From positions 2,016 to 66,015 of the forward strand of contig JALWRR010000076.1 of NCBI GenBank assembly GCA_026993975.1: DNA of 64,000 bases, given 5' to 3'. Below the pieces are notes generated by a model. That model saw only the letters and a list, made by a program, of their open reading frames with translations. It did not search any database and was not told the origin of the DNA. Numbering within the stretch: the stretch's first letter is position 1; each line of letters begins with the position of its first letter. The DNA comes from Promethearchaeati archaeon. GTDB lineage: Archaea > Asgardarchaeota > Njordarchaeia > Njordarchaeales > Njordarchaeaceae. Both the position numbers and the translations under genes were made by a program. This document shows positions 1 to 64,000 of the stretch, piece after piece.

Positions 1-279
1 CCAGTCTACCTCATTGAGTGGGTCATACAGTGCGGTAACACTGTTCCTGAAAGCCTGCCACATTTGGCTGACAAAGTCAGGAGAGTTCATGATGCTATCA
101 GCAAAGGTATAGCCGATAGTTTGTTCATGTTTCTCCCACCAAGACATAAAACCTGGATAATGAGACTCAAAAAAGTCCCAGAGGTCAGTCCAGGCCTGAT
201 CAATTGTATTGTCAGAAATAAAGTCCTCAAGAGCACGAATGCTCTCGGCAGCATTGGAGAAGTCAGTAAAAGCTAACAT
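1..279 (-). CDS. Hypothetical early protein, 5' part only. Start codon at 279-277; the ORF runs off the left edge of the window.
   Basis: Minus-strand ATG preceded by AAGGAG and by early repeat copy 1. Open frame for 93 codons to the window edge. The plus-strand ORF 64..276 is antisense to it and probably spurious. Confidence 0.45.
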   Translation of the reverse strand, partial: MLAFTDFSNAAESIRALEDFISDNTIDQAWTDLWDFFESHYPGFMSWWEKHEQTIGYTFADSIMNSPDFVSQMWQAFRNSVTALYDPLNEVDW

Positions 280-295
280 TGTAGCTCCTTATGTT

Positions 296-343
296 GGGAT
301 TTAGGGCCGAAGCCCATCAAAGCCCTCCTTAGAGGGCTTCAAT
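296..343 (-). repeat. Early-operon intercistronic element, copy 1. In gene sense: stem-loop AAGCCCTC/GAGGGCTT, then stem-loop GGGC-NNNN-GCCC, then CCCTAAA(A)TCCCA motif, then RBS.
   Basis: About 48 bp, near-identical at 296-343, 598-646, 1279-1327 and 1578-1625. Loop bases vary while the stems are conserved. Confidence 0.8.
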
Positions 344-352
344 GGACTTCAG

Positions 353-580
353 TTATTCTTCATAACTGAAGTCGTTCGGCCACCCGAACCAGGTGACCAG
401 AGCGAATACCTCATCGAGGTATTGCTCATAATGCTCATGGGGCATTGTCATTTTACCTCCAGGGTAGTATACCCCATTTTCGTCAATACGAAATGGAACT
501 GCCTCGTATATGAATACGACATTCTCCAAGGTTACTCCAGCCTTAGTATAGGCAGATTTAACTGTGTCATAGTTGAGCAT
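353..580 (-). CDS. Hypothetical small early protein (75 aa).
   Basis: ORF with GAAAGGAG RBS directly downstream of repeat copy 2. Confidence 0.6.
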   Translation of the reverse strand: MLNYDTVKSAYTKAGVTLENVVFIYEAVPFRIDENGVYYPGGKMTMPHEHYEQYLDEVFALVTWFGWPNDFSYEE

Positions 581-597
581 GATAGCTCCTTTCTAAT

Positions 598-646
598 GGG
601 ATTTTAGGGCCGAAGCCCATCAAAGCCCTCCTCGGAGGGCTTCAAT
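598..646 (-). repeat. Early-operon intercistronic element, copy 2.
   Basis: Same paired stem-loop plus CCCTAAAATCCCATTAGAAAGGAG leader. Here the second loop is TTCG (gene sense). Confidence 0.8.
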
Positions 647-650
647 GGAT

Positions 651-860
651 TCAGTCTAGCCTAACTGGAATAGTCCAGTTAGGTAGAATCCAGTAGTCTC
701 CAACTTTTTCCTTAAAGTCAAAGATTGAAATCTCCGGATACTGTTCACCATCAGGGGTCATTACCCTAACGGTGATCTTAGAGCGGTCTATGTGTACTAT
801 TCTAGCATAGAACTCTATTGAGTTCTTACTGAGTATTAGGTCTCCAATCTGTGGTTTCAT
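651..860 (-). CDS. Hypothetical small early protein (69 aa).
   Basis: ORF; start/stop overlaps with its neighbours. Confidence 0.55.
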   Translation of the reverse strand: MKPQIGDLILSKNSIEFYARIVHIDRSKITVRVMTPDGEQYPEISIFDFKEKVGDYWILPNWTIPVRLD

Positions 861-1039
861 ATGCCTACCTCCTTTATTTCATTATTCAGTTGTTCTCTAA
901 GCTCCTTCGGTATTTCAAGATTAAACTCTTGAATACAATAAAGCCTACCTAGCCAAATATAGTAGGTCTCAAGGATGTACTTGTCATCCTCGTTATCAAT
1001 CATGTCATTGAGGTAGTTTATATACTCTACAATTGTCAT
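857..1039 (-). CDS. Hypothetical small early protein (60 aa).
   Basis: ORF in a run of overlapping small genes. Confidence 0.5.
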   Translation of the reverse strand: MTIVEYINYLNDMIDNEDDKYILETYYIWLGRLYCIQEFNLEIPKELREQLNNEIKEVGI

Positions 1040-1260
1040 TCTAATCCTCCTTTCAGGATTTTGCGGGCCTTTCTCAAGACCCGCTCCATCTTCTTTTGCC
1101 GCTTTTCCTGTTCCTTCCAGTAATCAGCTGGATTGGTATTTAGTAGCTTATATACTGTCGGGAGAGAGCAGTCTAATACTTTGGCAATATCTTTTACAGA
1201 CATGCCTTTGTTAGCCCATGTATGGGCGTTAAGTAGATCTGTGTAGTCCATCTTTTTCAT
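1036..1260 (-). CDS. Small HTH DNA-binding protein (74 aa), basic C-terminus.
   Basis: The segment MSVKDIAKVLDCSLPTVYKLL resembles a helix-turn-helix. The gene follows repeat copy 3 and has an RBS. Confidence 0.55.
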   Translation of the reverse strand: MKKMDYTDLLNAHTWANKGMSVKDIAKVLDCSLPTVYKLLNTNPADYWKEQEKRQKKMERVLRKARKILKGGLE

Positions 1261-1278
1261 GACAGACTCCTTTCTAAT

Positions 1279-1327
1279 GGGATTTTAGGGCCTAAGCCCA
1301 TCAAAGCCCTCCAAGGAGGGCTTCAAT
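1279..1327 (-). repeat. Early-operon intercistronic element, copy 3.
   Basis: Same element; the second stem-loop is GGGC-TTAG-GCCC (gene sense). The loop is changed but the stem is kept. Confidence 0.8.
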
Positions 1328-1330
1328 TGG

Positions 1331-1561
1331 CTAGGTATAGAGGTATACTGTATACCCAGATATTCCAATTGTAAATCTTGCCATATCATCATGGCAAGGT
1401 CCTGGAACACTTGTAACATTCCCAATTTGATAGAGCCTTGCAACTCTATCTATCGCTGCCCAAGCTTCATCCCTTTTGGATTTAAAAGGGTAGCGGAGCT
1501 TGCTGTAAGCCTCGTACAGCTGCTCCAGATGGTGCTCATTTATTTGGACATACTTAATCAT
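1331..1561 (-). CDS. Hypothetical small early protein (76 aa).
   Basis: ORF plus AAGGAG RBS downstream of repeat copy 4. Confidence 0.6.
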   Translation of the reverse strand: MIKYVQINEHHLEQLYEAYSKLRYPFKSKRDEAWAAIDRVARLYQIGNVTSVPGPCHDDMARFTIGISGYTVYLYT

Positions 1562-1577
1562 TGTAGCTCCTTATGTT

Positions 1578-1625
1578 GGGATTTAGGGCCTAAGCCCATC
1601 AAAACCCTCCTCAGAGGGCTTCAAT
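1578..1625 (-). repeat. Early-operon intercistronic element, copy 4.
   Basis: Same element. Copies 1 and 4 share the ...CCCAACATAAGGAGCTACAATG leader; copies 2 and 3 share ...CCCATTAGAAAGGAG... Confidence 0.8.
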
Positions 1626-1906
1626 TAACTTAGTTTATGTCCCTTGATGTATGTAGGGACCTGGGCATTACCCCAGTCAATAGACACTATGTTCTTCAGG
1701 TGCTCAATTGAGCACTCGAACTCGTAATTAGATAGGCCTCCCCAGCCAGGAGTGGCATACCTAGATACTTCTCGATACTTTATTCCAGCTGCGGCCAGCG
1801 CAGCTGCAGCTCTCTCAGAGATCTTTCCTACGCCCTTGATCATACATTTTTCCATCATGAACCTCCTGTTCTTATTGATGGTGGTCTTTCGACTGTCCAT
1901 AGACAC
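1625..1906 (-). CDS. Hypothetical early protein (93 aa; internal Met start possible).
   Basis: ORF; contains an Ala/Gly-rich segment GVGKISERAAAALAAAGIKY. Confidence 0.5.
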   Translation of the reverse strand: MSMDSRKTTINKNRRFMMEKCMIKGVGKISERAAAALAAAGIKYREVSRYATPGWGGLSNYEFECSIEHLKNIVSIDWGNAQVPTYIKGHKLS

Positions 1907-2023
1907 AGCGGTTGATTGAGCATAAAGCTCAATGAAATATCTAAAGTGGGTATTTCATTCAACTTTATTATTATATCTAATTAAAGATTAAAGTTTAATT
2001 AGTGGGTCATAAGACCCACAACT

Positions 2024-2230
2024 CTAACCTTGGTTGAAGTCACTGCAAATGACCCCAGCCTCGAGATTATCGATGATAATCTCTTTGACTTTGGGTTGCC
2101 AGTTACGAGTGTCCTCAGCCAGTTCATTGGCTAAATGCAGAGCATGCTCTGCATTATAGGCCGCGACAATCATCTCTCGATAATCATCCCAACCTATTCT
2201 AGCCTTGTTTATGACTTTAAACAGTTTCAT
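2024..2230 (-). CDS. Hypothetical small early protein (68 aa). It is the second gene of the leftward operon.
   Basis: ORF with GGAGGAAGCT RBS, adjacent to the divergent control region. Confidence 0.55.
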   Translation of the reverse strand: MKLFKVINKARIGWDDYREMIVAAYNAEHALHLANELAEDTRNWQPKVKEIIIDNLEAGVICSDFNQG

Positions 2231-2395
2231 AGCTTCCTCCTTTATTAAATTACCATAAGGCTCTAGTTATGACCTAGATACATATCGTTATATAGCCAGC
2301 TAACATGTGCTACCTGAGTAGGCATTATTAACTAGCTATAAACTAGGTAGTTATGAGCTACCAACTAAGACTCCTTAGAGTCCTAGCTGCTGGCC

Positions 2396-2418
2396 ATGTA
2401 AAGGCATTGCCTTTACAT
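2396..2418. promoter_or_regulatory. Perfect 23-bp palindrome ATGTAAAGGCA-T-TGCCTTTACAT in the divergent control region. Candidate operator or origin element.
   Basis: 11-bp arms are exact reverse complements. It lies among several other hairpins between 2231 and 2460. Confidence 0.4.
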
Positions 2419-2509
2419 AACTAGTGTTAATAGTCCTACTGTGAATAGCAGGACTACGATCAAGGACACTGATCCGAACAGATCGATATCCATGGGACGA
2501 TTCTCAAGA

Positions 2510-2662
2510 TCACTTTTCCTCATTGTCCTTTTCTCCTTTCTTAGATTTAGTATTAATACATACCCAGTCTGCCAGGTCCATCATATGTTTATAGAAAGCT
2601 GCATCAGCAGCAGTCACAGGTTGGAATCTTTCTATGAGATCTTTCAGCTCGCTGTTTGTCAT
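2510..2662 (-). CDS. Hypothetical 50-aa protein (MTNSELKDLIERFQ...). It falls below the ORF-track cutoff.
   Basis: Minus-strand ATG at 2662-2660 preceded by AAGGAG. The overlapping plus-strand ORF 2441..2689 looks like low-complexity antisense. Confidence 0.4.
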   Translation of the reverse strand: MTNSELKDLIERFQPVTAADAAFYKHMMDLADWVCINTKSKKGEKDNEEK

Positions 2663-2709
2663 AACATACTCCTTGAAGTTGATTTATAGAGGCGGGCGGC
2701 ATACTTTAT

Positions 2710-2738
2710 TTGCACGTGTGCACGCACGCATCTATATT
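2710..2738 (+). promoter_or_regulatory. Sigma70-type promoter: TTGCAC, 17-nt spacer, TATATT. It heads the rightward structural operon.
   Basis: Near-consensus -35 and -10 hexamers with 17-nt spacing, about 80 nt upstream of the 2819 start. Confidence 0.55.
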
Positions 2739-2818
2739 GCCCCATTTCACACCCGGAAAATTTTTCAAATCCAGACTTAGGGGCTACCCCTATATTCTCC
2801 CACTGTTATATCAAGGGC

Positions 2819-4591
2819 ATGTACTCATATAAAGCAAAGCAGAACAGTGCGAAAGTAATAGGTCTTACCGGAAATGTCGAAGCTCTAACATTGAATAGCT
2901 ATGACTTGATCATAGACGATGGCAATACCTCTGGTACATTAGACTTTGGGCTGTCCAATATTGTACTAGACGACCCTTATGGGCTTTATATTCAAAATCT
3001 CATTTTATACAATAGCTCAAATATTACCTTGCGTACTACTCAGGCCGGTTACTTTACTTTTAGGGCAGAAGACTCTAGCGACTGTACAATAACAAATGGC
3101 GGTTACATTTTCAGAAGCACTAACATTACACTTACTGGATTAAATGAAGTGTATGACTCTGATACTGCGACTGTAACAGGGTATAGCTCTTACCTACATA
3201 ACTTACAGAATGTAACTATTAATGCCACATACTCATCAGTTAATGAAGCACGCAGTAGCACAAGTATAAATCTAAATCGCTCGCATGTAGAATTTATTGA
3301 TACAACAACTGTAGAAGCCAATTATGGTGACCTTGGTAGAGTATCAGGTGATGGCACTTTAAAAGTTTCAAATGGAGATCTTCTTGGTGATATAGTCTTG
3401 AGCAATTCAGACGTAGAATTTTCTTTAGTACAAAACACTGGGGCTCTAATAGCCACAGCCAACTTTAGTAACTCAACTGTAAAGGTTCTTAGACAGCTAT
3501 ACACACTTAGTAACTCAACACTAGAAACTGTAGAAGACTTTAATGTTACTATAAATATCACTAATTCCAATGTAGATATAATACATCGTTTTGATGAAGG
3601 TAGTAATATTGATATAACTGACTCTTGTATATACGGCAGTACTCTTGCACAAAAAGACTTTATAGTAGAAAATTCTACTTTAGATTTTCAACTTGGTAGC
3701 ATAGACTATAATACGCAAGAATGGGAACAAGATTTTAAAGCCGGTGCAATAACAAAGAATCTAACTATTAGAAATTCTACTATTACCACTGCGCATAGAG
3801 ATGGTCATACTCAAGAGGCAAGAAACATAGTTTTACCCTCAGACTTCATAATAGAAGATGTAGTAAGAGATGAGGTATTTCATGCTGGACAGTACTGGGG
3901 AGTTCCAAAAGGATTTATAGATAAAACTACTAGAGTTAGTAGAGTACTGCCATTTTTATCTAGCATGACTATAGCAAATTGGCCAGTAGAAAAAATCCCT
4001 GAAGAATTAGCTAATCCCAATTTTCATCATATGTCTATACCAGAAACCCTTCATGTCTATAAAATAACTTATAGAGCCTTTAATGGTTCTCCTGGTGCTT
4101 CTGGAGAATTTTTAGTCTATAGAACAGAAAAAACTTGGTATGAGCATATATGGGTATACGATAAAGCCATTAAAATTTCTCAGTTTCTACTGTTAGGTAG
4201 TGTTGGGTCACAAGGGTATGTATTCCACACTGTAGATGACGTTAACTGTAATGCTTTTTTTGATGAATGTTTCAGTATCACAATACCTATGCCAGATTTT
4301 GTAGACTACAGATCATATAAAATGGAATACATTGGAGAAATTGTACCAGACTTTGAATTTTACTTTACTTATCCTGTACTGGCTGAGTTTGGTAAATCTA
4401 TCGACTTTTATAGACTTACTAGAAGCGGCCGCAAAGGAGACGGAGGGGTTAGTGATGACGCTGTGGAGTTTCTAGATGTAGATCCAAAGAACTTCTGTAT
4501 ACAGGGTAAAACTCCTAGTCAGATATACTATAACTCAGACATATTAGTACCAGTAACTACGGAAGGAATAGACTGTGATAATAACGGGTAA
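2819..4591 (+). CDS. Beta-helix repeat protein (590 aa). Tailspike/depolymerase-like or another virion protein.
   Basis: N-terminal about 300 aa made of short N/S/T-rich repeats (NITL, NVTINAT, NSTL ...), typical of parallel beta-helices. It is the first gene after the promoter. Confidence 0.65.
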   Translation: MYSYKAKQNSAKVIGLTGNVEALTLNSYDLIIDDGNTSGTLDFGLSNIVLDDPYGLYIQNLILYNSSNITLRTTQAGYFTFRAEDSSDCTITNGGYIFRSTNITLTGLNEVYDSDTATVTGYSSYLHNLQNVTINATYSSVNEARSSTSINLNRSHVEFIDTTTVEANYGDLGRVSGDGTLKVSNGDLLGDIVLSNSDVEFSLVQNTGALIATANFSNSTVKVLRQLYTLSNSTLETVEDFNVTINITNSNVDIIHRFDEGSNIDITDSCIYGSTLAQKDFIVENSTLDFQLGSIDYNTQEWEQDFKAGAITKNLTIRNSTITTAHRDGHTQEARNIVLPSDFIIEDVVRDEVFHAGQYWGVPKGFIDKTTRVSRVLPFLSSMTIANWPVEKIPEELANPNFHHMSIPETLHVYKITYRAFNGSPGASGEFLVYRTEKTWYEHIWVYDKAIKISQFLLLGSVGSQGYVFHTVDDVNCNAFFDECFSITIPMPDFVDYRSYKMEYIGEIVPDFEFYFTYPVLAEFGKSIDFYRLTRSGRKGDGGVSDDAVEFLDVDPKNFCIQGKTPSQIYYNSDILVPVTTEGIDCDNNG

Positions 4592-4976
4592 TACAGTACG
4601 GGCATTACAGAGGATAAAGGTAGATCCCACAGCTGCGGAAATGCTAGTAGAGGAAGAGTACAGATCTGAACTATTGGAGCTACTAAAACCTTGCTCTGGA
4701 TCAAGTGAATCTTTTGATTTAGAGACAGAGTTTGCAACCCAGTATAATATGGTTAGGGCTGCCATTCATCGTATGGGTGAAATTCAGTCTGAGGAAGATC
4801 TTAAAATACTCAAGGAAGCTAAAAGCTATCTCCAGTTTATTATGAGACAGGAAGAGAAGCTAGCAGATATAAGGGCAGTCGCTGCTTTTAAGGAAGCAGT
4901 TCTTGATGCACTTGATGAAGCAGACCCAGAAATACAAGACAAGGTAATCCATGCACTCAAACAACGCCTATCTTGA
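4575..4976 (+). CDS. Hypothetical protein (133 aa). Possible small terminase subunit, judged by position only.
   Basis: Immediately upstream of, and overlapping, the large terminase. Helical and acidic. Confidence 0.5.
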   Translation: MIITGNTVRALQRIKVDPTAAEMLVEEEYRSELLELLKPCSGSSESFDLETEFATQYNMVRAAIHRMGEIQSEEDLKILKEAKSYLQFIMRQEEKLADIRAVAAFKEAVLDALDEADPEIQDKVIHALKQRLS

Positions 4977-6561
4977 AAACTTTGTATCAGAGCTGCAGGG
5001 ACGCTATGGTATCCTTGATGCAGGAGCTAAATACTCTGATTGGATCACTAAGAATACCAAACTCAATGGCAGACACTTTTCATTTGAAGATCACGAATTC
5101 CAGATAGATATAGTAAATGACACTGCCGAACACGTTGTCGTGAAAAAATGTTCTCAAGTGGGGCTAACTGAGATTGCTATTCGTAGAGTCTTGGCATTCT
5201 TGGTGAGAAACCAGGGGACTACTACAATCATGACCCAGCCTACTAGACAAATGGCATTGAATTTCTCGACTACGAGGGTCGATGAGATTATCAAAGAAAG
5301 TCCTCTGATTGAAAACCTCGCTGATAGAAACGTAGACTCTAAAGAACTAAAGAAGCTAGGTCGTTCATACTTGTATATTAAGGGTACTAAAGGCGCCGCC
5401 AGTGCTATTTCAGTTCCCGCAGACTTTATTATGACAGATGAGTATGACTTCTCAGACTTAGCGGTAGTTGGTAAATACAACTCACGTCTTTCTCACTCTA
5501 AGTATAAGCTTATATGGAGATTTAGTACTCCTACTATACCAGACTTCGCTGTCTCGAAGGAATTTAATCAAGGCACGCAGTTCCAGAGACTACAAAAATG
5601 CCCTCACTGCAATCATTGGAATAATCATGACTTCTTTAGGGACCTAGTTATTTTAGGATACGAGGGAACTATAGAAGAGCTGACAATGGATGATCTATTA
5701 GAGATTAATCCCAATGATGTTCAGCTCCTTTGTGAGAAATGTCGCAGACCAATGCAGTACCATAACTATACTAAACAAGAATGGGTTGCTACTCACCCTA
5801 ATAGATTTATTCACTCATATCAAGTCAGGCCTTGGCACACTGCTGCACAACGGATGTATGATGTCCTAAGACAACGGGAAGATTATGAGCTGTATTCTGA
5901 CTGGGTTAACTTTGCTTTAGGCGAAGAGTATATCGATGCTAATCAGATCTTTGATCTTGGTAAAGTCAAGCGTGGAAGCTTTCCTATGGGGCCGATACCA
6001 ATGTTCATTGGCATTGACTTTGGTAAGGAATGTTACATTGTTGTGGGTCATAGAGACCAAAGAAAAGTGATAGTTAGGTATGCTAAGAAGGTATCTGAAC
6101 ATAAAGTTAGGGAAACTGTACAGGATCTAATTAATAACTATTTTATTTCTGGAATGATTTTAGATGCACTACCGCAGACTAAACTTTCATCAGACATACG
6201 TGACTTAATGTGGGGTTCAGCATATACAGCATATTATAGTGATAATCAAAAAGAATTGTTTAATATTAAGTCAAATGAGGAAGATATAACCTTAAGTAGG
6301 ACTAAGCTCTTTGATAAAGTCCTTGCAATAGATGAACTTGATGTTACTGTAGATGCTCCAAGAGACTTTGAAGAGCAACTCCAGGGTATGGTAAAGCAGA
6401 GACTGAAAGATGATGTTATAGAATCTGAGAGATACGTAAAGGTACAAGCAGATCACTTCTTACATGCACTTGGATATATGTATGCTGCCATGGAAGTATT
6501 TGAGGCATCAGGAAGCCACATAGTACTACCGACTCTAGAGACAACCAAAATAGTATACTAA
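4951..6561 (+). CDS. Terminase large subunit.
   Basis: Deviant Walker A KKCSQVGLT, Walker B IMTDEYDF, C-terminal nuclease-like region. Size and position fit. Confidence 0.7.
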   Translation: MHSNNAYLENFVSELQGRYGILDAGAKYSDWITKNTKLNGRHFSFEDHEFQIDIVNDTAEHVVVKKCSQVGLTEIAIRRVLAFLVRNQGTTTIMTQPTRQMALNFSTTRVDEIIKESPLIENLADRNVDSKELKKLGRSYLYIKGTKGAASAISVPADFIMTDEYDFSDLAVVGKYNSRLSHSKYKLIWRFSTPTIPDFAVSKEFNQGTQFQRLQKCPHCNHWNNHDFFRDLVILGYEGTIEELTMDDLLEINPNDVQLLCEKCRRPMQYHNYTKQEWVATHPNRFIHSYQVRPWHTAAQRMYDVLRQREDYELYSDWVNFALGEEYIDANQIFDLGKVKRGSFPMGPIPMFIGIDFGKECYIVVGHRDQRKVIVRYAKKVSEHKVRETVQDLINNYFISGMILDALPQTKLSSDIRDLMWGSAYTAYYSDNQKELFNIKSNEEDITLSRTKLFDKVLAIDELDVTVDAPRDFEEQLQGMVKQRLKDDVIESERYVKVQADHFLHALGYMYAAMEVFEASGSHIVLPTLETTKIVY

Positions 6562-6590
6562 CCTAATAGTGATAAACAAGGAGTCAGTTC

Positions 6591-8009
6591 ATGGCGGTAT
6601 CATTATCTAAAATAAAGTCATTCTTTAACACTGCTAAGCCAGGGACCAAGACTAAAACAGTACTGCCTGTAAAAGAGGGAGATAACTATTCTCCTCTGCC
6701 GTTTAACCCTTACTATGATGCTGGGTCTATTAGAGCTAGTGGGGATATACCAACGGTTATTAGCAATGCTCAGAAGTATGATGCTGATTTTAGTCAAGCT
6801 ATTTGGTCGGTTGCTAGATTTGCGTCTACGCCTATTGATATTCTATTTATGAATGACAAAGGTGAATTCGATGCCGATAAGTCTAGACAGTTGCGCACAC
6901 TGTTTGACAATGTTTGGCTAGCGTCAGTAAATAGTCCTGATTTAAATGAGCTAGCAGATAACATTATTATGGAGCTCTTCAAGCAAGGAGGTGTAGGATT
7001 AGAAGTAGTTCTTGACCAGTTTAAGCTACCAACTAACTATGTTCTTATTCCCTCGAATGCTGTTAAGTGGAAGAAGAAAAACTCTGTCTTTGTTCCTTAT
7101 CAAACTGGCCAAGGCAAAGAAATCAGCCTGGATATACCTACGTTCTTCTTTGTCAATACTGATAGAGCTCCAGACCAGGCTGTCGCAGATAGTCCCCTTC
7201 TCGCTGCGATTCAGTCGGTCACATTCAAACAGCAAGTAATCAATGACATTCAAAGAGTCATTAGGAGAGCTGGTTACCCTAGACATAAGGTAACAGTTCT
7301 TGAAGAAATTCTAAGAAAGAATGCGCCTGCTAATGTTCGTGTTGATCCCAATAAGCTTGCTAAATGGCTTAAGGATCAGCTGTCTAACATAGGTCAGGAG
7401 CTATCTAAACTCAACCCTGAGGATGCTATTGTTGTATTTGACTCAGTACAAGTTGAGTACTTATCTACTCAAGGATCTATGACTGTAGACTTTAAACCTA
7501 TAGTAGAGATTCTTGACTCCCAGCTTACTAGTGCACTAAAAGTATTGCCTAGTATTTTGGGTAAGTATACTGGTGGAAGCTCACAGAACATTGCATCTGT
7601 GGAAGCTATGACATTTGTGAAGACCTTAACCTTCTTACAGCATAGATGCGATAAGATTCTAAGTCAAGCATTTACCCTCACTGCCAGATTACTTGGTATG
7701 AGAGGATTTGTAAAAGTTCGTCATCATCCAATAAACTTGAGACCTGAGCTTGAGCTTGAGCCTCAGAAGCTAGCTAAACAAAATAGAATCTTGCAGCTGC
7801 AGTCTTATGGACATATTACAGACTCTGAAGCTGCGCTTGAACTAGGTATCTTGCATCTTCCTGAAGAAGAGTTATCTGGTACTAGATTTTTAGACGGCCA
7901 GCCGTCTACTGATACTGAAAATATATCACCTAATAGAGATCCATTAGGAAGATCGATTACTGGTGGTGATGGTGCGGGCGACACTCGCGGAAACGAATCA
8001 AGTTCATAA
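6591..8009 (+). CDS. Putative portal protein (472 aa).
   Basis: Position between terminase and prohead protease, plus size. No motif-level proof. Confidence 0.5.
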   Translation: MAVSLSKIKSFFNTAKPGTKTKTVLPVKEGDNYSPLPFNPYYDAGSIRASGDIPTVISNAQKYDADFSQAIWSVARFASTPIDILFMNDKGEFDADKSRQLRTLFDNVWLASVNSPDLNELADNIIMELFKQGGVGLEVVLDQFKLPTNYVLIPSNAVKWKKKNSVFVPYQTGQGKEISLDIPTFFFVNTDRAPDQAVADSPLLAAIQSVTFKQQVINDIQRVIRRAGYPRHKVTVLEEILRKNAPANVRVDPNKLAKWLKDQLSNIGQELSKLNPEDAIVVFDSVQVEYLSTQGSMTVDFKPIVEILDSQLTSALKVLPSILGKYTGGSSQNIASVEAMTFVKTLTFLQHRCDKILSQAFTLTARLLGMRGFVKVRHHPINLRPELELEPQKLAKQNRILQLQSYGHITDSEAALELGILHLPEEELSGTRFLDGQPSTDTENISPNRDPLGRSITGGDGAGDTRGNESSS

Positions 8010-8019
8010 AGGAGAAATT

Positions 8020-9015
8020 ATGCCAAAGAAACCCACTCAAGGGGCCCTGATTGCAGAGGCTCTTTTAATCGACAAGAATCTTACTTCCTATAATACGAAG
8101 TTCAAGGATGGTGCTTTAGTTCAGGTAATGCAGAAGATCAATGAAGAAGGTCTCCCACTGCTGATGTCTCATAATACTGAAAAGTTTCCAGTTGGGGCAT
8201 GGTTTGAAGCTACCGTAAAAGATGAAGCTGTGTTCTCAAAGTTCTTTGTTCCTAGAGAGATTAATGAATATGATGACATTAAAGCCCGTATTGAAACTGG
8301 TATTTTAGACTCTGTGTCTATTGGCTTTAGTGCAAAAGTTCATGAGTGTTCTATTTGTGGAAACGATATTTATGACTTTGAGAACTGTGAGCATATTCCC
8401 GGTAAGCAATATGGAGATGAGACCTGCTGTGTAATGCTTGATGACATTAAGCCTTCAGAAGCAAGCTTAGTTTATTCTGGAGCTGTGCCTGCGGCTAAGA
8501 TCGTAGATACTGATGTTAAATCAGAGTTCTTTGTAAAGAATGAACTGAACTTTTCGGAAGGCCAACTAGAGGTTGTCCAGCACAAGTGCACATATCATAT
8601 TTGCAATGAAACACAAAACGAAGGAGAAAATATGCCTGAAGAAAAGTTTCAAGAACTTCAGACCAAATTTGATGAGCTTAATTCTAAGTTCATGAATACT
8701 CGGGAGGAGCTTGTCACTGCTAAAGAGGAAGCTATTCAGTTTAAAGAGAAAGCGTCTAAGTATGACGAAGTATCTGAAAAGCTTCAAGATGTAGAGAGCA
8801 AGTACTCTGAGTATGTTCAAAAGCTTCAAGAAAAGGTAGAAGCCCTCGCTGCTCCCTTTGATGCTAACTACAAAGCTCCTGAAGATATCGAAGCAATCTT
8901 TGCTGATATCGAGAAGTTTGTAGAAGAAGCTAAAGCTCTGCCTACCGGCCAACAGTCGCATGTCGAGGATGAGGAAGTTGAATACCAAGTCCCCGCAGAT
9001 GCGTTTAAAGTCTAA
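8020..9015 (+). CDS. Prohead protease (HK97/S78-like) fused to an acidic coiled-coil scaffold-like C-terminal domain.
   Basis: SIGFSA and E-ASLVYSGAVPAA segments resemble the S78 family. The C-terminal 150 aa are E/K-rich coiled coil. Start moved to the ATG at 8020, which has an AAGGAG RBS. Confidence 0.55.
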   Translation: MPKKPTQGALIAEALLIDKNLTSYNTKFKDGALVQVMQKINEEGLPLLMSHNTEKFPVGAWFEATVKDEAVFSKFFVPREINEYDDIKARIETGILDSVSIGFSAKVHECSICGNDIYDFENCEHIPGKQYGDETCCVMLDDIKPSEASLVYSGAVPAAKIVDTDVKSEFFVKNELNFSEGQLEVVQHKCTYHICNETQNEGENMPEEKFQELQTKFDELNSKFMNTREELVTAKEEAIQFKEKASKYDEVSEKLQDVESKYSEYVQKLQEKVEALAAPFDANYKAPEDIEAIFADIEKFVEEAKALPTGQQSHVEDEEVEYQVPADAFKV

Positions 9016-9029
9016 TTAAGGAGAAATAA

Positions 9030-9413
9030 ATGGCTTATCCTAACTTACTCTATCGTGGTCAGTATACGCTCAAGCGTGTACTCACTATGCCCGCTGATCC
9101 TAGCTTGACCTCTGCTGATGTAGATAAGCTGGTTTCTGTCGATGCTAATGGCGTTGTAATTCTTGCCACTGGAAATGAAACTTTCTTTGGTGTTCTTAGG
9201 ACAGTAAATGCTAATGATAATATCTGTACTGTAGATTTTTCTGGAGTACATGAGTTTACTGCTTCTGGCGCCATTAAAGCTGGAGACCGTGTACAACCAA
9301 GTGGAAATGAAACTGTTAAGGTTTTAGATACCACTGATGAAGCCACCACTGCTGTAGCGCTCACTAAAGCTGATGTAGCTGGTGATAAAATCGCAATCTT
9401 TTTCTTGAACTAA
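9030..9413 (+). CDS. Hypothetical head protein (127 aa). Decoration protein candidate.
   Basis: Strong RBS and GC-enriched, high-expression codon usage like the capsid gene. Located between protease and MCP. Confidence 0.5.
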   Translation: MAYPNLLYRGQYTLKRVLTMPADPSLTSADVDKLVSVDANGVVILATGNETFFGVLRTVNANDNICTVDFSGVHEFTASGAIKAGDRVQPSGNETVKVLDTTDEATTAVALTKADVAGDKIAIFFLN

Positions 9414-9423
9414 GGAGACAAAT

Positions 9424-10596
9424 ATGCCTAAATTTGCTGGTTATGACGTCGTCAAGGACGCAAGCGAACTGCAACTTGACAAAAACATGTATAAGGTGGC
9501 AGCTGACCACAAGATGACTTTTTCTCAGCTGCTTGAGCGACTGAACCCTTCCAAGCCTGATGATAACCTGGATGCTTTCGAGCGCCAGCTGCAGCGTTTT
9601 GGAATCGTTACTAAATCTATTCCTGAGAAAGGAATTTATGCTTCCACTGTTGAGCAGTTCTTGAAAGCTGGAGAGCATGCCTTTGCTAATGGTGCTAACA
9701 ATCAACCTCTGCAAACTGGTGTTCCTCCCTCTCAGATTCTGTTCCCTGAGTTCATCAGTCGTGTAGCTCGGCAAGCTCTGATCACTAACACTGACTACAA
9801 TGTTAATGATCTGCTTGCTACTACCCGTACTATTAATAGCTCTACCTATAAAGAGCTGTGGATTGATACAACTGCTGGACAAAGTGATCAGCCTGATTAC
9901 GATAAGTACTCTATGGGTAGAGTCGGTGAATTTGGTACTTTCCCCCGTGTCCAAATCAAGTGGGAAGAAAGTGCCAAGTCCGTCTTCAAGCGTGGTGTAC
10001 AGATTGACATGTCTTATGAATTCCAGCGTGAAGCTTCTATGGATATTCTGAGCATTGTTATTCAGCGTATTATGCTGTCTCAGTCTATGAGTCTGTTCAA
10101 GAAAGCTCTGGATAAGATCTTTACTGGTGCTACTGTAGTTGAGTCTAGCTCTCTGGATAGTGCTTCTACTGGTGGAAAGCTGACTTATGAGGCATGGATC
10201 AAGTGGACTGCTAGCTTCGCTCCCTATGCTCCTTCTACCTATTATATGAGCCTTGATACTGCTGTCAAAGTTCTGATGATGGAGAAGCCCAATGTTGATC
10301 CTGTAGCTCTGATGGCTGCTCTGAAGCAAGGTCCTGTAACCCAGTCTATCCAGGTTGGTCGCGGTCTCTGGAAAGATGTAACTATCTTCCCTCTGACTGA
10401 TGGAACTCTGCCTGATGACTTTATCTTGACCTTTGATAAGAACTACGCTGCTGAGCGGATTATCCAGGCTGGAACTGATCTCCAAGAAACTGAGCGAATT
10501 ATCACTCAGCAGTTTGACTCTGTTGTCATCTCCATTGCTGATGAGATTTCTCTGATCTTTGAAGATGCTCGCTTCGTCCTCCATATTTCTAACTAA
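9424..10596 (+). CDS. Major capsid protein (putative, 390 aa).
   Basis: Position after protease/scaffold. AAGGAG RBS. Markedly different (CTG/GCT-rich) codon usage, typical of highly expressed virion genes. Confidence 0.6.
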   Translation: MPKFAGYDVVKDASELQLDKNMYKVAADHKMTFSQLLERLNPSKPDDNLDAFERQLQRFGIVTKSIPEKGIYASTVEQFLKAGEHAFANGANNQPLQTGVPPSQILFPEFISRVARQALITNTDYNVNDLLATTRTINSSTYKELWIDTTAGQSDQPDYDKYSMGRVGEFGTFPRVQIKWEESAKSVFKRGVQIDMSYEFQREASMDILSIVIQRIMLSQSMSLFKKALDKIFTGATVVESSSLDSASTGGKLTYEAWIKWTASFAPYAPSTYYMSLDTAVKVLMMEKPNVDPVALMAALKQGPVTQSIQVGRGLWKDVTIFPLTDGTLPDDFILTFDKNYAAERIIQAGTDLQETERIITQQFDSVVISIADEISLIFEDARFVLHISN

Positions 10597-10606
10597 GGAG
10601 GACTAA

Positions 10607-10828
10607 ATGAAGATCAAGTTAAAAGATCCCAAGCGGGTCTACTTTGATCGTCAGACGGGCGCCACTATGTATGGTGATAAAGTTCTGACTGTCAAAGCTA
10701 CTGAGTATGTTCGGCAGATGATCAATCAAGGCTGGGCAGTAGAGGTAGAAGACAAAGCTCCTGAGCCTGAGAAAGAGCCTGAAAAAGAGCCTCAAAAGAC
10801 TGCTCCGAAAGTTTCTAAGGAAAAATAA
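10607..10828 (+). CDS. Hypothetical protein (73 aa), PE/KE-rich tail.
   Basis: ORF with AAGGAGG RBS. Confidence 0.5.
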   Translation: MKIKLKDPKRVYFDRQTGATMYGDKVLTVKATEYVRQMINQGWAVEVEDKAPEPEKEPEKEPQKTAPKVSKEK

Positions 10829-11211
10829 TGGCACAACTCACAGCGGACTTTATAAGAGGTTTGGCGGGCTTGTCCGCTGCTGAACTGCCTGATTCCACTA
10901 TCAATGAACTTAAAGTTATAGAGATAGCGGAAGAAGCTGCTAGAAATTTCTATACCCTTAGCGAATATGAAGCATTGTATTACAAGGGCTGGAAAGCTAT
11001 TACGCTTCTTGCTCCATCTTTATATCTTCTTGTGCCTGAAAAAGTTCAGGATAACTTCAATCAATTTAGTAGATTTGAAGGTGTACAAGATTTAATAGAC
11101 TATGCTTTTGCTCAAGTAGCAGAAGTAGAGAATCCTAACTTTGCTCCCCAGCAATTAGTAGTCGTGGCTAAGCCTGAACAAGATCCTGTAACTGGTGAGA
11201 TTGTAAGATAA
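10828..11211 (+). CDS. Head-tail connector/adaptor candidate (127 aa).
   Basis: Position and size only. Confidence 0.45.
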   Translation: MAQLTADFIRGLAGLSAAELPDSTINELKVIEIAEEAARNFYTLSEYEALYYKGWKAITLLAPSLYLLVPEKVQDNFNQFSRFEGVQDLIDYAFAQVAEVENPNFAPQQLVVVAKPEQDPVTGEIVR

Positions 11212-11777
11212 TGGATATTTCGTTAGTTAGGGAAAAATTTCAGAAACCCTGGAATTTTAACATAGTTACTGACTACAGCGGTGATGTTTCTCACTGGTAT
11301 TATAGCTTTCAGGAGGAATCACTAAATAGCGATGATAAACTACTTTATATCACTGCTCCAGAAAGACCGGATATTTTAGGGCACTTATTAGAGCTTGATG
11401 GACAAAGATGGATAGTCTGGAAATTGTATAGAGAACACTTTAATAAAAAGTTGTGGCAGGTTCTTTTACTTCCTTCTTTAGATACTCTAGTTCTAAAGAC
11501 TGTCCCTATTGCTTCAAATGCTCTTGGGTCTGTACCTACTACTGGTGATATTAAAGAATATATCATAGATGTATTTATAGAAGACTATGGGCTTAAAGAG
11601 AGAACAGTTCCCACTGCACAACCTGTAGAGTCTTTTCAAAATGTTTTCTATGCTGCTGAGAAGCAATTTCCAAAGGCAGAGGTTTTTGAAGCTTACTACC
11701 AAGATAAAAAATATAAAGTTGATTCCTTAGAAAGAAATATTGGAGCAGTCAAAATACGGGCAACGGAGGACTTCTAA
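11211..11777 (+). CDS. Head completion/neck protein candidate (188 aa).
   Basis: Position only. Confidence 0.45.
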   Translation: MDISLVREKFQKPWNFNIVTDYSGDVSHWYYSFQEESLNSDDKLLYITAPERPDILGHLLELDGQRWIVWKLYREHFNKKLWQVLLLPSLDTLVLKTVPIASNALGSVPTTGDIKEYIIDVFIEDYGLKERTVPTAQPVESFQNVFYAAEKQFPKAEVFEAYYQDKKYKVDSLERNIGAVKIRATEDF

Positions 11778-11778
11778 T

Positions 11779-12231
11779 ATGGCAAAGGTATCAGACGCTG
11801 TTTTTAGCGTATATGCAGAGGTTAAAAAATTTGCTGATTCTCAGAACCTAGAGTTTATATCTACTACTGATATAGAGTCTGCTACTAGTATACTACTTGA
11901 GCATAAAGATAGATTAGTGCTGGCCCTAAATAAGACAGATGGTTATCCATTTTTAGAGCTTGAGTTTTATATATTTGTTTCACTATCAGAACAGTCTGAT
12001 ATTAACTCTATCATATACACTGATATTTTATCTGAATTTATGAAAGTATTTCCTAGGTATTCTAAGTTATGTGTTTATGAGGCTGATGGGCTAAAAGCAG
12101 TTCCCTCAGAGTTTAATGACACTGGTAAAAGACTAGTTGTGGCAGATATACAGCAAAAAGTAACTTCTATTACTCAGATGAAGAATAACCTTTCAGCTGT
12201 AGTTCTAAAACTAATCGGACAGATAGAGTAG
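11779..12231 (+). CDS. Tail completion protein candidate (150 aa).
   Basis: Start moved to the ATG at 11779 (GGAGGA RBS), directly after the upstream stop. Confidence 0.45.
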   Translation: MAKVSDAVFSVYAEVKKFADSQNLEFISTTDIESATSILLEHKDRLVLALNKTDGYPFLELEFYIFVSLSEQSDINSIIYTDILSEFMKVFPRYSKLCVYEADGLKAVPSEFNDTGKRLVVADIQQKVTSITQMKNNLSAVVLKLIGQIE

Positions 12232-12292
12232 GGACTGTCCATAATAAGATATGCTTACATATAAAAATGTACAAATCAATTAAGGAGTACTT

Positions 12293-13126
12293 ATGGCTTC
12301 AAAAGCTAAAACCCAAGAATTTTTCATTGGTGACCTTGAGCTTCGTGCAAGCATGGACCTCACTAAGGCCGGTGAATTAGGACCTGCTGAGTCCCTCGGA
12401 CTGGTTACTGATTGTAAGATTGCTATGACCACCAATGAAGCAAAGCTTCAAGCCGGGTTTCCTCAGAGAACTTATGCGACCGCCGTAACATCCCGTGACC
12501 TTGAAATCACAGGTAATATGACGGAGTATACTCTGACTAACCTTGCCCTGCTCTATGGTGATGAGCGTGCGTTTAACAATGCATCTACCGCCACTGCTGC
12601 TCAGACTACTCTGTCCTCTGCGTTTACTGCTGGTGGAACTACTCTGTCTGTTGCTAGTGCTGCTGATTTTAGTCCTGGTGATTTCATCTATGTTCGTGAC
12701 CAGCATGATGCTACTGATGTTTTCGCTACTCAGGTAGCCGCTGTTGATGGGACTGCAAACACTATTGATGTTACCTATCCTATCAGTCGTGATTTTGCTA
12801 CTGGAAGTGTTGTAGTTAAGGGAGAGGCGATTATCCTCGGCTCTGAAGACAATATTCCTCCTATGACTGTTCAGGTTGTTGGTGTTATGCCCCTGGATGG
12901 TGAGCCCTTTGTCTATGACATTTGGAAAGCTACTATTTCTGGTACTGTTGAAGTTGCGTCCTCTACTGATAACTTCGGTTCTCTGGCTTATACCATTGCG
13001 CCTCTGGCTCCTGGTTCTGCTGAGATTGAGTGTGGAGTTTATGGTACTGATCCTGCCAAGAAAGCCATGCTGAAGCAGTTCCTCCAGGGACGCCTGATGA
13101 AAGGTGTTGGTACTACCAGCTGCTAA
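12293..13126 (+). CDS. Major tail (tube) protein (putative, 277 aa).
   Basis: High-expression codon usage and strong RBS. Followed by large stem-loops, two chaperone-like ORFs and the tape measure gene. Confidence 0.55.
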   Translation: MASKAKTQEFFIGDLELRASMDLTKAGELGPAESLGLVTDCKIAMTTNEAKLQAGFPQRTYATAVTSRDLEITGNMTEYTLTNLALLYGDERAFNNASTATAAQTTLSSAFTAGGTTLSVASAADFSPGDFIYVRDQHDATDVFATQVAAVDGTANTIDVTYPISRDFATGSVVVKGEAIILGSEDNIPPMTVQVVGVMPLDGEPFVYDIWKATISGTVEVASSTDNFGSLAYTIAPLAPGSAEIECGVYGTDPAKKAMLKQFLQGRLMKGVGTTSC

Positions 13127-13146
13127 ACTACTTCCCTTCGGGGAGT

Positions 13147-13197
13147 GTAGGATTTACACAGCCGCTCTTGCCCGTCGAGCGGTGGTGTAAATTCTAC
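13147..13197 (+). promoter_or_regulatory. 51-nt near-perfect RNA hairpin (21-bp stem), preceded by a small UUCG hairpin at 13132-13145. No T-tract follows it.
   Basis: GTAGGATTTACACAGCCGCTC / GAGCGGTGGTGTAAATTCTAC arms with one mismatch and two wobble pairs. Confidence 0.5.
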
Positions 13198-13211
13198 CAA
13201 AAGGACGGGCT

Positions 13212-13562
13212 ATGGAAGAATACTTTTCTATTCGACTTATTGATTCTGATGAGATCATTCCCTTTGTACTTACCTATGCAATTCACAAAGATCTCCAACC
13301 TTATTTAGCTGAAGAGTCTAGACTATTTAATATGTTCACGGACGTGGAAATAGCTGACACTGTAGTACAAATGTGTCTTGCTACCCGGAATGAAAAAGGC
13401 CAAATAGTACAGGACTTTGATAAGCAAAATAAGCTTGATGCTGGTGATGCTGTAACACTGCTAGACTTTGTTTTTGAATATTTCTCTAAATTTTTTTTAA
13501 CTCATCAGCAGCTAGTGAAGGAGACTCTGGAGAATCTGGAGAATCAAGCTCAGCCACAATAG
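13212..13562 (+). CDS. Tail assembly chaperone candidate (116 aa).
   Basis: Conserved position between the major tail gene and the tape measure gene. Confidence 0.45.
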   Translation: MEEYFSIRLIDSDEIIPFVLTYAIHKDLQPYLAEESRLFNMFTDVEIADTVVQMCLATRNEKGQIVQDFDKQNKLDAGDAVTLLDFVFEYFSKFFLTHQQLVKETLENLENQAQPQ

Positions 13563-13582
13563 ACCTTCTTCTTTCTAAATCA

Positions 13583-13834
13583 ATGGATGAGTTACTACTG
13601 TGGCTCTATGACTATGATAAACTAGCTTACTATAAAGCATGTACTTCTCTTACTTATGAAGATCTTAAAGAGGCTGCGATACTCAAACTGGAGATTGCCA
13701 CCAGCCATTACTACGATATATTTAAAATAACAGCCCAAGCATTTGGAAACGAGGTTAAAGACAGTCCTAAAAAGAAATCTAACCTCCCAAAAGCTGGGTT
13801 TGATCAAATAGCAGCATTTATAGGAGCTATGTAA
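13583..13834 (+). CDS. Tail assembly chaperone candidate (83 aa).
   Basis: Position only. Its stop overlaps the tape measure start (TAATG). Confidence 0.45.
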   Translation: MDELLLWLYDYDKLAYYKACTSLTYEDLKEAAILKLEIATSHYYDIFKITAQAFGNEVKDSPKKKSNLPKAGFDQIAAFIGAM

Positions 13835-16800
13835 TGACCTCAGCTGAAATTCTAAAGCTATTAAAAAAGAATCCTAATTTTAAAGTAATAAAGTTTGATA
13901 CTGGTATTACTATTGATACTGGTGATAGAAGTTATATTATATCAGACCCTAATATTTCTAAGTCTCTACCTAAGCATCCTAATATTGAAGATGTTAAAGA
14001 AGTTCAAGCTAGAAATCCAGACTATCTTAGAGAGCTAGGAAAATTTGGTGAAAGAGTAGATAATATACCAAAACAACTGTTTGAGGGCAAGAAACCTATT
14101 CATGATCCTTATAGTACTAAAAGAACTATTCCTCAAAGAGATATAACTCAAACCTCTAGAATTTCTATCGAAGCTAGTGAGGTAGTACCTACTAATATTA
14201 ACGCCTTAATCAATGATTTTTTCACTAGCTATTTAGCTTCTGGCTCAGATAAATCTCCACTTGCTTATTATGATGAGTATGCCAAGAAAAAGAAGTTTGA
14301 TGTAAAGACTCTTAAACAGTTTAGTAAGACTACAATCAAAAAAGAGATAGAAAGACTTTCTAAAAGTAAGGATTTAGAAAAGTTCAAAGGTTATCAAAAG
14401 AAACTGTTAAGAGCTAAGTTTAAAGCATATGAATATGAAAGAGATCTTCAAGTAAAATTAGATCAAGCAGTCTTGTATTCCAATGGTGAGTATGTTGTCT
14501 TTACTAATCAGAGAATGTCTGATAAGTCTTTAAATACTCTTGGTACTGTAATGCAAGATTTATTTAAAGTTAATGACACTATTAAAGTTATGGATAGTAC
14601 TAGGGTTCATACTATTATACCTAAAGGCGAACATATCTTTATAGATGGCTTTGTTCATAATAAGCAAATGCTAGATTTAAATCAAGTAGTAGCTGATACT
14701 CTAAGAGTAGATAGAACTTTAAGCTTAGCTAATGTATCTAAAGCTGATCAAGCTTTTATTCAAAAGCAAAATGAAATTGCTCCTGGGGCTATAAGAGAGC
14801 TGCAAGATCTAGTAAAAGCTTCTACTAAAGGTCTAAACTCTTCTGAAATGGTAGTGGCCTTAAACAAGCGAAAAGTTGGTGAGCTTAAAAATCTAGCAAA
14901 GAGACTAGGAATTGAAACTCACTATCTTCAAAAGTGGCACTATGCAGATGATTCTAGTCTTTCCACCGTATTACCTAATGATTTTAAAAAGAATTTGATA
15001 AATAATGCTATTCAAAAGGATATGACAACTTGGAATAAGACAATCAATAGAAAAAAAGCCAGTATCTTTAAACGAGCAAAATCTTTAGGTATAGATCCTG
15101 AAGCTCTTAAAAAAGAACTATCTAAGTTCTCTATTGGTGAGCGTGAAGCTAGACCTGAAGTTTTCGATAGATATTCTAAAACTCTTGATCTAATCTATAG
15201 AAATCTTAGTGAAACTAGAGTAGAAGCTCTAAAAGATCTTAAGCTAAAAGGAAATGTTAGTATCTCTGAGATTAAACGTCTTTTGAACAGAAATAAAGTG
15301 CGTAAATATAGAGATGCTGATGTAGCTAAACTTTACGAGTATCTTCATAAAGATGTTCCTGAGGGTGGCAAGTTACTTGAGAAGAATAAATATCTTAGAA
15401 CTAACTTAACTAATCCTCTTGTGAACTTAGAGGGTAGATTAAAACAACGTGCCACTAATAAATTCATTAGTATGCTAGTTAATGAAGCTGCTACTACACG
15501 ACCTACTAGAATTAGACCTTTTGATCCTAAAAGAGTAGAACAACTTTTATCTATCTTTTCTGATAAGGGCTTTAATAAGCTTGCAAAGCTTGTAGAAAAT
15601 CCTCCAAGTGCTCTAGGAAAAAAAGGCGGTGAAGCTTTTACTCGAGCCATGTATGAAAAGTTTGGTGGTGAACAAGAGTTCACTAAATTACTAGGTAAAT
15701 TTACAGGTGTGCCTGATGTAGACTACAGAGCTGCAAGACCATTTGAAGCTAATCCGGAGGCTGTATTTGGAGAGATAGGTGATGAACGTTTAGATAAAAT
15801 AGCTAAAGAATCTTTAAACACCGGTAAAGTAACTGATACTGTTCCTGGAAATGAAGTTCTTGCTAGTGATATTAATAAGTATCTTGATGATCTACTAAGT
15901 AATCCTGAACTTAGTAAGAAAGAAAAAGAAAGAGCCCTACAACAGAAAATACTTGATGAGCTAGGTAGAACTAGAGGCTATGATGTTTATGAATATCAAC
16001 TTGGAGAAAAGGCTATTAAAGTAGCTAAGTATCTTGAAAGTGGTAAGCCTTTAAATCTATCACAGCTAGGAGAATACATAGACCTAGCTAAAGAACTTGG
16101 TATTAATGTAGAGCACGAGGATCTTAAGAACGTTCATAAGAAAGTAAAAGAAAAGATTGAAAAAGTACTTGAGGTTCAGTTTGGTGGAAAAGTAGACTTA
16201 ACCCGCAAAGCCGTCGGTGTAGGTATGAATAACTACCTATTTAAACAAACTGCCACTGCACCCGCTGCTGCTTTTGATGCTCTTGGCATTTCTGAACTTG
16301 GCTGGGCAAAAGACTTAGGAAATGGCAAGGTCGATTATGGTCAGTTAGTTAGGTATGCTGAGAATCCCGCCAATTTTCCAATTTTTGCTGGTAAAGGTGT
16401 CATGAAGAAATTTCATGAGACTATGAAAACTATAGGCGGACCACTTCATGAGGGCTGGTATACCAAGAGAGAACGCAATGCTGTAGATGAGTTTAGAAGA
16501 AACGATGTAATGGTATCACCTGCAGAAAGAGCCCAAGTTAAATATGACCTATTTGAATGGTATAAAAATAAACCTTTTGTTTCTAAGCCAGTTACTAGTG
16601 GATTTGGTCGTAGTGTATTCAAAGCAACAAAAGTATTTGAACAGAAATTTGATCCTAGAACTTTTAGTCTAGTAGATGATCCTCAATTAACTAAGGCCAA
16701 AAAGAATAGAGCTTTAGCATTTATGTATAAACATCCTGGATTTAAAAAGTTTCAAAAAGCCATGGTATCTAAAGCTATGGATAAGTTTAAATCTGAGCAG

Positions 16801-19800
16801 CTGAAGCAAATGCTAAGAAGTAATACTGAAGTAATTATTAAAGCCTATGCTGGAGAAAAGCTTGGTATAAAAGGAGACCAACTAGCTATACATACTAGAA
16901 GAACCTTAGAGCATATAGGTAATTTATTCCAATTTATAGAGCAACAAAAAAAGGCTGGTAATTGGGTAGTAGCTAACTCTTTAGAGTATGGCCTAGAAAA
17001 GACACTAAAAGATACTCAAAAAGCTTTAAGTAATAAGGGTTATTTTAGTGAAACTAATCAAAAGCTCATTGATAAGGTTTTAACTAATCCTACTGAGGTC
17101 AATAAAAAAGTATTATCTCATGCTGCCTCTAAACTTGGGGACTATGCACTTGAATATGCTGGTGCACATGGGGTAGAGATGCCTACTTATGGTATTGAGT
17201 ATCCTAAGGGCGGGTTAGTCATAGAAGACTTAGTAGCTAGTGAAGCTAAGAAAAAATTACTTGGCTATGGCAAGGGCACTGGAGTACCTTTTAGAGGCAT
17301 TACTGAGTATGAGTATGCTCATGGCATTGCAATGCCAAAGCTGTTTGAAGAGCTCAGTACTGTTAAAGACCCTATGAATTTATTAGAGAAGGCAGAAGCA
17401 GATGCATTTAAAAAGGATAGAAAGTTTGCTGATATGCAATTCTATCCAAAAGAGCCAAATGCTGTTAAACCTTTATCCATGTATCAAAAGCTTACTAGAG
17501 CTGCAGCAGCTGCTAAAGGTAAACCTTGGGTATCGCCAGTAAAACTTGTTAGTTTTAAAGAGCCCAAGGACATTATAACTAGTAGACCTTCAGTACCATT
17601 TACTGCAGAGCCTATGTATGGTTTTAATTCTATTCCAGTAGATTATGGTACTAAAACATTATTTGATATCAATGCAGTTAATTTCCAAAAAGCAGTTCCA
17701 GACTTTGTAGGTCATGAGAGACTTAGAAAAAAGTATTTAGATGTTTTGGAAAAATTGCCTGAAGAGAAAAAAGCTGAGTGGCTAAAACGCTACTTAAAAC
17801 GTTTCAAAATGCTTAATCGCGGCGGTAAGATTCCCGGAAAAGGCACAAAAGACGAAGTACCGGCATTATTAACTAAAGGTGAAACAGTAGTTGATCGGAA
17901 AACATCAGAAAAACTTGGTATTCATTCTCAAGCAGACTACGAAAGATTCAAAGCTGCTGTACACGCTGGAAAAATCAATAAGTTTGCTGATGGTGGATGG
18001 GTAGAGTTTGCTAATATCTTAAGAGATGCAAATAAGCCAGAAGACTTTGCAAAAGCTAAAGAGCTATTTGATAATTTATCTGGTAATGATAAAACAGCAG
18101 CAGAACAATTGTTAGCTAGTAATGGAATGACTTATGACAGTCTTAAGAGTCAAGCCTCGGTATCTAGTCAAAGAAGAACTCAATCTACACCTAGACAGCC
18201 TAAGAATAGAACTAGTGCTGCAAAAATGACTATTAACATGGCTAGAGGATCTTTTAGAATAGATAAAAATGAGAATCCAAAATTTAACATTAACAAGATT
18301 GATACTTATCTAAATAGCGTTCAAGGTGCAGATATTCTAGCAAATTCCGGTAATGAAGTTTCTAAGAGAGCTGTAGAACGAGCTAAACGAAATATCTCTA
18401 AAGAATTTCTTAGTAATTATGGTCTTAATGAAACTATGTTAGCTGAAATTAGTAGTGGTACTCCATCTAAAGCTACAAAACGAGCTATAAAAGGTTTATC
18501 ATTAGATCAAGTTACTCAGATCAAAAATATTGGAAAACAATTTGAAAAATTAAACCCAGAATTACATGCATTCACTCAGAATATAAAGACCTATAATAAA
18601 CAATTTAATGCTTCTAAAAAGAGCAAGACTAAAATGCCTACTAAGTTTAAACTTGATAGAGATCTTTTAGCATCTAATGCTGAAATGCTTGGAGAGGCGT
18701 TTGGTATTAGTCCAGAGGAGTTTAAAAAGTTTGCTGGAGCTAGCAAGAAAAAGACTTTCAAACAGCTCAAGAAAATTATGGAGAATATTGACTATGCGAA
18801 TCTTAAGCCTGAGACACAAACTAAATCAGTAGAAGCACTACAAGCTCAGAGCGATTCTTTAAGAGCCTTTAAGCGGCTGTCTGAGCAAAGCTATAAAACT
18901 GGTACAATGTTTAAAGAGCGGCAAGCTGTAGAAGCCTATGCAAGTCAAATTGAAAGAGCTTATTCACAAAGACGCCAAGCACAAGCAAGAATTGGTGAAT
19001 TTGGTTCTTTGATGATGCAGAATGCAGCATTTATGGGCTCTTACGTAGCAATTGATGCAGTCTCTGGATTGTTCACTAAAACTATTGGATTCATGTCTGA
19101 ATTTAGTGATGCTACAAAGAATCTCCAAGCAATTACTGGCGACACTACTGATGGCCTTAATATTATGGTTAAAGCCATTAAGAAAGTATCTACTGAGACT
19201 AAATTCTCAGCAGTAGAGATTGCTGACGCTGCTACCATCTTAGGCCAGGCTGGCTTCTCTGCTGTAGATATCCAAAAATCACTAGGCGGGGTTGTTAAAT
19301 TAGCTACTGCTACTGGCTCTAAGCTTGAGGATGCAACTCAGATTCTTACCTCAGCATTGACTATCTGGGATAAACCACTGTCTGAGTCTAAGAAACTGGC
19401 CAATGAATTTACTGCAGCTATTAACCAATCTAAGCTAGATATTCAGTCTTTAACTGGAGCTATCCAATATACAGGTAACATTGCAGCTGCGGCTAAAATT
19501 CCAGTAGAAGATGTGTTAACAATGACAGCTCTATTAAAAGATGCTGGTATTAAACGAGCTTCTACTCTTGGTACTGGTCAGCGTCTGTTATACTCTGATA
19601 TTAGTGCTCCGTCTAAAAAGTTTGTTGAGTCTTTAAAAGACGCAGGTATTACTCTTGCGGAGTTTACAAAGACCTTTGATGAGCAAGGTATTCTTGGGGC
19701 ATTAAAACTGATGAAAGATGCGGGCTATGGCATGGCTCAAGCATCAAAAGGTATGGAGCTTCGTGAGAAAGCCACTTATTTGGCTGCTATCAATCAGCTT

Positions 19801-22800
19801 GAAAAAGCCCCTATGTTTAGAGCTGGTATTGTAGGTACCAGTGCGGCTGATATTGCTAACACTGTTCAGATGGAAGGACTTGGGAATTCCTTTAAGAACA
19901 TGCTGAACTCTTGGCAAATTTCTATGAATGATATTGTAGGTGGGCTAGAGAAACCCTTAGTAGATTTAACTAAGGCACTTACTATAGCACAGAAAAATAG
20001 AAGTCAAGATCAGAGTATATTTACCAATAACTTTACTTTAGAAGACAAGCTAAGACCAGATAAAAGTGCAAGCCCATTAATTCTTGGTGGAGTCACGGCT
20101 GCAGCGATGATGGCTGCAGTCGGTATTGGACCTAAGAGATTAGGAGCTATTGCTCTAGAGTCTGGCAAACAACTTGGTAAAATGATTGGTGAATCCAAAT
20201 TTTTACCTGAAGGAATTAAGCATGGCTTAACAGCTACATTACCTGGGGCTATTGGTACATTAGAAAGGTATTCTGAAAAAATAGGGGGTAAAAGAGTATT
20301 ATCAGCCGTAGGTAAACATGCTGGAGGCTTAGCCTATGGAGCCGCTTCAGCTTATCTTGCTCCTGAAGGTAGTAAGATGGATGCTACTATGAGTGCCTTT
20401 ATGCAGTATGCTGGATATATGGGAGGTACTAAGTTTGCAGACAGAGTAGCTATAAAAACTTTAGGTTGGGATCCTAAAGCATTTAAGTCTAGACTACTAA
20501 GAGGTGGAGCTGGTATTGGAGCTGCTTTATTGCTAGATCAGTTAACTTCTTCTGGAAGAAATTCTGAAGATGGTATGAGTAGAGGCACAGCTGCCTTGAC
20601 TACTGGTCTCACTGCTGCAGCTATGACTCCAGGTGGACCTTTTGTTAGAGCTTTAGCTGGGCTAGCAGTAGGTGGACTATCTTACTTATCTACAGCTGAA
20701 GCACCTACTATAGGTGTTACTAAGGCACTCCAAGTACTAACTAATGATGCTAAGGCCCTTTCAGCTGAGTTAAATACTTTAGGAAAGTCAGCAACATCTA
20801 TTAGTGATCTTTCTAATTATGCTTTAAGATATTCTCCAAATGCCAGTTTTGCTGAGAAGCAAAGTAAGGTAGCTGCTACAGTTGAAGAATTTGCTGCGGT
20901 TGGTGATAATCTTAAAAACTTGGAAAAAGTCTTATCTTCTTATGGCGGTGGGTTTGCTGGATTTAACTTTGGATCTAGATTTACTACTAGAGACATTAAT
21001 GCTGGAATCTTTACTGTTCAAAAGTTTGTAGCTGATGGAGCTACAATAAAATCAGTAGATTTTACTGGTAAATTTAATACCGCTGCTGAGGCTGCAGCTT
21101 TCTCTTTACGCTCTGCTCAAACAGCTGCTTATAATGCCCTATCTGCTCCTGGTGGTGCCTATGAAACTAAATTTAATGAGCTAAAAAGTAAAGAGTTTAC
21201 AAAGTATAAAGAAAAATTAGAAGGAGCTAAGACATTTGAAGAAAGAGCTCAAGTATACCAAAGAGAAGTTATTCAGCCTCTTTTTGATCTATTTAGAAAC
21301 GCTCCTTCTGTAGGAATGAGAAATAAGCAAGGCTTTTGGTCTATACTTATGAGTGCTGGTATGCAGTTAAGGTCTCAAACTCCAGAAGAAGAGCGCTATA
21401 GAATTGATAATATGATAGATAGATACGAGAAGCAGTTTAAGGCTATGACAGAAGTAGCTTCTCTAAATGCCCAAACTTCGGCTCAAGTATTAGAAATAGC
21501 CAAACAAAGAATTGGCCAAGGCCAAGCAGCCTTTGATGCTTATTTCAAGAAGAATAAGCAAGGTGAATATCTTAAGTCTACTAGAATAGACATGGAAGCC
21601 TACCGGCAGTTTAAGAGTAAAGAAGTCGGCTTAGACCATATGCTGGATAAGATTAATGAGAAGGCTCTAAAACTTAATAAAATAAATACGACTGCAGTTA
21701 ACTTAACTAGAACCATGAGTGTTCAAGCTGCTGAGGCTATGAAAGGTTCGATAGTTACTTTAGGACCTGATCTATTTAATGTAGCGATTCAAACAGCTAC
21801 TGAGCTTATGCCAGTACTAGATAACCTTACTAAGAATATTAGAACTAATATTTCTAAGTTGGGTGACTTACAAGGTGTTTCAGCTGCATCATACCTTAGA
21901 GGACATAAAAACTTTACCTTAATTGATGAGAAGGCTTTTGAAAAATACGTAACTTCAAAAGGTAAAGATCTAGATAATAAAGAATTAGCTAAGTTGCAAG
22001 TAACTGGAGAAAATCTAGTAAATATTTCTGGGTATAGAGCTAGTACGACAGTTGGTACACAACTATTAGACATCTACAAAAGAAATGAAGCTAGGACTAA
22101 TGCTATAGTAGATAAGGTTCTTAGAATGGCTTCACCAGCTGAGGCTCAAGATATCACTCAGTATAGAATGAGAAAAGGCCTTGATAGAACTATGCAAGGT
22201 TTAGGCTTTGCTGGATATAATGAATTTAGAATAGCTCAGTCTCAGGTTAATCCTATGACTGCTAGTATAGAACAAATAAAATCTCTAGCTAAGCCTTCTA
22301 TGATTAGAAGCATGGAGATGAAAAAACAATTTGCTATAGATCAAATTCATACTAATGAAATTTATGCTGAAAAAATGGCCTATAAGCAAGCGGATATTAG
22401 TAAGCGTGAACTAGGTATATCTATAGATCAAAAAGTCGCTGCCATGGCTCGCCAGGATAATTTTAATAGAATGATGGCTAAAAGATCCTTTGAATTTAAT
22501 AAGCAACAGTTACTGCAAACTACAGCTTGGAAAGCTGAAGATCTTTATCAAAATTATGACTATGCACTTGAAGATATTAGTAAAAACTATTCAAGAGCTA
22601 TAGACAATATTAATACTGGATATGAAAGAGCTGTAGCTAAGATCCAAAGAAGCGCTGAATATTCCAGAGAAAGTGCTCAGATTCATGCTGATAGAGCTAG
22701 AAGAGATGCTAAGATTAGATATGAAAGACAAATTGAAGATATAGGGATCAAAGCAGCTAGACAAAGAGAAGCTGCTCAGATAAATTACAGTAGACAAGTG

Positions 22801-25575
22801 GCGGATATTGCAAGACAAGGTGCCTATCAAAGAGAAGCCATCATTAGAAGATCGGCTTACCAAGAGCAAAGAGCTAGACTTAATTTTGCTCGTGGTTTAG
22901 AAGATCTAAATAGGGCTATAAATAGACGCATAGAAGATATGAAAGAAGGTAAAGACTTTCAACGAGAAGATGCTTTACTTAAGTATCAAAGAGCTGTAGC
23001 TAAAGCACAGCGTAGCTACCAAGATACTCTTAATGCTATACATAGAAACTATCAAAGAAATATTGAAGCCATAGAGCGAAGTAGACAAGATACTATAAAT
23101 GCTTTCAATAGATCTTTAGAGCGTCCTCAAGTTATAACTCTTGACCCAGGTAAGCTGGATATTATTGCCAATGCAATAAACGATTGGTCTTTAGCATTAG
23201 ATGCTCATAAAGCGGCATTGGCGGCTAATACTACTGCAATAAAACAAAATTCAGCACTACAAAAAGCCAAAGAAAATATTGTAGCAGAAGCTTATAAAGA
23301 TGCTTATAAGAAAGTCGGTGGAAAAGTTTATGATGAAAACGGCAATATTAATGCTGATTTCACTAAAGCATATCAAGATTATTTGAATAATAACTCTGAA
23401 AAATTAATTGATACTGTTCTTGAAAACGCCCTAAATAGAGCTTTTGCTGGAATAGGATTTAATATTGATCAAGCTTTAAATAATCCAGCTTACTTAGCCA
23501 ATATGGTAGCTAATCCAATGCCAGCTATGACCACTGCTGGAGCATTAACTGGAAGTGGATTAACTGGAAATCAAGCTGCACAAGCACTTTATGGCATTAA
23601 AGCTAATGAGGTTAGAATTTCTACAACTACTGGTGTTATCTTAGAAGCTCAAGGAGGTATGGAAGGAGCCTTATACGATCTTGAGACTGCTATGATAAAC
23701 TTTGATATAAAGATTAGAGAAGCTGGTATTAATTTAAATCAAGCTTTAGAAGATGCAGCGATTAATCTTCAAATTACACTGAGAGAACTTGCTATTAGCT
23801 ATCAGCAAGCATTAGAAGATATTAACAGAGTATTTGCTGAGCAGTCTGATCAACTCTCTAAACAACGAGAAAGAGGTTTAGAAGATTTACATTTAAGACT
23901 TCAGCGACAACTAGAAGATATTGCTATAAGCAGACAGCAAGCACTGTCTGAGTTATCTATAAGCTTAGGACAGGCATTTGAGCAAGCTAGAATTAGTTAT
24001 CAAAGAGCACTAGAAGACATTGCTAGAAATGAGCAGCAAGCAATGGAAGACGCCAGAAGAAACTATGAGCGTTCAATGGAGGATATAAATAGAGGTCTTA
24101 AGGATGCTTTTGATGATATAACTAGAAATATGAATAATGCTATAAATGAAGCTGGAATTGGAAGAACTCAAGCCATAGAAGATGCCACTCTTAGAATGAA
24201 ACAAAATATAGAAGATGCAGGAGAATCTTTACGAAGAAACTTACAAGCAGTAGATGATAGCTATCAAAGAAACTTACAAGTAATGACGGATCAGTTAAAT
24301 CAACTGTTAGATAATATGTCTCTTAAGTTTCAGTTTAATTACGATGAACTTATGATTCAAATGGAAGAAATGAAAGGTAAGATAGATAGAAATTTACAAG
24401 ATACTGTTGATAATATTCATGAAAAATCTACAGAAGCTATTAATAACCTGAATACTCAGTTTGATAATATGTGGCGTCAATGGATAGAGACTGCTAGAAC
24501 TAAAGGCCAAGAAGCAATAGACGCTTTAAGAGAAAGCTTTAGTGCTAAAACTTGGGATACAGCTGTTATGCTGCAGAATCTACAGTCCCAGTTAGATAAT
24601 GTTTGGCGGAATCTTAAAGTAGATGCTGATGCTATAGTCCAGCAAGTAGCAGCTGGAATGAAGGCAGCATTTAGTGGTGCTGCTATGAAGCAGATAGAGG
24701 CTCAGTTAGGTAAAGATGTTTCTGATCTTGTTAGAAAAGGTCTTAAAGTAACAAACGTAGATACTAAAGAACTTAAGAAAAATATTGAAACCGCTCTTGA
24801 TAATCTATTTAAGAAAGAACTCGCTCAGTCTACTAAAGCGACTGCTGAAGCTCTTGTAGAACCTGTAGCAATGCTTACTGAACAGACTACTAAAGCTGGT
24901 CAAGCTATGGTTCAAGGCTCTACTCAAGTAACACAAGGAGCACAGCAATTAAAGCAAGCAGGCGAGAGTTTAAAAGGTAGTGGTGAGAATTTAAAAAGAG
25001 GAGCTGAGGATTTAAAACAAGCTGGACCTAATTTAGTTCAAGGCGGGGCGTATCTAAAAGTAGCTGGAGAAACACTAATACAGGCTGGAGATCCACTTGA
25101 AGCAGCAGGTAATAGCTTGATTCAAACAGCTCCATTAGTAATATCTGGAACTCAGCAGATGGCAGTTGCATTGTCGATGCTTGCTGGGTCTATACCTCCA
25201 TTGATTAATGCAGTAGTTATCGCTGCACAGCAAGCTAAAGCTCAGCTAAATCAAGCTAGCAGCGGCTATTCTACTGGAGGCCTAATTCCTGGGTATGGTG
25301 GCGGGGATATTGTTTATGCTATGCTTGAGCCTGGAGAATTTGTAGTAAGGAAAGAGGTAGTTAGAGCTAAAGGTGAAGACTACTTTAATAGACTAAACTA
25401 TGGGGTTGAAAATGTTCAACCTGTTACAATTCAAACTACAAGTTCACCAAATATACCTGGACAGGGTATCAATGTGAACATTGGAGTACAAGCGAATGTT
25501 GGAGTAGATGCTATTAAAGAAAATATAGAGGTTATCGCAGATGGAGTTAGAAAAGTCTTTGAGGAGTATGCCTAA
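13834..25575 (+). CDS. Tape measure protein, 3913 aa.
   Basis: An 11.7-kb open frame in AT-rich DNA, so it is clearly coding. The central region (about aa 1700-1900) resembles the TMP core, for example AVEIADAATILGQAGF and GAIQYTGNIAAAAKIP. It also has Gly/Ala-rich hydrophobic segments and long periodic coiled-coil repeats (ALEDI-type) in the C-terminal third. Confidence 0.75.
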   Translation: MTSAEILKLLKKNPNFKVIKFDTGITIDTGDRSYIISDPNISKSLPKHPNIEDVKEVQARNPDYLRELGKFGERVDNIPKQLFEGKKPIHDPYSTKRTIPQRDITQTSRISIEASEVVPTNINALINDFFTSYLASGSDKSPLAYYDEYAKKKKFDVKTLKQFSKTTIKKEIERLSKSKDLEKFKGYQKKLLRAKFKAYEYERDLQVKLDQAVLYSNGEYVVFTNQRMSDKSLNTLGTVMQDLFKVNDTIKVMDSTRVHTIIPKGEHIFIDGFVHNKQMLDLNQVVADTLRVDRTLSLANVSKADQAFIQKQNEIAPGAIRELQDLVKASTKGLNSSEMVVALNKRKVGELKNLAKRLGIETHYLQKWHYADDSSLSTVLPNDFKKNLINNAIQKDMTTWNKTINRKKASIFKRAKSLGIDPEALKKELSKFSIGEREARPEVFDRYSKTLDLIYRNLSETRVEALKDLKLKGNVSISEIKRLLNRNKVRKYRDADVAKLYEYLHKDVPEGGKLLEKNKYLRTNLTNPLVNLEGRLKQRATNKFISMLVNEAATTRPTRIRPFDPKRVEQLLSIFSDKGFNKLAKLVENPPSALGKKGGEAFTRAMYEKFGGEQEFTKLLGKFTGVPDVDYRAARPFEANPEAVFGEIGDERLDKIAKESLNTGKVTDTVPGNEVLASDINKYLDDLLSNPELSKKEKERALQQKILDELGRTRGYDVYEYQLGEKAIKVAKYLESGKPLNLSQLGEYIDLAKELGINVEHEDLKNVHKKVKEKIEKVLEVQFGGKVDLTRKAVGVGMNNYLFKQTATAPAAAFDALGISELGWAKDLGNGKVDYGQLVRYAENPANFPIFAGKGVMKKFHETMKTIGGPLHEGWYTKRERNAVDEFRRNDVMVSPAERAQVKYDLFEWYKNKPFVSKPVTSGFGRSVFKATKVFEQKFDPRTFSLVDDPQLTKAKKNRALAFMYKHPGFKKFQKAMVSKAMDKFKSEQLKQMLRSNTEVIIKAYAGEKLGIKGDQLAIHTRRTLEHIGNLFQFIEQQKKAGNWVVANSLEYGLEKTLKDTQKALSNKGYFSETNQKLIDKVLTNPTEVNKKVLSHAASKLGDYALEYAGAHGVEMPTYGIEYPKGGLVIEDLVASEAKKKLLGYGKGTGVPFRGITEYEYAHGIAMPKLFEELSTVKDPMNLLEKAEADAFKKDRKFADMQFYPKEPNAVKPLSMYQKLTRAAAAAKGKPWVSPVKLVSFKEPKDIITSRPSVPFTAEPMYGFNSIPVDYGTKTLFDINAVNFQKAVPDFVGHERLRKKYLDVLEKLPEEKKAEWLKRYLKRFKMLNRGGKIPGKGTKDEVPALLTKGETVVDRKTSEKLGIHSQADYERFKAAVHAGKINKFADGGWVEFANILRDANKPEDFAKAKELFDNLSGNDKTAAEQLLASNGMTYDSLKSQASVSSQRRTQSTPRQPKNRTSAAKMTINMARGSFRIDKNENPKFNINKIDTYLNSVQGADILANSGNEVSKRAVERAKRNISKEFLSNYGLNETMLAEISSGTPSKATKRAIKGLSLDQVTQIKNIGKQFEKLNPELHAFTQNIKTYNKQFNASKKSKTKMPTKFKLDRDLLASNAEMLGEAFGISPEEFKKFAGASKKKTFKQLKKIMENIDYANLKPETQTKSVEALQAQSDSLRAFKRLSEQSYKTGTMFKERQAVEAYASQIERAYSQRRQAQARIGEFGSLMMQNAAFMGSYVAIDAVSGLFTKTIGFMSEFSDATKNLQAITGDTTDGLNIMVKAIKKVSTETKFSAVEIADAATILGQAGFSAVDIQKSLGGVVKLATATGSKLEDATQILTSALTIWDKPLSESKKLANEFTAAINQSKLDIQSLTGAIQYTGNIAAAAKIPVEDVLTMTALLKDAGIKRASTLGTGQRLLYSDISAPSKKFVESLKDAGITLAEFTKTFDEQGILGALKLMKDAGYGMAQASKGMELREKATYLAAINQLEKAPMFRAGIVGTSAADIANTVQMEGLGNSFKNMLNSWQISMNDIVGGLEKPLVDLTKALTIAQKNRSQDQSIFTNNFTLEDKLRPDKSASPLILGGVTAAAMMAAVGIGPKRLGAIALESGKQLGKMIGESKFLPEGIKHGLTATLPGAIGTLERYSEKIGGKRVLSAVGKHAGGLAYGAASAYLAPEGSKMDATMSAFMQYAGYMGGTKFADRVAIKTLGWDPKAFKSRLLRGGAGIGAALLLDQLTSSGRNSEDGMSRGTAALTTGLTAAAMTPGGPFVRALAGLAVGGLSYLSTAEAPTIGVTKALQVLTNDAKALSAELNTLGKSATSISDLSNYALRYSPNASFAEKQSKVAATVEEFAAVGDNLKNLEKVLSSYGGGFAGFNFGSRFTTRDINAGIFTVQKFVADGATIKSVDFTGKFNTAAEAAAFSLRSAQTAAYNALSAPGGAYETKFNELKSKEFTKYKEKLEGAKTFEERAQVYQREVIQPLFDLFRNAPSVGMRNKQGFWSILMSAGMQLRSQTPEEERYRIDNMIDRYEKQFKAMTEVASLNAQTSAQVLEIAKQRIGQGQAAFDAYFKKNKQGEYLKSTRIDMEAYRQFKSKEVGLDHMLDKINEKALKLNKINTTAVNLTRTMSVQAAEAMKGSIVTLGPDLFNVAIQTATELMPVLDNLTKNIRTNISKLGDLQGVSAASYLRGHKNFTLIDEKAFEKYVTSKGKDLDNKELAKLQVTGENLVNISGYRASTTVGTQLLDIYKRNEARTNAIVDKVLRMASPAEAQDITQYRMRKGLDRTMQGLGFAGYNEFRIAQSQVNPMTASIEQIKSLAKPSMIRSMEMKKQFAIDQIHTNEIYAEKMAYKQADISKRELGISIDQKVAAMARQDNFNRMMAKRSFEFNKQQLLQTTAWKAEDLYQNYDYALEDISKNYSRAIDNINTGYERAVAKIQRSAEYSRESAQIHADRARRDAKIRYERQIEDIGIKAARQREAAQINYSRQVADIARQGAYQREAIIRRSAYQEQRARLNFARGLEDLNRAINRRIEDMKEGKDFQREDALLKYQRAVAKAQRSYQDTLNAIHRNYQRNIEAIERSRQDTINAFNRSLERPQVITLDPGKLDIIANAINDWSLALDAHKAALAANTTAIKQNSALQKAKENIVAEAYKDAYKKVGGKVYDENGNINADFTKAYQDYLNNNSEKLIDTVLENALNRAFAGIGFNIDQALNNPAYLANMVANPMPAMTTAGALTGSGLTGNQAAQALYGIKANEVRISTTTGVILEAQGGMEGALYDLETAMINFDIKIREAGINLNQALEDAAINLQITLRELAISYQQALEDINRVFAEQSDQLSKQRERGLEDLHLRLQRQLEDIAISRQQALSELSISLGQAFEQARISYQRALEDIARNEQQAMEDARRNYERSMEDINRGLKDAFDDITRNMNNAINEAGIGRTQAIEDATLRMKQNIEDAGESLRRNLQAVDDSYQRNLQVMTDQLNQLLDNMSLKFQFNYDELMIQMEEMKGKIDRNLQDTVDNIHEKSTEAINNLNTQFDNMWRQWIETARTKGQEAIDALRESFSAKTWDTAVMLQNLQSQLDNVWRNLKVDADAIVQQVAAGMKAAFSGAAMKQIEAQLGKDVSDLVRKGLKVTNVDTKELKKNIETALDNLFKKELAQSTKATAEALVEPVAMLTEQTTKAGQAMVQGSTQVTQGAQQLKQAGESLKGSGENLKRGAEDLKQAGPNLVQGGAYLKVAGETLIQAGDPLEAAGNSLIQTAPLVISGTQQMAVALSMLAGSIPPLINAVVIAAQQAKAQLNQASSGYSTGGLIPGYGGGDIVYAMLEPGEFVVRKEVVRAKGEDYFNRLNYGVENVQPVTIQTTSSPNIPGQGINVNIGVQANVGVDAIKENIEVIADGVRKVFEEYA

Positions 25576-26168
25576 TGTTTTTAATAACTAAGTATCTTTA
25601 TAATGGGCTAGCTTTTAAAGAATATTCTGGAATAGTACCAACCATGGTAAATTTAGACGTGATACCAGTAAAAGTAAATATTCCTAAAACTACTTGGAAA
25701 TTATCTTATGATTATGTAAAGAAGGATTTAAAAAACTACATAGAGGAAGCTCTATATGAAAACTATAATGATCTTTATTTAGACCCGACTATTGGACCAG
25801 CTTTTTATATTCATAAGTATATAGACCTGCTATCAAATGTCAAATACTACATGACTTATATTCATGAATATGCTTTTTATCAAAAACCAGTAAATAGGCA
25901 AATAAACTATATAGAAGATGGTACTAATCACGTACTGGATGGAGGACTAGTTATTCCTAATGATCTAGATGGAACAACTGTATTAGAGCTTGATTTTTAT
26001 CCATTTCCTAGAAAAGTTTTTATGCCAAAAAACTCATTAGATGTTACTCATAAAGCTAATGGGCTATTTGGTATTAGACTTGAGCTAGAAGACATTGCTA
26101 AACCTCTTGATCTTGCTAATATATTCATAATTGGGAAAAGTCATGCTGGTACTTCTGAACTTTGCTAA
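25575..26168 (+). CDS. Distal tail/baseplate protein candidate (197 aa).
   Basis: First gene after the TMP. Confidence 0.45.
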   Translation: MFLITKYLYNGLAFKEYSGIVPTMVNLDVIPVKVNIPKTTWKLSYDYVKKDLKNYIEEALYENYNDLYLDPTIGPAFYIHKYIDLLSNVKYYMTYIHEYAFYQKPVNRQINYIEDGTNHVLDGGLVIPNDLDGTTVLELDFYPFPRKVFMPKNSLDVTHKANGLFGIRLELEDIAKPLDLANIFIIGKSHAGTSELC

Positions 26169-27048
26169 TAAATTTAAGCTAGCCAATTACTACATAGATG
26201 GGGCTACTTATGTATCTTCATTAAAAGTAAATAACTTCAACTCAAAAAAAGCTTTAGCCATAGACTCAATATCATTTAATTTACATACTGAGGTATTTGA
26301 TAGTATAGGAGAGTCTTTAGCTTATATATGTTATAATACTCTAGTAGATGTATATCTTGATGAGCAAAAGGTTATGCAAGGCTATGTAGATAAGCTTGCT
26401 ACAAGTTCTACTACTAATGTACGACTCACATTGAGATCTCTAGTTGCCTTGCATAGTAAATTAACTATATCTCCTCAAATAGAAAATACTTGTCAAAATC
26501 AAGTTTATTCCTATATGTGTGGACTAAATAAAAATGACTTTGCTTGTGAATTTACCAATGTTACTATTGATTGTTTTACTGGCCTAGTAACACTAGATAT
26601 AGATGGAGTTGCTGGTACAGCTTCTTTAGGCGGTAGTCCTAGCGCTACTTTTCCTAGAGCTGCAACTACTGCCCCTATAAATAATCCTTTATTCTTAAAA
26701 AAGGAAAACTGGTGGAATGCTTTTGTTATTTTAAATGATGTCTATAGAGCAACAGTTGTAAATGTATCTGAAAGTGCTATAACTCTTGATATAAATCATT
26801 TAGAAGCCACAGTGACTGCTAGTAACGTTAAAGTGTACCTAAAATGTGATAAAACTTATGGTACTTGCTATAAACGGTTTAGTAATACTAAAAACTTTTG
26901 GGGCTTTCCTAATAATGGTAACAAGATTCAAACTCTTGATATATTCAGTGCAAGCAGTCTAGAGTACTGTGGTGCTGATTACTCTGATCAAGAATTTGAA
27001 TACTGTGATACTGACTTTAATATATTTGGAGTGAATATCAATGAATGA
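26131..27048 (+). CDS. Tail tip protein candidate (305 aa).
   Basis: Position only. Confidence 0.45.
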   Translation: MGKVMLVLLNFANKFKLANYYIDGATYVSSLKVNNFNSKKALAIDSISFNLHTEVFDSIGESLAYICYNTLVDVYLDEQKVMQGYVDKLATSSTTNVRLTLRSLVALHSKLTISPQIENTCQNQVYSYMCGLNKNDFACEFTNVTIDCFTGLVTLDIDGVAGTASLGGSPSATFPRAATTAPINNPLFLKKENWWNAFVILNDVYRATVVNVSESAITLDINHLEATVTASNVKVYLKCDKTYGTCYKRFSNTKNFWGFPNNGNKIQTLDIFSASSLEYCGADYSDQEFEYCDTDFNIFGVNINE

Positions 27049-29137
27049 TGATAGACTAGATAGCTTTATATCAGCTCAGAACTTTTGTACAGGCTCAATG
27101 TCTGATTATACAAACTGTATAGCCAATAATATGCGATTCACTGAGTTTACAGATGATGAATTTCAGCCAAGTGATTACGTTGAGATTCCTATTAAATCTA
27201 GACCTCTTAAAGTATTATCTGGTGAGACTTATGTAGACTGCGTACCTATTGCTATTGCTAATGTACTTACTAGAGTCATGCAGACAAATAGCTATGGCGT
27301 TGTCAGTTTTAGATGTTCAGAAGTATTTAACAGACCAAGACTACCATTACCAACTTTACAGGATCTTGGAATTTCTCCTGTCGATATCGTCAATATTATT
27401 GGCGTCCCACCTCCATCTACAGATGATAATAGTAATACTCTCTTGTTTGAAGGAATTCCTATTAGTGATGGTACTGATATTATAGACTATATGTTTAATG
27501 TTTTAAACCTATTAATAGGCTATTTTACCTCAGTTAGTTTAATAGTGTCTAAAAATGCTCAAATAAAAAGTATCATTTTAAATATGTATGATTATTATGA
27601 TCTTCCAGATTTAGCCACTGAGGTATTAGATGAGTCTGAAAGGTCATTTAGAATTTTCAGCAAGCTTATTGAAAATTTAGACCCACTGTTAAATCACTCT
27701 GATACTACCTTGGTAGAGATATACGATGCTTTAAACTATTCAATTAGGCAGTGTGAGAGCAATCTAGCTAGCATAAGAGAAACTATAGAAGACGATATTT
27801 ATACTCCTATAGTATCTAGTATAAATGACAATACGGATTTTACTACTTATGACTTTGATATTACTGATGAAGTAGTAGACACTATACTAGTGCTAGAACA
27901 TGAAAACTTTCCTATTATAATGGCATATTCAATGCATTCTAAATATCTAGCCGCAGTTTATGGTCAGCCTCCAGTTTATCCAAAAGAAGATCAATTAGTT
28001 GGAGAAAAATTAATAGACATCATCAGTGGCGAATTAAATATTGTATTAAGTGAAACTTTTAAATTTTTAGACACTTTATATGGTGTAAAAAATAAGGGTC
28101 TAGTACCACTTAAACAGTATGAACTAATATTTAACCTAATCAAAGCATATCAAACTACGTTTATAGATTTACCAAGATCATTAATAAATGGTACAGACTC
28201 TAGATATTTTGAACTATTAGACGCAGTGGAGTCTTTACTTAATACTATGACATATGGATCTTTAATTAGCGATCTTGAAAATCTAGATGAAACTACTACT
28301 TATAATGATACGCTTGACGATTATTATAATACTATTGGAAATAGCTCAAAAATTGCCTTGTATCACATGATTACTAAACAACAAGAACTTTATAATACCC
28401 CAATAGATCAATTAACCGAGGTTAATTTAGGAGGAGATTTTAAAGACTCAGGAGAGTTTTATTACGCTGATATAGCTTACGCTGTAGGATTTACTAAGCT
28501 TACTGATATAAAGTCCATTCAAATTGATGATGAGTATTATGAATTTGATGCTGTATTAGACGACGATGGAAATCCAGTTCAAGGAGTTTCAGAGGCAGGT
28601 TGTACTAGATATACTTTTCTAAGGCATGTACTGCCAACTTATGATGTTAAAATAGAAATGTATGTATATGCTGGAACTGCTCTTCAGCCCTATTGTCCTA
28701 CTATTAATAAGTATCACAATTTTCTAACCTCAAAATACTATGGGATGTTTACAAAACAAGATGGTGAAGAAATGGGCTTATATGTTTATAAAGGTTATAA
28801 GCCAATGACAGGTGAAGTAGAGGAGGTTATTCAATTAGGAAAACTAGATTTTAATTCTATAAATCTTAATGACCCATCTCTAGATAAGTCCTCTTATAAA
28901 GCCTTTTTACAGATTGAAACTAAAAATTTAACTAATGCGTCATCTATAAATGGCAAGCCATTGTCAACTGATGATTTTAAATATTATATGGCGAGTAAAA
29001 TTGTAGATGAGGATCAAGTAAGTAATTACCCAGGAATGGCAATTATTGAGTTTAAAAATTTTCCATTAGGTACTAGTATGGCTTTCCCAAAAATAAAACT
29101 TCATGTAAAATGTGAAGAACCTATAGTAGAGGTGTAA
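27041..29137 (+). CDS. Large tail tip/hub protein candidate (698 aa).
   Basis: Position and size. Confidence 0.5.
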   Translation: MNDDRLDSFISAQNFCTGSMSDYTNCIANNMRFTEFTDDEFQPSDYVEIPIKSRPLKVLSGETYVDCVPIAIANVLTRVMQTNSYGVVSFRCSEVFNRPRLPLPTLQDLGISPVDIVNIIGVPPPSTDDNSNTLLFEGIPISDGTDIIDYMFNVLNLLIGYFTSVSLIVSKNAQIKSIILNMYDYYDLPDLATEVLDESERSFRIFSKLIENLDPLLNHSDTTLVEIYDALNYSIRQCESNLASIRETIEDDIYTPIVSSINDNTDFTTYDFDITDEVVDTILVLEHENFPIIMAYSMHSKYLAAVYGQPPVYPKEDQLVGEKLIDIISGELNIVLSETFKFLDTLYGVKNKGLVPLKQYELIFNLIKAYQTTFIDLPRSLINGTDSRYFELLDAVESLLNTMTYGSLISDLENLDETTTYNDTLDDYYNTIGNSSKIALYHMITKQQELYNTPIDQLTEVNLGGDFKDSGEFYYADIAYAVGFTKLTDIKSIQIDDEYYEFDAVLDDDGNPVQGVSEAGCTRYTFLRHVLPTYDVKIEMYVYAGTALQPYCPTINKYHNFLTSKYYGMFTKQDGEEMGLYVYKGYKPMTGEVEEVIQLGKLDFNSINLNDPSLDKSSYKAFLQIETKNLTNASSINGKPLSTDDFKYYMASKIVDEDQVSNYPGMAIIEFKNFPLGTSMAFPKIKLHVKCEEPIVEV

Positions 29138-29138
29138 T

Positions 29139-29759
29139 ATGGACTTAAATTTATTATCTAGTGCTAGAAATAAGTTTTTTTCAGACTTTGAGTCATATAA
29201 AATTCCAGAAGCTATAGAATGTCCAGATATACCTTATGGAGTAGAGTTACCATTAAAAACTTATAAGAATCTAGTTAGCTATATATCTGGTATTTTTTCT
29301 TACGAGCCAGTTTATATGGATAGAATAAAGTTTATTCCTATGAATTCTCCAATAGTATACGAAGTTATTGACTATAAAGGCTTTATGGAAAAAACTAAGC
29401 TAAATAACAAGCTTAGTTTTTATTTTCAAAGTACCGATTTCGCGCATAAAGTGCCACTAAAATTTAGTGATAAAATGCTTTTAGGCGGGAGTAATACATA
29501 TAAACCTTTTGATAGTTCAGGTATACGAGCTGTTAGTTCCTATATTACAGCAAATATTGATGAGATTAAAGAACTAAGTGATAGATACTTTAAACAGCGT
29601 AATCTAAGAGGCGTAGTAGCTTTTCATTGGATTTCACTATTACCTAAGGGCTATACTTTTTATATATCTGATAGGGACTTTTATATCACTGTGATTTCAT
29701 TTAGGAATCTAAAAGATGTTGGCTATGACTATATAGGATTGCTTTATGTTAAACTATGA
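29139..29759 (+). CDS. Tail component (206 aa).
   Basis: Position only. Confidence 0.45.
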   Translation: MDLNLLSSARNKFFSDFESYKIPEAIECPDIPYGVELPLKTYKNLVSYISGIFSYEPVYMDRIKFIPMNSPIVYEVIDYKGFMEKTKLNNKLSFYFQSTDFAHKVPLKFSDKMLLGGSNTYKPFDSSGIRAVSSYITANIDEIKELSDRYFKQRNLRGVVAFHWISLLPKGYTFYISDRDFYITVISFRNLKDVGYDYIGLLYVKL

Positions 29760-30618
29760 CCATATCTTTAACACAGACATAAATTACCCGTATCATGTGC
29801 ACTATATAGAAAGTGATACTTCGACTGTATCTATCAACGTTAATGGCATTTTTAGAGGCTATTTTAAACCAACTAGAGGCTCTAGTTACTCGTTTTCTAA
29901 ATATACTTACATGCCATATAGCCTATTAGAGTATATAGTAGTTGGCTCTAGACAAATCTATAGCCGAGCTTTGAGTAAAAGTATTTTCAAAGATACATTG
30001 ATAAAATATATTAGAAATTCTTCTACTGGAAACTTTCTTAGTAGAAATAACGAAACTGGAAATTACTATTGGCATCCAGTTGAACGAACAAACTTTTATT
30101 TCAATCCATTTTACTTTAGGTCTTCATATCTATGGCAAATTACTATAGGTTATATACCATCTAAGGAATTAACTACTGATATTTTTTCTTATGATGCAAT
30201 AGTATCTTTAGTAACCCCAAAAATCATAGACTTAGATACAGCTGAATGGCAAGGAGAGTTAGAAATTCCTGATATTCCACCTTTAGCTTATGAGCCTTAT
30301 AAAGAACAAACAACTGGAATTTTAGTAACAAGAAATGTAGATTATTTTATTGAGGAACTTCAAGATTTAAAAAATGGAGACCTAGTATCTATATCAAATG
30401 GAAAACAAAAGATTGAAGTAACTGTAGAAAATTGTAGTACCTCAGCTACATATCCTGCAGTCACTACTACTGATCGTCCAATTGCTCATGTACCAATAGA
30501 AATAATCAATCCAAATAAAAAGATTGTGTACTCAAAGAGTCTTGCACCAGGTGACCAAAGAGCTGTAGATATAACATTATATGATAATGAAATCCATTTC
30601 TTAGTACAAAGGACTTAA
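29746..30618 (+). CDS. Tail component (290 aa).
   Basis: Position only. Confidence 0.45.
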   Translation: MLNYDHIFNTDINYPYHVHYIESDTSTVSINVNGIFRGYFKPTRGSSYSFSKYTYMPYSLLEYIVVGSRQIYSRALSKSIFKDTLIKYIRNSSTGNFLSRNNETGNYYWHPVERTNFYFNPFYFRSSYLWQITIGYIPSKELTTDIFSYDAIVSLVTPKIIDLDTAEWQGELEIPDIPPLAYEPYKEQTTGILVTRNVDYFIEELQDLKNGDLVSISNGKQKIEVTVENCSTSATYPAVTTTDRPIAHVPIEIINPNKKIVYSKSLAPGDQRAVDITLYDNEIHFLVQRT

Positions 30619-30620
30619 TC

Positions 30621-31010
30621 ATGCCAATGTCTTCATATTTACGGGAAAAGTTAGCTCAGCATACTTTTGCTCAAACTGCCTATACTATGCCCACTAATGT
30701 GTACCTAGCAGCTTTCACTCAGCCACTAAATACTACCTCAGGTATTACTGATGAGGTATCTGGTGGTGGCTATTCTAGAGTTGATATTACTGGCTTACTA
30801 GATGAATCAGATGGGGTTATTACTAATAATGATTTAATAAAATTTAACGTGGCTACAGCTGATTGGGGAGATATATATGCTCTAGCTGTAATGGATTCTA
30901 TAAGTGGTAGTAACATTTTAATCTATTCTAATCTTGATACACCAGTTACTATTAATACTTCCAGTGTTTTAGGGTTCTTTGCTGGAGACTTTGTAACTAC
31001 CTTCAGATAG
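30621..31010 (+). CDS. Tail component (129 aa).
   Basis: Position only. Confidence 0.45.
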   Translation: MPMSSYLREKLAQHTFAQTAYTMPTNVYLAAFTQPLNTTSGITDEVSGGGYSRVDITGLLDESDGVITNNDLIKFNVATADWGDIYALAVMDSISGSNILIYSNLDTPVTINTSSVLGFFAGDFVTTFR

Positions 31011-31020
31011 TGAGTAAAAA

Positions 31021-31791
31021 ATGGCCTCTTATTACTTTGCCTTAGGGTATATTAAGCTTGGATATACTGAATGTGCAAAGTATACTGTCCCTGGCTACAC
31101 TACTCCAGGTTACTATGATAATTGTGACTCATGTATTGCATATACCTCTCCAGGTTATATAGCTCCAGGATACTATGATAGTTGTATTACTTGTGAGGCC
31201 TATACAACTCCAGGCTATGTAGTCACAGGTTATTATGATAGCTGTGGAGCCTGTATAACTTATACAAGCCCTGGGTATATAACCCCAGGATACTACGATA
31301 GTTGTGAAACTCAAGGTTTAACTAAGTATACTAGGTTTAACGCTGACTTAAAAGTCACTGAGACTATTAATGCTAGTACTCTACCCGGTTTTTACGCCGA
31401 AAATACAGCTGAAATTACCAAGCTTATTACTAGAGCTATCAGGCCTACAGTCTTCAATACTGAAGTAACTGCTACTACTGATTTAGAGCTGCAAGGCTTA
31501 AAATTTGTTACTATTAGTGAACAAGCTATAGTAGAGACTGATTTTTCTCCATCATATTATAGAACTGATATAAAATTTATTGAAACTCTAGAGGCTACTA
31601 CAAATTGGAAGCCTAGTAACTTATCTACAGATAATCTAGTAAATATAGTTAATGAACTAAAACAATGCTGTCTTAATCTATCTAGTAGAGTAGAAGCTAT
31701 TGAAAAAGACTACTTAATTGCAAAAGATATAGAACCATTATTCTCAGAACGGGAGGTACACTACGATGTACAGTGGCCAGGAAATAGTTAG
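31021..31791 (+). CDS. Fibre-like protein (256 aa) with four tandem 20-aa PGY-x-x-PGYYDSC-x-x-C repeats.
   Basis: Three full and one partial copy of the repeat, each with a C-x-x-C pair, encoded at about 31090-31314. Confidence 0.55.
   Translation: MASYYFALGYIKLGYTECAKYTVPGYTTPGYYDNCDSCIAYTSPGYIAPGYYDSCITCEAYTTPGYVVTGYYDSCGACITYTSPGYITPGYYDSCETQGLTKYTRFNADLKVTETINASTLPGFYAENTAEITKLITRAIRPTVFNTEVTATTDLELQGLKFVTISEQAIVETDFSPSYYRTDIKFIETLEATTNWKPSNLSTDNLVNIVNELKQCCLNLSSRVEAIEKDYLIAKDIEPLFSEREVHYDVQWPGNS
31090..31314 (+). repeat. In-frame tandem repeat: 3.75 units of 60 bp, conserved at protein level but with synonymous DNA differences.
   Basis: Units PGYTTPGYYDNCDSCIAYTS, PGYIAPGYYDSCITCEAYTT, PGYVVTGYYDSCGACITYTS, PGYITPGYYDSCETQ. 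Confidence 0.8.
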
Positions 31792-34219
31792 TCAAGAGCA
31801 ATGTAAAATAATCTATGCTGAGTTCTTTGAAGGCGTAGAGTGCTATAATGCTTCCAAAAGGATTCTTAGACTAAATCTAAAAGATTGGATTGAGTATACC
31901 TATGACGCTGCAACTAATACCTTAACTACTAAGTATTTTATAATTAGACCAGTTATATTTAGTGGTAGATTGGATAGATATATAGATGTTATTATTCCAG
32001 AAAATATAACCGGTCTTGAGATAACTATGACAGCTGATATCTATTCTAAAAAAAGAATAATGCCACTAGATTATATACCTTTCTGTAAAGACTATTCTCC
32101 TTATACATGTAATGAACTACTATGTAGTTTTATATACGCTTTATGCAGTAATCCTGGTAATTTAACTATTCAATTAACTCTAGATGCTGAGCCAGAAATA
32201 CTAGGTACAAAATTATATATCTCTTCTAAGTCTAATAATACTGAGCCTATATCTATAACATTTTTTAATGGAACTAACGAAGAAGTTGCCTTATCTACAC
32301 CAGTAGTTACCACTGAAACAGTTCAAGAAGAATATTTTGAGTATGTGCAATCTTCAGATACTGTAGAACGTAAAACTAGAAATATATCTGTATTACAATT
32401 GCAGTTTAATGGCCTGAGTGTTCAAGATTATAGAATTACTGGAAGCTGTACTGCTGGAGCTCCTATAAGATCATGTTATGCGGACTGTTTAATAGACCCA
32501 GCTGGACTAGAAACTATTTGTTTTAATAGCCCAAATGAACTTAGACTTACTAGTGCAGTTTCAAATATTATTAATAATGGTGATGGCACATATACCTTAG
32601 GTACTAGTAAGTTTTCTTTTGACAGAGACATCAGCTTAATTAGGCAAGAAACTAGTGGTTCAAAAACTTTATACTATTTTCCTGTTGCTCTAAAGTTACA
32701 GTTATTAGAACCCTATGAAGCCATATTTGATATTCATGCGTGTTCTGATTATTTTGATCCTGGTGAAGGAGGCGGGGGTTCTATTATTACCATTGACTAT
32801 ACATACGCTTATGTAGAAATAGAGCAAGATTTAAACAACTTATCTGATATCAAGTATAAACTAGTAATCATAAGTACCAGAAAAATAGAGAATTTACTTG
32901 ATAATCACGAATTTTATTTTATATCTAAAACTAATGGAGAACTATATAGACTATGGTTCACTCCTTCTCAATTTACTTCAGTAGGTTCTAGTTCATTCTA
33001 TACCCATACTACTTATATATCTTGTGAAACTAGTGAAGTTGTATACTCAGTTCACAAGGAACTTAATCCTACAGACTATGACTATTATGATACTTACTTA
33101 GCTAGAGCTCAGTTAATCGGATTGCCTTATTATGTATTTGGATTTAAGTGGGATAATAATGCCTGTGATTATACTACAGATCTTGATGTTTTAAATGACC
33201 TAGTTCCAGACTGTGCGCACTGGGAAAAAGACGATACCTACACGTATCTAGTATTAGATACTGGTGATAATCAAATTTGTACTTGTAGAGGTATAATGAA
33301 TTTGCCCCAGTATACAAATGCTTGTGAACAAGATAACTTGATATTACCATTTGGGCAGTACCCATCTTTAGGCTTAGTATCTAATCAATATGGCATGTAT
33401 GTTGAACCTATAGTTGCTACTTCTGAATTTCTCTATGTATCTGGTGCTGATGTTTACATGGCTATAAAAGTTGTAGGTTTTGAGAACCATTATTATTACA
33501 TACAGGGTTTTAATATAGATTCTATATGTCAAACAATAGCAATAGTTGCATTAGATGGTACTCAATATACTATTTCACCAATGGCTATGGTATTGCTTGA
33601 TAGTTTTGGAATACCACCAGAGTATATAAAAAATGGTACACTAGATCAATCTATATTTAGCAGTGATCTTGCCTATGAGATAAATGGAGAAAAAGCTTTT
33701 AATGGTACAGTGTATGAAGCTCAAGGTTTTGACTTTAAAATTCCTTTTACTCAGTTTAATCTACTAGTTTTTGATACTAGTGGAATAACCTATGACTGGA
33801 GTAAATTTAACGACTGTAAGTGGGTAAGAGCAGTTCAGTGGGCTGATGGGGGTTTAAAACCTTATAGCTTAAAGAATAATGATATATCTAAGTCTGATGA
33901 GTTAATGAAGTTTGGCTATGAATATTGTAAAGCTACTGTTCGTTTAAATATTTATAACTCAAATATTAGATTTATAGCGTCTAGTGTACCATTAGAAGAT
34001 TATATTATACCACCTTCATTTAATGACAAGTATAGTGCATTTGTTGATAAGCTAAGACTTAGTATAGCTAAAGAAGATGCTACTTCAGCTCAAGTATATA
34101 ATAAAGGAGCAATGACATATGGAAAAATTTTAAAAAGTACCTTTAAACAAATTAGATTAGACCACTCGTTTCAGACTGCCAATGACAATGAGACTGCCAC
34201 AAATTGGCCACTACTTTAA
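31766..34219 (+). CDS. Tail fibre/receptor-binding candidate (817 aa).
   Basis: Large late ORF in the tail-tip region. Cys-rich middle section. Confidence 0.5.
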   Translation: MYSGQEIVSQEQCKIIYAEFFEGVECYNASKRILRLNLKDWIEYTYDAATNTLTTKYFIIRPVIFSGRLDRYIDVIIPENITGLEITMTADIYSKKRIMPLDYIPFCKDYSPYTCNELLCSFIYALCSNPGNLTIQLTLDAEPEILGTKLYISSKSNNTEPISITFFNGTNEEVALSTPVVTTETVQEEYFEYVQSSDTVERKTRNISVLQLQFNGLSVQDYRITGSCTAGAPIRSCYADCLIDPAGLETICFNSPNELRLTSAVSNIINNGDGTYTLGTSKFSFDRDISLIRQETSGSKTLYYFPVALKLQLLEPYEAIFDIHACSDYFDPGEGGGGSIITIDYTYAYVEIEQDLNNLSDIKYKLVIISTRKIENLLDNHEFYFISKTNGELYRLWFTPSQFTSVGSSSFYTHTTYISCETSEVVYSVHKELNPTDYDYYDTYLARAQLIGLPYYVFGFKWDNNACDYTTDLDVLNDLVPDCAHWEKDDTYTYLVLDTGDNQICTCRGIMNLPQYTNACEQDNLILPFGQYPSLGLVSNQYGMYVEPIVATSEFLYVSGADVYMAIKVVGFENHYYYIQGFNIDSICQTIAIVALDGTQYTISPMAMVLLDSFGIPPEYIKNGTLDQSIFSSDLAYEINGEKAFNGTVYEAQGFDFKIPFTQFNLLVFDTSGITYDWSKFNDCKWVRAVQWADGGLKPYSLKNNDISKSDELMKFGYEYCKATVRLNIYNSNIRFIASSVPLEDYIIPPSFNDKYSAFVDKLRLSIAKEDATSAQVYNKGAMTYGKILKSTFKQIRLDHSFQTANDNETATNWPLL

Positions 34220-34243
34220 TATATCAAAATTAAGGAGTATGAA

Positions 34244-37177
34244 ATGGCATTAGTGTTACGAAATGTAAAAGGCTCAGAGTTAACTTTTGATGAAATGGAT
34301 GGTAACTTAGTCTATCTTGATGGAAAAAGGCTAATTAAGGATAGAGCACCTACAGCTACAGACGATACTACTACTGGTATTTTTGTTAGATCTTGGTGGG
34401 AAGATACTACTACTGGAACTATGTATGTTTGTACTGATAATACAGAAGGAGCAGCCGTTTGGGAAGTACTTCAGTTTGGTGAAGCAAATGAATTAGCTTA
34501 TGATGAACTTTTAGACTGCTACTACTTAAAACGTAGTCCTAATTCTAAAGTAGAGAATGGGATAGTATTAGCAAAAGACTCAACTTTAGAAACACTAGGA
34601 TCATCAACTAGAACTGAAGTAGGTCTAATGAATCAAGCTGATCCTACTACGGTAAAAAACTTCGATTTGATTGGTACAGTGCAGTATAACAAGACTTCTG
34701 AAGCCTATGTTACAGGTAATAAGGCTTATTTTGCTACTAAGCCAGCAGCAAAAGATGTATATATAGATAGTTTTGATGACAAAGCCGCTACTATAGATTA
34801 TGTAGTGCTAAATTCAGACGGTACAGTCAAGCGTCAACAAACAGTAAGTTTCGCTGCCCGTAGTGATATATTTTCAGTGAGACCTTGGGAAGAAAATGTA
34901 TTATCCGTAGTAGGTACTACCGTGGCAATATATCCACTAAGTGCTTCTGGAATTATTTCTAGTGATATAGTTCTTATTCAAAACTATGATTCTGATACAC
35001 CGTCTACTACAACTATTACTGATGTAATTACACCTGATGAAATAATCTCAGTTACTCCGTATAGCTCTGGCTTTAGAATATTATACGTAAATAGCTCAAC
35101 TCATAATCTTGTAGTTAGAACTCATAACATTACTGATAATACGTATATTGAAAACGAAGTTTCAAAGGGTCAACTAGGTAATTACGTTATTAATACTAAT
35201 AAATATAGTAATACTATTATAGGAGACTTAGTTCATTATGCTGATAACTCTATATTTGATACCAATAGTGGTTATGCCTTTTATACTGATCTTTCATTGC
35301 AAGTTCTTCCAAGATTTCATGCAGTAGCTTGTGATAGTAACGGTAATCTTTCTTATGATTATACTAAAGGAGATACTTTATTTATACTTAAACAAGACTA
35401 TGAAATATTTTCCATAGTTAGCTTGCAACAAAATAGCCAACATGCTTCAGTTTTAGAGGTAGTAGAAGAAAAAGTCGTAGGCAGGTACGACTATGAAACA
35501 ACAAATGCTGACTGGATTGAATCCGTTAACTTCAGAATCATTGACACACAACTTATAGTTCAAATAGTCTGGTACGATAGCACTAATACCGCTTTTGTAG
35601 ATACGTATTATTGTTCAGTTAATATGCGCCAAAAAACTCCTGTAGTTCATGTAACAAACAGACCTCAAGTATTTAAAGGTGGAAATATAGAAGTAACATC
35701 AGATGATTGTGGGATTCGAGTTGCTAGTGATATACTCTATAAAGTTACTCCTTTTGGGACTTCAAAAATAACTGACTCTACTTATGCAGATAATCTCGGC
35801 TTACCCTCAGATACTAGTAATAAAGGAGAGTTAATCCTTGGAGAACACGGAGGTAAACTTGTATTTTTAGACGAAAACTTAAATGTTGTTGTAACTTTAC
35901 CATATAGTATAGATATGTCAGCTATTATTGGCTCTGGTTTAGGAAGCACTTTGCCTAAAATAGTAGTATATCATAAATCCCAGTTTAAACTTTTAACTCT
36001 TGCCCAATCTTATGAAAGTTCTACTTTTATACTATCTTCTACTTTTTCTCTAAATCTCTACCTTAGAGAAGTATTAACTGAGTTATTTAACTTTGGTACT
36101 ACTACTGGCTTATACACTTCTAGTATAGATGAACAGCTTACAAATATATCAGAAACTGCTAATGACTTAATATTTGTGCCTTCTATAGCCTATGCTAAGA
36201 ATAGTCCAAAATTATCTAGACTACAAATAATAGATACAAGCACTAGTTCAAATTACTCTGAACCATTAACTGAAGCAAGCTTAGCTAGTATAAATAGAAT
36301 AGATACCATTATGCCAACGGCAATGAGCCTTAAAGCTGAAAACTTAGCTCCAGGAAATTCTGATGCTTTAGTTTATAGTAGATGTGGAATTACTGATCCA
36401 AATGGTTCTAGAATCCTTGATTTAGACTATTCACTGCAATTAGGCTTTGATGTTTTTGATGGCAAGCACATAAGTGTATCAGGATATATTGAAGATAGTT
36501 CATTTGTACTAGGAGGCACAGATAAACTGAACAGAGGTTTAGAATTTAAACCAATTGATAACGCACCAGCATTCTCTGGTACAGAACTACCACCTTTTCA
36601 ACTAGGAGATATATTTCCATTAAATACGGATAGCGATGCATATATGGATGCATTTAGAAACTATTTTACAATTCTTGCTTTTAAAACCTCATCTAGGACA
36701 CTAGGACTACTACAGTTTACTCTTTCAGATGGAAGTGCTCCAAGTGAAACTTCTATCTTTTCTAGTCTCACTGCGCAAAATTTCCAAAGCTTTCAGTACC
36801 AAAGTACTCTTTTTAGTGCTGGCTTTAACAGACTGTATAATATATTCTTGTCCTGGATTAAAATTGGAGAAATTAGCTTAGCTCAATATACCACAGCTAA
36901 TTCTGTGTATATTTTTCCTGAGTTTAAAGTATTGAATTCTCATGGTCTTTTAGGCTATCATAAAACTTATAGTATGTCTATAAATGTATGTGGTATTGCT
37001 TTAGGAGACACATTAAGTAATAGGGTACTTCTAAACCACCCTGCAACAGGTAATGCGGGGAATGCACCTGGGGACTTTTCATATGGTACAGTAACAATAA
37101 ATAGTTCTGCTATCCCAACTTACTTGTCTTCTGGTGGAGATGATAGTGAATATAGTGGAGGTGGTGGTCCCTCCTAA
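34244..37177 (+). CDS. Tail fibre/receptor-binding candidate (977 aa), Gly-rich C-terminus.
   Basis: Last gene of the rightward module. AAGGAG RBS. Confidence 0.5.
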   Translation: MALVLRNVKGSELTFDEMDGNLVYLDGKRLIKDRAPTATDDTTTGIFVRSWWEDTTTGTMYVCTDNTEGAAVWEVLQFGEANELAYDELLDCYYLKRSPNSKVENGIVLAKDSTLETLGSSTRTEVGLMNQADPTTVKNFDLIGTVQYNKTSEAYVTGNKAYFATKPAAKDVYIDSFDDKAATIDYVVLNSDGTVKRQQTVSFAARSDIFSVRPWEENVLSVVGTTVAIYPLSASGIISSDIVLIQNYDSDTPSTTTITDVITPDEIISVTPYSSGFRILYVNSSTHNLVVRTHNITDNTYIENEVSKGQLGNYVINTNKYSNTIIGDLVHYADNSIFDTNSGYAFYTDLSLQVLPRFHAVACDSNGNLSYDYTKGDTLFILKQDYEIFSIVSLQQNSQHASVLEVVEEKVVGRYDYETTNADWIESVNFRIIDTQLIVQIVWYDSTNTAFVDTYYCSVNMRQKTPVVHVTNRPQVFKGGNIEVTSDDCGIRVASDILYKVTPFGTSKITDSTYADNLGLPSDTSNKGELILGEHGGKLVFLDENLNVVVTLPYSIDMSAIIGSGLGSTLPKIVVYHKSQFKLLTLAQSYESSTFILSSTFSLNLYLREVLTELFNFGTTTGLYTSSIDEQLTNISETANDLIFVPSIAYAKNSPKLSRLQIIDTSTSSNYSEPLTEASLASINRIDTIMPTAMSLKAENLAPGNSDALVYSRCGITDPNGSRILDLDYSLQLGFDVFDGKHISVSGYIEDSSFVLGGTDKLNRGLEFKPIDNAPAFSGTELPPFQLGDIFPLNTDSDAYMDAFRNYFTILAFKTSSRTLGLLQFTLSDGSAPSETSIFSSLTAQNFQSFQYQSTLFSAGFNRLYNIFLSWIKIGEISLAQYTTANSVYIFPEFKVLNSHGLLGYHKTYSMSINVCGIALGDTLSNRVLLNHPATGNAGNAPGDFSYGTVTINSSAIPTYLSSGGDDSEYSGGGGPS

Positions 37178-38986
37178 CTATATATCACCATGAGTGATAT
37201 ATACCAATTGAATATCCTGCCGCTGCAGGATGTCCAATAATCTTTTTTCTTTCTCTGCATCAAAACTTGCTGCAATCTCATCAAGAAGCATAGTGTTAAA
37301 TTTCCCAATTCTAGAAATTTTAGCAATAGCTAATCTCAATGCAAAGTTAATAGCATCTTGTTCACTACCACTGTAGTAATCATACCCAGCAATGCTGTAG
37401 TCATTGTTAATCTCAATTTCCTCATACTTTTCATCAGTGAGATATGCTACTATCCCAGATACAGTTTTCTGAAGAAGAGGTATAACATTAGACCCAAAAT
37501 TCTTACGGTAAGTGTCTATAAATTTTACAAACTCTTTCAATGTATCTCGTTGATCTTTATATTTCTCTACTAGTGGTAAATACTCATCAAGTACAGCCTT
37601 TGCCTTTTCTTGTTCCTGAACAATATGCCTTGCAGACTCTAATGCGCCTTTAGTTACCTCAAGCTGCTGTTTTATCTTTGATAGATCTATTTTTTCAGGC
37701 TCTTCTACTACAGGAATTTCAGCAAGTCTATTTTGCTCTACTGCATAAGAGAGATCAACTGTCTTTACTGGCTCTATATCTTCAAGTTCTTTTAGTCTAA
37801 GATAGTCATCTTTATGAAGAATAGATTGCATAGCAATTTCATAATTAGGATCCCATTCTAAAGAACGCATTTCTTCTTTTATTTTCCACAGTCTAGTAGC
37901 CTCCTCTTTTTCAGAAACTTGTAACTTGTCCATCTCAGCTTTAATATCTTCAGCTGATCTTTCTAGTTTCTCCGGCCAAGGCTGTCCACAAGTAGGACAA
38001 GTCTCTGGAGTGTTCACAGCAAGTTTATAAAGTTTCAAAAGTTCGGCATATTCCTCTTGAATACTTTCTATATCATATTTCTTTGGCTCAACTGTAGCTT
38101 TATCTAGTTCTTCTTTTAATTTTTTAGACCTTTCGTCATTTTGTTTGTGAATCATATATTGCGATATATCGTCATTGAAATATTTTTCGAGTATTGTTAT
38201 ATTAGCTAATTTTTTCTCTAATTTAACTTTTTCCTCGTAAAGACGATTGATTTCATTTTGGCGTGAAACTTCGTCAATGTCATAGACAACGCCATTGAAC
38301 TTTTGTCGCTCTAGCCATTGCTTATACTTTTCTTTATACTCACCATATGCTACAGACTGTTCATGATATTCTTTTTCTAGGTCCTCTACAGCTTGTTCAA
38401 AATGCTCTAAACGTTTCAATTGTTCTTGATAAAACTTCTCATCATATTCATTAGACTCTACAGCACTAACAGCTGTCTCATATGTCATAGACACTGCTCT
38501 AAGTTTATCTCTAGCAGTTTGCTTAATATCATCAAGCTTGTCTATTCTAAGAAGCTTTTCAACTCTCTTAGTTCTTTCAAGAGGACCTAGTGCAGCGAAA
38601 GAACCAATCTCTTTTTGAGCTATATAAAAGCTAGTTCTATAGAGTTCAGGAGTTAGCCCATAAGTAGTCTCAACCCATTCTGTAATTCCAGTGTTATTTC
38701 TAGCAACTACCTCATCATTCTTCTCTACTATTGCTAGGTTGTTAGCTCTCGTAATTTTATAATCATCGATATATAACTCTACAGAGCCATTTTCTTCTCC
38801 ATGCTTAATCCAACTGCCAGCTTTACCACGCTGCATAGAAGATCCAAATAATGCAAAAGCAATAGCTTCAACGATAGTTGTCTTGCCAATGCCATTAGCA
38901 CCCTTAATAACATTAAGCTTAGGATCAAACTCAATTTCTTTATGGTCATAGACTCTGTAGTTGTTAAGTACAAGTTTCTTAATCAT
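37178..38986 (-). CDS. sbcC: Rad50/SbcC-like recombination ATPase (T4 gp46-like).
   Basis: Walker A GANGIGKTT, long coiled coil with a CPTCGQPW zinc hook, C-terminal LLDEIAASFD. Confidence 0.85.
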   Translation of the reverse strand: MIKKLVLNNYRVYDHKEIEFDPKLNVIKGANGIGKTTIVEAIAFALFGSSMQRGKAGSWIKHGEENGSVELYIDDYKITRANNLAIVEKNDEVVARNNTGITEWVETTYGLTPELYRTSFYIAQKEIGSFAALGPLERTKRVEKLLRIDKLDDIKQTARDKLRAVSMTYETAVSAVESNEYDEKFYQEQLKRLEHFEQAVEDLEKEYHEQSVAYGEYKEKYKQWLERQKFNGVVYDIDEVSRQNEINRLYEEKVKLEKKLANITILEKYFNDDISQYMIHKQNDERSKKLKEELDKATVEPKKYDIESIQEEYAELLKLYKLAVNTPETCPTCGQPWPEKLERSAEDIKAEMDKLQVSEKEEATRLWKIKEEMRSLEWDPNYEIAMQSILHKDDYLRLKELEDIEPVKTVDLSYAVEQNRLAEIPVVEEPEKIDLSKIKQQLEVTKGALESARHIVQEQEKAKAVLDEYLPLVEKYKDQRDTLKEFVKFIDTYRKNFGSNVIPLLQKTVSGIVAYLTDEKYEEIEINNDYSIAGYDYYSGSEQDAINFALRLAIAKISRIGKFNTMLLDEIAASFDAEKEKRLLDILQRQDIQLVYITHGDI

Positions 38987-39824
38987 TTAAAAGCTCCTTA
39001 GTAAAACCTCTTTTCTCAGCCTCTTGCCAAAAGTCTTCCAAGATATCAATAGTAAGGTCTTTCTCTTCCATTACAATATCTTCTACTGTAATTTCCTTCT
39101 TAGGTCTAATTGCATAAACCTTACTAGGATCTATTACTTCTGGCTCTTCTCTAAGAATTTCAATATATGGGTATGAAATTTCTCTAAGTTCTCTATCAAC
39201 CATAACATAGCGAGGGCCAAGTTCGCTAATAGTATGAGGAACAACTGAACCAAGAAAAATGAAATTACTGCTAACCATAGAAGTATGTTCATGCCCAGAT
39301 ACGATAATAGTTCCTTTATCTTTTGCCATAGCCAGATGCTCGTCTGTGATAACATTGTCATTTTCATTCCCCCAATTGTTTCTGCTAGCATGAACATAAA
39401 GATACTTAGGATCTGAATCTAAGGCTAACTTTACAGACGCATCAAACTTTTCTTGAGTATCATGCCAGCCTATAAAAATATCGTCATTTACAATGTCTAT
39501 TTCATTAGGCTTAGTAACATTGAACAATTCTCCTAACTCTGCAAATGCTATAGGTTTTTTGACCATGGCTATATCATGATTTCCTGAAAGAATATACACT
39601 TCTGGCACTTTAACTACAGTGGTAACAAACTCTGCAAATTCAAGTGCTGATGGCTTATCAGTATCAAATACATCACCTAATAGAACTAGCTTTTCTGGAG
39701 TATGCTCTATAAGAAGCTGATTTAAAATAATTAAAGAAGCCTCGTCCCACAATTTAGGATCGCCATAAGTGACTTTATGTTTCTTACCGATATGCAAATC
39801 ACCAATTACTAATGTGGAGCTCAT
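38979..39824 (-). CDS. sbcD: Mre11/SbcD-like nuclease (T4 gp47-like).
   Basis: Calcineurin-like phosphoesterase motifs GDLHIG, LLGDVFD, GNHD, GHEH. Confidence 0.85.
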   Translation of the reverse strand: MSSTLVIGDLHIGKKHKVTYGDPKLWDEASLIILNQLLIEHTPEKLVLLGDVFDTDKPSALEFAEFVTTVVKVPEVYILSGNHDIAMVKKPIAFAELGELFNVTKPNEIDIVNDDIFIGWHDTQEKFDASVKLALDSDPKYLYVHASRNNWGNENDNVITDEHLAMAKDKGTIIVSGHEHTSMVSSNFIFLGSVVPHTISELGPRYVMVDRELREISYPYIEILREEPEVIDPSKVYAIRPKKEITVEDIVMEEKDLTIDILEDFWQEAEKRGFTKELLND

Positions 39825-40014
39825 CAGCTTCCTCCTTTGTCATTTTCAATATCTCAAGAATATTAGTCATAGGATAGTAAGCAAGAATACCACTGCTAAG
39901 TTTTCCAGCAACCCAAGTTCCATCAAAAGCTACAATTCTCATAGCAATTTTTGCGTGATCAGTAAGAGTAATATGTACTCCAGTTCCAGGTTTAATTTCA
40001 ACGATAGAATTCAT
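39799..40014 (-). CDS. Hypothetical protein (71 aa).
   Basis: ORF. Confidence 0.4.
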   Translation of the reverse strand: MNSIVEIKPGTGVHITLTDHAKIAMRIVAFDGTWVAGKLSSGILAYYPMTNILEILKMTKEEADELHISNW

Positions 40015-40414
40015 AGTCTACCTCCCTTTCAAATACTTCAATTTCATCCCAATTAATGGATGCTTTTTTACCTTTAAATTTTTCATCAATAAAGTTAAAT
40101 GGAACAAAGTAAAACTTATTCCATGGAATCTGATGAATAATAAATACCTCTTTGGCACCAGCTGCTCGCCAATACCGTCCAAAACCAACTTGTTTTTTAC
40201 TAATGTTTTTTAGTGGAAATCTAGCTATATCATTTGTAGACTTGATCTCTACAAGCCAAACTTGTCCTTTATGTACTAGCATTCTATCTGCAGGTTGGGC
40301 CTGTACAAAATTCCTAGCAGCATAGGTGTCAGTAAACTTATACCAGACTATACCAAGCTTATTTTTGTACATATCATCAAAGATAGCTTCAGTTTTCTTA
40401 CCACTGTTTCTCAT
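39998..40414 (-). CDS. PD-(D/E)XK-type nuclease candidate (139 aa).
   Basis: D...VWLVEIKS motif. Start moved to MRNSGKK, which has a GAGGAG RBS; the 5' 50 codons of the longer ORF are low-complexity. Confidence 0.4.
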   Translation of the reverse strand: MRNSGKKTEAIFDDMYKNKLGIVWYKFTDTYAARNFVQAQPADRMLVHKGQVWLVEIKSTNDIARFPLKNISKKQVGFGRYWRAAGAKEVFIIHQIPWNKFYFVPFNFIDEKFKGKKASINWDEIEVFEREVDYEFYR

Positions 40415-40790
40415 AAACAATCTCCTCATAATCTTCATATGGAACTGAAACCATCTTTCTATAGTAAGAAGGTACAGTGAAAGTTGGCCCGTCAACTTCA
40501 AAGTAAGTCTTATGGATAATAAGTCTATCTGGTGGATAAGTGTAAAGAAACTTAGGTCCACCAAGATTTACTTGACAATCATCTGTGGGGGCTCCTACAT
40601 ATATAGCTTCAGGTAAATCAATAAAAGACTTTGGTAAGGAAGCAAAGGTCCTAAAGCCACAGGCACAAATTTTATTTTTTACAAAAAATCTAAGCCAATT
40701 CTTATCAGACTTAGGACCCCAAGCAACACTGCCATTTCTATCTGCATAAGCCCAATTGCTGCTTACTAACAGCACGCCAATACAAGCCAT
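40398..40790 (-). CDS. Secreted/periplasmic protein (130 aa) with N-terminal signal peptide.
   Basis: MACIGVLLVSSNWAYA signal-like N-terminus with an AGGAG RBS. Confidence 0.4.
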   Translation of the reverse strand: MACIGVLLVSSNWAYADRNGSVAWGPKSDKNWLRFFVKNKICACGFRTFASLPKSFIDLPEAIYVGAPTDDCQVNLGGPKFLYTYPPDRLIIHKTYFEVDGPTFTVPSYYRKMVSVPYEDYEEIVYEKQW

Positions 40791-40972
40791 AATGGTGCTC
40801 CTAGTATAGTAATTAACCATAAAAATGGATTATATGATTTTTCATCATATTCAAATACAGACACTACTAATACAATGTCCACAGCAAGAAGAAACCAAAA
40901 ATACACAGGATTAAATAAGTATAATCCATAGTATACTCCTAATAATGCAATTAGAATAACTACTTGTTTCAT
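40766..40972 (-). CDS. Small membrane protein (68 aa, 2 TM).
   Basis: Hydrophobic ORF. Confidence 0.4.
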   Translation of the reverse strand: MKQVVILIALLGVYYGLYLFNPVYFWFLLAVDIVLVVSVFEYDEKSYNPFLWLITILGAPLWLVLACC

Positions 40973-41223
40973 GATCTTGGAACCTCTATATGATACTTTG
41001 TCTTAAGATACATCTTAATATCTTCAAACAGTTGTTTATATTCTCCAAGTTTCTTTTTCTTGGCTTTACTATGAAGAATTTTCCATGCTTGTACTAGCTG
41101 CTCCTTAGTTTTATCCTCTAACTCAGGTATAACTTTTTTAGGAGTTGAAGTAGCCTTCAAATCCATTCTGAGTTTGAGAGTCTTCTTTTCCTCTTTCTTT
41201 TTCTTTGGTAATTTAAGCTTCAT
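40969..41223 (-). CDS. Lys-rich small basic protein (84 aa).
   Basis: ORF; about 30% Lys. Confidence 0.4.
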   Translation of the reverse strand: MKLKLPKKKKEEKKTLKLRMDLKATSTPKKVIPELEDKTKEQLVQAWKILHSKAKKKKLGEYKQLFEDIKMYLKTKYHIEVPRS

Positions 41224-41647
41224 CTACTTCTACCCCCATACTTTCAAGATAAACTAGAACGTCTTCATACTCTTCCTTAACTTCATTATATACTAGCCGC
41301 TTAACTCCAAATAATACTAAGTTTTTAGCACATTCATAACATGGAGCTAAAGTAACATACGCTGTAGCTCCTCTAGCTTTACCATTGGCTCTAGAAAGTG
41401 CATTCATTTCGGCATGATTTACTCTCCAATGTTCTGTATTGCCCTCTTCATCTTCACAGCGGTTCTCATCGCCTGGGGCAGTGCCGTTTGTTCCCATAGC
41501 AATGAACTCACGGTCTTTTACTAAAACACAGCCTACCTGTGCTTTTCGGCAATGAGATTGCGTTGCTATTAACTCTGCCATTTCAATCCAAAATTCATCA
41601 GACCACGACTTTTGGCAAGAGTCCTTTTGTAACATTCTTGGGGTCAT
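41213..41647 (-). CDS. dCMP deaminase.
   Basis: Zinc-deaminase motifs HAEMNAL and PCYECAK. Size fits. Confidence 0.8.
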   Translation of the reverse strand: MTPRMLQKDSCQKSWSDEFWIEMAELIATQSHCRKAQVGCVLVKDREFIAMGTNGTAPGDENRCEDEEGNTEHWRVNHAEMNALSRANGKARGATAYVTLAPCYECAKNLVLFGVKRLVYNEVKEEYEDVLVYLESMGVEVDEA

Positions 41648-42428
41648 AGTTAAGTCCTTTCGTTAATTCTACTATATGATCTACAAAGTCATCAGGATCT
41701 TCAATAATATCATGAACAGTGAATGTATGTCTAAATACGTACTCCTTTGAATCTTTAGTATCAGAGTCTAAAAGAGCTTCAACTGCTGGAATTTGATTAT
41801 CATAGATATGACCATGAGCTATTGTATACATCATATGTCCAAGATCTACATCAAGGCTATTAGCAAATGCTTGGCCAAGGAGAGTATACATCATTAAATC
41901 GTAAGGGAACCCATACAAGAGATCATTTGAACGCACATGTAAAACCATCTCTAAACGGTTATCTAAGATCAAATATTGACTTGCCCAAGGACAAGGAATA
42001 TTTAATGCTGGAGTTACATTATCTTCTCTAGGGTCCCAACTAAGTAAGAGCTGCTGCCTAGAACTAGGATCGTTTGTTAATTTATTTATGATGTTATTCA
42101 CCTGATCAATACCAAAGGCATGTCTCCAACGGTAGCCGTAAGCTCGTTCTACTTGGCCATCTACTGCAAACTCATCCCAAATACTTGTATATTTCTGAAG
42201 CCATTTGATAGACTTTCTACCACTAAGTTTCCAAGCTACTTCAGCAGCTGCAGTCTTAGTATACATAGGTCTAAGATCAGATAGTGGTATATGATCTAAC
42301 TGCCACTTAAATGCTGCTCCAAAGAAAGCATGAACCGTAGTATCTGTTCTTTGATTATACTGTTCTACTCCGCTATATGCTTTGTCAAGAAGATCTAAAT
42401 AAAGATCATCAAATGTACAATTATCCAT
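41598..42428 (-). CDS. Thymidylate synthase family enzyme carrying Asp in place of the ThyA Asn177 equivalent. Predicted dCMP-specific hydroxymethylase or methyltransferase.
   Basis: ThyA motifs YGYRWRHAFG, LSWDP, catalytic PC, RSND, HGHIYDNQ. In the substrate-specificity position the sequence is FPYDLMMY instead of PFNIASY. Confidence 0.8.
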   Translation of the reverse strand: MDNCTFDDLYLDLLDKAYSGVEQYNQRTDTTVHAFFGAAFKWQLDHIPLSDLRPMYTKTAAAEVAWKLSGRKSIKWLQKYTSIWDEFAVDGQVERAYGYRWRHAFGIDQVNNIINKLTNDPSSRQQLLLSWDPREDNVTPALNIPCPWASQYLILDNRLEMVLHVRSNDLLYGFPYDLMMYTLLGQAFANSLDVDLGHMMYTIAHGHIYDNQIPAVEALLDSDTKDSKEYVFRHTFTVHDIIEDPDDFVDHIVELTKGLNYDPKNVTKGLLPKVVV

Positions 42429-44310
42429 AAAGTTTCTCCTTCATATTTTCAATGCTTAGATCTCCATGAAGTTCACGTTGATCTCCAAAATTAGGCCCAA
42501 TAGAACTCTCGGCAATAATAGGAACTTTAAATCCAGGAGGAGTTCTTTCCATTATTTCTTTTACTTTCGGCAAGTACTTAGCTGCGGCTTCGACTGTACA
42601 CGAGAAGACAAATTCATCGTGCACTGGTGCAATAAAAGTGAAGTCATTCTGAAATAGAATACCTTCATCTAACAGACTGACAAGTGCAGCTCTCATTAGT
42701 TCAGCACAACTGCCCTGAATTGTGTGATTAAGAGCTTGATTTTCAGCTTCTGCTCTAAGTGCTTTTATAGGACTAGTAATATTTGGAAAATATCTCGGTC
42801 TTCCAAACAGAGTATAAGCAACTTTATTAGCTTTAGCATAGGCCTTCACACTGTTCACATAGTCATAGAAATAACCTTTATAACCTATTTTATGTGCTTG
42901 AAGGAACATTTCTGCTTCAGCTTCAGAACAATCGAGTAGATCATAAGCAGCTAGCCTTCTAGCTTGAGCGCCATACAAAGCTGCAAAGTTAAGTGTCTTA
43001 CCACGCTGTCTATGTTTCTTTTGTTCAGGGTCATCTTTTTCAAGAAGCTCTTTCATCTCTTCATAAGACAGCCCGCTAAGGTTAGTTCCAGAAACTGTAT
43101 GAAGATCTTTACCAGTAAGATAAGCATCTAGAAGTTTAGGGTCCTCAGACATATGTGCTGCCATTCTAAGTTCAATTTGAGACCAGTCAATTGATACAAT
43201 ACAGTCATGGCCTTCAAATGGAATAAAAATATCTCTAACTTTTTTGCCCTCTCCGCGTTTAGCAACCTGTTGAAGATTAGGAGAACTCATAGAGAATCTT
43301 CCAGACTGTGTACCAGTTTGTCTAATCTCACTGTGAAGTTTTCCATCAGGATAAAGAAGCTTAGGATAAGGTCGATAATATAGCTTTTGACGCGTCTCAA
43401 TTTTCCTTAATTCACCAAAGGCTTTAATAACTGGATAGTCTTTTCCATACTTAACCTCTAGCTCATATAAAGACTCTTTATCAGTTGAAGGTTGGCCAGT
43501 TTTATGAGAAACTTTATAAGGCTTAAGACCAAGATCATTAAATAGGAAATTAGCGACTTGCTTTGGACTATTTAAATTCAAAGCTGCAAGTTCTGGAAAG
43601 TCAGCAAGAATTTTATTTTTAGTCTGAATATCTTCAGCTTGAATACGATCAAGAGTATTAAGATCAATTACCTGGCCTTGACGATAGTGATCTACTACAA
43701 CTCTGATAATGTCTTCTTCAAAAATTTCATAGTAATCCATATCAATTTTATCTACAAGCCATTCATATAGCTTGTAAGTCCAGATAACATCTTCAGTTCC
43801 ATATTTGTAGCCTTCTTCAGCAGTGATATCTTTCATAGTGCCACTGCCTACTGTATCAGCATAGGAAGACATTTGATGATTAAATCTTAGTTTTACAAGC
43901 TGCTTCAATCCTTGAGGAATATTAGAATTATAAAGGAAATGCATAACCATTGTATCATACAGACGTCCAGTGTAGTTAATTCCATAGTTTTTAAGAATTC
44001 CTATTTCAAAAGATAAGTTATGCCCGATTATGCCCTCAGGGGCTTTATTCATGATCTTACTGATGCCTTCTTTACCAATAAAATCATCACCTTTATGCTG
44101 TATGTCAAAGTAATAAACTCTTCCATCATCAGTTTGAATCTGGAATGCCACCATTTTAGAGTGTAGTCTATCTAATGGTCGTTGTTTTTTAGAAAGATCC
44201 TGAAACCACTGCCCTTCATAAGGATTGTAGGTTTCAAAGTCTATACACCACAGTTTCTCATTTCCAAGTTGGCTAAGTGCCTCTTCGAAGTTATGTTTAT
44301 TTACAAGCAT
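42421..44310 (-). CDS. DNA polymerase I (family A) with 3'-5' exonuclease domain.
   Basis: Motif B RGKTLNFAALYG, motif C VHDEFVF, N-terminal exonuclease region. Confidence 0.9.
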   Translation of the reverse strand: MLVNKHNFEEALSQLGNEKLWCIDFETYNPYEGQWFQDLSKKQRPLDRLHSKMVAFQIQTDDGRVYYFDIQHKGDDFIGKEGISKIMNKAPEGIIGHNLSFEIGILKNYGINYTGRLYDTMVMHFLYNSNIPQGLKQLVKLRFNHQMSSYADTVGSGTMKDITAEEGYKYGTEDVIWTYKLYEWLVDKIDMDYYEIFEEDIIRVVVDHYRQGQVIDLNTLDRIQAEDIQTKNKILADFPELAALNLNSPKQVANFLFNDLGLKPYKVSHKTGQPSTDKESLYELEVKYGKDYPVIKAFGELRKIETRQKLYYRPYPKLLYPDGKLHSEIRQTGTQSGRFSMSSPNLQQVAKRGEGKKVRDIFIPFEGHDCIVSIDWSQIELRMAAHMSEDPKLLDAYLTGKDLHTVSGTNLSGLSYEEMKELLEKDDPEQKKHRQRGKTLNFAALYGAQARRLAAYDLLDCSEAEAEMFLQAHKIGYKGYFYDYVNSVKAYAKANKVAYTLFGRPRYFPNITSPIKALRAEAENQALNHTIQGSCAELMRAALVSLLDEGILFQNDFTFIAPVHDEFVFSCTVEAAAKYLPKVKEIMERTPPGFKVPIIAESSIGPNFGDQRELHGDLSIENMKEKLYG

Positions 44311-45029
44311 AGTATAATTCCTTTATCCGCCAGCCACTGCATATAGTCACCAGTTGTACCTAGCTGTCTAAACCAAATATAGTCTGTATATGGCAGTGCC
44401 AATCGCCAAGACATTCTAACTTGATCGTTTATTAAATCATCATCCAAACCTCTTTCAAGACAGTAGATTAAGTGCTCCCTATCACCATAGGTTAGTTTTT
44501 CCCAAGCTTTAGGTCCAAAGCCTCTTTTACCAGGAATTTTGTCAGAAGGATCTCCAACCAGTGCTTTATAAAGATAGATATGAGCTGGAACTGCTTTAAA
44601 CTTAGTCCATACCATATCTTTATCAACCTTAGTTGTAGCATTCAATAGAATTGTAACACCATAGTCAATCAAAGGCCAAAGGTCTTTATCATTAGAGATA
44701 ACTATATCAGTAGATCTAACGTTATCGGCAATCCAATCATCAGCTTCTCCAGTTTCCATTTCAACTAAAGTAGTCTCTGGAAACATAAGAAACAGTTCTT
44801 TGATATTGTTATAGACCTCCCAATAGACTGGATCATCACCAGTATTTCTTCCTTGTTTGTACTTCTCATAGATACTTCGTCTATAGTCTCTAGACCGTGG
44901 TCCATCACAGACCAAGATCTTTTCTCCGGGCTTTTGAAATAATTCCAAAGCCAAGTTATATGGGTTGCCACCACCATGATAAACCCGCTTTATATAGTTA
45001 TGTGCATCTATGATTGTTCTCATAGCCAT
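44301..45029 (-). CDS. 5'-3' exonuclease / flap endonuclease.
   Basis: Typical FEN/53EXO N-terminal pattern (ILVCDGPRSRDYRRSIYEKYKQGR) and acidic clusters. Confidence 0.8.
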   Translation of the reverse strand: MAMRTIIDAHNYIKRVYHGGGNPYNLALELFQKPGEKILVCDGPRSRDYRRSIYEKYKQGRNTGDDPVYWEVYNNIKELFLMFPETTLVEMETGEADDWIADNVRSTDIVISNDKDLWPLIDYGVTILLNATTKVDKDMVWTKFKAVPAHIYLYKALVGDPSDKIPGKRGFGPKAWEKLTYGDREHLIYCLERGLDDDLINDQVRMSWRLALPYTDYIWFRQLGTTGDYMQWLADKGIILCL

Positions 45030-45493
45030 ATCCTTTCAATTTCAATATCAAAGTTAAACTCAACCAAGTTTATAGCCTCTTCATAAGCTTTACGCTGTAA
45101 TTCGTATCCAAATGCTTCAAAGATGTCATCTTTATCATATTCTTCAAAAGGCTCATTTTTAAGATAGATAATTTTGTCTGGCATATTATCCTTGTATACT
45201 ACACTTTTATACAAGTTAAGGATAATTATAGGATTCATATTACCCAGTAAATATCCTTGGTATACTAGCATAGATACAATATCTCTATCAAGCACGAAAT
45301 GCTCAGGGGGATTTTGCCAGAGTTCCATTGTATTGGCAAAGAATAGAAAAGTACTAGCAGTGCCAGTGACATCGCCGTTAAGAAGGATTGAGCGATAAGG
45401 CTCAGAGGGTAAATGAAGAAAATCTGGGTCTAGCTCTTTGCAGTATGTTGTCTTACCTGTTTTATCAGGGCCTTCTACGATTATTTTAGCCAT
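45020..45493 (-). CDS. tmk: Thymidylate kinase-like dNMP kinase (157 aa).
   Basis: P-loop EGPDKTGKTT and the Tmk DR...S..YQG motif (LDRDIVSMLVYQG). Confidence 0.7.
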   Translation of the reverse strand: MAKIIVEGPDKTGKTTYCKELDPDFLHLPSEPYRSILLNGDVTGTASTFLFFANTMELWQNPPEHFVLDRDIVSMLVYQGYLLGNMNPIIILNLYKSVVYKDNMPDKIIYLKNEPFEEYDKDDIFEAFGYELQRKAYEEAINLVEFNFDIEIERIWL

Positions 45494-45661
45494 ATCTTTT
45501 TCCTAACCAGTATGCTGCAGCTGCTGACAGCTTTATCTTTCCTTTAGAGGAACCTATCAAACCTTCTCTAATGAAGTAAAACTTCCGTCCTACTTCAGAG
45601 TAGGGTTGCATGCGAGCCCAAGTGGCCTCTAACAGACCACTAACTATGAACTCGCTCTGTG

Positions 45662-46297
45662 TCATTTCACAGGTCCAAGCATTTCAAAGGTTGCACGGCT
45701 ATAGCGGAAGCCTTGCTTAGAGACTGTTCGTTCAGCACCAATGCGAGTAATTACCTCTCCAAGCTTGTAACCTTCTTTGGTAACATTTTTAGAATATTCT
45801 GCAAAGGCAAACTTACTAGCAGGACTCAAAGAAATCTTAGTAAGCTTCTGACCGTCATCAGCATAATCCCACATGAAATAAATCTCATAGCGAGCCTGAA
45901 TCTTGATTTTCTCAGCCTCAGAAGGTCCTACCTTTTCACGCTCTTGAGCAAGCAGATCAGCCAGTTGCCGTCCTTCAGGAGTAGTCACACCATCATAGCT
46001 TTCAGCTACAAGGTTAGAGTTGAGATCCCATAGCTGCCAAACAGGCTTGCCACCTTCAAGCACTACATCGATATGAGGATGCACACTATTATCAGTCTTG
46101 TTCAGCAGCTCACTGCCGTCAAGAATAAAGTAAGGCATGAAGTTTGCAATACTATCAAGCCCTTCAAACTCAGGGTTTACTTGCTGCATTGCAGAACCAC
46201 CACTACTATTGACAGGAACACCAGCGTTACCAGTAACCTCCACATCAACTACTTTCTCTGCAGTCTTAGTCTTCATCTCTCGAATGTCTTTTCCCAT
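45662..46297 (-). CDS. Hypothetical protein (211 aa).
   Basis: Start moved to MGKDIREMK, which has an AAGGAG RBS. Confidence 0.5.
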   Translation of the reverse strand: MGKDIREMKTKTAEKVVDVEVTGNAGVPVNSSGGSAMQQVNPEFEGLDSIANFMPYFILDGSELLNKTDNSVHPHIDVVLEGGKPVWQLWDLNSNLVAESYDGVTTPEGRQLADLLAQEREKVGPSEAEKIKIQARYEIYFMWDYADDGQKLTKISLSPASKFAFAEYSKNVTKEGYKLGEVITRIGAERTVSKQGFRYSRATFEMLGPVK

Positions 46298-46360
46298 AAT
46301 CTTAATCTCCTTAAGTAGTATTTTGTGGAGACCACTGGGTATGATCTCCATCAAATACTT

Positions 46361-46437
46361 TGGTGGATAAAGTAGGACTTGAACCTACGACCGCCCCGTT
46401 ATGAGCGGGGAGCTCTAACCAACTGAGCTATTTATCC
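46361..46437 (-). tRNA. tRNA-Met (anticodon CAT), elongator-like (G1-C72 pair). Could also be tRNA-Ile2 if the anticodon is modified.
   Basis: Full cloverleaf by hand: acceptor GGATAAA/TTTATCC, D-stem GCTC/GAGC, anticodon loop CTCATAA, T-loop TTCAAGT, encoded CCA. Confidence 0.85.
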
Positions 46438-46629
46438 ATACAACGGACCTCCCCAGGTCCGTCGACTTCAACCGCTGTGTCTCTAGAAAGGAATCGCACG
46501 AGCTAAGCTCTCCCATCGTTTCGTGATGGTAACCGTCTTAATAAAAACCATGACACATGGAATTTTTTACGTCCGTAGACGGGTGCATTCGCACCATTAA
46601 AAGCTGCTTACAGCTCTTAATGGTACGGA

Positions 46630-47133
46630 CTAAATTCCTTTGTTGTTGTAATAAACTTTTTTAACTTGTTTTTCATCTGCCTCTTTAATTTTGTTATTTT
46701 GTCTCAAAGCTCCATATAAACCACTACATTTCTTAGAACAAAAGAACCCTTTTCTACCAGATCTGAATTGACTTCTAGTTGGTATAAATTCTTTTTTACA
46801 GATAGTACACTTTACAGGTAAATATTTAACTCTTTTAGCATCAAGTTTAGCATGTACTTTTCTATCTAATACTTGCAAATTTTGTATATCATTATTAAGA
46901 TAATCTTTATCTATGTGATCTACAGTTTCATTTTTTTCTAATCTTCTGTTTAAATACACCTCCATAATAGCTTTTGGATAAGATATAGTTTTTAACTTAC
47001 CACTTTCATACTTACTCTTACTAGTATTATTCAATACAATATGCTGTCTTCCATCTTTACGAGTATAAGGACCTAAAACAGTCTTATACTCAGGGTACAA
47101 CATTAGTAGTTTAGCTTTAAAATCTTCTGTCAT
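46630..47133 (-). CDS. HNH-family homing endonuclease.
   Basis: VDHIDKDYLNNDIQNLQVLDRKVH motif plus a Cys-rich C-terminus. Free-standing between two tRNA genes. Confidence 0.65.
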   Translation of the reverse strand: MTEDFKAKLLMLYPEYKTVLGPYTRKDGRQHIVLNNTSKSKYESGKLKTISYPKAIMEVYLNRRLEKNETVDHIDKDYLNNDIQNLQVLDRKVHAKLDAKRVKYLPVKCTICKKEFIPTRSQFRSGRKGFFCSKKCSGLYGALRQNNKIKEADEKQVKKVYYNNKGI

Positions 47134-47147
47134 AATTACTCCTTTTG

Positions 47148-47239
47148 GTGCGGGTAGTGGGAGTCGAACCCACGATGTGAACTTATCTGTGTGGCGTTTT
47201 AAGCGCCATGCGTTTCAACCAGCTTCGCCATACCCGCGT
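47148..47239 (-). tRNA. tRNA-Leu (anticodon TAA), type II with long variable arm, encoded CCA.
   Basis: Cloverleaf by hand: acceptor GCGGGTA/TACCCGC, anticodon stem TGGCG/CGCCA, loop CTTAAAA, 17-nt variable arm, T-arm GTGGG-TTCGACT-CCCAC. Confidence 0.85.
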
Positions 47240-47370
47240 CAAGTATTTCCTAACAGTTCTAAAGCCTCATCGACTAATTTCCAGTCTTGAGTCCTTTTAG
47301 CCTTATAAAGTAAGGCAACAACTCTAGCCAATGTTATTTTTGCCTGTATTATTTTTTCTTTCATAATATT

Positions 47371-47383
47371 ATTATACCACAAG
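47371..47383 (-). promoter_or_regulatory. Extended -10 promoter motif CTTGTGGTATAAT upstream of tRNA-Leu/HNH.
   Basis: Same 13-mer family as the elements at 55109-55121 and 57552-57564. Confidence 0.4.
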
Positions 47384-47391
47384 TAAACTAA

Positions 47392-47931
47392 TTAGAGACT
47401 TTTAAGAAAGCCAAATTTCATCCCGAGAATTAACTTCTCTTTATCACTGAGACCTCTTATAGCTTCAATAGCATGTTTTATCTCATCTTCATGTTCTATA
47501 ACATCTTCTATGTCATTATCTTCTTGTACCTCCCAGTCTCCAGTATGCTCTGTAGTCAGCTCAAGTACTTGGCGTATCTTAGCTACAGGTTCTTGTAATT
47601 CTTTAGCTATTAACTCTACATCAGGTTCATAACCCAAACTCAAAATAAAATTCTCCATAAACTTGAATACTTTTAACTTCAACTGCACTATATGAGCAGG
47701 AAGTCTTATAGTTCTAGATTTAGAGGTTACAGCGTCTAGTATAGCCTGCTTAACCCAAAAAGTAGCATAAGTAGAAAATTTAACCCCACGATCAGGATCA
47801 AAATGTTTCACTGCTTGAATCAATCCAATATACCCCTCTTGAACTAAATCTTCATAGGGTATATTATTGTTTTTGTATTTCCTTGCTATGTACTTTGCAA
47901 TATACAGGTGATCTCTAATTAAATCGTCCAT
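47392..47931 (-). CDS. Sigma-70 family sigma factor (179 aa) with regions 2-4.1 but no region 4.2.
   Basis: Region 2: DLVQEGYIGLIQAVKHFDPDRGVKFSTYATFWVKQAILDAV. Region 4.1-like: LSDKEKLILGMKFG. The protein stops right after that. Confidence 0.8.
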   Translation of the reverse strand: MDDLIRDHLYIAKYIARKYKNNNIPYEDLVQEGYIGLIQAVKHFDPDRGVKFSTYATFWVKQAILDAVTSKSRTIRLPAHIVQLKLKVFKFMENFILSLGYEPDVELIAKELQEPVAKIRQVLELTTEHTGDWEVQEDNDIEDVIEHEDEIKHAIEAIRGLSDKEKLILGMKFGFLKSL

Positions 47932-49319
47932 GATTGAGCTTCCTCAGCAGTGATTTTATTTTTCCAGAATATACTCTGATCCTCTTTACCTTTTAATACC
48001 TGTTCGAGATAATTAATATTTTCTCTGATACCGCGAACAAGCGATACAGCTGGTGTATCTTTGGCCACAAAAATAAATACATTTACCTCATGTTCTTGAC
48101 CTGGTCTATGTGTCCTATCTATACCTTGCCAAAAAGAATCCACTACATAATCAAGCTCAAAGAATATTACATTATGACACTGCTGAAAGTCAAGCCCAAC
48201 TCCAGCTGATAAAGGGTTCGCTAAAAGTATTTGGGCTTCTCCAGACTTAAACTTTGATACTGCCTCGTCTTTCTTTTTAGACTGACCATGAAGCTCTACA
48301 AAGTCATAGTCTTTAAGATGTTCAGCTAGTAGTTTCATAGTATTCTGAAAGTGAGCATAGATTATTACTTGCTCGCCTTTTAGATCTTCTAAGAGTAAAT
48401 CAAGCATCTCAAAGTATGCTGACTTTTCTTTTAGTTCAAGTATAGATGGATCCATCATTGCTTGTCGCACCCGCATCATCAATGCCATTCCATCTAAAAA
48501 TTCAGCTGTATTAGACATTTCTACAAAACCAAAGTCCCACAGTTCTTTTAGTTTGTCTCTATGTTTATCACTAAGCGAAAATTGTTTAATGATAAGTTGC
48601 TTTTTAGGAAGCTCAAGAACTTCACTTTTAATTAATCTGCGGGTATATAACCCAAGTAGTTTATTAAGGGTCTCTAAATTCTTCCACCCAACAATGATTC
48701 TAAATCCACTGTCAGTTGGGGCATAAACAGCATGATGTTTTAGGAAGTTCTTCTTAGTAACGTAAGCATTAGGGTTCATTAACTGTATAATATAGAAAGC
48801 ATCCACAGGATATTTAGTAACTGGAGTTCCACTCATTAGTACTAGATATTCTACTTTTCTTTTAAATGACTGCACGCAGCCAAATAAATTCATATTTCCA
48901 GTCTTGGGGCTTACTTTTACTTCGCCTATCTTTAATTTTTGACTTTCGTCGCACACTAACATGTTAAAATGTGAATCCCTGAATCGATTATAGTCTCTTT
49001 GAAATATATTATACGATGTAAGTACTATGTCATATTTTTCAAAGTTTATACTTTTTCTTTTAGGACCATGATATATGACTGTCTTCAAGTTTGTATGAAA
49101 ATACTCGTATATCTTGTCATACCAAGTCTGCAGTAGAATTGGAGGAACTACAACTAGTGGCTTAACATTTTCCATTTCTATTAGATATGTCATTGCCATT
49201 AGTACTCCAAAGGTTTTACCAACCCCTGGATCATGTAGTATGCCACACTGCTTAAGGTCTATAATATAGTTCATATCGTCTATTTGATACTGATAAGGCT
49301 CAAGAGCTAACTCTGTCAT
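47919..49319 (-). CDS. SNF2-family helicase.
   Basis: GVGKTF, DESQKLK (DExx), MSGTPVTK, and helicase C motifs. Confidence 0.8.
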   Translation of the reverse strand: MTELALEPYQYQIDDMNYIIDLKQCGILHDPGVGKTFGVLMAMTYLIEMENVKPLVVVPPILLQTWYDKIYEYFHTNLKTVIYHGPKRKSINFEKYDIVLTSYNIFQRDYNRFRDSHFNMLVCDESQKLKIGEVKVSPKTGNMNLFGCVQSFKRKVEYLVLMSGTPVTKYPVDAFYIIQLMNPNAYVTKKNFLKHHAVYAPTDSGFRIIVGWKNLETLNKLLGLYTRRLIKSEVLELPKKQLIIKQFSLSDKHRDKLKELWDFGFVEMSNTAEFLDGMALMMRVRQAMMDPSILELKEKSAYFEMLDLLLEDLKGEQVIIYAHFQNTMKLLAEHLKDYDFVELHGQSKKKDEAVSKFKSGEAQILLANPLSAGVGLDFQQCHNVIFFELDYVVDSFWQGIDRTHRPGQEHEVNVFIFVAKDTPAVSLVRGIRENINYLEQVLKGKEDQSIFWKNKITAEEAQSWTI

Positions 49320-52072
49320 TTCTTACCTCCAAAGTTATCCATCAGTAGCCCCATGAGTCTGGCACCACTTAGGCTTATACCTATAGTTACTCTCACTTTA
49401 CCTGGAACAATTTTATCAATTCTTTCAGGCTTTTTAACAGTATAGGTTTTTTGTGCCAGCTGTGCTAAGAAACTTGACCTATCAGTTAAGTAAATATCAA
49501 GATTGAACTTCTTAACATACTGAGATAAGTTTCTATAGACAGCAAATACATCAAGATAAAGAATATCACCTTCTACTTTGTAGTGTCTATTAGGCATAAG
49601 AGCAAGATCACCAAGAGATGTATCCATCATATCTGCTAAGTCATTAATAGTAGCAAGAGCATTAGTAATATCATCAGTCTTTCTAATCTCATTATGAATA
49701 GCTTGACTGTCACTAGTGAAGCTGTTCTTATATTTATCCATCTTAGCCTGAAGCTGATCAACTAGCCTTTCATCCCCTGTATAAAGTAGTACAAATTGCT
49801 GTAAGAAATCCATAGCTGTAAGTAAGTTAGCTAGGTTTCTTCTAGGTCTATTATCAAATATATTAGGATATTTCTGATCTAGCTCCTGATCATATCGATA
49901 ACAAACTTCAGTATATTCATTTGGTCTAACTCTCATGGCAAATTCAAGAAATAATGCTCCAATTTTTTCCACGGGGAGTTGCTTTAACTCTATCAGAGCT
50001 TTTGTGCCTTCTGGTGTATGAGTTGCTTTATCCATTTGAACTAATATAGTTCTATCTAACACTGCTCCTTCATTAAGCATCTGCTCACCAATAATGGCCA
50101 AAGGAGCAATAAAAGGAGTCTGCTCAATATCTCTTTGTGCTGTTCCTCTTGATTCAAATGTTTTATTATACGAAGCACGTATAGCTGAAGAGACCATAGC
50201 AGTCTCACTATTCTTTTTCACATTTGCTGAAGGTTTAAACTCATCAAAAACCAACGGCATTAAATTAGTAGCTGAGGCATACTTATTCATTGAAAAGGCA
50301 GTTGTAGCACTAATAGACGGAAAAGATGGATTTCTAGGTGCAAATAACCTATGCAACTGTAGCATAGTTTGAGTTTTACCTGACCCATGTATACCAGTTA
50401 CAAATAGACTTGGGCTTGTTTCATACGTAAATTGAGCATGTGGATTAAAGAAGGCATTAAAATACCAAGACATTAATGGCATAATTACCTCTGCCACGTT
50501 CATTCTAGACATCCTATCTATAACCTGAATAATCTCACTAGCACTAGGCTCTTCAGTAGAAAAGTTCAATCTAGTAAAGTTTGCTAGATTCACGTCAGTT
50601 CTAGTCTTTATAAGATCAATAGTGCCATTTAAAGATACAGAGCCTTCTGAAGTGACATAATGCCACTCATCATTTCTCCAGACCAGGCCAGTATAGTCTA
50701 TCTCATTAACCTCTTTTGGGTTACTTAAATGAGCTATTGCAAGTCTCAACATGTTCAATTCCTTTTCACTGCCCAAATACATAGTATAAAGTCCAAGTAT
50801 ATGAGTTTGAAACTGCTGTTTAGATAGTAGCACAGTAGCATCCAAAGTTTGAACACCTTCTGATCTACCATCTACAACCACTTCAATTTCTATAGACTTT
50901 GACTTATTGCCATTTGTATGCTCTCTTGTTATAATCTTATGAAGCTTGACTATAAAATTGGTCAACTTCCTATGAGGCATATTCGCATCTTCTGGAATTA
51001 TCCAATAACATCCATCTTTTATATAAACAGTATCGTGACGTTCTTCAGCCTCTTGAACCTTTATAGTACAGGCATTACAGTCTATTCTATCCACACAGCT
51101 GAGCATCATCTTACAGCCAAATTTAAACTTACTAGGATGCTCTTTAGCATAGTCATATAAGGCTCTAAAATGGTCCTCTAATGCTGCTGGAGTTCTATAC
51201 TGCGATGATCTATACTCATTAATAAAGGTTCTATTATAGCTAATAATCTGATCTATATCCCAGCCTTTAGCTATGCCATAAGATATAGCTTGCATGGTTA
51301 GAAGATTACTATTTACATTTGACTTTACATCTTGATTTCTAGCAAGTTTAACTACACACTCAGGAGTCTCTGTTTCTTTAATAACATTATCAGGAACAGG
51401 TTCTGTTACTTTTGCTAGGTCTACTACCTTCTTTGTAGACATAAACCAAGACGTAAGTAATTGATTCTTAGCTACTTTATTAAACTTTGGTGGAACAGGC
51501 CCAGGTTGCTTAACTCTTTCAATTATAGTATCAATGTCTATAGTATCAAAATCTGGTAACCAAACTTTGTAATTGCCATTTTCTCTTTGCACGTTTACAC
51601 GACGCCACTGTCTACCTTTTCCAGTAGAATATACGCCCATGTCGATATGTAGATGCTCACCTACATCCTGCTTAATTCTAGCAGCCATAGTTCTGTATCT
51701 AAGCGGCAGTCCTGGTCTAAACTTATTATCCATGTATAAATAAGGATTTAGTTCAAAATGAAAACCTTTACCACCTGAAGCATATACCCTATAGTCTAGG
51801 TCTGTTCCAAAGTTTTGCTTAAAGTAGAGAACAATATCCCTCATATCAGCAAATGCATCTCTAAGGTCTTCTGAGTCTATATCAATATAAAATGGGCCCC
51901 AGTACTCTTGTTCAACTCCAGCTGCTTCAGCATCTTCAGCTCTATATTTTACATAAAGAACTGACTCATATTTAGCATTAGCTGGTATTTGTTCTTCAGG
52001 TACACACTGCCATTTGTCTTTATGGTCTACGTGATAGTATTTCAACATAGGCAGATTCCTTGGAGTAGCCAC
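49316..52072 (-). CDS. Primase-polymerase / D5-like SF3 helicase fusion (918 aa).
   Basis: C-terminal Walker A VTGIHGSGKTQT and Walker B VFDEF. Large N-terminal domain. Position next to the helicase and polymerase genes. Confidence 0.7.
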   Translation of the reverse strand: MATPRNLPMLKYYHVDHKDKWQCVPEEQIPANAKYESVLYVKYRAEDAEAAGVEQEYWGPFYIDIDSEDLRDAFADMRDIVLYFKQNFGTDLDYRVYASGGKGFHFELNPYLYMDNKFRPGLPLRYRTMAARIKQDVGEHLHIDMGVYSTGKGRQWRRVNVQRENGNYKVWLPDFDTIDIDTIIERVKQPGPVPPKFNKVAKNQLLTSWFMSTKKVVDLAKVTEPVPDNVIKETETPECVVKLARNQDVKSNVNSNLLTMQAISYGIAKGWDIDQIISYNRTFINEYRSSQYRTPAALEDHFRALYDYAKEHPSKFKFGCKMMLSCVDRIDCNACTIKVQEAEERHDTVYIKDGCYWIIPEDANMPHRKLTNFIVKLHKIITREHTNGNKSKSIEIEVVVDGRSEGVQTLDATVLLSKQQFQTHILGLYTMYLGSEKELNMLRLAIAHLSNPKEVNEIDYTGLVWRNDEWHYVTSEGSVSLNGTIDLIKTRTDVNLANFTRLNFSTEEPSASEIIQVIDRMSRMNVAEVIMPLMSWYFNAFFNPHAQFTYETSPSLFVTGIHGSGKTQTMLQLHRLFAPRNPSFPSISATTAFSMNKYASATNLMPLVFDEFKPSANVKKNSETAMVSSAIRASYNKTFESRGTAQRDIEQTPFIAPLAIIGEQMLNEGAVLDRTILVQMDKATHTPEGTKALIELKQLPVEKIGALFLEFAMRVRPNEYTEVCYRYDQELDQKYPNIFDNRPRRNLANLLTAMDFLQQFVLLYTGDERLVDQLQAKMDKYKNSFTSDSQAIHNEIRKTDDITNALATINDLADMMDTSLGDLALMPNRHYKVEGDILYLDVFAVYRNLSQYVKKFNLDIYLTDRSSFLAQLAQKTYTVKKPERIDKIVPGKVRVTIGISLSGARLMGLLMDNFGGKK

Positions 52073-52253
52073 TTTCTATAAGTTCTTTATATATCAAAAG
52101 CTCATCTAATGCCTGATCTGAATACAATCCTTTTCCTATATTTCCAGGAATAACACCTTTCTTGGCTTTTATACCCAAGTCTGCACAGATATTATAAATG
52201 GTAGGTTTACTGTATCCAGTCTTTTCTACTAAGTCTTCAATCGTCAAAGACAT
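52020..52253 (-). CDS. Small HTH DNA-binding protein (77 aa).
   Basis: LTIEDLVEKTGYSKPTIYNI HTH-like segment. Confidence 0.5.
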   Translation of the reverse strand: MSLTIEDLVEKTGYSKPTIYNICADLGIKAKKGVIPGNIGKGLYSDQALDELLIYKELIESGYSKESAYVEILSRRP

Positions 52254-52809
52254 TTACTAAACTCCCTGGAACTATTTTAGTGCTATAGAAGACTTCCAAT
52301 TCATCATAAATTTCTGTGTAAGACTTACCATATAATGGCTCTAGATATGTGTTATCTTCTTTGCCATTCCAATCTTTTAAATACTTTCCTTCACGATAGC
52401 CATAGTCTTGACGAAGTTGATTTAATGCTTGTTTAGCAGTGATTACATCTACATATTTCTGATCACTTGCTAAAATAGAGTAGGCAATATCAATATACTT
52501 TCTGGAAGCAAGAAGATTAATGATAGTTTCTACAAGTTCAAAGTCATTACAAGGTAAGTCTACTACCTTAGAAGGCTTATCTATTTTGTCATCATAATAG
52601 GCTATATTAATAGCAAAAACAGCGATATCAATCAATTCGATTTCAATATTCTCTGCATCTCGTTCACTAGGCTTCCAAGTAAATACACCCATGCTATCTA
52701 TCATCTCACCTAATTCTGCTACTAAAGCCAAATACATCTCGGCTTTATTGGAATTCATATTCTCCTGAAACTCAAACTGTCGTCTGATGACTTCGGATAT
52801 TGTATTCAT
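52237..52809 (-). CDS. MazG-like / all-alpha NTP pyrophosphohydrolase candidate (190 aa).
   Basis: Acidic EE/ExxD helix pattern (ALVAELGEMIDS ... ENIEIELIDIAVF). The assignment is tentative. Confidence 0.4.
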   Translation of the reverse strand: MNTISEVIRRQFEFQENMNSNKAEMYLALVAELGEMIDSMGVFTWKPSERDAENIEIELIDIAVFAINIAYYDDKIDKPSKVVDLPCNDFELVETIINLLASRKYIDIAYSILASDQKYVDVITAKQALNQLRQDYGYREGKYLKDWNGKEDNTYLEPLYGKSYTEIYDELEVFYSTKIVPGSLVNVFDD

Positions 52810-52855
52810 TTGATTACCTTTAGTATAAAATTGATTTCACTTTAGTAGTAGAATT

Positions 52856-52877
52856 AAAAAGCCGGGTTATCCCCGGC
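52856..52877 (-). terminator. Rho-independent terminator for the upstream minus-strand gene.
   Basis: On the minus strand: GCCGGG-GATAA-CCCGGC followed by TTTTTAATT. Confidence 0.6.
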
Positions 52878-53029
52878 ATAGACACCCTAAATCCCATTAG
52901 GAGGTTCCGGAAATACTCCACAACAAGAACAGTTTCTTAGGAGGTTTGCTATGGAAATATTATCCGAAATTGGCAATGGCGATACGACTTCGTCATCTTT
53001 ACCGTCGTCACGTGACCGGCCAGGAAAGT

Positions 53030-53482
53030 TTACTCTTCGCCTTCAGCCGCGGGAGCTTCTTCCTCTTCTTTTTTCTTTGTCTTCTTGGCACGAGCCACGT
53101 AAGGCTTGCCTTTAGACTTCAGCCAGTTGCTATACCAAGCAATACTATTTGCAGTGGTCTCAACACCATGAGTTTCTTTCAGGTATTTAGCCAGCTCAGG
53201 GTAACTCAGGTGAGCAAGAGACTCGTCCTGAAGCACCTGAATGGTGAAATACGCTTTGGTATTAGGATTCTCGCCCAGAGTCCGTCGCTTGGACTTCTTG
53301 ACAATGTTTCCTTCCTCATCACGAGCAAAGCCATTCTCACCCAGGAACTCATCGAGCTCCTCCTCTTTTCCATCTTCATAGAGTTTGGTAGCGATTTTCT
53401 CGAGGAGTACCTCTTTTGTATCTTTATCATCTACCTCAATGCCCAGTCCAGCAGCTTTAGCCACTAATTGAGTTTTTGTCAT
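53030..53482 (-). CDS. Basic/acidic DNA-binding-like protein (150 aa). Rho-N/SAP-like N-terminus, KKK-EEEE tail.
   Basis: ORF with upstream TTGCGTTATAAT promoter-like sequence and a downstream terminator. Confidence 0.5.
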   Translation of the reverse strand: MTKTQLVAKAAGLGIEVDDKDTKEVLLEKIATKLYEDGKEEELDEFLGENGFARDEEGNIVKKSKRRTLGENPNTKAYFTIQVLQDESLAHLSYPELAKYLKETHGVETTANSIAWYSNWLKSKGKPYVARAKKTKKKEEEEAPAAEGEE

Positions 53483-53513
53483 CTGTGTATCCTTTCATTT
53501 TTGATGTAAAATT

Positions 53514-53526
53514 ATTATAACGCAAG
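53514..53526 (-). promoter_or_regulatory. Promoter-like CTTGCGTTATAAT, a degenerate member of the CTTGTGRTATAAT family.
   Basis: About 30 nt upstream of the 53482 start. Confidence 0.35.
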
Positions 53527-53538
53527 TATTCTTAAATT

Positions 53539-53769
53539 TCACCCTTTTTCTTTTCTGCGAGTACGAAATTCTTGCAGAAACCTAATTATTGCTTCCCAGT
53601 TATCACTAGCTCTTTCTTCATCACTGTAATACCATGTTGATGTCCCTCCTTGTTTTGTGGTAAATACAATTTTATCTCCATAAAGATCAATAGCATAAAT
53701 CTCATGAAGATCAATAGCTCTACTTACATATAAATCAGTAAACCAAAGCATCACATACCTGCCCAACAC
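53539..53769 (-). CDS. Hypothetical protein (76 aa).
   Basis: ORF. Confidence 0.45.
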   Translation of the reverse strand: MLGRYVMLWFTDLYVSRAIDLHEIYAIDLYGDKIVFTTKQGGTSTWYYSDEERASDNWEAIIRFLQEFRTRRKEKG

Positions 53770-54005
53770 TTAAAGATAAACTTAGCATTTTCCAATGTAA
53801 GTTCATCAAATTCTTTGACCATGTACATTGGTGCCTCAAACATATTGAAATAGCCATTGGCTCTGGCATCATCTAGCCAGTCCCAATACTCAGGAAGATT
53901 TTCTTCCCAGTAGGCTAGTTCTACACAATCATGAAGTGCTTGTTCAATTGTTCTCATAATAACTGCTCCAATAGACATTGTTCTGGTGTTTTGTCTTCCC
54001 GCCAA
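53751..54005 (-). CDS. Hypothetical protein (84 aa; an internal start is likely).
   Basis: ORF. Confidence 0.4.
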   Translation of the reverse strand: MAGRQNTRTMSIGAVIMRTIEQALHDCVELAYWEENLPEYWDWLDDARANGYFNMFEAPMYMVKEFDELTLENAKFIFKCWAGM

Positions 54006-54883
54006 CGAATAAAGCGTGGATGACGTAGCTGCTTGTTCTTAGTCACTTCATTATACTTAACCTCGCATACACGGTTTTTGAGCTTATGCTCTAAAGCAAG
54101 GTTAGTCATCTCCCGTCGTTCAGCATCTGTCATGCCTGAGCATTTACCAATAGGAAAGATCATATCATTGCTCATAACAGCGAGTTCAAGTGCACCAATC
54201 ATGCCCTCATACTTACCTTTTCCAGGAGTTGCTCCAAGAATAAAGGCATCGACTGTATCTTCTTTCTTTACTTTGATCCAGTCTTTACCATATTTGGCAA
54301 CCCTATTGTCTTTGAGCATGATACCTTCACCGCCTTGCTCCTCTACTACGTAATTCCACATTGACTCAATATCAGCAGTATGTTTTGGAACAGCAAGACC
54401 AGAGTCAGTATAGTGAACTGTGTCTCCTTCACTGAATCCAGATAAGATATCATAGATCCTAGCTTTTCTTTTTAGGTATGGTAAAAGCTGCATGTCCATA
54501 TCACCATACCACTGAATATCGAAGATAACATAGTGAGCTGGCTTTGCAGAAGGATTATAACCCTTTGTACCCATTACACTACGTGCAAGCTCCCAGCGCT
54601 TTTCCCGTGGCTCATGAATGTGGACGATTTCGCCATCAAACACGGTTCCAACAGGCACATCTGGAAGTGCCTCAATGATATAAGGAATGTTATCGGCTCT
54701 ATCAATGCCATTTCTTGACAAAGCAACCCAACCATTTTCTGTTAGCTCAAGACCAAATCTTGAACCATCAAACTTCTCCTCTGCAAAGACTTCTCCATTT
54801 TGCAGAAAAGAAGCACCTTCGATATTGATTGCCTTCGCTGCTTTGGCGAATTTAAACCGGTGTGCCATCTGGTACCACCTCAA
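53954..54883 (-). CDS. ATP-dependent DNA ligase.
   Basis: Motif I EEKFDGSR (KxDGxR), motif IV-like EGIMLK, and DWIKVK. Confidence 0.8.
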   Translation of the reverse strand: MRWYQMAHRFKFAKAAKAINIEGASFLQNGEVFAEEKFDGSRFGLELTENGWVALSRNGIDRADNIPYIIEALPDVPVGTVFDGEIVHIHEPREKRWELARSVMGTKGYNPSAKPAHYVIFDIQWYGDMDMQLLPYLKRKARIYDILSGFSEGDTVHYTDSGLAVPKHTADIESMWNYVVEEQGGEGIMLKDNRVAKYGKDWIKVKKEDTVDAFILGATPGKGKYEGMIGALELAVMSNDMIFPIGKCSGMTDAERREMTNLALEHKLKNRVCEVKYNEVTKNKQLRHPRFIRWREDKTPEQCLLEQLL

Positions 54884-55082
54884 TATACATTTCTACTATA
54901 GCCTCTTCAAAGCCATAGAGTGTTTTACAGCCACAGCAATAGCAAGTATATTCACGAGCATCAGGCTCAGCAAACTGACCGATCTCACCACAATTGAGAC
55001 AAATACCCTGTCTTCCATCTGTAAAGAGATCATCAGCATATGATTCCTTAATTGTCCATGTTCTTTTTCTACATTTTTCCAT
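54852..55082 (-). CDS. Zinc-ribbon protein (76 aa).
   Basis: CLNCG...CYCCGC cysteine pairs. First gene after promoter repeat copy 1. Confidence 0.5.
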   Translation of the reverse strand: MEKCRKRTWTIKESYADDLFTDGRQGICLNCGEIGQFAEPDAREYTCYCCGCKTLYGFEEAIVEMYIEVVPDGTPV

Positions 55083-55087
55083 GTAAC

Positions 55088-55121
55088 CTCCTTTTCATTT
55101 ATAAATATATTATATCACAAG
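55088..55121 (-). promoter_or_regulatory. Conserved 34-bp promoter + leader + RBS element, copy 1. Contains the extended -10 CTTGTGATATAAT.
   Basis: Identical 34-mer at 57531-57564. TGnTATAAT lies 27 nt upstream of the ATG. AAGGAG RBS. Confidence 0.6.
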
Positions 55122-55319
55122 TGTTTTATCCTGTGACTCTAAAGACACTTTATGGTCATTTATCATCATAATAAGCCCACGGGGAGCACACATGATTTGA
55201 CTGCCATGTCTAAACCACACCATAGTTTTATCATAGTCTACTACAGTTCCAGATATTCCAGACAGTAGTGTGATTTTATCGCCGTCATTCAGGGTCAATG
55301 TCATTTTTGATTCTTTCAA
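55110..55319 (-). CDS. Hypothetical protein (69 aa).
   Basis: ORF. Confidence 0.4.
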   Translation of the reverse strand: MKESKMTLTLNDGDKITLLSGISGTVVDYDKTMVWFRHGSQIMCAPRGLIMMINDHKVSLESQDKTLVI

Positions 55320-55512
55320 GTTCGTCCCTTAGTACATTCATAAATTCAATAACCTCATAAGTCTTGATAGACTCATCAGCATCCATTGCAGTGATTTCAA
55401 AGATCTCCTCTACTGCAAGTAGTCCACCAATGATAGCTACTTCATTTACCAATGTATGTAGGCTATCTGGAGTTTCATTCAGTATATGTTCAAGTTTTTC
55501 AAAAAAAGCCAT
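55285..55512 (-). CDS. Acidic hypothetical protein (75 aa).
   Basis: ORF; E/D-rich. Confidence 0.4.
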   Translation of the reverse strand: MAFFEKLEHILNETPDSLHTLVNEVAIIGGLLAVEEIFEITAMDADESIKTYEVIEFMNVLRDELERIKNDIDPE

Positions 55513-55822
55513 CTAGTTCCTCCTCAGTAAATGGTATATCTTTAAACCGACATTCAGGCACATATGATTTAATTTTAGCCCCTTGTTTATTCCAATACAT
55601 TACTGCATCAGGAACTACATCATATACATAAATGTCGTGAAACCTCTTTAGCCACTCCCAAAACCTTACGGCTTTTCGATAGTCTGGGTCAATAAATACG
55701 TGTCTAATAGATATAATACCATCATCAATAGACATTTCGATATTGCCAACGGTATTGCCATTGAAGAGAATAGCATAGTGTTTCCAGGGATAAGTATTCC
55801 CAATATATTTTAGCTTAAGCAT
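55499..55822 (-). CDS. Hypothetical protein (107 aa).
   Basis: ORF. Confidence 0.4.
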   Translation of the reverse strand: MLKLKYIGNTYPWKHYAILFNGNTVGNIEMSIDDGIISIRHVFIDPDYRKAVRFWEWLKRFHDIYVYDVVPDAVMYWNKQGAKIKSYVPECRFKDIPFTEEELDGFF

Positions 55823-56003
55823 ACCATTTACTCACCTTTTCGTATTCTACAACTGTCTTGACATAACCTAGACTCTTTAAAACTTCACAAAGAAGTTCAT
55901 CTGCTTCTAAATGCTGAACTTCAATGTCATCTTTGAACATCTCTCTGATTTCTTTCAGTTTTTTTGCAACTTCCAGATCGCTCATCCCAGATTTTCTTTC
56001 CAT
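55815..56003 (-). CDS. Hypothetical helical protein (62 aa).
   Basis: ORF. Confidence 0.4.
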   Translation of the reverse strand: MERKSGMSDLEVAKKLKEIREMFKDDIEVQHLEADELLCEVLKSLGYVKTVVEYEKVSKWYA

Positions 56004-56087
56004 TTTTATACCTTTCTACGACTACTTTTTTTCCATTACGATAAACGTAAACCTCATCTGAAACAGTTACACCAACTGCATAGCTCA

Positions 56088-56258
56088 TTATACCTCCTTT
56101 TTATAGAATTTCTCTAACCAATTATTTAGTTCTACTAGATCACTTACACAGTATTTCTTACTCCTAGTATACTCAGTATACCAAATTAAAAATCCATTCT
56201 CAATAGGTTCAATTTGTATATGGCCATTGCCATTGCTATTATGTGCCCTATACTTCAC
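56088..56258 (-). CDS. Tiny protein (56 aa, GTG start), contains HNSNGNGH.
   Basis: GGAGG RBS. TAG/GTG and TAATG overlaps with its neighbours. Confidence 0.3.
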   Translation of the reverse strand: MKYRAHNSNGNGHIQIEPIENGFLIWYTEYTRSKKYCVSDLVELNNWLEKFYKKEV

Positions 56259-56428
56259 TAGCCCCTCCTATATACAGTTATTGCATTGTTTTCAAACATT
56301 ATTTCCACTAGCTTAATACCATTTAATGGATAAGGTACTCCATCTATATGAAGAATATCATTTTTTATGTATACCCGTCTAGCCTCCCGCCACTCTTGTC
56401 CAGTTTCTGATTCTACATATAGTAACAT
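56258..56428 (-). CDS. Tiny protein (56 aa).
   Basis: The ATG overlaps the upstream stop (TAATG). Confidence 0.3.
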   Translation of the reverse strand: MLLYVESETGQEWREARRVYIKNDILHIDGVPYPLNGIKLVEIMFENNAITVYRRG

Positions 56429-56637
56429 TACAGTGTTCCCTCCCAGTAATTTTTATCTTCATATACTATTTGGTAGTAGAAACTACTAATAGCAAGCCAA
56501 GTCAAGCAGTCGATATCAAACCCATACTTAGGCTGCTCGTACAGTACTAAAGTAGGAGTCAACTGCCTATCGTGAATCTCTTGAGCTGTTTGCTTAAGAT
56601 TTCCGTAGTACGCAAGTTCAAATAAGTCCCTCATCAT
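56428..56637 (-). CDS. Hypothetical protein (69 aa).
   Basis: ORF. Confidence 0.45.
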   Translation of the reverse strand: MMRDLFELAYYGNLKQTAQEIHDRQLTPTLVLYEQPKYGFDIDCLTWLAISSFYYQIVYEDKNYWEGTL

Positions 56638-56971
56638 ATCTCCTTTCAGCTATATCAGCCGCGTCCATTTCTGCTTGTTTATTGACCCAGTCAGCATAAA
56701 GCTCCTCCTCGAGAGTATAATGCTGAGAATTAACTTGTTTATCAAGCCATTCAGAAACAAGCTCAAAAGCAGTTTCCTGATTGTTATCATACCAGTCTTC
56801 TACAAAGTCATTCCATTCATCGTCTGAATCGGTTGCAAAATGCATAGAAGACACTTGCTCCAAATAGTCAGAAGCGATTTCCAGTACTTTATCTGGATTA
56901 TAGGATATCCAATCCTCTACAAACTGCTCCCAAACTTCTTTTGACTCCCAGTAGTCATCATAGTCTTTCAT
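56618..56971 (-). CDS. Highly acidic Trp-rich protein (117 aa, net charge about -27). DNA-mimic / anti-restriction candidate.
   Basis: Start moved to MKDYDD (GGAGG RBS). Contains an internal duplication EQFVEDWISYNPDKVLEIASDYL / NDFVEDWYDNNQETAFELVSEWL. Confidence 0.45.
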   Translation of the reverse strand: MKDYDDYWESKEVWEQFVEDWISYNPDKVLEIASDYLEQVSSMHFATDSDDEWNDFVEDWYDNNQETAFELVSEWLDKQVNSQHYTLEEELYADWVNKQAEMDAADIAERRYDEGLI

Positions 56972-57175
56972 AACTGTAACCTCCATTTCTGATATATTTA
57001 TGAAAATACTGTCCCTTGCTGTCTGCATCCAAAAGATCTTTGAATACATTGTAAGGCACATCACTATACTTATAGAGCCCCCCACTTTTAAACTCTATGT
57101 AGAGCTCCTCTTTTTCCTCGTCGTAACCAGCTGCAGCGAGATTACTGCTCTCTACAGGGATCATTTCAGGCATCA
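56958..57175 (-). CDS. KTSC-domain protein (72 aa).
   Basis: SSNLAAAGYD...LYIEFKSGGLYKYSDVPYNVFKDLLDADSKGQYF pattern. Start moved to the MM at 57175, which has an AAGGAGG RBS. Confidence 0.5.
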
Positions 57176-57525
57176 TTAAGCATTCCCTCCTTTGCACAAA
57201 GTTTATGAAGCTCAGATACTTCAATAACAAAATAGTCTATAAGAAGATCAATTATACCATCTCTGAAATCTTGAAGTTCAGACTCAGAAGGTTCTTCGCC
57301 ATTTTCATTAAGATTAGTAGCATCAGTGAACCTACAATCGTCAATAACTACTGCAGCTGGATAAAAGTCGTAAAGGAGAATTTTCTCATAGTACTTTGCC
57401 AACGCCTCTTTTATTGAATCAGCTTCAATCATAGCACTCATTGAGTAACTATTAACATGAGCCACTTCTCCTTCTTTGAAGTTATCCTGGTAAATTTCAT
57501 GCCAGGATTCAATGTAATACTTCAT
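57166..57525 (-). CDS. Acidic hypothetical protein (119 aa). First gene after promoter repeat copy 2.
   Basis: ORF plus conserved promoter/RBS element. Confidence 0.5.
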   Translation of the reverse strand: MKYYIESWHEIYQDNFKEGEVAHVNSYSMSAMIEADSIKEALAKYYEKILLYDFYPAAVVIDDCRFTDATNLNENGEEPSESELQDFRDGIIDLLIDYFVIEVSELHKLCAKEGMLNDA

Positions 57526-57530
57526 TTTGA

Positions 57531-57564
57531 CTCCTTTTCATTTATAAATATATTATATCACAAG
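57531..57564 (-). promoter_or_regulatory. Conserved 34-bp promoter + leader + RBS element, copy 2 (CTTGTGATATAAT).
   Basis: Identical to 55088-55121. Confidence 0.6.
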
Positions 57565-57676
57565 AAAATTAAAAATATACTTAAAATCTGAGAATCATAC
57601 GAAGGAAAATAAAATTAGTGAAATAAGAAACGAATAGTAGTAGTTAGCAGAAAATAACCAAAAAACGGTTATTTTC

Positions 57677-57883
57677 TCAAGATAGAGTATTTATACTTAT
57701 TAGATCTTTATCATAGTCTAATTTACATTGTAATCTCTTTTCAATATAGTCAATTGCAGCGTCAAAGTTTGCTACATGAATCCACTGTAGACGACTATCT
57801 ATAACTTCACCTACCATGCACCAAATACTTTCACCGTGCCTTATTAAAAATGTATGGCCATTTTTAACTACTTTATCAAGCAT
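57677..57883 (-). CDS. Hypothetical protein (68 aa).
   Basis: ORF. Confidence 0.4.
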   Translation of the reverse strand: MLDKVVKNGHTFLIRHGESIWCMVGEVIDSRLQWIHVANFDAAIDYIEKRLQCKLDYDKDLISINTLS

Positions 57884-58404
57884 TTTACAGTATCCCTATA
57901 AGCTTTATAAACTTCTTTTCCATATTTAGTTTTGTGAGCAGCAAAGAAGGGTTCTCCAAGAACACAAACACTTTTACCGCGACATAAGAATCCTCCACCA
58001 CGCTCACTTTTAGTACACTTCTTGATTCCACGATCCTTATTATCTAGGTATTTATTGAAATTGTTATTCAAAATTTCAGCTACTTTCTTTCCAGCCTTAG
58101 AGCAATAAAGAACTTCATGACCATCAACTGCGGGATTTCCAGCTGCATTGAAGTGCATAGAAATAGAGTAATCAGCGCCCCATGCATCAATACGTTTATG
58201 CAGTTCTTTCATCTTCTCACTATAGCCACCAGGCCCAGTTTTACGATAAAAGATTTTGGTATTGTTAGGAAATTTTTTATGAAGTTTCTTAGCAAGTTTA
58301 TTATTGTACTCCCATTCACTTTCGCCATCATTACCGACTGCACCTTGATTATCTTTACGGTGCCCAACAACTAGAGCTATTTTAGTCATTTGTAAACCTT
58401 TCAT
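57868..58404 (-). CDS. N-acetylmuramoyl-L-alanine amidase (Amidase_3-like) endolysin. The alternative start at 58389 (MTKIALVV) is likely.
   Basis: ALVVGHRKDNQGA, ISMHFNA and E..F motifs. Adjacent to the spanins and membrane proteins. Confidence 0.7.
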   Translation of the reverse strand: MKGLQMTKIALVVGHRKDNQGAVGNDGESEWEYNNKLAKKLHKKFPNNTKIFYRKTGPGGYSEKMKELHKRIDAWGADYSISMHFNAAGNPAVDGHEVLYCSKAGKKVAEILNNNFNKYLDNKDRGIKKCTKSERGGGFLCRGKSVCVLGEPFFAAHKTKYGKEVYKAYRDTVKCLIK

Positions 58405-58514
58405 TGTATTCTTTAATTTGCTGATTCAACTTATCATTAGCAGATTTTAATTCATTGACATACCTTATGAGCTCTTTAAAATCTTTGAGACTCATAACTA
58501 CCTCTTTTAAATCC

Positions 58515-58679
58515 TCATTTATCCGGACTTTTTCTTCTAATTTCATAGTGTATTCCTTTTGGAGCTTCTACTACTTTAGTTTGTAACTTAGGACATGGCT
58601 TATCAACATAGACTACTTTAGGCTGACAAGCGCTAAAAGTTAAGGCTATGAATACCGATAGTAGTATTAACTTCTTCAT
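58515..58679 (-). CDS. o-spanin candidate (lipoprotein, 54 aa).
   Basis: MKKLILLSVFIALTFSAC signal plus lipobox-like Cys. Overlaps the 3' end of the i-spanin gene. GGAG RBS. Confidence 0.45.
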   Translation of the reverse strand: MKKLILLSVFIALTFSACQPKVVYVDKPCPKLQTKVVEAPKGIHYEIRRKSPDK

Positions 58680-58884
58680 ACTTAGGCTCCTGTTTAAATA
58701 TTTGAGATTGCTCAGCTTCAAATACTGAATTTTTAGCCTTAGCTGCGGCTACTTGTTGCCTAATTTTAGCATTTTGTAACCGTTGTTTTAGTTGCTTATT
58801 CTGATAGAACAAATTAAGAGTATACATACTAATATATCCAAGAATAACCACAATCAATATCCAAGTTAAATTAACACGAAGCAC
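58633..58884 (-). CDS. i-spanin candidate (83 aa; N-terminal TM plus coiled coil).
   Basis: N-terminal hydrophobic helix, then a Q/K-rich coiled coil. Confidence 0.45.
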   Translation of the reverse strand: MLRVNLTWILIVVILGYISMYTLNLFYQNKQLKQRLQNAKIRQQVAAAKAKNSVFEAEQSQIFKQEPKYEEVNTTIGIHSLNF

Positions 58885-59134
58885 TAGATTTACCTCCTAT
58901 TTTCCAAGTATCTGTAGCAGGTTTTGCAATTGCTCGTATGATAGCATAAACCTCAATAACTAGCATTACACCAAAACGTATAGACTCATCACCTAACATC
59001 ATTTGAGAGGTTATGGCACACCAAGCAGCTGCTAGAACAAAAAGAAATGTACTTACACTTGAACGCCATAACTTCATATAAATTACTAACGGGAGAATTG
59101 CAATTGCAAATGTATAGTATATATTAGCAATCAT
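58871..59134 (-). CDS. Holin-like membrane protein (87 aa).
   Basis: 2-3 predicted TM helices; lysis-cassette position. Confidence 0.4.
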   Translation of the reverse strand: MIANIYYTFAIAILPLVIYMKLWRSSVSTFLFVLAAAWCAITSQMMLGDESIRFGVMLVIEVYAIIRAIAKPATDTWKIGGKSSASC

Positions 59135-59496
59135 CTTGTAGCCTTTGATCTAAGAAATTCTAATGCAATAGAAAATATTTCTACAGCAGCAAAGGCACTT
59201 ATCGCGCCTACTAGTATTTTAACAGATGGAGTACTAATGCCCCATTTAGATAAAAAAGGTTCACTACCATCGATTGCTGCTGGCATAACGACTAGTCCAA
59301 ATAGCATAGACTTTAAAGCCTCACTTGCAGATTGTCCCTTGCTCCAGTCTTCATTTTTATGAGTATACACGTAAAACCAGTGTAATAGCCCTATTAGGCT
59401 TCCTGCAATAGCTAAAATTATGTAGCTTCCACCAACTTCTAAATAACCTAGTCCTGCTGCGGTTCCAATAGCAGCACTTGTAGCATCTCTAATCAT
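59131..59496 (-). CDS. Membrane protein (121 aa, 3-4 TM). Holin or antiholin candidate.
   Basis: Hydrophobic helices; lysis-cassette position. Confidence 0.4.
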   Translation of the reverse strand: MIRDATSAAIGTAAGLGYLEVGGSYIILAIAGSLIGLLHWFYVYTHKNEDWSKGQSASEALKSMLFGLVVMPAAIDGSEPFLSKWGISTPSVKILVGAISAFAAVEIFSIALEFLRSKATR

Positions 59497-59807
59497 TTTA
59501 ACACCATTACATCACTAACAAAAGTAGTTTGATAAGTATCCTCTACAGTGATACGATAAGGATACGCGCCTGCTGGTAGAGTCGCAATAGTACTCATATC
59601 AAAAGTTACTTTACCATTTGGGTCTACTGTTCCAATAATCTCCTGTAAAGGAGGTTGAAGAAAATCACTGGTATCAATAGCATAGATTTTCATCTTAACT
59701 GTACCAGTAGGAATCAATAGCTCGCCATCAATATATAAAGTTCCAACTACTGGTGATGTATCACCTACAAATCTTTCTATTCTTGCATTAACCTCGCACG
59801 CAGCCAT
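59493..59807 (-). CDS. Hypothetical protein (104 aa).
   Basis: ORF. Confidence 0.45.
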   Translation of the reverse strand: MAACEVNARIERFVGDTSPVVGTLYIDGELLIPTGTVKMKIYAIDTSDFLQPPLQEIIGTVDPNGKVTFDMSTIATLPAGAYPYRITVEDTYQTTFVSDVMVLK

Positions 59808-60384
59808 TTGATTCCTCCACAGTTAAATGCCATTGCATTTCTTTTGATGATACATTAGTAGAAATCTCATCACTAATAACACCCCATGTTTGAGGATGTT
59901 CTTTAGTGGCTAGCCCAATTACTTGAGTTTCTACATTCCATTTGTTTATATTGGATACAACAGCCCAGGACAGCCTATTCGTTTGAAAACTGCATGAAAA
60001 TTTTTGGCCTAGTAAAAAGTTATTAGCAGTGTCATTTTTTACTAGCCCTGCTGAGTTTGCTGATCTTACAGATACACAATTGATATTTGTTACATCTGAG
60101 ATGTTATTATTAGCGCCATAAAGCTCAACTATATATTGGTCATCTTCAAACGTTACTGTATAACCATTGATTATCTCAACAGCTGGGGCTAAAGTTGTTC
60201 CGCCAATAGTAATAGAACTATAATGCTCGAAAATATCAGGATAACTAATGCCGTCTGTGTCATCTAGTAAGTCTCCTAGAGTTTCTTTAAACCAAATTAC
60301 ATCAAGCTTATAAACTTGGGGCTCAAGCTGCGTTAGATCAGATTTAAAAACAGTTATGACTCTAGTATTCCAATCTACAATCAT
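59788..60384 (-). CDS. Hypothetical protein (198 aa).
   Basis: ORF. Confidence 0.45.
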   Translation of the reverse strand: MIVDWNTRVITVFKSDLTQLEPQVYKLDVIWFKETLGDLLDDTDGISYPDIFEHYSSITIGGTTLAPAVEIINGYTVTFEDDQYIVELYGANNNISDVTNINCVSVRSANSAGLVKNDTANNFLLGQKFSCSFQTNRLSWAVVSNINKWNVETQVIGLATKEHPQTWGVISDEISTNVSSKEMQWHLTVEESNGCVRG

Positions 60385-60572
60385 CTGATATTTCCTAGCT
60401 TAGCTATAAATGAAAACATTTGTTGCCTAAGTTGATCTATCTCCATATTCTTTTGCTGATTTTGAGCCTCAAGTGCTTCTATACGCTTATGAAGTTGATC
60501 GATTTTATTTCTATCTGCAGTTAAAGCTTCACGAACCGCGTTAAAATTCTTTTTTATGACTTCTTCCATCAT
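60381..60572 (-). CDS. Coiled-coil protein (63 aa).
   Basis: ORF. Confidence 0.4.
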   Translation of the reverse strand: MMEEVIKKNFNAVREALTADRNKIDQLHKRIEALEAQNQQKNMEIDQLRQQMFSFIAKLGNIR

Positions 60573-61840
60573 TCATCCTTTACCATATAAATTGTAAGAT
60601 CCATACCATTATTCTTTATAACACCACTAAAATCTGTGCTTTTATAGTATGTAGGAGAAGAAGCTTTTCTTATTCTACCGCTAACAGTTGTATCACCAGT
60701 ATAAATATAATCTAGAGTAATCTTACCATTAGAATCAGTTAAGTTATTATACAACACTGTTCCATCAGAGTCTCTTTTAAGATAAACACGAGCTCCTGCA
60801 ATTGAACTTTTTGTCTCGATGTCTTTTACTACAATAGTTATTGGGACTATCAACTCAAAAATTATGGTACCGCCATTTGGAGCTGTACAGCGCGTAGGAT
60901 CAATATTACAGTTTGGTGTATATTGTAAAGTTAGTGTCCCTGTCCCTGTATACTGGGCATGAATTGACGTCCATTTATCATAAGTGATTGTATCAAAGCG
61001 AAGAGTTATATTACCACTGACATCAACCCTAATCCCCAAGGCATCATCATCGAACGCAACCGCCCCAAGTGCATCAAGCTCACTTTGGTTAGTAACTGTA
61101 TAAACTGGGATAGCACCATACTCAAAGATATTCCATATCGTACTTTCTGAATACAGTGTAGAACTTTCAGAAATCCAGCAAGAATACCTTTGAGTTTGAT
61201 CTACGCCAAAAGATACGTCAACTCCGCCCATGTCAAGGTTCGTGTCTGTTTTCCCAAATACAACGTCACCAGCATGACTAGCTAAGTTATTTTTTGCTAT
61301 TTCATCACCAACAATTCTTACTTCTGCGAGTCTTCCATTAATATACACTTTGTAATCACTATCATAATTCGCCCCACTAAACTGTGCAAATATATGATAT
61401 GATTTATTCGGCTTCAACGGAGCATATCTTGTCCTTTGAACATAGAAATCTCCTGAGTCTGCGACTTGTGAGGCCGGAATGTTCCCAAATCCCATTAAAA
61501 TAGCGACATTGTTTACAGAACCACCTTCTTTATAAATCGATGTAGGACATTTGATTAGATCAGTGCATTGAAACCACCCCCCAACCTGTCTGATCTCCAA
61601 AGCGGCACTGTTCATATCGTTTGTATCTTGAATTTCACACTTATTATTAGGACCTATCTCCATAGAGTAGGTAGTATCCTCACAGATAGGGGTAGTTACA
61701 AATGAATAAACGTCATTTACAGTGTCATATCCAAGTGGTCTGTTATTTGCTGAATCACCATTGTCATCGGTTGCATTTTGCATTTTCCACAGATGTTGAG
61801 GATTCAGCGTAGTTTCCAGCCAGCTTGGATAGTTATTCAT
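60569..61840 (-). CDS. Lectin/fibre-like protein (423 aa) with a C-terminal carboxypeptidase-regulatory-like beta-sandwich.
   Basis: ARVYLKRDSDGTVLYNNLTDSNGKITLDY-type motif. Gly/Thr-rich beta-rich sequence. Confidence 0.5.
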   Translation of the reverse strand: MNNYPSWLETTLNPQHLWKMQNATDDNGDSANNRPLGYDTVNDVYSFVTTPICEDTTYSMEIGPNNKCEIQDTNDMNSAALEIRQVGGWFQCTDLIKCPTSIYKEGGSVNNVAILMGFGNIPASQVADSGDFYVQRTRYAPLKPNKSYHIFAQFSGANYDSDYKVYINGRLAEVRIVGDEIAKNNLASHAGDVVFGKTDTNLDMGGVDVSFGVDQTQRYSCWISESSTLYSESTIWNIFEYGAIPVYTVTNQSELDALGAVAFDDDALGIRVDVSGNITLRFDTITYDKWTSIHAQYTGTGTLTLQYTPNCNIDPTRCTAPNGGTIIFELIVPITIVVKDIETKSSIAGARVYLKRDSDGTVLYNNLTDSNGKITLDYIYTGDTTVSGRIRKASSPTYYKSTDFSGVIKNNGMDLTIYMVKDE

Positions 61841-62002
61841 TTATTTCTCCCTATCGCTATTTATGACTATTGCTAATGGATATTCTCCTAACGGATTATC
61901 CTGTACTCTAACTACTTCACCATGACATACAGGGCATTTAGCCCCAATAATCTCTTCAGATTCAATAACTGCTCCGCACTCGGAGCAAATATACCTACGC
62001 AT
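61841..62002 (-). CDS. Zinc-ribbon protein (53 aa; CSECG...CPVCHG).
   Basis: Its ATG overlaps the upstream stop, and its TAA abuts the downstream ATG. Below the ORF-track cutoff. Confidence 0.4.
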   Translation of the reverse strand: MRRYICSECGAVIESEEIIGAKCPVCHGEVVRVQDNPLGEYPLAIVINSDREK

Positions 62003-63662
62003 CACTGGTCCTAATAGCAGTTACAGAACCACCAGACCCACCTAAAGTACCAGTAGTTTCAAAGGTTTTAATAGGCGTAGCCCCTCCATCACGGACACGA
62101 ATAAACAGTGAGCGATCAGACCCTGTATAAACACCAGTAAAGCTTTCAGTAGTATTAGTAGCAAGGGTATCAATATAACTAATCCAACAATTAGCTCCTA
62201 CGACTGCATCGGGCACATTAGAGCAGCCAGTAAATGTATTTCCATTATAACCTGTATAGGTTACTCTTTGGTATACATTGCCATCAAAAATACGAATTGT
62301 TCCGTTATTTGGTGTATCAGATGGAATTGTGCTATCTACAATAACAGAAGTATCTCCTGCGGTAGTAGCACTACTGAGTGTAAACTGACTATAGTCAATA
62401 GTACCGCCGTTTTCAGGCGCAACAAGAACTCTGTCTTCTCCAGCTACCAAACCAGCCACAGTAAAAGTGACATAGTTAGGAGGATTGTGCGGAGTATTAG
62501 TAAGATCAAATAGTTTATCAGCATGAGTAAGATCAGTGGGATTGATACCAACACCATAAGCTCCAATAACACTAGTACCAGTAGAGGCTCCAAGTACAAC
62601 TGTAGAAATATTACGGTCAGTGTTACTGGAGAAGTCAGCAGTAGCTCCACTTGTTCCGCCAGTAATTGTATCACCACTAGAGGGCAAAGATCCAGTTAAT
62701 AACTGTAGCCAGATTTTATCTGTACCATTAGTAGCTAGTAACTGTCCTGTACCTCCTGGCCAACTAATAGCTTCAGGCTCGGTAAAAGTTCCAGTAACAT
62801 TGCTAACAGTGAACTCATTAGTAATTCCTCTAAAGATGTTACCGTCTAATCCATAGAGCGTACTAGTAGAATCAGTCTCAGTTAAATATTTAACATACTC
62901 ATAGAGATCATTTACTGTTCTACCATTAGTAATATGCCACTCACTGTAGTAATGCTCTACAGTACCATCGTTATTAATGTCTAAAGATACATAACCTTCA
63001 CTTTGGTTAACGATATCAGTAGACCAACCACTAACAGTTGCTTTATCAGTTTGATTGTTCAAGTCGATAGAGTGTGTAAGAGCCAGAACGTTGTTACCTC
63101 GAGCAGTACCATTAATTGGGAATTCAGAATAGGTATACCCAAATTCACGGTTAAGACCTAAGAGACGTCTGCCGTCAATATCGGATCCACCATCTCGAAC
63201 TTTAATCATGAAGCGGTGAGAAATACCAGCTGCGGGGTCAGGATTAAGGCCAGCATATGTCTGACCATCTGGAGTGTTATTCCAAAAGTCATTAGCGATC
63301 AAGCTTCCATTCTGCACAATATCAATTTTAATGCCAAGGTTACCGTAGTTGACGATGCCATCATAAATGGTATTGCCATTGTCTTGGATAATTGAACCAT
63401 CATACAGGTGCTCAGCAGCTGTGTCGTCAATGTTATAGGGAGCAAAGAGTTTGATAATGTTGTCAGTGGATTTATCTGAAGGAGTATCATCAGTGATATC
63501 CACCAGATCATCTCCAATTGCACTTGCATCGTCTGCCAAATCTTCTAACCAACGATGAAGTTCTAAAACTGTGTAATACCCAGCACCTACTGCGCCATGA
63601 CCTGCTCCAATATAACGAATGTTTTTACTGGAGTCAACGGAAAAGTCATCTGCTATTGCCAT
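61995..63662 (-). CDS. Large Gly/Thr/Asn-rich structural-like protein (555 aa). Fibre or other virion protein candidate.
   Basis: ORF. Beta-rich composition. Adjacent to the lectin-like protein. Confidence 0.5.
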   Translation of the reverse strand: MAIADDFSVDSSKNIRYIGAGHGAVGAGYYTVLELHRWLEDLADDASAIGDDLVDITDDTPSDKSTDNIIKLFAPYNIDDTAAEHLYDGSIIQDNGNTIYDGIVNYGNLGIKIDIVQNGSLIANDFWNNTPDGQTYAGLNPDPAAGISHRFMIKVRDGGSDIDGRRLLGLNREFGYTYSEFPINGTARGNNVLALTHSIDLNNQTDKATVSGWSTDIVNQSEGYVSLDINNDGTVEHYYSEWHITNGRTVNDLYEYVKYLTETDSTSTLYGLDGNIFRGITNEFTVSNVTGTFTEPEAISWPGGTGQLLATNGTDKIWLQLLTGSLPSSGDTITGGTSGATADFSSNTDRNISTVVLGASTGTSVIGAYGVGINPTDLTHADKLFDLTNTPHNPPNYVTFTVAGLVAGEDRVLVAPENGGTIDYSQFTLSSATTAGDTSVIVDSTIPSDTPNNGTIRIFDGNVYQRVTYTGYNGNTFTGCSNVPDAVVGANCWISYIDTLATNTTESFTGVYTGSDRSLFIRVRDGGATPIKTFETTGTLGGSGGSVTAIRTSDA

Positions 63663-63713
63663 TTTTGTTCCTTTTACTGATTTGTCCCGTCAGTATAGAA
63701 ACATAATATGGCT

Positions 63714-63944
63714 TTAGTCTTGGGACAGCCCTTTACGCAGCTTAGCAATAGCCACATCATATAGCCTCCAGACACGTTGTCTAGAGGTCTGAAGTGCCTC
63801 TGCAATTTCACCTACAGAGTATTCTTTATCCTCAGGTTCGAAGTCCAGACTGCATTTGCCTTTCTTGTTCCTGTAGGAGCAGAACATAGCTTTACAGTCT
63901 TTTGCCGAATCAAACTTCTTCGGACACAGGCTGAGGGGATGCAT
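63714..63944 (-). CDS. Small protein with a sigma-70 region 4.2-like HTH and an N-terminal Cys cluster. Internal start MFCSY possible.
   Basis: YSVGEIAEALQTSRQRVWRLYDVAIAKLRK aligns with sigma region 4.2 (TLEEVG..F.VTRERIRQIEAKALRKLR). CxxxxC...C precedes it. Confidence 0.5.
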   Translation of the reverse strand: MHPLSLCPKKFDSAKDCKAMFCSYRNKKGKCSLDFEPEDKEYSVGEIAEALQTSRQRVWRLYDVAIAKLRKGLSQD

Positions 63945-64000
63945 TCATCATCTGCTTTGTGAGTTTGGAAAGGTCATAGTCTTCATTCTCGACTACAAAG
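63910..64000 (-). CDS. 3' end of a gene that continues beyond the window.
   Basis: Open frame from the window edge to the TGA at 63912-63910. Confidence 0.3.
   Translation of the reverse strand, partial: FVVENEDYDLSKLTKQMMNASPQPVSEEV

What the first reader, a model, noticed from the sequence alone, without database searches (positions are those of the whole stretch)
296..1625. Four-copy conserved intercistronic RNA element (paired stem-loops + CCCTAAA(A)TCCCA box + RBS) in the early operon, plus a fifth relic at 52886-52906
Copies at 296-343, 598-646, 1279-1327 and 1578-1625 precede four small leftward genes. In gene sense each reads: hairpin AAGCCCTC-loop-GAGGGCTT, then UGAU, then hairpin GGGC-NNNN-GCCC, then UAAA(A)UCCCA..., then AAGGAG, then ATG. 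Loop sequences differ between copies (TTAG, CGAG/TCGG, CAAGG, TCAG; TTCG versus TTAG), but the stems are preserved. That argues for selection on RNA structure, consistent with RNase III-type processing sites, translational coupling elements or a phage-specific regulator site. Copy 4 has one C/G change that weakens the first stem. A half-copy (CACCCTAAATCCCATTAGGAGG) occurs on the other strand at 52886-52906, next to a terminator.
Basis: seen in the sequence. Interest (0 to 1): 0.6.

Follow-up and report, generated by a model that had tools for sequence, protein, structure and literature searches.

The report
Phage early-operon RNA punctuation hairpins
Between the small early genes of this uncultured long-tailed phage sits a repeated mRNA element: a roughly 18-base-pair hairpin that starts at the upstream stop codon, can refold into a small second hairpin, and is followed by a fixed ribosome-binding leader. 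It most likely cuts and stabilises the early message in the way phage T7's RNase III sites do, and a co-varying antisense copy of the leader elsewhere in the genome may switch these genes off.

Summary
The four copies are real, and a covariance model finds nothing else like them in the window (E 4e-19 to 4e-22). The window is part of a 71.8-kb siphophage contig. The same early operon continues past the window edge and holds seven full copies plus one hairpin-less leader.

The RNA folds into one long imperfect hairpin of 15-21 bp. Its 5' arm carries the upstream stop codon and pairs with GGGCUUNG. That segment can instead form the small hairpin GGGC-UUNG-GCCC.

Eighteen homologous elements from four related phages show compensatory changes in all three helices. 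The base just 5' of GCUUA changes together with both of its alternative partners. The sense RNA is more stable than the antisense in 17 of 17 elements. The element has no sigma-70 promoter and no terminator U-tract.

Best reading, not tested experimentally: an RNase III-type processing and stability cassette with a standard translation leader, which also marks ORFan cassette boundaries.

The "relic" at 52883-52904 lies in the 3' UTR of a conserved 150-aa gene. In transcript sense it is antisense to the early leaders and sits just before a terminator. Antisense matches to the phage's own leader are significant in three of the five phages tested. This suggests a trans-acting antisense regulator.

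Verdict: a new variant of a known kind.

The parts
277..352 (-). Copy A. Long hairpin 307-352 (21 bp, starts right after the upstream UAA). Alternative small hairpin hp2 at 304-315. Leader CCCUAAAUCCCAACAUAAGGAG plus AUG at 277-306, serving the 145-aa gene that runs off the window.
   Evidence: MFE -41.6 kcal/mol, z -7.1; E 4.6e-21
578..654 (-). Copy B. Long hairpin 610-654 (20 bp with one bulge; the upstream UGA lies in the 5' arm). hp2 at 607-618. Leader to AUG at 578-609, serving gene 353-580.
   Evidence: (E 4e-19)
1258..1335 (-). Copy C. Long hairpin 1291-1335 (19 bp; the upstream UAG lies in the 5' arm). hp2 at 1288-1299. Leader to AUG at 1258-1290, serving the HTH gene 1036-1260.
   Evidence: (E 6.7e-19)
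1559..1633 (-). Copy D. Long hairpin 1590-1633 (19 bp; the upstream UAA lies at the junction of the lower and upper stems; one C->U change gives a G.U pair). hp2 at 1586-1597. Leader to AUG at 1559-1588, serving gene 1331-1561.
   Evidence: (E 4.4e-22)
1966..1980 (-). Candidate host-type promoter (TTAGATATAATAATA, perfect -10) upstream of gene 1625-1861, the first gene of the operon that carries the elements. Inferred from sequence only.
   Evidence: resembles the promoter consensus cTTGnGnTATAATATA seen across the clade
52883..52904 (-). In - sense it reads CCUCCUAAUGGGAUUUAGGGUG, which is complementary to the early leader plus SD. In the predicted fold UGGGAU is exposed in a loop.
   Evidence: (all seven elements and the hairpin-less leader are among its nine best predicted targets, -25 to -32 kcal/mol against a genome mean of -11.3, sd 3.2)
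52936..52957 (-). Second antisense module, UUUCCAUAGCAAACCUCCUAAG. It is complementary to the SD, start codon and first codons of early gene E144 (L005 417-851). The stretch between the two modules is antisense to the translation-initiation region of gene 1625-1861.
52856..52877 (-). Canonical intrinsic terminator GCCGGGGAUAACCCGGC-UUUUU, 5 nt after the anti-leader.
53030..53482 (-). Conserved 150-aa gene whose 3' UTR carries the antisense modules. Its own promoter-like TTGCGTTATAAT is at 53514-53525.
   Evidence: (44 homologues, 55-100% identity)

Best explanation
The element is an RNA-level "punctuation cassette" in the host-transcribed early operon of a lytic siphophage. Each unit runs from the upstream gene's stop codon to the next start codon.

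Shown:
- The mRNA can fold into a 15-21 bp imperfect hairpin made of an upper stem and a lower stem. The 5' arm of the lower stem contains the stop codon.
- The 3' arm of the lower stem (XGCUUA) can instead pair downstream to form a 4-5 bp hairpin (hp2), which is followed directly by an A/U-rich leader and a strong SD.
- Both alternative pairings are kept by compensatory substitutions across four phages.

Inferred mechanism:
- The long hairpin is cut by a double-strand-specific endoribonuclease, most likely host RNase III, near the junction of the upper and lower stems, as at the T7 early R-sites.
- The upstream cistron keeps the upper stem as a 3' protective hairpin.
- The freed downstream RNA refolds so that hp2 sits at its new 5' end and protects it against 5'-end-dependent decay. 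It presents a standard, unstructured translation-initiation region.
- Any ORFan placed between two units is therefore expressed in a uniform, insulated way.

Secondary consequence, partly shown: the repeats, with stop codons in several reading frames at their 5' edge, serve as cassette boundaries where early ORFans are exchanged.
For: Repeats and distribution:
- The repeats are real and confined to the early operon.

Structure:
- MFE folds give one long hairpin, with z-scores from -1.9 to -7.1.
- The 5' arm pairs with the constant 3' arm better than genome background in 10 of 11 copies.
- Across 18 elements from four phages, double-sided changes occur in 8 of 8 upper-stem pairs, 6 of 10 lower-stem pairs and 3 of 5 hp2 pairs. 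None of 500 shuffles reached the observed values.
- The base 5' of GCUUA changes together with both of its partners: G with C and C, U with A and A, A with U and U.
- The sense RNA is more stable than the antisense in 17 of 17 elements, by 8.9 kcal/mol on average.

Fit to RNase III substrates:
- The helices have 15-21 bp, median 18. This lies between the 34-nt minimal and the 22-bp ideal E. coli RNase III substrate (PMC1540722, PMC3867540).
- RNase III cuts five signals in the T7 polycistronic early precursor, and single-strand cleavage leaves stabilising 3' hairpins (PMC3867540).

Exclusions:
- No sigma-70 promoter and no terminator-like site was found at the elements. The phage's genuine terminators carry runs of five or more U.

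Cassette behaviour:
- Stop codons close all three frames ahead of the hairpin in 9 of 19 elements, against 2.4% of random 24-mers.
- ORFans differ between the elements of this phage and those of L018.
Against: - There are no transcript ends or cleavage data. The host is unknown, so its RNase set is unknown.
- The helices are shorter than the ideal two turns. Copy F has no lower stem (p 0.67).
- hp2 is weak in copies E and G (-2.9 kcal/mol).
- Alignment A8 was assembled from each sequence's own MFE pairs, so "100% paired" holds by construction. Copies within one genome are paralogues, which inflates cell counts.
- Embedding the stop codon in the stem points equally well to a ribosome-operated switch.
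- Relative L007 lacks such elements altogether, so they are dispensable for the clade.
Confidence: 0.42

Rival explanations
1. Ribosome-operated conformational switch or translational coupling. A ribosome that terminates at the stop codon inside the 5' arm melts the lower stem. XGCUUA then snaps into hp2, and this state, or the spatial closeness the hairpin creates between the stop codon and the next SD, sets how well the downstream cistron is initiated.
For: The stop codon lies in or beside the 5' arm in most copies. Two mutually exclusive helices both show compensatory changes, which is the signature of a switch.
Against: The SD and start codon are not sequestered in either state in the predicted folds, so the switch has no obvious readout. 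In copy F the stop codon is 29 nt upstream of the hairpin, and in L018_2873 it is 6 nt upstream of it. The hairpin-less leader H works without any switch.
Confidence: 0.2
2. Leaky attenuator or 3'-exonuclease barrier without endonucleolytic cutting. The GC-rich upper stem followed by UUUGAU or UCUAUU terminates a fraction of transcripts, giving graded expression along the operon, and protects upstream RNA from 3'-5' decay, as REP elements do in bacterial operons.
For: The upper stem is stable, 8-12 bp with a tetraloop, and three U residues follow it in type I copies. PeSL stem-loops of T4-type phages act as terminators or attenuators (PMC2839356).
Against: The terminator scan did not call any of them. 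The U-tract is short and is not conserved across families (UUUGAU, UCUAUU, UCGAUAG, AUUGAGA). The phage's real terminators have five or more U. This reading does not explain selection on the lower stem or on hp2.
Confidence: 0.13
3. Primarily recombination cassettes in the PeSL manner. The repeats exist because they mediate homologous exchange of early ORFans between co-infecting phages, and the RNA structure is secondary.
For: All the genes flanked by the elements are ORFans. Gene content between the elements differs between this phage and L018, while the elements themselves align. There are multi-frame stop codons at the 5' edge. Assemblers break contigs at the repeats.
Against: A recombination role would select for sequence identity, not for compensatory base-pair changes or strand-specific G.U pairing. 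No minicircle or junction data exist. This reading is compatible with the best explanation rather than an alternative to it.
Confidence: 0.12
4. A DNA-level signal: promoters for host or phage RNA polymerase, an operator palindrome for the early HTH proteins, or mobile DNA hairpins of the attC or REP type.
For: TAAAAT in copies B, C and F resembles a -10 hexamer. The 8-N4-8 palindrome could bind a dimer. The ORFan-repeat-ORFan layout recalls an integron cassette array. Intergenic repeats carry promoters in halovirus HF2 (PMC8707807).
Against: No promoter-like site was called at the elements. The -10-like hexamer lacks its final T in four of seven copies, and there is no -35 or TG extension. 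The clade's real promoters are TGnTATAAT-type and lie elsewhere. About 11% of paired cells are G.U, which would be mismatches in DNA, and the antisense strand folds 8.9 kcal/mol worse. Stem sequences differ completely between families while pairing is kept. No RNA polymerase, integrase or transposase was found among the proteins scanned.
Confidence: 0.04

Closest known systems
Bacteriophage T7 early-region RNase III processing signals (R0.3, R0.5, R1, R1.1, R1.3). The Bacillus phage SP82 early-mRNA RNase III sites are a further analogue, cited from my own knowledge and not checked here.
   Same: Repeated irregular hairpins in the intercistronic spacers of a host-transcribed polycistronic early mRNA. 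Some have an internal loop between an upper and a lower stem (type II copies: 9 bp, a 2x3 loop, 8 bp). The expected products are an upstream RNA with a 3' hairpin and a downstream RNA with a free leader (PMC3867540).
   Different: There is no sequence relationship. The helices are shorter, with a median of 18 bp. The stop codon is built into the stem. A second, mutually exclusive hairpin that co-varies with the first has not, to my knowledge, been described for the T7 sites. A fixed leader and SD form part of the repeat. Cleavage is untested.
PeSL (promoter-early stem-loop) cassettes of T4-type phages
   Same: [quoted passage not shown] They contain a stem-loop and end in an SD, flank ORFans in early regions, and coincide with gene replacement between close relatives (PMC2839356, PMC4122927).
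   Different: PeSLs are defined by a strong sigma-70 promoter and a stem-loop that terminates efficiently. This element has no promoter consensus and no U-tract. It shows RNA-level covariation, which has not been reported for PeSLs.
REP/BIME elements and integron attC sites
   Same: Imperfect palindromes that repeat after stop codons between genes of one orientation. In integrons the genes between them are often ORFan cassettes.
   Different: Those are DNA-level elements tied to RAYT transposases or IntI integrases, and attC has conserved core sites. Neither enzyme nor the core sites were found here, and pairing is specific to the sense RNA.
Phage antisense regulators that act on ribosome-binding sites (P1/P7 c4 RNA, P22 sar, lambda OOP) and 3'-UTR-derived bacterial sRNAs. 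From my own knowledge, not checked here.
   Same: The relic is an RNA segment complementary to a leader plus SD, placed directly before an intrinsic terminator, with the recognition sequence predicted to lie in a hairpin loop.
   Different: It lies in the 3' UTR of a conserved protein gene of a lytic phage. It would target a whole set of early cistrons through their shared leader. Its existence as a separate RNA species is unproven.

Membership tests
T7-type RNase III processing signal | Located between cistrons of a polycistronic, host-transcribed early mRNA | tested here: met
   Seven copies lie in one operon running from a TATAAT promoter (window ~1975) to a canonical terminator (L005 ~1860-1885).
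T7-type RNase III processing signal | Double helix of about two turns (22 bp ideal; the 34-nt hairpin microR1.1 is the minimal substrate) | tested here: inconclusive
   The elements have 15-21 bp, median 18. This is above the minimal and below the ideal length (PMC1540722, PMC3867540).
T7-type RNase III processing signal | Internal loop or bulge at the target site that directs single-strand cleavage | tested here: inconclusive
   Type II copies (E, G and three in L018) have a 2x3 internal loop. Type I copies have none (A), a bulge (B) or a 1x1 mismatch (C, D).
T7-type RNase III processing signal | Cleavage by RNase III in vivo or in vitro | not testable with these tools
   No transcript data exist and the host is unknown.
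PeSL (T4-type) | Strong sigma-70-type promoter (-35, -10, AT-rich upstream region) inside the repeat | tested here: not met
   The scan found no promoter-like site at any copy. The hexamer TAAATC lacks the final T in four of seven copies.
PeSL (T4-type) | Stem-loop that acts as an effective terminator | tested here: not met
   A hairpin is present, but none was called terminator-like. The tails are UUUGAU or UCUAUU, whereas genuine terminators in the same phage have UUUUU.
PeSL (T4-type) | Spans from stop codon to ATG, carries an SD, flanks ORFans and marks replacement breakpoints | tested here: met
Intrinsic terminator | GC-rich hairpin followed by a U-rich tract | tested here: not met
   sequences.
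Integron attC / REP | Associated recombinase (IntI or RAYT), conserved core sites, folding as single-stranded DNA | tested here: not met
   No such protein was found among those scanned. Not every ORF was scanned. No RYYYAAC...GTTRRRY pair was found. Pairing relies on G.U and is specific to the sense strand.
Any curated Rfam family | Score at or above the family's gathering threshold | tested here: not met
   Best matches scored 21 bits against thresholds of 37-382. The relic region also gave nothing.
Trans-acting antisense RNA (for the relic) | Extended complementarity to target translation-initiation regions, above chance | tested here: met
   There are 12-17 nt matches. The antisense score against the phage's own early translation-initiation regions has p 0.005. 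The early leaders are the best predicted targets genome-wide.
Trans-acting antisense RNA (for the relic) | Co-variation of regulator and target across related genomes | tested here: inconclusive
   The antisense match to the phage's own leader is significant in three of five phages (p 0.003, 0.019, 0.003) and absent in two (p 0.46, 0.31). Two of the three positive phages share ancestry of the motif.
Trans-acting antisense RNA (for the relic) | Expressed as a stable RNA with a defined 3' end | not testable with these tools
   A terminator lies 5 nt downstream and a promoter-like site lies upstream of the 150-aa gene. There are no expression data.

The most novel reading that the evidence does not exclude
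The early operon is governed by a two-part RNA circuit that is conserved and co-evolves across a clade of uncultured siphophages. The first part is a bistable intercistronic element: a stop-codon stem that alternates with a hairpin at the new 5' end, both pairings kept by three-way covariation. It punctuates and insulates every early cistron. The second part is a multi-module antisense RNA embedded in the 3' UTR of a conserved, separately promoted gene. Its exposed UGGGAU loop and CCUCCUAA motifs pair with the shared leader and SD of those cistrons and shut down early translation in trans. The antisense sequence tracks the leader sequence from phage to phage.
Probability: 0.25. Interest if true: 0.78.

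Novelty: new variant of a known kind. Interest (0 to 1): 0.58.

Why it matters
Lytic phages must express a changing set of small, fast-evolving early genes at once and then silence them. Outside T7, T4 and a few other models, almost nothing is known about how this is done after transcription.

This element would be a natural "plug-and-play" expression cassette. It supplies a stop codon, a processing and stability hairpin, a protective 5' hairpin and a standard ribosome-binding leader. That is the function synthetic biologists build with RiboJ or Csy4 insulators.

The three-way covariation gives unusually clean comparative evidence for two alternative RNA folds in a viral mRNA. The co-varying antisense copy offers a directly testable hypothesis for early-gene shut-off by an RNA in a lytic phage.

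The limits are that everything rests on metagenomic sequence, the host is unknown, and the general idea of processing hairpins between phage early genes is already established.

Tried and rejected
- N4-like hairpin promoters. I first suspected these because of a 3913-aa ORF, but that ORF is a tape measure protein, not a virion RNA polymerase.
- Searches for the same sequence family elsewhere. Three exact-pattern scans (IMG/VR, JGI metagenomes) returned only chance hits with no hairpin or SD context. The INPHARED blastn gave no match. A TerL scan of GTDB genomes found no relative.
- Sigma-70 promoter or terminator reading.
- Rfam.
- Searches for a phage RNase, RNA-binding protein or RNA polymerase. 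PHROG and Pfam scans of the large ORFs and the early ORFs found none.
- MAFFT alignments A3 and A7. They misplace the 5' arm and the 3-nt-loop variants, so they could not be used for pair counts. I used an N-padded structural alignment instead (A8).
- RNAduplex on whole UTRs. It did not discriminate between phages, so I replaced it with local antisense alignment and shuffles.
- A coding role for the + strand ORF 52951-53115. It is antisense to a conserved gene and its sequence looks like junk.
- The link between L052 and L050. The antisense test was not significant there, and it is uncertain that the two contigs come from the same phage.
- Literature searches. None found a description of this element.
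Full report
**Context.** The window is bases 237-64236 of a 71,832-bp metagenomic contig, ENA ERZ23491061 scaffold_298. It encodes a siphophage:
- Terminase, portal, major head protein and a 3913-aa tape measure protein lie on the + strand.
- A replication module lies on the - strand: DNA polymerase A, primase, helicase, SbcCD, ligase, thymidylate synthase and a dUTPase-like protein.

Cultured phages are only distant relatives, with TerL about 32% identical and no nucleotide match. My first idea was N4-type hairpin promoters, and it fell when the giant ORF proved to be a tape measure protein.

**Observation.**
- The four copies exist as described.
- A covariance model built from the family finds only these four in the 64-kb window, with E 4e-19 to 4e-22.
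- The operon runs off the left edge of the window. The contiguous assemblies L019 and L021 show that it continues into the part of the contig beyond the right edge of the window.
- That part holds three more full copies (E, F, G) and one leader without a hairpin (H).
- The unit is therefore one early operon of about 12 ORFan genes. It runs from a TATAAT promoter near window 1975 to a canonical terminator at L005 1860-1885 and is punctuated by seven elements.

**Anatomy.** Folding shows that the "two stem-loops" are not independent.
- The sequence just upstream of the first hairpin includes the upstream gene's stop codon. Its variants are CUGAAGUCC, CUGAAUCC, CUAGCC, CUAAGUU and CUAGGCCCA.
- This sequence pairs with GGGCUU(C/A)G and extends the hairpin to 15-21 bp, median 18.
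- In 10 of 11 copies from this phage and its relative L018, the complementarity beats genome background. Copy F is the exception.
- The 3' arm can instead form the small hairpin hp2, GGGC-UUNG-GCCC, so the two structures are mutually exclusive.

**Relatives.** TerL homologues led to the early regions of related phages at 64-85% TerL identity. A homologue of one early protein led to L018.
- The exact sequence family occurs only in this phage and L018.
- L014 and L050 carry elements that the covariance model recognises, with E 7e-7 to 2e-3. They have the same layout: stop-codon arm UAAGU, a variable upper stem, U-rich linker, X-GCUUA-N-GC-X' hairpin, (U)AAAU leader, SD.
- L008 and L051 carry other repeated intercistronic hairpin families.
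- L007 has none.

**Covariation.** I took each element's own MFE pairs and anchored them on GCUUA. The results across 18 elements were:

| Helix | Pairs with changes on both sides |
|---|---|
| Upper stem | 8 of 8 |
| Lower stem | 6 of 10 |
| hp2 | 3 of 5 |

- None of 500 shuffles reached the observed values, and versions with the 3' partners slid by 1-3 columns were far worse.
- The base just 5' of GCUUA changes together with both of its partners: G with C and C, U with A and A, A with U and U. A second case occurs at +1 in L050_6143. Both alternative helices are therefore under selection.
- Caveat: the alignment is fitted to structure, so "100% paired" is by construction. Paralogous copies also inflate cell counts.
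- About 11% of paired cells are G.U. The sense RNA is more stable than the antisense in 17 of 17 elements, by 8.9 kcal/mol on average. The structure therefore acts in the mRNA and not in DNA.

**What it is not.**
- No sigma-70-type promoter or terminator-like site was called at the elements.
- The clade's real promoters are TGnTATAAT-type and lie elsewhere. Its real terminators carry five or more U.
- No Rfam family matches.
- No phage RNase, RNA polymerase, integrase or transposase was detected among the proteins scanned.

**Mechanism (inferred).**
- Two selected but exclusive folds fit a sequential model. The long hairpin is an RNase III-type substrate. Such substrates typically have about two helical turns, the 34-nt minimal substrate is cleavable, internal loops give single-strand cuts, and the products include 3' stabilising hairpins. 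T7's early precursor carries five such signals (PMC3867540, PMC1540722).
- A cut at the junction of the upper and lower stems would leave the upper stem on the upstream RNA. It would also let GGGCUUNGGCCC fold at the very 5' end of the downstream RNA, ahead of an unstructured standard leader and SD.
- That a 5'-terminal hairpin stabilises an mRNA is my own knowledge and was not checked here.
- The main rival is a switch operated by the ribosome at the stop codon, but in the predicted folds it has no evident readout, because the SD stays free in both states.

**Cassette behaviour.**
- All the flanked proteins are ORFans.
- Stop codons close all three frames within 24 nt before the upper stem in 9 of 19 elements, against 2.4% of random 24-mers.
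- Between this phage and L018 the elements and a few genes align, but the genes between the elements are replaced.

This resembles the PeSL cassettes of T4-type phages (PMC2839356, PMC4122927). The defining promoter and the efficient terminator of PeSLs are missing here, however.

**The relic.**
- CACCCTAAATCCCATTAGGAGG is at 52883-52904. It lies in the 3' UTR of a 150-aa gene (53030-53482, - strand) that has its own TTGCGTTATAAT promoter and is conserved across the clade.
- In transcript sense the UTR holds three modules: an antisense copy of the E144 translation-initiation region (52936-52957), an antisense copy of the gene 1625-1861 initiation region, and an antisense copy of the shared leader plus SD (52883-52904). 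A terminator follows 5 nt later.
- The + strand ORF in this stretch looks spurious.
- All seven elements and leader H are among the anti-leader's nine best predicted targets in the genome. The fold places UGGGAU in a loop.
- In two other phages (scaffold_95 and UViG_3300033151_000166) the syntenic UTR contains UUUGAUUUGA-type segments. These are antisense to those phages' own, diverged leader (UCAAAUCAAA where this phage has CUAAAUCCCA).
- In scaffold_95 a further segment, ACAAACCUUCUUUCAG, is antisense to its early SD and start region.
- The antisense match to the phage's own leader is significant in three of five phages (p 0.003, 0.019, 0.003) and absent in two.
- This supports a trans-acting antisense regulator of early translation but does not prove it. 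A neutral inverted duplication is the alternative.

**Verdict.** Selection on RNA structure is well supported. The RNase III-type processing and stability function is the best-fitting mechanism but is untested. The element is a new variant of the known class of phage early-mRNA processing and regulatory cassettes. Its unusual features are a stop-codon-anchored bistable fold and a possibly co-evolving antisense partner.

Noticed in passing
window 13834-25575 (+): The tape measure protein ORF is 3913 aa, and its homologue in relative L014 is 4818 aa. This implies an exceptionally long tail for this phage clade.
   Followed up: partly
window 53030-53482 (-) and L005 2314-2667: The conserved 150-aa protein and the 117-aa protein H117 share an N-terminal TKxQLI motif and a C-terminal SIA-Y...K...R motif, so they may be paralogues. 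Each has its own strong TGnTATAAT-type promoter. H117 has a weak, sub-threshold Pfam match to the T4 RNA-polymerase-binding protein RpbA (E 0.027).
   Followed up: partly
L005 2830-3790 (contig beyond the right edge of the window); L007 1830-1930: There is a non-coding stretch of about 1 kb with GCAATAGCAATAGCA-type short repeats and AT-rich blocks. Syntenic GGCAATGGCATTTAACATTA repeats occur in a relative. It may be a replication origin or a packaging region.
   Followed up: no
window ~1966-1980, 53514-53525; L005 2130-2230; L007 3040-3200: Promoters across the clade share cTTGnGnTATAATATA, an extended -10 with no clear -35. Several sit in tandem before the H117 gene.
   Followed up: partly
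L014 4780-6190 (-), L008 680-1900 (-), L051 1520-3860 (-): Relatives carry other repeated intercistronic RNA families in the same operon position. One contains UCCCUGAAAAGGGU, which looks like a lambda boxB. L008 has a 5-copy family (AGUUGCCUACGGGCAGUCGAAAGACC...). L051 has a 5-copy 14-15 bp hairpin (CACUUAGAGUACAC-N4-GUGUGCUCUAUAGUG).
   Followed up: partly
contig ends (L003 6442-6496 = L005 232-286); L004: The two ends of the contig share an exact 55-nt repeat of assembler k-mer length, offset by 231 nt. A Logan contig breaks exactly inside copies D and A. The repeats disturb assembly, so the record is probably a mis-closed circular or terminally redundant genome.
   Followed up: partly
window 46361-46437 and 47146-47237 (-): tRNA-Met (CAU) and tRNA-Leu (UAA) genes lie inside the replication module.
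   Followed up: no
window 2230-2820: The divergent intergenic region between the early strand and the structural-gene strand contains several short inverted repeats, for example CTAGGACTCTAAGGAGTCTTAG and GGTAGCTCATAACTACC. Their function is unknown.
   Followed up: no

What the first reader, a model, noticed from the sequence alone, without database searches (positions are those of the whole stretch)
13834..25575. Exceptionally long tape measure gene (11.7 kb, 3913 codons)
This is a single uninterrupted frame in DNA where stops are frequent. It has a recognisable TMP core in the middle, Gly/Ala hydrophobic segments, and hundreds of residues of periodic coiled-coil repeats in the C-terminal third. 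The N-terminal about 1700 aa are Lys-rich and unrelated to typical TMPs. At about 0.15 nm per residue, a fully extended TMP would imply a tail of several hundred nm. Alternatively the N-terminal half is an ejected or internal domain fused to the ruler.
Basis: partly seen in the sequence, partly recalled or inferred. Interest (0 to 1): 0.55.

Follow-up and report, generated by a model that had tools for sequence, protein, structure and literature searches.

The report
Giant tape measure with orphan N-terminal half
This is a real 3,913-codon phage tail "tape measure" gene whose first ~1,740 residues are a fast-evolving extension found only in one group of uncultured phages; it predicts a tail about 0.6 µm long and may carry an extra, still unknown job.

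Summary
The ORF 13834-25575 (+) is real. It is 3,913 codons long, the chance of no stop is ~1e-136, and the other five frames stay open for ≤125 codons.

[quoted passage not shown] The PF10145/TIGR01760 core lies at aa ~1741-2000. The gene follows a tail chaperone with a −1 slippery site, and tail-tip genes come after it.

An assembly artefact is excluded:
- The gene has no DNA repeats.
- The exact protein occurs on three contigs.
- Eight full-length orthologues (3,589-4,341 aa, 24-32% identical) share the architecture.

Size alone is not unique. 36 of 128 related metagenomic TMPs are ≥3,000 aa, and P23-45 gp96 has 5,002.

The unusual part is the layout. In 120 other large TMPs the core starts at about aa 143. 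Here and in five orthologous clusters it starts at 1742-1908.

The N-terminal extension is non-repetitive and basic, and has no homologues outside the clade. Its one conserved element is a ~60-aa motif (aa 1318-1399) that recurs at the C-terminus and matches lambda gpH 729-784.

The P23-45 precedent, a virion RNA polymerase fused to the TMP, was tested and not supported.

Most likely the whole chain lies in the tail lumen, giving a tail of roughly 0.6 µm. A post-ejection function for the extension remains open.

The parts
13212..13562 (+). Tail assembly chaperone (G-like), 116 aa
   Evidence: ORF directly upstream of the TMP, after the major-tail-like gene at 12293-13126. Its position matches the chaperone of Caulobacter phage Seuss.
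13493..13834 (+). Slippery heptamer T_TTT_TTA (13493-13499) and the −1 frame extension (GT-like). Its stop overlaps the TMP start codon (ATGA).
   Evidence: The heptamer lies in the chaperone's frame. The −1 frame stays open from there to 13834.
13834..25575 (+). Giant tape measure protein gene, 3,913 aa. GGAG lies 8-11 nt before the ATG.
13834..17784 (+). N-terminal extension, aa 1-1317. It is an orphan, non-repetitive, Lys-rich and net basic. The model shows mostly short helices plus a small alpha/beta region at aa 1-55 and ~185-275.
   Evidence: No hit in Pfam, PHROGs, NCBIfam, PDB or GenBank phages. Exhaustive HMMER finds only orthologous giants. AF2 pLDDT is 50. No fold match. No periodicity.
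17785..18030 (+). TMP motif copy 1, aa 1318-1399 (…RGGKIPGKGTKDEVPALLTKGETVV…LGI…F…FADGG). It is the only strongly conserved island of the extension.
   Evidence: About 48% column identity in 8 orthologues. Motif HMM E 2.8e-19. Matches lambda gpH 729-784, Douge gp16 and the JBD30 TMP.
18031..19053 (+). Linker, aa 1400-1740, between motif copy 1 and the core. Poorly conserved. The motif-to-core distance is 406-549 aa in 9 orthologues.
19054..19833 (+). TP901-1-type TMP core, aa 1741-2000 (PF10145 1780-1982; TIGR01760 1742-1976)
   Evidence: Column identity across orthologues is 60-78% over aa 1751-2000.
20041..20853 (+). Gly/Ala-rich hydrophobic region, aa ~2070-2340, with a TM-like segment at 2078-2096
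22351..23133 (+). First array of 11-residue repeats, aa 2840-3100
23134..23643 (+). Conserved island between the two repeat arrays (aa ~3100-3270, 40-58% column identity). No family match.
23641..24693 (+). Second array of 11-residue repeats, aa 3270-3620. It gives a weak Apolipoprotein-like helical-repeat hit.
24691..25233 (+). 7-residue repeat region, aa 3620-3800, ending in a TM-like segment at 3776-3794
25243..25413 (+). TMP motif copy 2, aa 3804-3860 (…TGGLIPGYGGGDIVYAMLEPGEFVV…), 53 aa from the C-terminus. This is the usual place for the motif.
   Evidence: Motif HMM E 4.4e-16. hhalign links copy 1 and copy 2 (E 3e-5).
25575..27048 (+). Downstream tail-tip genes: 25575-26168 (197 aa) and 26131-27048 (305 aa; PHROG tail assembly protein, PF09356 Phage_BR0599)

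Best explanation
The ORF is one genuine gene for the tail length tape measure protein of an uncultured, roughly 72-kb siphovirus. The phage is distantly related to Caulobacter phage Seuss and to Acinetobacter and Vibrio phages of ~80 kb.

The C-terminal 2,170 aa form a complete TP901-1-type TMP. They hold the core, hydrophobic Gly/Ala segments, hendecad and heptad repeats, and a C-terminal lambda-gpH-like motif that should anchor in the tail tip.

In front of this sits a clade-specific extension of ~1,740 aa. It is translated as part of the same chain.

Siphovirus tails assemble separately from heads, by polymerisation of the tube around the chaperone-coated TMP trimer. The extension therefore has nowhere to be except inside the tube lumen. 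The whole chain should set the tail length at about 3,913 x 0.15 nm, or ~0.6 µm. A length of ~0.33 µm would apply only if the extension were removed.

The extension is not a simple spacer made by repeat expansion. It is non-periodic and basic, and has the same layout in all orthologues. It carries an extra copy of the TMP motif ~470 aa upstream of the core. It probably also has a role at the head-proximal end or after ejection. The N-terminus leaves the tail last, next to the DNA end.

Shown: the gene is real, it is a TMP, the architecture is conserved and clade-specific, and no known enzyme signature is present.

Inferred: location in the lumen, contribution to tail length, and any extra function.
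For: Real gene:
- P(no stop) is ~1e-136.
- An SD site precedes the ATG, and the ATG overlaps the stop of the −1 chaperone extension.
- The identical protein is on 3 contigs.
- There are no DNA repeats.

TMP identity:
- PF10145, TIGR01760 and PHROG TMP families.
- Synteny with the Seuss chaperone-TMP-tip module.

Conserved architecture:
- L017 has 3,813 aa and L018 has 3,702 aa.
- P0004-P0008 have 3,589-4,341 aa, with a motif at 1210-1484 and the core at 1759-1906.
- Partial orthologues L003, L005, L008 and L013 also run as giant ORFs.

Clade-specific layout:
- In 126 large TMPs the core starts at a median of aa 143.
- Only this clade has the core at >1,700 and a motif upstream of it.
- More distant core relatives have 1,069-2,762 aa, with the core at aa 87-314.

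TMP-like nature of the extension:
- Motif copy 1 matches the TMP motif profile and solved TMP chains.
- The extension is net positive, like other TMPs.

No internal start with an SD site lies at the junction.

Length logic: an N-terminal duplication lengthens the TP901-1 tail proportionally (PMC5099701). The 5,002-aa P23-45 gp96, including its N-terminal enzyme, goes with a tail of nearly 1 µm (PMC10770324, PMC10034513).
Against: No virion has been seen, so tail length and processing are unknown.

The extension does not look like classical ruler sequence:
- It has no repeats or amphipathic periodicity.
- It has more Pro and aromatic residues than the post-core part.
- The low-confidence AF2 model shows many short helices and a small alpha/beta region rather than long helices.

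Its length varies less (CV 6.5%, n=9) than that of the C-terminal part (CV 12%, n=8). That hints at a defined architecture rather than a spacer.

In TP901-1 the N-terminal 154 aa are essential and are thought to contact the head-tail connector (PMC5099701). Here the equivalent region is buried 1,740 aa inside the chain, which the standard model does not explain.

One related contig (L016) has the gene in 3-4 overlapping frames. These are most simply sequencing frameshifts, but a split gene is not strictly excluded there.
Confidence: 0.6

Rival explanations
1. Cargo or pilot model. The N-terminal ~1,740 aa are a functional module fused to the ruler, delivered into the host through the tail just ahead of the DNA. 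The module could bind or protect DNA ends, counter host defences, or be an unrecognised enzyme. This is analogous to the virion RNA polymerase fused to the N-terminus of the P23-45 TMP. It may still be stored unfolded in the lumen and so also lengthen the tail.
For: - Precedent: residues ~1-1,100 of P23-45 gp96 are an active virion RNAP that sequence searches do not recognise (PMC10770324).
- The extension is non-repetitive, has the same layout in all orthologues and varies less in length than the ruler part.
- It is net basic in all 8 orthologues.
- It has scattered invariant residues: N127, Q312, L380, NPxxNxxG at 527-534.
- AF2 gives moderately confident local folds at aa 1-55, 120-280, 310-410 and 990-1100.
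- The N-terminus is the end next to the DNA.
Against: - There is no DxDxD motif in the window protein, and none is conserved in 8 orthologues.
- A profile of the extension finds nothing in the PDB at E≤10, and scores ≤0.2 bits against gp96.
- No Pfam, PHROG or NCBIfam domain is found.
- Only ~20 of 1,300 positions outside the motif are conserved. They are mostly G, P, N and L, and are not catalytic-looking.
- Identity between orthologues is 10-20%, which is low for an enzyme.
- No fold match in the PDB or BFVD.
Confidence: 0.3
2. Processed-precursor model. The protein is made as one chain, but the extension is cleaved off. A possible site is near motif copy 1, which resembles a TMP C-terminal end. 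The extension would then act as an assembly factor or a separate virion component, and the tail would be of ordinary length for a ~2,170-aa ruler (~330 nm).
For: - Motif copy 1 is of the kind that normally lies ~100 aa from a TMP C-terminus (median 99.5 aa). So aa 1-1500 end like a TMP does.
- Lambda gpH is proteolytically processed during tail assembly (established knowledge).
- In contig L016 the frame breaks ~200 aa after the motif.
Against: - Internal copies of the motif are normal in large TMPs (2-6 copies), so the motif does not mark an end.
- hhalign finds nothing but the motif shared between the extension and the ruler part.
- No protease domain or known cleavage signal is found.
- The L016 breaks also cut off the essential C-terminal 283 aa, and the two downstream breaks lie beside A-runs, which points to sequencing errors.
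Confidence: 0.1
3. Artefact. Two genes were fused by misassembly, a collapsed repeat or a frameshift error.
For: The window comes from a metagenome-type assembly, and one related contig (L016) does show broken frames.
Against: - Eight full-length orthologues from different samples, at 24-32% identity, keep one open frame with the same layout.
- The identical 3,913-aa protein is on 3 contigs in NCBI, ENA and Logan.
- No tandem or direct DNA repeat ≥25 bp lies in the gene.
- Composition is continuous across the gene.
Confidence: 0.02

Closest known systems
TP901-1-type tape measure proteins (PF10145 / TIGR01760), e.g. Caulobacter phage Seuss gp22 (1,822 aa) and TP901-1 TMP
   Same: - Same core domain: 35% identity to Seuss over ~320 aa.
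- Same gene position after a frameshifted chaperone.
- Hydrophobic segments and 11-residue repeats are present.
- The gpH-like motif lies near the C-terminus: Seuss 1694-1761 of 1,822, here 3804-3860 of 3,913.
   Different: - The core starts at aa 1741. In Seuss it starts at 433, and the median for 126 large TMPs is 143.
- About 1,740 aa of orphan sequence, with an extra motif copy, lie upstream of the core.
- Total length is about twice that of Seuss.
Thermus phage P23-45 gp96 (and P74-26), the 5,002-aa TMP with an N-terminal virion RNA polymerase (PMC10770324)
   Same: - It is a giant TMP.
- Its first >1,000 aa are not recognisable as TMP sequence and lie upstream of the ruler part.
- The phage has an extremely long tail.
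   Different: - gp96 has the DFDGD motif (779-783) and a solved two-barrel RNAP fold. The window protein has no DxDxD, and none is conserved in its orthologues.
- There is no sequence or profile similarity between the two.
- gp96 has neither the TP901 core nor the gpH-like motif, and it carries a metallopeptidase domain that is absent here.
Lambda gpH (853 aa), mycobacteriophage Douge gp16 (1,699 aa) and JBD30 TMP (1,158 aa), all solved-structure TMPs
   Same: They share the ~60-aa motif G-G-x-[IV]-P-G-x-G-x-x-D-x-V-P-A-x-L-x-x-G-E-x-V: lambda gpH 729-784, Douge 957-1030 and 1410-1473, JBD30 1015-1090. The C-terminus sits as a trimer in the tail-tip hub (PMC13033339, PMC11101478).
   Different: In those proteins every motif copy lies downstream of the N-terminal region. 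None has a long N-terminal extension. The function of the motif itself has not been described in the papers read.
Other giant metagenomic TMPs (≥3,000 aa) found in the representative library
   Same: They have comparable length (36 of 128 are ≥3,000 aa, up to 4,274 aa outside the clade), the same motif in 2-6 copies, and the same core family.
   Different: Their extra length lies entirely downstream of an N-terminal core (start at aa 92-202 for the 10th-90th percentile), and their motif copies are spread along that part. Here about 45% of the protein lies upstream of the core.

Membership tests
Tail length tape measure protein, TP901-1 type (PF10145 / TIGR01760) | Core domain scoring above the curated cut-offs | tested here: met
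   PF10145 scores 91.2 bits against a cut-off of 33.2, at aa 1780-1982. TIGR01760 scores 84.5 bits against a cut-off of 28.8, at aa 1742-1976. Ten PHROG TMP families match.
Tail length tape measure protein, TP901-1 type (PF10145 / TIGR01760) | Gene lies between the tail assembly chaperone pair (with −1 frameshift) and the distal tail / tail-tip genes, downstream of the major tail protein | tested here: met
   The order is TerL, portal, MCP, 277-aa tail-like gene, 116-aa chaperone with T_TTT_TTA and a −1 ORF ending at the TMP ATG, then the tip genes including PF09356. This is the same order as in Seuss.
Tail length tape measure protein, TP901-1 type (PF10145 / TIGR01760) | Core located close to the N-terminus (typical architecture) | tested here: not met
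   The core starts at aa 1741. The median is 143, and the 10th-90th percentile range is 92-202, in 126 large TMPs. Only the 6 clusters of this clade exceed 1,700.
Tail length tape measure protein, TP901-1 type (PF10145 / TIGR01760) | Conserved C-terminal end that anchors in the tail tip (gpH-like motif ~50-150 aa from the C-terminus) | tested here: met
   Motif copy 2 lies at aa 3804-3860, 53 aa from the end (HMM E 4e-16). The last 113 aa are 45-77% identical in orthologues. Anchoring itself is inferred from the Douge and lambda structures (PMC13033339, PMC11101478).
Tail length tape measure protein, TP901-1 type (PF10145 / TIGR01760) | Hydrophobic segments and short periodic (11-residue) repeats | tested here: met
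   TM-like segments at 2078-2096 and 3776-3794. An 11-residue period at 2840-3100 and 3270-3620.
Tail length tape measure protein, TP901-1 type (PF10145 / TIGR01760) | Tail length proportional to protein length | not testable with these tools
   No virion images exist for this uncultured phage or its clade. The prediction is ~590 nm at 0.15 nm per residue.
TMP-fused virion RNA polymerase (P23-45 gp96 type) | Metal-binding DxDxD (DFDGD) motif in the N-terminal part, conserved among relatives | tested here: not met
   There is no D.D.D anywhere in the window protein. Single non-aligned occurrences appear in only 2 of 8 orthologues.
TMP-fused virion RNA polymerase (P23-45 gp96 type) | Sequence or profile similarity to gp96 1-1200 or to any two-barrel RNAP | tested here: not met
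   phmmer against the PDB finds nothing relevant. A 6-sequence profile gives 0 PDB hits at E≤10. An 8-sequence N-extension HMM scores ≤0.2 bits against gp96.
TMP-fused virion RNA polymerase (P23-45 gp96 type) | Two double-psi beta-barrel fold | tested here: inconclusive
   The AF2 model of aa 1-1200 has pLDDT 50. It is mostly helices, with few strands. Foldseek finds no match at E≤0.001 in the PDB or BFVD. A model this weak cannot exclude a divergent fold.
TMPs with embedded cell-wall hydrolase (T5 pb2, mycobacteriophage and staphylococcal TMPs) | Lysozyme, transglycosylase or peptidase domain inside the TMP | tested here: not met
   No such Pfam, NCBIfam or PHROG domain appears in the whole protein, or in 500-1,080-aa pieces at E≤10.

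The most novel reading that the evidence does not exclude
The ~1,740-aa N-terminal half may be a new kind of tail-delivered cargo. It would be a basic, fast-evolving multi-domain protein fused to the head-proximal end of the tape measure, stored unfolded in a ~0.6-µm tail and entering the cell with the leading DNA end. There it would act on DNA or on host defences. This would be a second, non-polymerase example of the 'TMP-fused ejected protein' principle so far shown only for P23-45.
Probability: 0.25. Interest if true: 0.7.

Novelty: new variant of a known kind. Interest (0 to 1): 0.45.

Why it matters
Tape measure proteins are the textbook molecular ruler. Their conserved core normally sits at the N-terminus, next to the head-tail joint.

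Here a whole clade of uncultured phages keeps ~1,740-2,100 residues of orphan sequence in front of that core, and this raises two testable points:
- Does every residue of a TMP count towards tail length? If so, these phages have tails of 0.55-0.65 µm, among the longest known.
- Is the N-terminal end of the tape measure a general docking site for proteins that phages send into the cell with their DNA? P23-45 uses it for an RNA polymerase.

In passing, the analysis also defines a ~60-aa motif shared by lambda gpH, Douge gp16, the JBD30 TMP and hundreds of giant TMPs. It has no Pfam model, and no function for it is described in the papers read.

Tried and rejected
Searches for relatives of the N-terminal extension:
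- Megablast of the gene against GenBank phages found nothing.
- tblastn of aa 1-1500 against GenBank phages found nothing.
- The word-indexed 5.8-billion-protein search found nothing with aa 1-1500 or aa 1278-1500.
- The same search with the core found only two distant TMPs. That database evidently lacks the clade.
- IMG/VR scans with aa 1-1500 and with the downstream 305-aa protein found nothing.
- A genome-contig scan with the capsid protein found no prophage or host clue.

Domain and structure searches:
- Pfam at E≤10 on seven pieces gave only noise.
- NCBIfam gave only TIGR01760.
- PDB sequence and profile searches of the extension gave nothing.
- AF2 of aa 1-1200 (pLDDT 50) followed by Foldseek against the PDB and BFVD gave nothing significant.
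- AF2 of the motif alone gave pLDDT 58, with the conserved stretch as coil.

Hypotheses rejected or not supported:
- Virion RNAP hypothesis: rejected on the DxDxD test and the gp96 comparison.
- Internal duplication hypothesis (extension derived from the post-core part): rejected, because hhalign finds only the motif in common.
- Internal translation start at the junction: no in-frame ATG or GTG with an SD site in aa 1300-1760.
- Collapsed repeats: no DNA repeats.

Calls that did not run or led nowhere:
- Sample accessions were not found in the literature.
- The tail length of the related isolate TCUP2199 was not found in its paper.

Full report
**1. The observation**

The ORF runs from ATG 13834 to the stop at 25573-25575 on the + strand and encodes 3,913 aa. 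The region is 36% G+C, so a stop is expected every ~13 codons. The probability of 3,913 stop-free codons is about 1e-136. The other five frames of the same DNA carry 181-613 stops and stay open for at most 125 codons.

- TMP core: PF10145 at aa 1780-1982 (E 1e-25), TIGR01760 at aa 1742-1976, and ten PHROG tape-measure families over aa ~1515-2430.
- A Gly/Ala-rich hydrophobic stretch at aa ~2000-2400, with TM-like segments at 2078-2096 and 3776-3794.
- Periodic repeats in the C-terminal third: 11-residue period at aa 2840-3100 and 3270-3620, and 7-residue period at 3620-3800.
- A Lys-rich N-terminal part: K is 12.6%, against 6.6% after the core and 5.8% in other proteins of the window.

**2. 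Context**

The gene sits in a canonical siphovirus morphogenesis module:

| Gene | Coordinates |
|---|---|
| Large terminase | 4951-6561 |
| Portal | 6591-8009 |
| Protease/scaffold-like | 7963-9015 |
| Major capsid protein | 9424-10596 |
| 277-aa tail-like protein | 12293-13126 |
| 116-aa chaperone | 13212-13562 |
| TMP | 13834-25575 |
| Tail-tip genes, including a PF09356 protein | PF09356 protein at 26131-27048 |

- The chaperone has the slippery heptamer T_TTT_TTA at 13493-13499 in its own frame.
- The −1 frame stays open from the heptamer to 13834. There its stop overlaps the TMP start codon as ATGA.
- GGAG precedes the ATG. Most genes of the window have AAGGAG-type sites.
- So translation starts at 13834 and not at an internal site. 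No in-frame ATG or GTG with an SD site exists in aa 1300-1760.

The closest isolates are only distant. The terminase is 31-32% identical to those of Caulobacter phage Seuss and Vibrio phages. The TMP core is 35-37% identical to those of Seuss and of Acinetobacter phages Mystique and EAb13. The Seuss TMP has 1,822 aa, with the core at 433-673.

**3. It is not an artefact**

- The gene has no tandem repeat above noise and no direct DNA repeat ≥25 bp. Nothing could collapse or mis-join.
- The identical protein is recorded on three contigs and in NCBI, ENA and Logan. The longest contig is 71,832 bp.
- Capsid-anchored IMG/VR relatives (62-78% MCP identity) show giant ORFs running off the fetched DNA at the same position.
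- Core-anchored loci give two complete orthologues of 3,813 aa (L017) and 3,702 aa (L018).
- An exhaustive HMMER search of 1.84 billion cluster representatives returned the protein itself and five further orthologous clusters of 3,589-4,341 aa, P0004-P0008.
- The eight full-length proteins are only 24-32% identical, yet they align end to end in the same order.
- One related contig (L016) carries the gene in 3-4 overlapping frames. The breaks also detach the essential C-terminal 283 aa, and the two downstream breaks lie beside A-runs. I read them as sequencing frameshifts.

**4. What is unusual**

Length alone is not unusual:
- Among the 128 related TMPs in which I could place the core, 36 are ≥3,000 aa and 9 are ≥3,900 aa.
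- P23-45 gp96 has 5,002 aa (PMC10770324).

The layout is unusual:
- In 126 large TMPs with the same core, the core starts at a median of aa 143 (10th-90th percentile 92-202).
- The only exceptions are the six clusters of this clade, at 1742-1908.
- More distant relatives of the core from metagenomes have 1,069-2,762 aa, with the core at aa 87-314.
- So about 45% of this protein is a clade-specific N-terminal extension.

**5. Anatomy of the extension**

It has no relatives outside the clade. This holds for GenBank phages, the word-indexed protein database, Pfam, PHROGs, NCBIfam and the PDB, both by sequence and by profile. The exhaustive search gives the same answer, apart from one short element.

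Conservation across orthologues is 7-20% per 50-residue block, except for aa 1301-1400 at ~48%.

That island is a ~60-aa motif:

…F-x-x-G-G-x-[IV]-P-G-x-G-x-x-D-x-V-P-A-x-L-x-x-G-E-x-V-[IV]…L-G…L…N…F-x-x-G-G

- A model built from 431 occurrences finds two copies in the window protein: aa 1318-1399 (E 3e-19) and aa 3804-3860 (E 4e-16).
- hhalign of the extension against the rest of the protein finds this motif and nothing else. The extension is therefore not a duplicate of the ruler part.
- The motif occurs 2-6 times in nearly all of the other large TMPs. It always lies downstream of the core, and the last copy ends at a median of ~100 aa from the C-terminus.
- A profile of it hits solved TMP chains: Douge gp16 (two copies), the JBD30 TMP, and lambda gpH at 729-784.
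- It has no Pfam or NCBIfam model.
- On its own it is not predicted to fold. pLDDT is 58 and the conserved stretch is coil. That fits a motif ordered only in the trimer or against a partner.

Other properties of the extension:
- It has no sequence periodicity.
- It is net positive in all eight orthologues, at +1.2 to +4.9 per 100 aa. The post-core part is −2.6 to +0.6.
- Only ~20 positions outside the motif are near-invariant. They are mostly G, P, N and L, for example NPxxNxxG at 527-534.
- Extension length is 1,740-2,119 aa in nine orthologues (CV 6.5%). The C-terminal part is 1,831-2,436 aa (CV 12%). The motif-to-core distance is 406-549 aa.
- AF2 of aa 1-1200 with six sequences gave pLDDT 50. 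It shows many short helices, a small alpha/beta region (aa 1-55 and ~185-275, pLDDT ~50-80) and better helical stretches at 310-410 and 990-1100.
- Foldseek found nothing significant in the PDB or BFVD.

**6. The P23-45 precedent, tested**

The N-terminal ~1,100 aa of the 5,002-aa P23-45 TMP are a virion RNA polymerase. Sequence search cannot see it, and it was recognised by its DFDGD motif (PMC10770324). I confirmed DFDGD at gp96 779-783.

- The window protein has no D.D.D anywhere, and none is conserved among its orthologues.
- Profiles of the extension do not match gp96 or any PDB entry.
- gp96 has neither the TP901 core nor the motif.
- The extension is therefore not a member of that family.
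- The principle that the N-terminal end of a TMP can carry an ejected protein remains a valid analogy.

**7. How it most likely works**

Shown:
- It is one translated gene, and it is a TMP by domain and by synteny.
- The C-terminal 2,170 aa form a complete TP901-type TMP.
- The extension is conserved in place, size and order across a clade.

Inferred from the established assembly pathway:
- The TMP trimer is anchored by its C-terminus in the tip complex and coated by chaperones.
- The tube polymerises around it and stops at its N-terminal end. The terminator then binds and the finished tail joins a filled head.
- An N-terminal extension therefore cannot be left outside the tube, and it cannot be placed in the capsid. 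It should lie in the lumen and add to the length.
- At 0.15 nm per residue this gives ~590 nm, and 540-650 nm for the clade. A 2,170-aa ruler alone would give ~330 nm.

Two published observations agree with this. Duplicating N-terminal TMP sequence lengthens TP901-1 tails proportionally (PMC5099701). The P23-45/P74-26 tail of nearly 1 µm matches the full 5,002 aa, including the enzyme part (PMC10034513, PMC10770324).

The extension lacks repeats, has a comparatively tight length range and is basic throughout the clade. It is therefore probably more than a spacer. Its N-terminus lies next to the DNA end and leaves the tail last. A role at the neck, or a role in the cell with the incoming DNA, is plausible but untested.

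I put 0.6 on 'whole chain in the lumen, ~0.6-µm tail'. I put 0.3 on the overlapping cargo reading, 0.1 on a processed precursor and 0.02 on an artefact.

**8. Verdict**

'Exceptionally long' is overstated, and the assembly-error alternative is excluded.

The notable feature is a clade-specific, orphan, ~1,740-aa N-terminal extension. It moves the normally N-terminal core to the middle of the protein and carries an extra copy of a widespread but undescribed TMP motif. This is a new variant of a known kind and of moderate interest.

Noticed in passing
window 13212-13834: The tail chaperone pair has a textbook −1 programmed frameshift. The heptamer T_TTT_TTA at 13493-13499 lies in frame. The −1 ORF ends at 13834, where its stop overlaps the TMP ATG (ATGA).
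   Followed up: partly
window 17785-18030 and 25243-25413; also lambda gpH 729-784, Douge gp16 957-1030 and 1410-1473, JBD30 TMP 1015-1090: A ~60-aa motif (GG-x-[IV]PG-x-G-x-x-D-x-VPA-x-L-x-x-GE-x-V…) recurs 2-6 times in nearly all of ~150 large TMPs and is present in three solved-structure TMPs. It has no Pfam or NCBIfam model, and no function for it is described in the papers read. On its own it is not predicted to fold.
   Followed up: partly
window 23134-23643 (TMP aa ~3100-3270): A second conserved island (40-58% column identity in 8 orthologues) lies between the two hendecad-repeat arrays. It matches no family and its role is unknown.
   Followed up: no
L016 5894-15944 (IMGVR_UViG_3300003177_000121): The orthologous giant gene is split into 3-4 overlapping frames (371 + 861 + 1,872 + 283 aa). 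The two downstream breaks lie beside A-runs. These are probably sequencing frameshifts, but a naturally split gene was not excluded.
   Followed up: partly
window 1-14000 versus 26000-36000: G+C drops from ~0.40-0.43 in the head module to 0.31-0.34 in the tail-tip/fibre module. The large proteins there (27041-29137, 31766-34219, 34244-37177) have no Pfam or PHROG match. This suggests a mosaic or fast-evolving host-recognition module.
   Followed up: no
window 37178-63662, minus strand: A replication and repair module lies on the opposite strand: an SbcC-like protein (37178-38986), family A DNA polymerase with 3'-5' exonuclease (42421-44310), an SNF2 helicase (47919-49319) and an unassigned 918-aa ORF (49316-52072). 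tRNA-Met (46361-46437) and tRNA-Leu-UAA (47146-47237) are also there. No RNA polymerase was recognised.
   Followed up: partly
window 9364-10584 (−): A 406-aa ORF lies antisense to the major capsid gene (9424-10596, +). It is almost certainly a non-coding shadow ORF.
   Followed up: no
Representative library hits P0009-P0152: Giant TMPs are common in metagenomes. 36 of 128 related proteins are ≥3,000 aa, up to 4,274 aa outside the clade, with an N-terminal core. This implies many uncultured siphoviruses with tails of 0.45-0.65 µm.
   Followed up: partly

What the first reader, a model, noticed from the sequence alone, without database searches (positions are those of the whole stretch)
41213..45493. 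Thymidylate-synthase homologue with the Asn->Asp specificity switch, in a nucleotide cluster: predicted cytosine-modified (hmC/5mC-type) phage DNA
The enzyme is clearly thymidylate-synthase family. It has the YGYRWRHAFG, LSWDP, catalytic PC, RSND and HGHIYDNQ motifs. The catalytic Cys and the residue 31 positions downstream have ThyA spacing. At the position of E. coli ThyA Asn177 (PFNIASY) it reads FPYDLMMY, that is, Asp. In this family that Asn->Asp change is the classic determinant that switches substrate from dUMP to dCMP (T4 dCMP hydroxymethylase Asp179; XP12-type dCMP methyltransferases). It sits in one leftward operon with a dCMP deaminase, a Tmk-like dNMP kinase and DNA polymerase. A MazG-like pyrophosphatase further along at 52237-52809 could exclude the canonical dNTP. 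Together this looks like a pathway replacing dC with 5-hydroxymethyl- or 5-methyl-dC. No glycosyltransferase is visible in this window.
Basis: partly seen in the sequence, partly recalled or inferred. Interest (0 to 1): 0.8.

Follow-up and report, generated by a model that had tools for sequence, protein, structure and literature searches.

The report
Phage pathway replacing cytosine with 5-methylcytosine
An uncultured ~72-kb phage carries the same gene cassette as Xanthomonas phage Xp12 (a dCMP-methylating thymidylate-synthase relative, a deaminase and a small dihydrofolate reductase), so its DNA very probably has 5-methylcytosine instead of cytosine; this kind of system is already described.

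Summary
ORF 41598-42428 (-) is a thymidylate-synthase (TS) family protein with Asp where E. coli ThyA has Asn177, and it lies in a tightly packed leftward gene run.

The product can be narrowed to 5-methyl-dCMP rather than 5-hydroxymethyl-dCMP:
- Active-site signature N143/C146/P147/D169/D177, F83 and a full ThyA-like C-terminal tail. This matches the Xp12 enzyme, which is reported to make 5mdC.
- T4 gp42 differs: it has D143 and no tail.
- In a neighbour-joining tree the protein groups with Xp12 and away from ThyA and the hydroxymethylases (98-100 of 100 bootstraps).
A DHFR is needed only if the TS reaction yields dihydrofolate.

In 60 viral loci with D177-type enzymes, 52 have the deaminase just downstream and 47 have a DHFR. 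In 24 N177/D143-type loci, none has either.

The contig has no second TS locus and no ThyX or glycosyltransferase detectable by Pfam. The deaminase therefore probably makes dT nucleotides from the 5-methyl-dC pool, as proposed for Xp12 and shown for mSCD-B5.

This is a new member of a known kind, in an uncultured lineage. Nothing chemical was tested here.

The parts
41598..42428 (-). Thymidylate-synthase homologue, predicted dCMP C5-methyltransferase (5-methyl-dCMP synthase, Xp12 type)
   Evidence: PF00303, E=2.9e-45. Signature in E. coli numbering: E58, W80, F83, Y94, N143, C146, P147, R166, D169, D177, H207, Y209, with a 70-residue C-terminal part ending LPKVVV. The Xp12 TS has the same residues at all twelve positions, and 71 of the 78 nearest database homologues (P0002-P0079) match at all of them. 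It groups with the Xp12 TS, apart from ThyA, T4 gp42 and D143-type enzymes, in 98-100 of 100 NJ bootstraps. Identity: 35% to Xp12 TS, 30% to E. coli ThyA, 20% to T4 gp42.
41213..41647 (-). Deoxycytidylate-deaminase family protein, immediately downstream of the TS gene and overlapping it by 50 nt as called. Predicted to deaminate 5-methyl-dC nucleotides to dT nucleotides.
   Evidence: PF00383, E=9e-22; PF14437, E=3.5e-16. HAE and PCxxC zinc motifs are in the translation. Nearest solved structure is the cyanophage S-TIM5 dCMP deaminase 4p9c, E=4.7e-18. It is 38% identical to the Xp12 deaminase, which sits in the same position. Its role is inferred from context and from bioRxiv 10.1101/2024.12.05.627091. 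The start codon is uncertain; the orthologues are 133-135 aa.
40398..40790 (-). Short (130 aa) divergent dihydrofolate reductase, predicted to recycle the dihydrofolate made by the methyltransferase
   Evidence: No Pfam or PHROG hit. Profiles of its orthologues hit only DHFRs in the PDB (best E=0.002 and 3.7e-4). jackhmmer seeded with E. coli FolA recovers it (E=5.6e-7 in a small database). AlphaFold2 with 13 sequences gives pLDDT 94.9 and pTM 0.87. In Foldseek against the PDB, all 50 matches listed are DHFRs (E down to 5e-9, TM 0.65-0.77). W24 and D29, the positions I read as E. coli W22 and catalytic D27, are conserved; D29 is invariant.
45020..45493 (-). Short thymidylate-kinase-like dNMP kinase, predicted to phosphorylate 5-methyl-dCMP
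   Evidence: PF02223, E=2.5e-7 (31 bits, cut-off 27). phrog_761 'thymidylate kinase', E=4.4e-12. P-loop GPDKTGKTT and DRD..S..VYQ motif in the translation. Conserved in position in L006-L008. Substrate is inferred.
42421..44310 (-). Family A DNA polymerase with 3'-5' exonuclease domain, the enzyme that would incorporate 5-methyl-dCTP
   Evidence: PF00476, E=1.1e-82; PF01612, E=3.6e-10. Directly upstream of the TS gene, with an 8-nt overlap. Its best cultured-phage match is only about 30% identical.
44301..45029 (-). 5'-3' exonuclease (FEN-like), part of the same gene run
   Evidence: PF02739, E=2.4e-12; PF01367, E=1.8e-5.
52237..52809 (-). All-alpha NTP pyrophosphatase of the dimeric-dUTPase / T4 gp56 family. 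Candidate dCTPase and/or dUTPase.
   Evidence: PF08761 dUTPase_2, E=3.3e-8. phrog_173, E=4.6e-10; T4 gp56 hits the same PHROG at E=5.8e-39. Nearest solved structures are dimeric dUTPases (1w2y, E=1.1e-10). No direct BLASTP similarity to gp56. Conserved in position in L006-L008.
40766..41223 (-). Two small ORFs (84 aa and 68 aa) of unknown function between the deaminase and DHFR genes
   Evidence: No Pfam or PHROG hit. The relatives have a single 94-104 aa ORF at this position.

Best explanation
The region is the nucleotide-modification module of an uncultured phage that very probably replaces deoxycytidine with 5-methyl-deoxycytidine before replication, in the manner of Xanthomonas phage Xp12.

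Proposed steps:
1. The TS homologue (41598-42428) binds dCMP through Asp177. It methylates C5, using 5,10-methylene-tetrahydrofolate as both carbon donor and reductant. The products are 5-methyl-dCMP and dihydrofolate. This is predicted from the residue signature, the tree position and published assays of homologues.
2. The short DHFR (40398-40790) regenerates tetrahydrofolate. The fold is shown here; the activity is inferred.
3. The Tmk-like kinase (45020-45493) and host NDP kinase convert 5-methyl-dCMP to 5-methyl-dCTP. This is inferred.
4. The deaminase (41213-41647) converts part of the 5-methyl-dC nucleotide pool to dT nucleotides. This would explain why the phage carries no dUMP-specific thymidylate synthase. 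It is inferred by analogy with mSCD-B5 and Xp12.
5. The gp56-family NTP pyrophosphatase (52237-52809) may hydrolyse dCTP and/or dUTP, which would deplete the canonical nucleotide and supply dCMP. This is speculative.
6. The phage PolA (42421-44310) incorporates 5-methyl-dCTP.
For: 1. Asp at the Asn177 position is seen in every alignment. Published work says this switches the substrate to dCMP and marks C-modified viral contigs (PMC8670742).

2. The signature is N143/P147/D169/D177, F83, plus a ThyA-like C-terminal tail. It is identical to that of the Xp12 TS. That enzyme, and five of seven tested metagenomic homologues, produced 5mdC in E. coli (bioRxiv 10.1101/2024.12.05.627091).

3. The published marks of the alternatives are absent.
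   - No Asp/Glu at position 143, which is Cys minus 3 (PMC6400193; PMC13326640).
   - The C-terminal tail is not lost.
   - There is no D169N change.

4. In the NJ tree, window plus Xp12 are separated from ThyA, T4 gp42 and the D143 enzymes in 98-100 of 100 bootstraps.

5. A DHFR is part of the cassette. A DHFR is needed for the methylation chemistry and not for hydroxymethylation (PMC6400193).

6. Context statistics come from 60 D177-type and 24 N177/D143-type loci.
   - Deaminase within 500 nt downstream: 52 of 60 against 0 of 24.
   - DHFR within 2 kb: 47 of 60 against 0 of 24.
   - Xp12 itself has the order TS, deaminase, DHFR.

7. There is only one TS-family locus in the 71.8-kb contig (tblastn). 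No ThyX or glycosyltransferase is detectable by Pfam.

8. The whole module is syntenic in three relatives whose TS is 46-49% identical.
Against: No chemical evidence exists: this is an assembled metagenomic contig and the base composition of its DNA is unknown.

Position 143 is a polar Asn, not the bulky hydrophobic residue that the published rule invokes to exclude water. The methyl call therefore rests on identity with Xp12, not on first principles.

Two of the seven D177 homologues tested in the preprint gave no detectable 5mdC.

Selectivity of such deaminases for 5mC is polyphyletic and not universal: 34 of 56 active enzymes were selective. It cannot be read from this sequence, whose nearest solved relative is an ordinary phage dCMP deaminase.

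The DHFR lacks about 20-25 residues that longer orthologues have. By my reading of DHFR structure, these lie in the adenosine-binding subdomain, so its activity is uncertain.

The NTP pyrophosphatase resembles dUTPases more than gp56.

The context counts come from related, non-independent loci, so the Fisher p-values (1.6e-14 and 5.5e-12) overstate significance.
Confidence: 0.7

Rival explanations
1. The TS homologue is a dCMP hydroxymethylase (T4 gp42-like). The DNA would contain 5-hydroxymethylcytosine, possibly decorated further by unrecognised enzymes.
For: Asp177 is shared with T4 gp42. Position 143 is polar (Asn), not hydrophobic. Many ORFs in the contig have no annotation. Two of the seven tested D177 homologues in the preprint did not give 5mdC.
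Against: - The acidic residue at Cys minus 3 is missing, and the D145N mutant of T4 dCH is inactive (PMC6400193).
- The C-terminal tail that seals the TS active site for hydride transfer is present, whereas gp42 ends about 40 residues earlier.
- Identity to gp42 is only 20%, against 35% to the Xp12 enzyme.
- The protein is separated from all D143 enzymes in 100 of 100 bootstraps.
- A DHFR in the cassette is unnecessary for hydroxymethylation.
- No glycosyltransferase or carbamoyltransferase was found by Pfam.
Confidence: 0.08
2. The TS homologue and deaminase together are only an alternative route to thymidylate (dCMP to 5-methyl-dCMP to dT nucleotides), or the enzyme still methylates dUMP. 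The packaged DNA would keep ordinary cytosine.
For: The phage has no other thymidylate synthase, so making dT is a sufficient reason to keep the pair. No enzyme here is proven to exclude dCTP, and the pyrophosphatase looks most like dUTPases. Nothing in the sequence shows the modification directly. Palindrome avoidance is weak and uninformative.
Against: In the published metavirome screens, contigs with a D177 TS plus an in-cis deaminase were enriched in the DNA fraction resistant to C-modification-sensitive enzymes. The characterised phages with this cassette, Xp12 and PaMx74, replace C completely with 5mC. A dedicated kinase and polymerase sit in the same gene run.
Confidence: 0.15
3. The enzyme makes another C5 product such as 5-hydroxy-dCMP, like the flavin-dependent RB69 gp48 and DLP3 gp80 type.
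For: It is a D177 TS homologue in a phage, and this chemistry was only recently found within the family (PMC13326640).
Against: The diagnostic D169N substitution is absent, since Asp169 is retained. Position 143 is not Glu. There are no arabinosyl or glycosyl transferases or NDP-sugar genes. The DHFR neighbour points to folate chemistry.
Confidence: 0.02

Closest known systems
Xanthomonas phage Xp12 5-methylcytosine system: TS-homologue dCMP methyltransferase, downstream deaminase and DHFR. Also reported for Pseudomonas phage PaMx74 and the metagenomic mSCD-B5 contig.
   Same: The active-site signature is identical: N143, C146, P147, D169, D177, F83 and the C-terminal tail. The two fall in the same clade. 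The gene order TS, deaminase, DHFR on one strand is the same. A family A polymerase lies nearby. There is no second thymidylate synthase.
   Different: The TS is only 35% identical and the deaminase 38%. The phage backbone is unrelated: megablast finds no match, and the best cultured-phage match to PolA is about 30% identical. GC content is 37% against 68%. Here the DHFR is a 130-aa shortened form separated from the deaminase by two small ORFs. This lineage adds a Tmk-like kinase and a gp56-family pyrophosphatase that tblastn did not find in the 55 kb of Xp12 examined. Xp12 carries a ribonucleotide reductase that is absent here.
T4 gp42 dCMP hydroxymethylase pathway (gp42, gp1 dNMP kinase, gp56 dCTPase, glucosyltransferases)
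   Same: Both are pre-replicative cytosine-replacement pathways built on a TS homologue with Asp at position 177. Each has a phage dNMP kinase. The pyrophosphatase belongs to the same PHROG as gp56.
   Different: gp42 has D143 and T147 and lacks the C-terminal tail. It is 20% identical and lies in a different clade. The window has no glycosyltransferase, and its kinase is Tmk-like.
Canonical ThyA (E. coli, PDB 1an5/2tsc and others)
   Same: Same fold and catalytic apparatus (E58, Y94, C146, R166, S167, D169, H207, Y209), a C-terminal tail, and the predicted reductive methylation chemistry.
   Different: N177 is replaced by D, H147 by P, L143 by N and W83 by F. The predicted substrate is dCMP, not dUMP.
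mSCD-B5 and related 5mC-selective deaminases (bioRxiv 10.1101/2024.12.05.627091)
   Same: Both are small single-domain PF00383/PF14437 deaminases encoded directly beside a D177 TS homologue, with PolA in the neighbourhood.
   Different: Selectivity is polyphyletic. The nearest solved relative of the window protein is the S-TIM5 dCMP deaminase, not the PBCV-1 enzyme named for mSCD-B5.

Membership tests
Thymidylate synthase superfamily (Pfam PF00303) | Significant profile match and conserved catalytic residues (E58, Y94, C146, R166, S167, D169, H207, Y209 in E. coli numbering) | tested here: met
   PF00303, E=2.9e-45. All eight residues are present.
Canonical dUMP-methylating ThyA | Asn at position 177, which recognises uracil O4/N3 | tested here: not met
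   Asp in HMMER and MAFFT alignments.
Canonical dUMP-methylating ThyA | His147, Leu143 and Trp83 lining the active site | tested here: not met
   The residues are P147, N143 and F83.
Xp12-type dCMP methyltransferase (5-methyl-dCMP synthase) | Asp177 together with a non-acidic residue at 143 and a retained Asp169 | tested here: met
   N143/D169/D177, identical to the Xp12 TS. The rules come from PMC13326640 and PMC8670742.
Xp12-type dCMP methyltransferase (5-methyl-dCMP synthase) | ThyA-like C-terminal tail that closes the active site for hydride transfer | tested here: met
   70 residues follow H207 and the protein ends LPKVVV. Xp12 has 64 (KPEVIE), E. coli 58 (KAPVAI) and T4 gp42 31.
Xp12-type dCMP methyltransferase (5-methyl-dCMP synthase) | Phylogenetic grouping with the experimentally characterised Xp12 enzyme | tested here: met
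   NJ tree on 267 columns. Window plus Xp12 are separated from ThyA, gp42 and the D143 enzymes in 98-100 of 100 bootstraps. This is a distance method only.
Xp12-type dCMP methyltransferase (5-methyl-dCMP synthase) | Cassette with a downstream deaminase and a DHFR | tested here: met
   The deaminase overlaps the TS stop and the DHFR lies 778 nt downstream. Both are on the same strand as the TS gene. Xp12 has the same order.
Xp12-type dCMP methyltransferase (5-methyl-dCMP synthase) | Production of 5-methyl-dCMP and dihydrofolate from dCMP and methylene-THF | not testable with these tools
   Needs an enzyme assay or an in vivo LC-MS assay.
T4-type dCMP hydroxymethylase | Asp/Glu three residues before the catalytic Cys (E. 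coli position 143), which activates the substrate water | tested here: not met
   Asn, in the motif ALNIPC. The signature is defined in PMC6400193.
T4-type dCMP hydroxymethylase | Absence of the C-terminal tail | tested here: not met
   The tail is present.
T4-type dCMP hydroxymethylase | Ser/Thr two residues before the conserved Tyr94-equivalent | tested here: not met
   The window has Arg (ERAY). However, Xp12 has Ser and many clade members have Thr, so this feature does not discriminate.
5-hydroxy-dCMP synthase (RB69 gp48 / DLP3 gp80 type) | D169N substitution | tested here: not met
   Asp169 is retained in RSND. The rule comes from PMC13326640.
5mC-selective nucleotide deaminase (mSCD) | dCMP-deaminase fold with zinc motifs, encoded in cis with a D177 TS homologue | tested here: met
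   PF00383/PF14437. HAE and PCxxC motifs. The gene is adjacent to the TS gene.
5mC-selective nucleotide deaminase (mSCD) | Preference for 5-methyl-dCTP or 5-methyl-dCMP over dCTP or dCMP | not testable with these tools
   The trait is polyphyletic and no sequence marker has been published.
Dihydrofolate reductase (chromosomal FolA type) | DHFR fold | tested here: met
   AF2 model with pLDDT 94.9. All 50 Foldseek PDB matches listed are DHFRs, with E down to 5e-9 and probability 1.00.
Dihydrofolate reductase (chromosomal FolA type) | Catalytic acidic residue (E. coli Asp27) and the Gly-Gly motif | tested here: met
   D29 and G77-G78 are invariant in the orthologue alignments. The residue equivalence to E. 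coli is my reading of those alignments.
Dihydrofolate reductase (chromosomal FolA type) | Match to the curated DHFR family profile and a complete NADPH (adenosine) binding subdomain | tested here: not met
   No Pfam hit at E<=0.01. About 20-25 residues are missing relative to the 151-157-aa orthologues.
T4 gp56-type dCTPase/dUTPase | Membership of the same all-alpha NTP pyrophosphatase family | tested here: inconclusive
   Both match phrog_173 (window E=4.6e-10, gp56 E=5.8e-39). The window protein matches PF08761. Direct BLASTP is not significant (E=0.64), and the nearest solved structures are dUTPases.
T4 gp56-type dCTPase/dUTPase | Hydrolysis of dCTP | not testable with these tools
   Needs an enzyme assay.

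The most novel reading that the evidence does not exclude
5-methylcytosine may be only the starting point in this uncultured lineage. Some of the many unannotated ORFs could modify it further. Alternatively, the lineage-specific additions could form a self-sufficient variant of the pathway with different cofactor or substrate use from Xp12. Those additions are the truncated 130-aa DHFR lacking part of the segment I read as its adenosine-binding region, the short Tmk-like kinase and the gp56-family pyrophosphatase. The genome-wide CpG depletion (O/E 0.43), which Xp12 does not show, could be connected.
Probability: 0.1. Interest if true: 0.6.

Novelty: new member of a known kind. Interest (0 to 1): 0.33.

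Why it matters
If confirmed, this contig and its syntenic relatives would add an uncultured ~70-kb phage lineage to those predicted to replace cytosine completely with 5-methylcytosine. That substitution blocks many host restriction enzymes.

The case also shows that residue 143, the C-terminal tail and the linked DHFR can separate methylating from hydroxymethylating TS homologues by sequence alone.

Practical value is modest. The linked deaminase is a candidate 5mC-selective deaminase of the kind now used for methylome sequencing, and the 130-aa protein is an unusually small DHFR.

The principle itself has been published already, so the finding is confirmatory rather than surprising.

Tried and rejected
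- Megablast of the 4.3-kb region against 50,697 phage records found no match. No cultured relative is available to borrow chemistry from.
- BLASTP of the pyrophosphatase against T4 gp56 was not significant. Only family-level links were found.
- tblastn of the Tmk-like, pyrophosphatase and short-DHFR proteins against 55 kb of Xp12 gave no significant hit. The last 8.6 kb of Xp12 was not fetched.
- phmmer of the single short-DHFR sequence against the PDB gave only E of about 1.
- AlphaFold2 with two sequences gave pLDDT 38 and was discarded.
- The look-up of encoding contigs failed for two structural proteins, probably because of start-codon differences.
- Palindrome and restriction-site avoidance was uninformative. 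Median O/E was 0.92-0.96, the lowest was CATG at 0.73, and no site was absent.
- The promoter/terminator scan was at chance level and adds nothing beyond gene packing.
- The Ser/Thr-x-Tyr 'hydroxymethylase signature' was considered and rejected as a discriminator, because the 5mC-making Xp12 enzyme has it.
- A 5-hydroxy-dCMP synthase was considered and rejected on D169.

Full report
**Source and gene content**

The window is 64 kb of a 71,832-bp metagenomic viral contig (ENA ERZ23491061, scaffold_298). The exact TS-like protein is on record only there and in two other assemblies. The minus strand from about 37 kb to 64 kb carries the replication and nucleotide-metabolism genes, and the plus strand from 3 to 37 kb carries structural genes.
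- deaminase, 41213-41647
- TS homologue, 41598-42428
- PolA, 42421-44310
- 5'-3' exonuclease, 44301-45029
- Tmk-like kinase, 45020-45493
- an all-alpha NTP pyrophosphatase of the dUTPase_2 family, 52237-52809

The genes from 45493 down to 40766 overlap or abut one another. A 24-nt coding gap then precedes the DHFR-like gene described below, which overlaps the RecU-like gene. No intergenic terminator-like site lies between 45493 and 39998.

**The observation**

The TS homologue matches Pfam PF00303 at E=2.9e-45. HMMER alignments to solved ThyA structures put 'YGFPYDLMMY' opposite E. coli 'LGLPFNIASY'. The Asn177 position is therefore Asp, and His147 is Pro. Three separate MAFFT alignments agree.

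**Which product**

Three published rules can be applied, using E. coli numbering.
1. N177D gives dCMP specificity and is the top discriminator of C-modified viral contigs (PMC8670742).
2. An acidic residue at 143, three residues before the catalytic Cys, activates water and marks hydroxymethylases. So does loss of the C-terminal tail. The D145N mutant of T4 dCMP hydroxymethylase is inactive (PMC6400193; PMC13326640).
3. D169N marks the flavin-dependent 5-hydroxy-dCMP synthases (PMC13326640).

The window protein reads N143, C146, P147, D169, D177 and F83. Seventy residues follow H207, and the protein ends LPKVVV, which resembles E. coli KAPVAI. This is exactly the signature of the Xp12 enzyme. 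T4 gp42 reads D143/T147 and stops about 40 residues earlier. The Xp12 enzyme and five of seven metagenomic D177 homologues were shown to put 5mdC into E. coli DNA (bioRxiv 10.1101/2024.12.05.627091).

Of the 78 nearest database homologues, 71 share the signature at all twelve positions examined. The more distant homologues switch to D143/N147/N177, which is the expected dUMP hydroxymethylase pattern. A neighbour-joining tree on 267 columns groups the window protein with Xp12. It is separated from ThyA, gp42 and all D143 enzymes in 98-100 of 100 bootstraps. Identity is 35% to Xp12, 30% to E. coli ThyA and 20% to gp42.

One caveat applies. Asn143 is not the bulky hydrophobic residue that the published rationale invokes. 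The methyl call therefore rests on identity with a characterised enzyme, not on mechanism.

**A missed gene: a short DHFR**

The 130-aa ORF at 40398-40790 (-) has no Pfam or PHROG hit. By eye it resembled DHFR, and several tests bear this out.
- Profiles of 5 and of 13 orthologues hit only DHFRs in the PDB (best E=0.002 and 3.7e-4, near full length).
- jackhmmer seeded with E. coli FolA over the ORFs of all fetched loci recovers it, together with 40 Xp12-type DHFRs.
- A two-sequence AlphaFold model was useless (pLDDT 38). With 13 sequences the model reached pLDDT 94.9 and pTM 0.87.
- In Foldseek against the PDB, all 50 matches listed are DHFRs (E down to 5e-9, TM 0.65-0.77).
- D29, which I read as the equivalent of the catalytic Asp27, is invariant, as is the Gly-Gly motif.

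The protein lacks about 20-25 residues that the 151-157-aa orthologues have, so its activity is plausible but not assured.

A DHFR matters here because reductive methylation yields dihydrofolate, whereas hydroxymethylation yields tetrahydrofolate (PMC6400193).

**Context statistics**

A scan of IMG/VR returned 80 loci. The statistics pool these with Xp12, three syntenic relatives and the window itself. One duplicate locus was removed, leaving 60 D177-type and 24 N177/D143-type loci.

| Feature | D177-type (n=60) | N177/D143-type (n=24) |
|---|---|---|
| Deaminase within 500 nt downstream, same strand | 52 | 0 |
| DHFR within 2 kb | 47 | 0 |
| Both | 42 | 0 |

The loci are related to one another, so the Fisher p-values overstate independence, but the contrast is complete. 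Xp12 itself has the order HAD hydrolase, TS, deaminase, DHFR. The preprint reports the same neighbourhood for C-modified contigs: TS, deaminase, PolA and a MazG-like pyrophosphatase.

**The deaminase**

It belongs to PF00383/PF14437. It is 38% identical to the Xp12 deaminase, and its nearest solved relative is the minimal dCMP deaminase of cyanophage S-TIM5.

The contig has a single TS-family locus, and no ThyX is detectable by Pfam. A dUMP-producing deaminase would therefore feed only the host enzyme.

The published proposal is that such deaminases convert 5-methyl-dCTP to dTTP. mSCD-B5 does this with strong selectivity. The proposal for Xp12 cites labelling data in which labelled cytosine ends up in both 5mC and thymidine. 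I adopt this as the likeliest role. However, selectivity is polyphyletic (34 of 56 active enzymes) and cannot be read from the sequence.

**Kinase and pyrophosphatase**

The 157-aa kinase is a short Tmk relative (PF02223, E=2.5e-7; phrog_761, E=4e-12). A role in phosphorylating 5-methyl-dCMP is inferred. From memory, a phage-induced 5-methyl-dCMP kinase was reported for Xp12, but I did not verify this.

The 190-aa pyrophosphatase shares phrog_173 with the T4 gp56 dCTPase. It has no direct BLASTP similarity to gp56, and it is closest to dimeric dUTPases in the PDB. Its role in excluding dCTP is therefore only a possibility.

Both genes are conserved in position in the three syntenic relatives L006-L008. 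Among the IMG/VR loci, the kinase was detected only in L009, which comes from the same contig as L008. The pyrophosphatase was detected in none, but at about 9-10 kb upstream it lies beyond the 6-kb flanks of those loci. Neither was detected in the 55 kb of Xp12 examined.

**Lineage**

There is no nucleotide match to any of 50,697 phage records, and the best cultured-phage match to PolA is about 30% identical. The closest cultured-phage TS homologues, at 32-38% identity, are in Achromobacter, Xanthomonas (including Xp12), Roseobacter RDJL-type, Ruegeria and Pseudomonas siphoviruses. The module is syntenic in contigs of 68-76 kb from other metagenomes, whose TS is 46-49% identical.

**Verdict**

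It can be sharpened to an Xp12-type 5-methylcytosine replacement pathway with a TS-deaminase-DHFR core. This kind of system was described in 2021-2024, so the window adds a new member in an uncultured lineage and not a new mechanism.

My confidence declines along the chain of inference:

| Claim | Confidence |
|---|---|
| dCMP is the substrate | about 0.9 |
| 5-methyl-dCMP is the product | about 0.8 |
| 5mC largely replaces C in virion DNA | about 0.7 |
| The deaminase is selective for 5-methyl-dC nucleotides | about 0.55 |

No chemistry was or could be tested here.

Noticed in passing
window 1-64000 (also L006, L007, L008, L010, L012): Strong, uniform CpG depletion. CpG O/E is 0.43 in the window (0.35-0.58 per 8-kb block), with GpC at 1.24 and no clear TpG/CpA excess. 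Relatives range from 0.16 to 0.57. Xp12 (1.02) and a T4 region (0.95) are not depleted, so this is not a general trait of C-modified phages. It is unexplained and may reflect the host dinucleotide signature.
   Followed up: partly
window 40398-40790 (-): The DHFR homologue is only 130 aa. It lacks about 20-25 residues that the 151-157-aa orthologues in L008, L010, L011 and L012 have; by my reading these lie in the adenosine-binding subdomain. No Pfam or PHROG model detects it.
   Followed up: yes
window 46361-46437 (-) and 47146-47237 (-): Two tRNA genes, tRNA-Met (CAT) and tRNA-Leu (TAA), sit inside the replication module and flank an HNH endonuclease ORF at 46630-47133.
   Followed up: no
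window 13834-25575 (+): A single 3,913-aa ORF with a phage minor-tail (tape-measure-like) domain at residues 1780-1982. It is unusually large for a ~72-kb genome. A Gp80 domain ORF (fibre protein of podophage GP4) lies at 30621-31010.
   Followed up: no
window 47392-47931 (-) and 49316-52072 (-): The phage encodes its own sigma-70 region-2 protein (179 aa) and a 918-aa primase-like protein that matches phage primase PHROGs. Both are conserved in the syntenic relatives.
   Followed up: no
window 41598-41647 (-): As called, the deaminase ORF overlaps the 3' end of the TS gene by 50 nt. In relatives the deaminase starts at or just after the TS stop and is 133-135 aa, so the true start here may be an internal Met.
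   Followed up: partly
L065-L088 (IMG/VR loci) and P0080-P0120: The more distant TS homologues recovered are about 305-430 aa, carry D143/N147/N177 and have long, unrelated C-terminal extensions. This is the expected pattern for dUMP hydroxymethylases. They are often near a PolA and never next to a deaminase or DHFR.
   Followed up: partly
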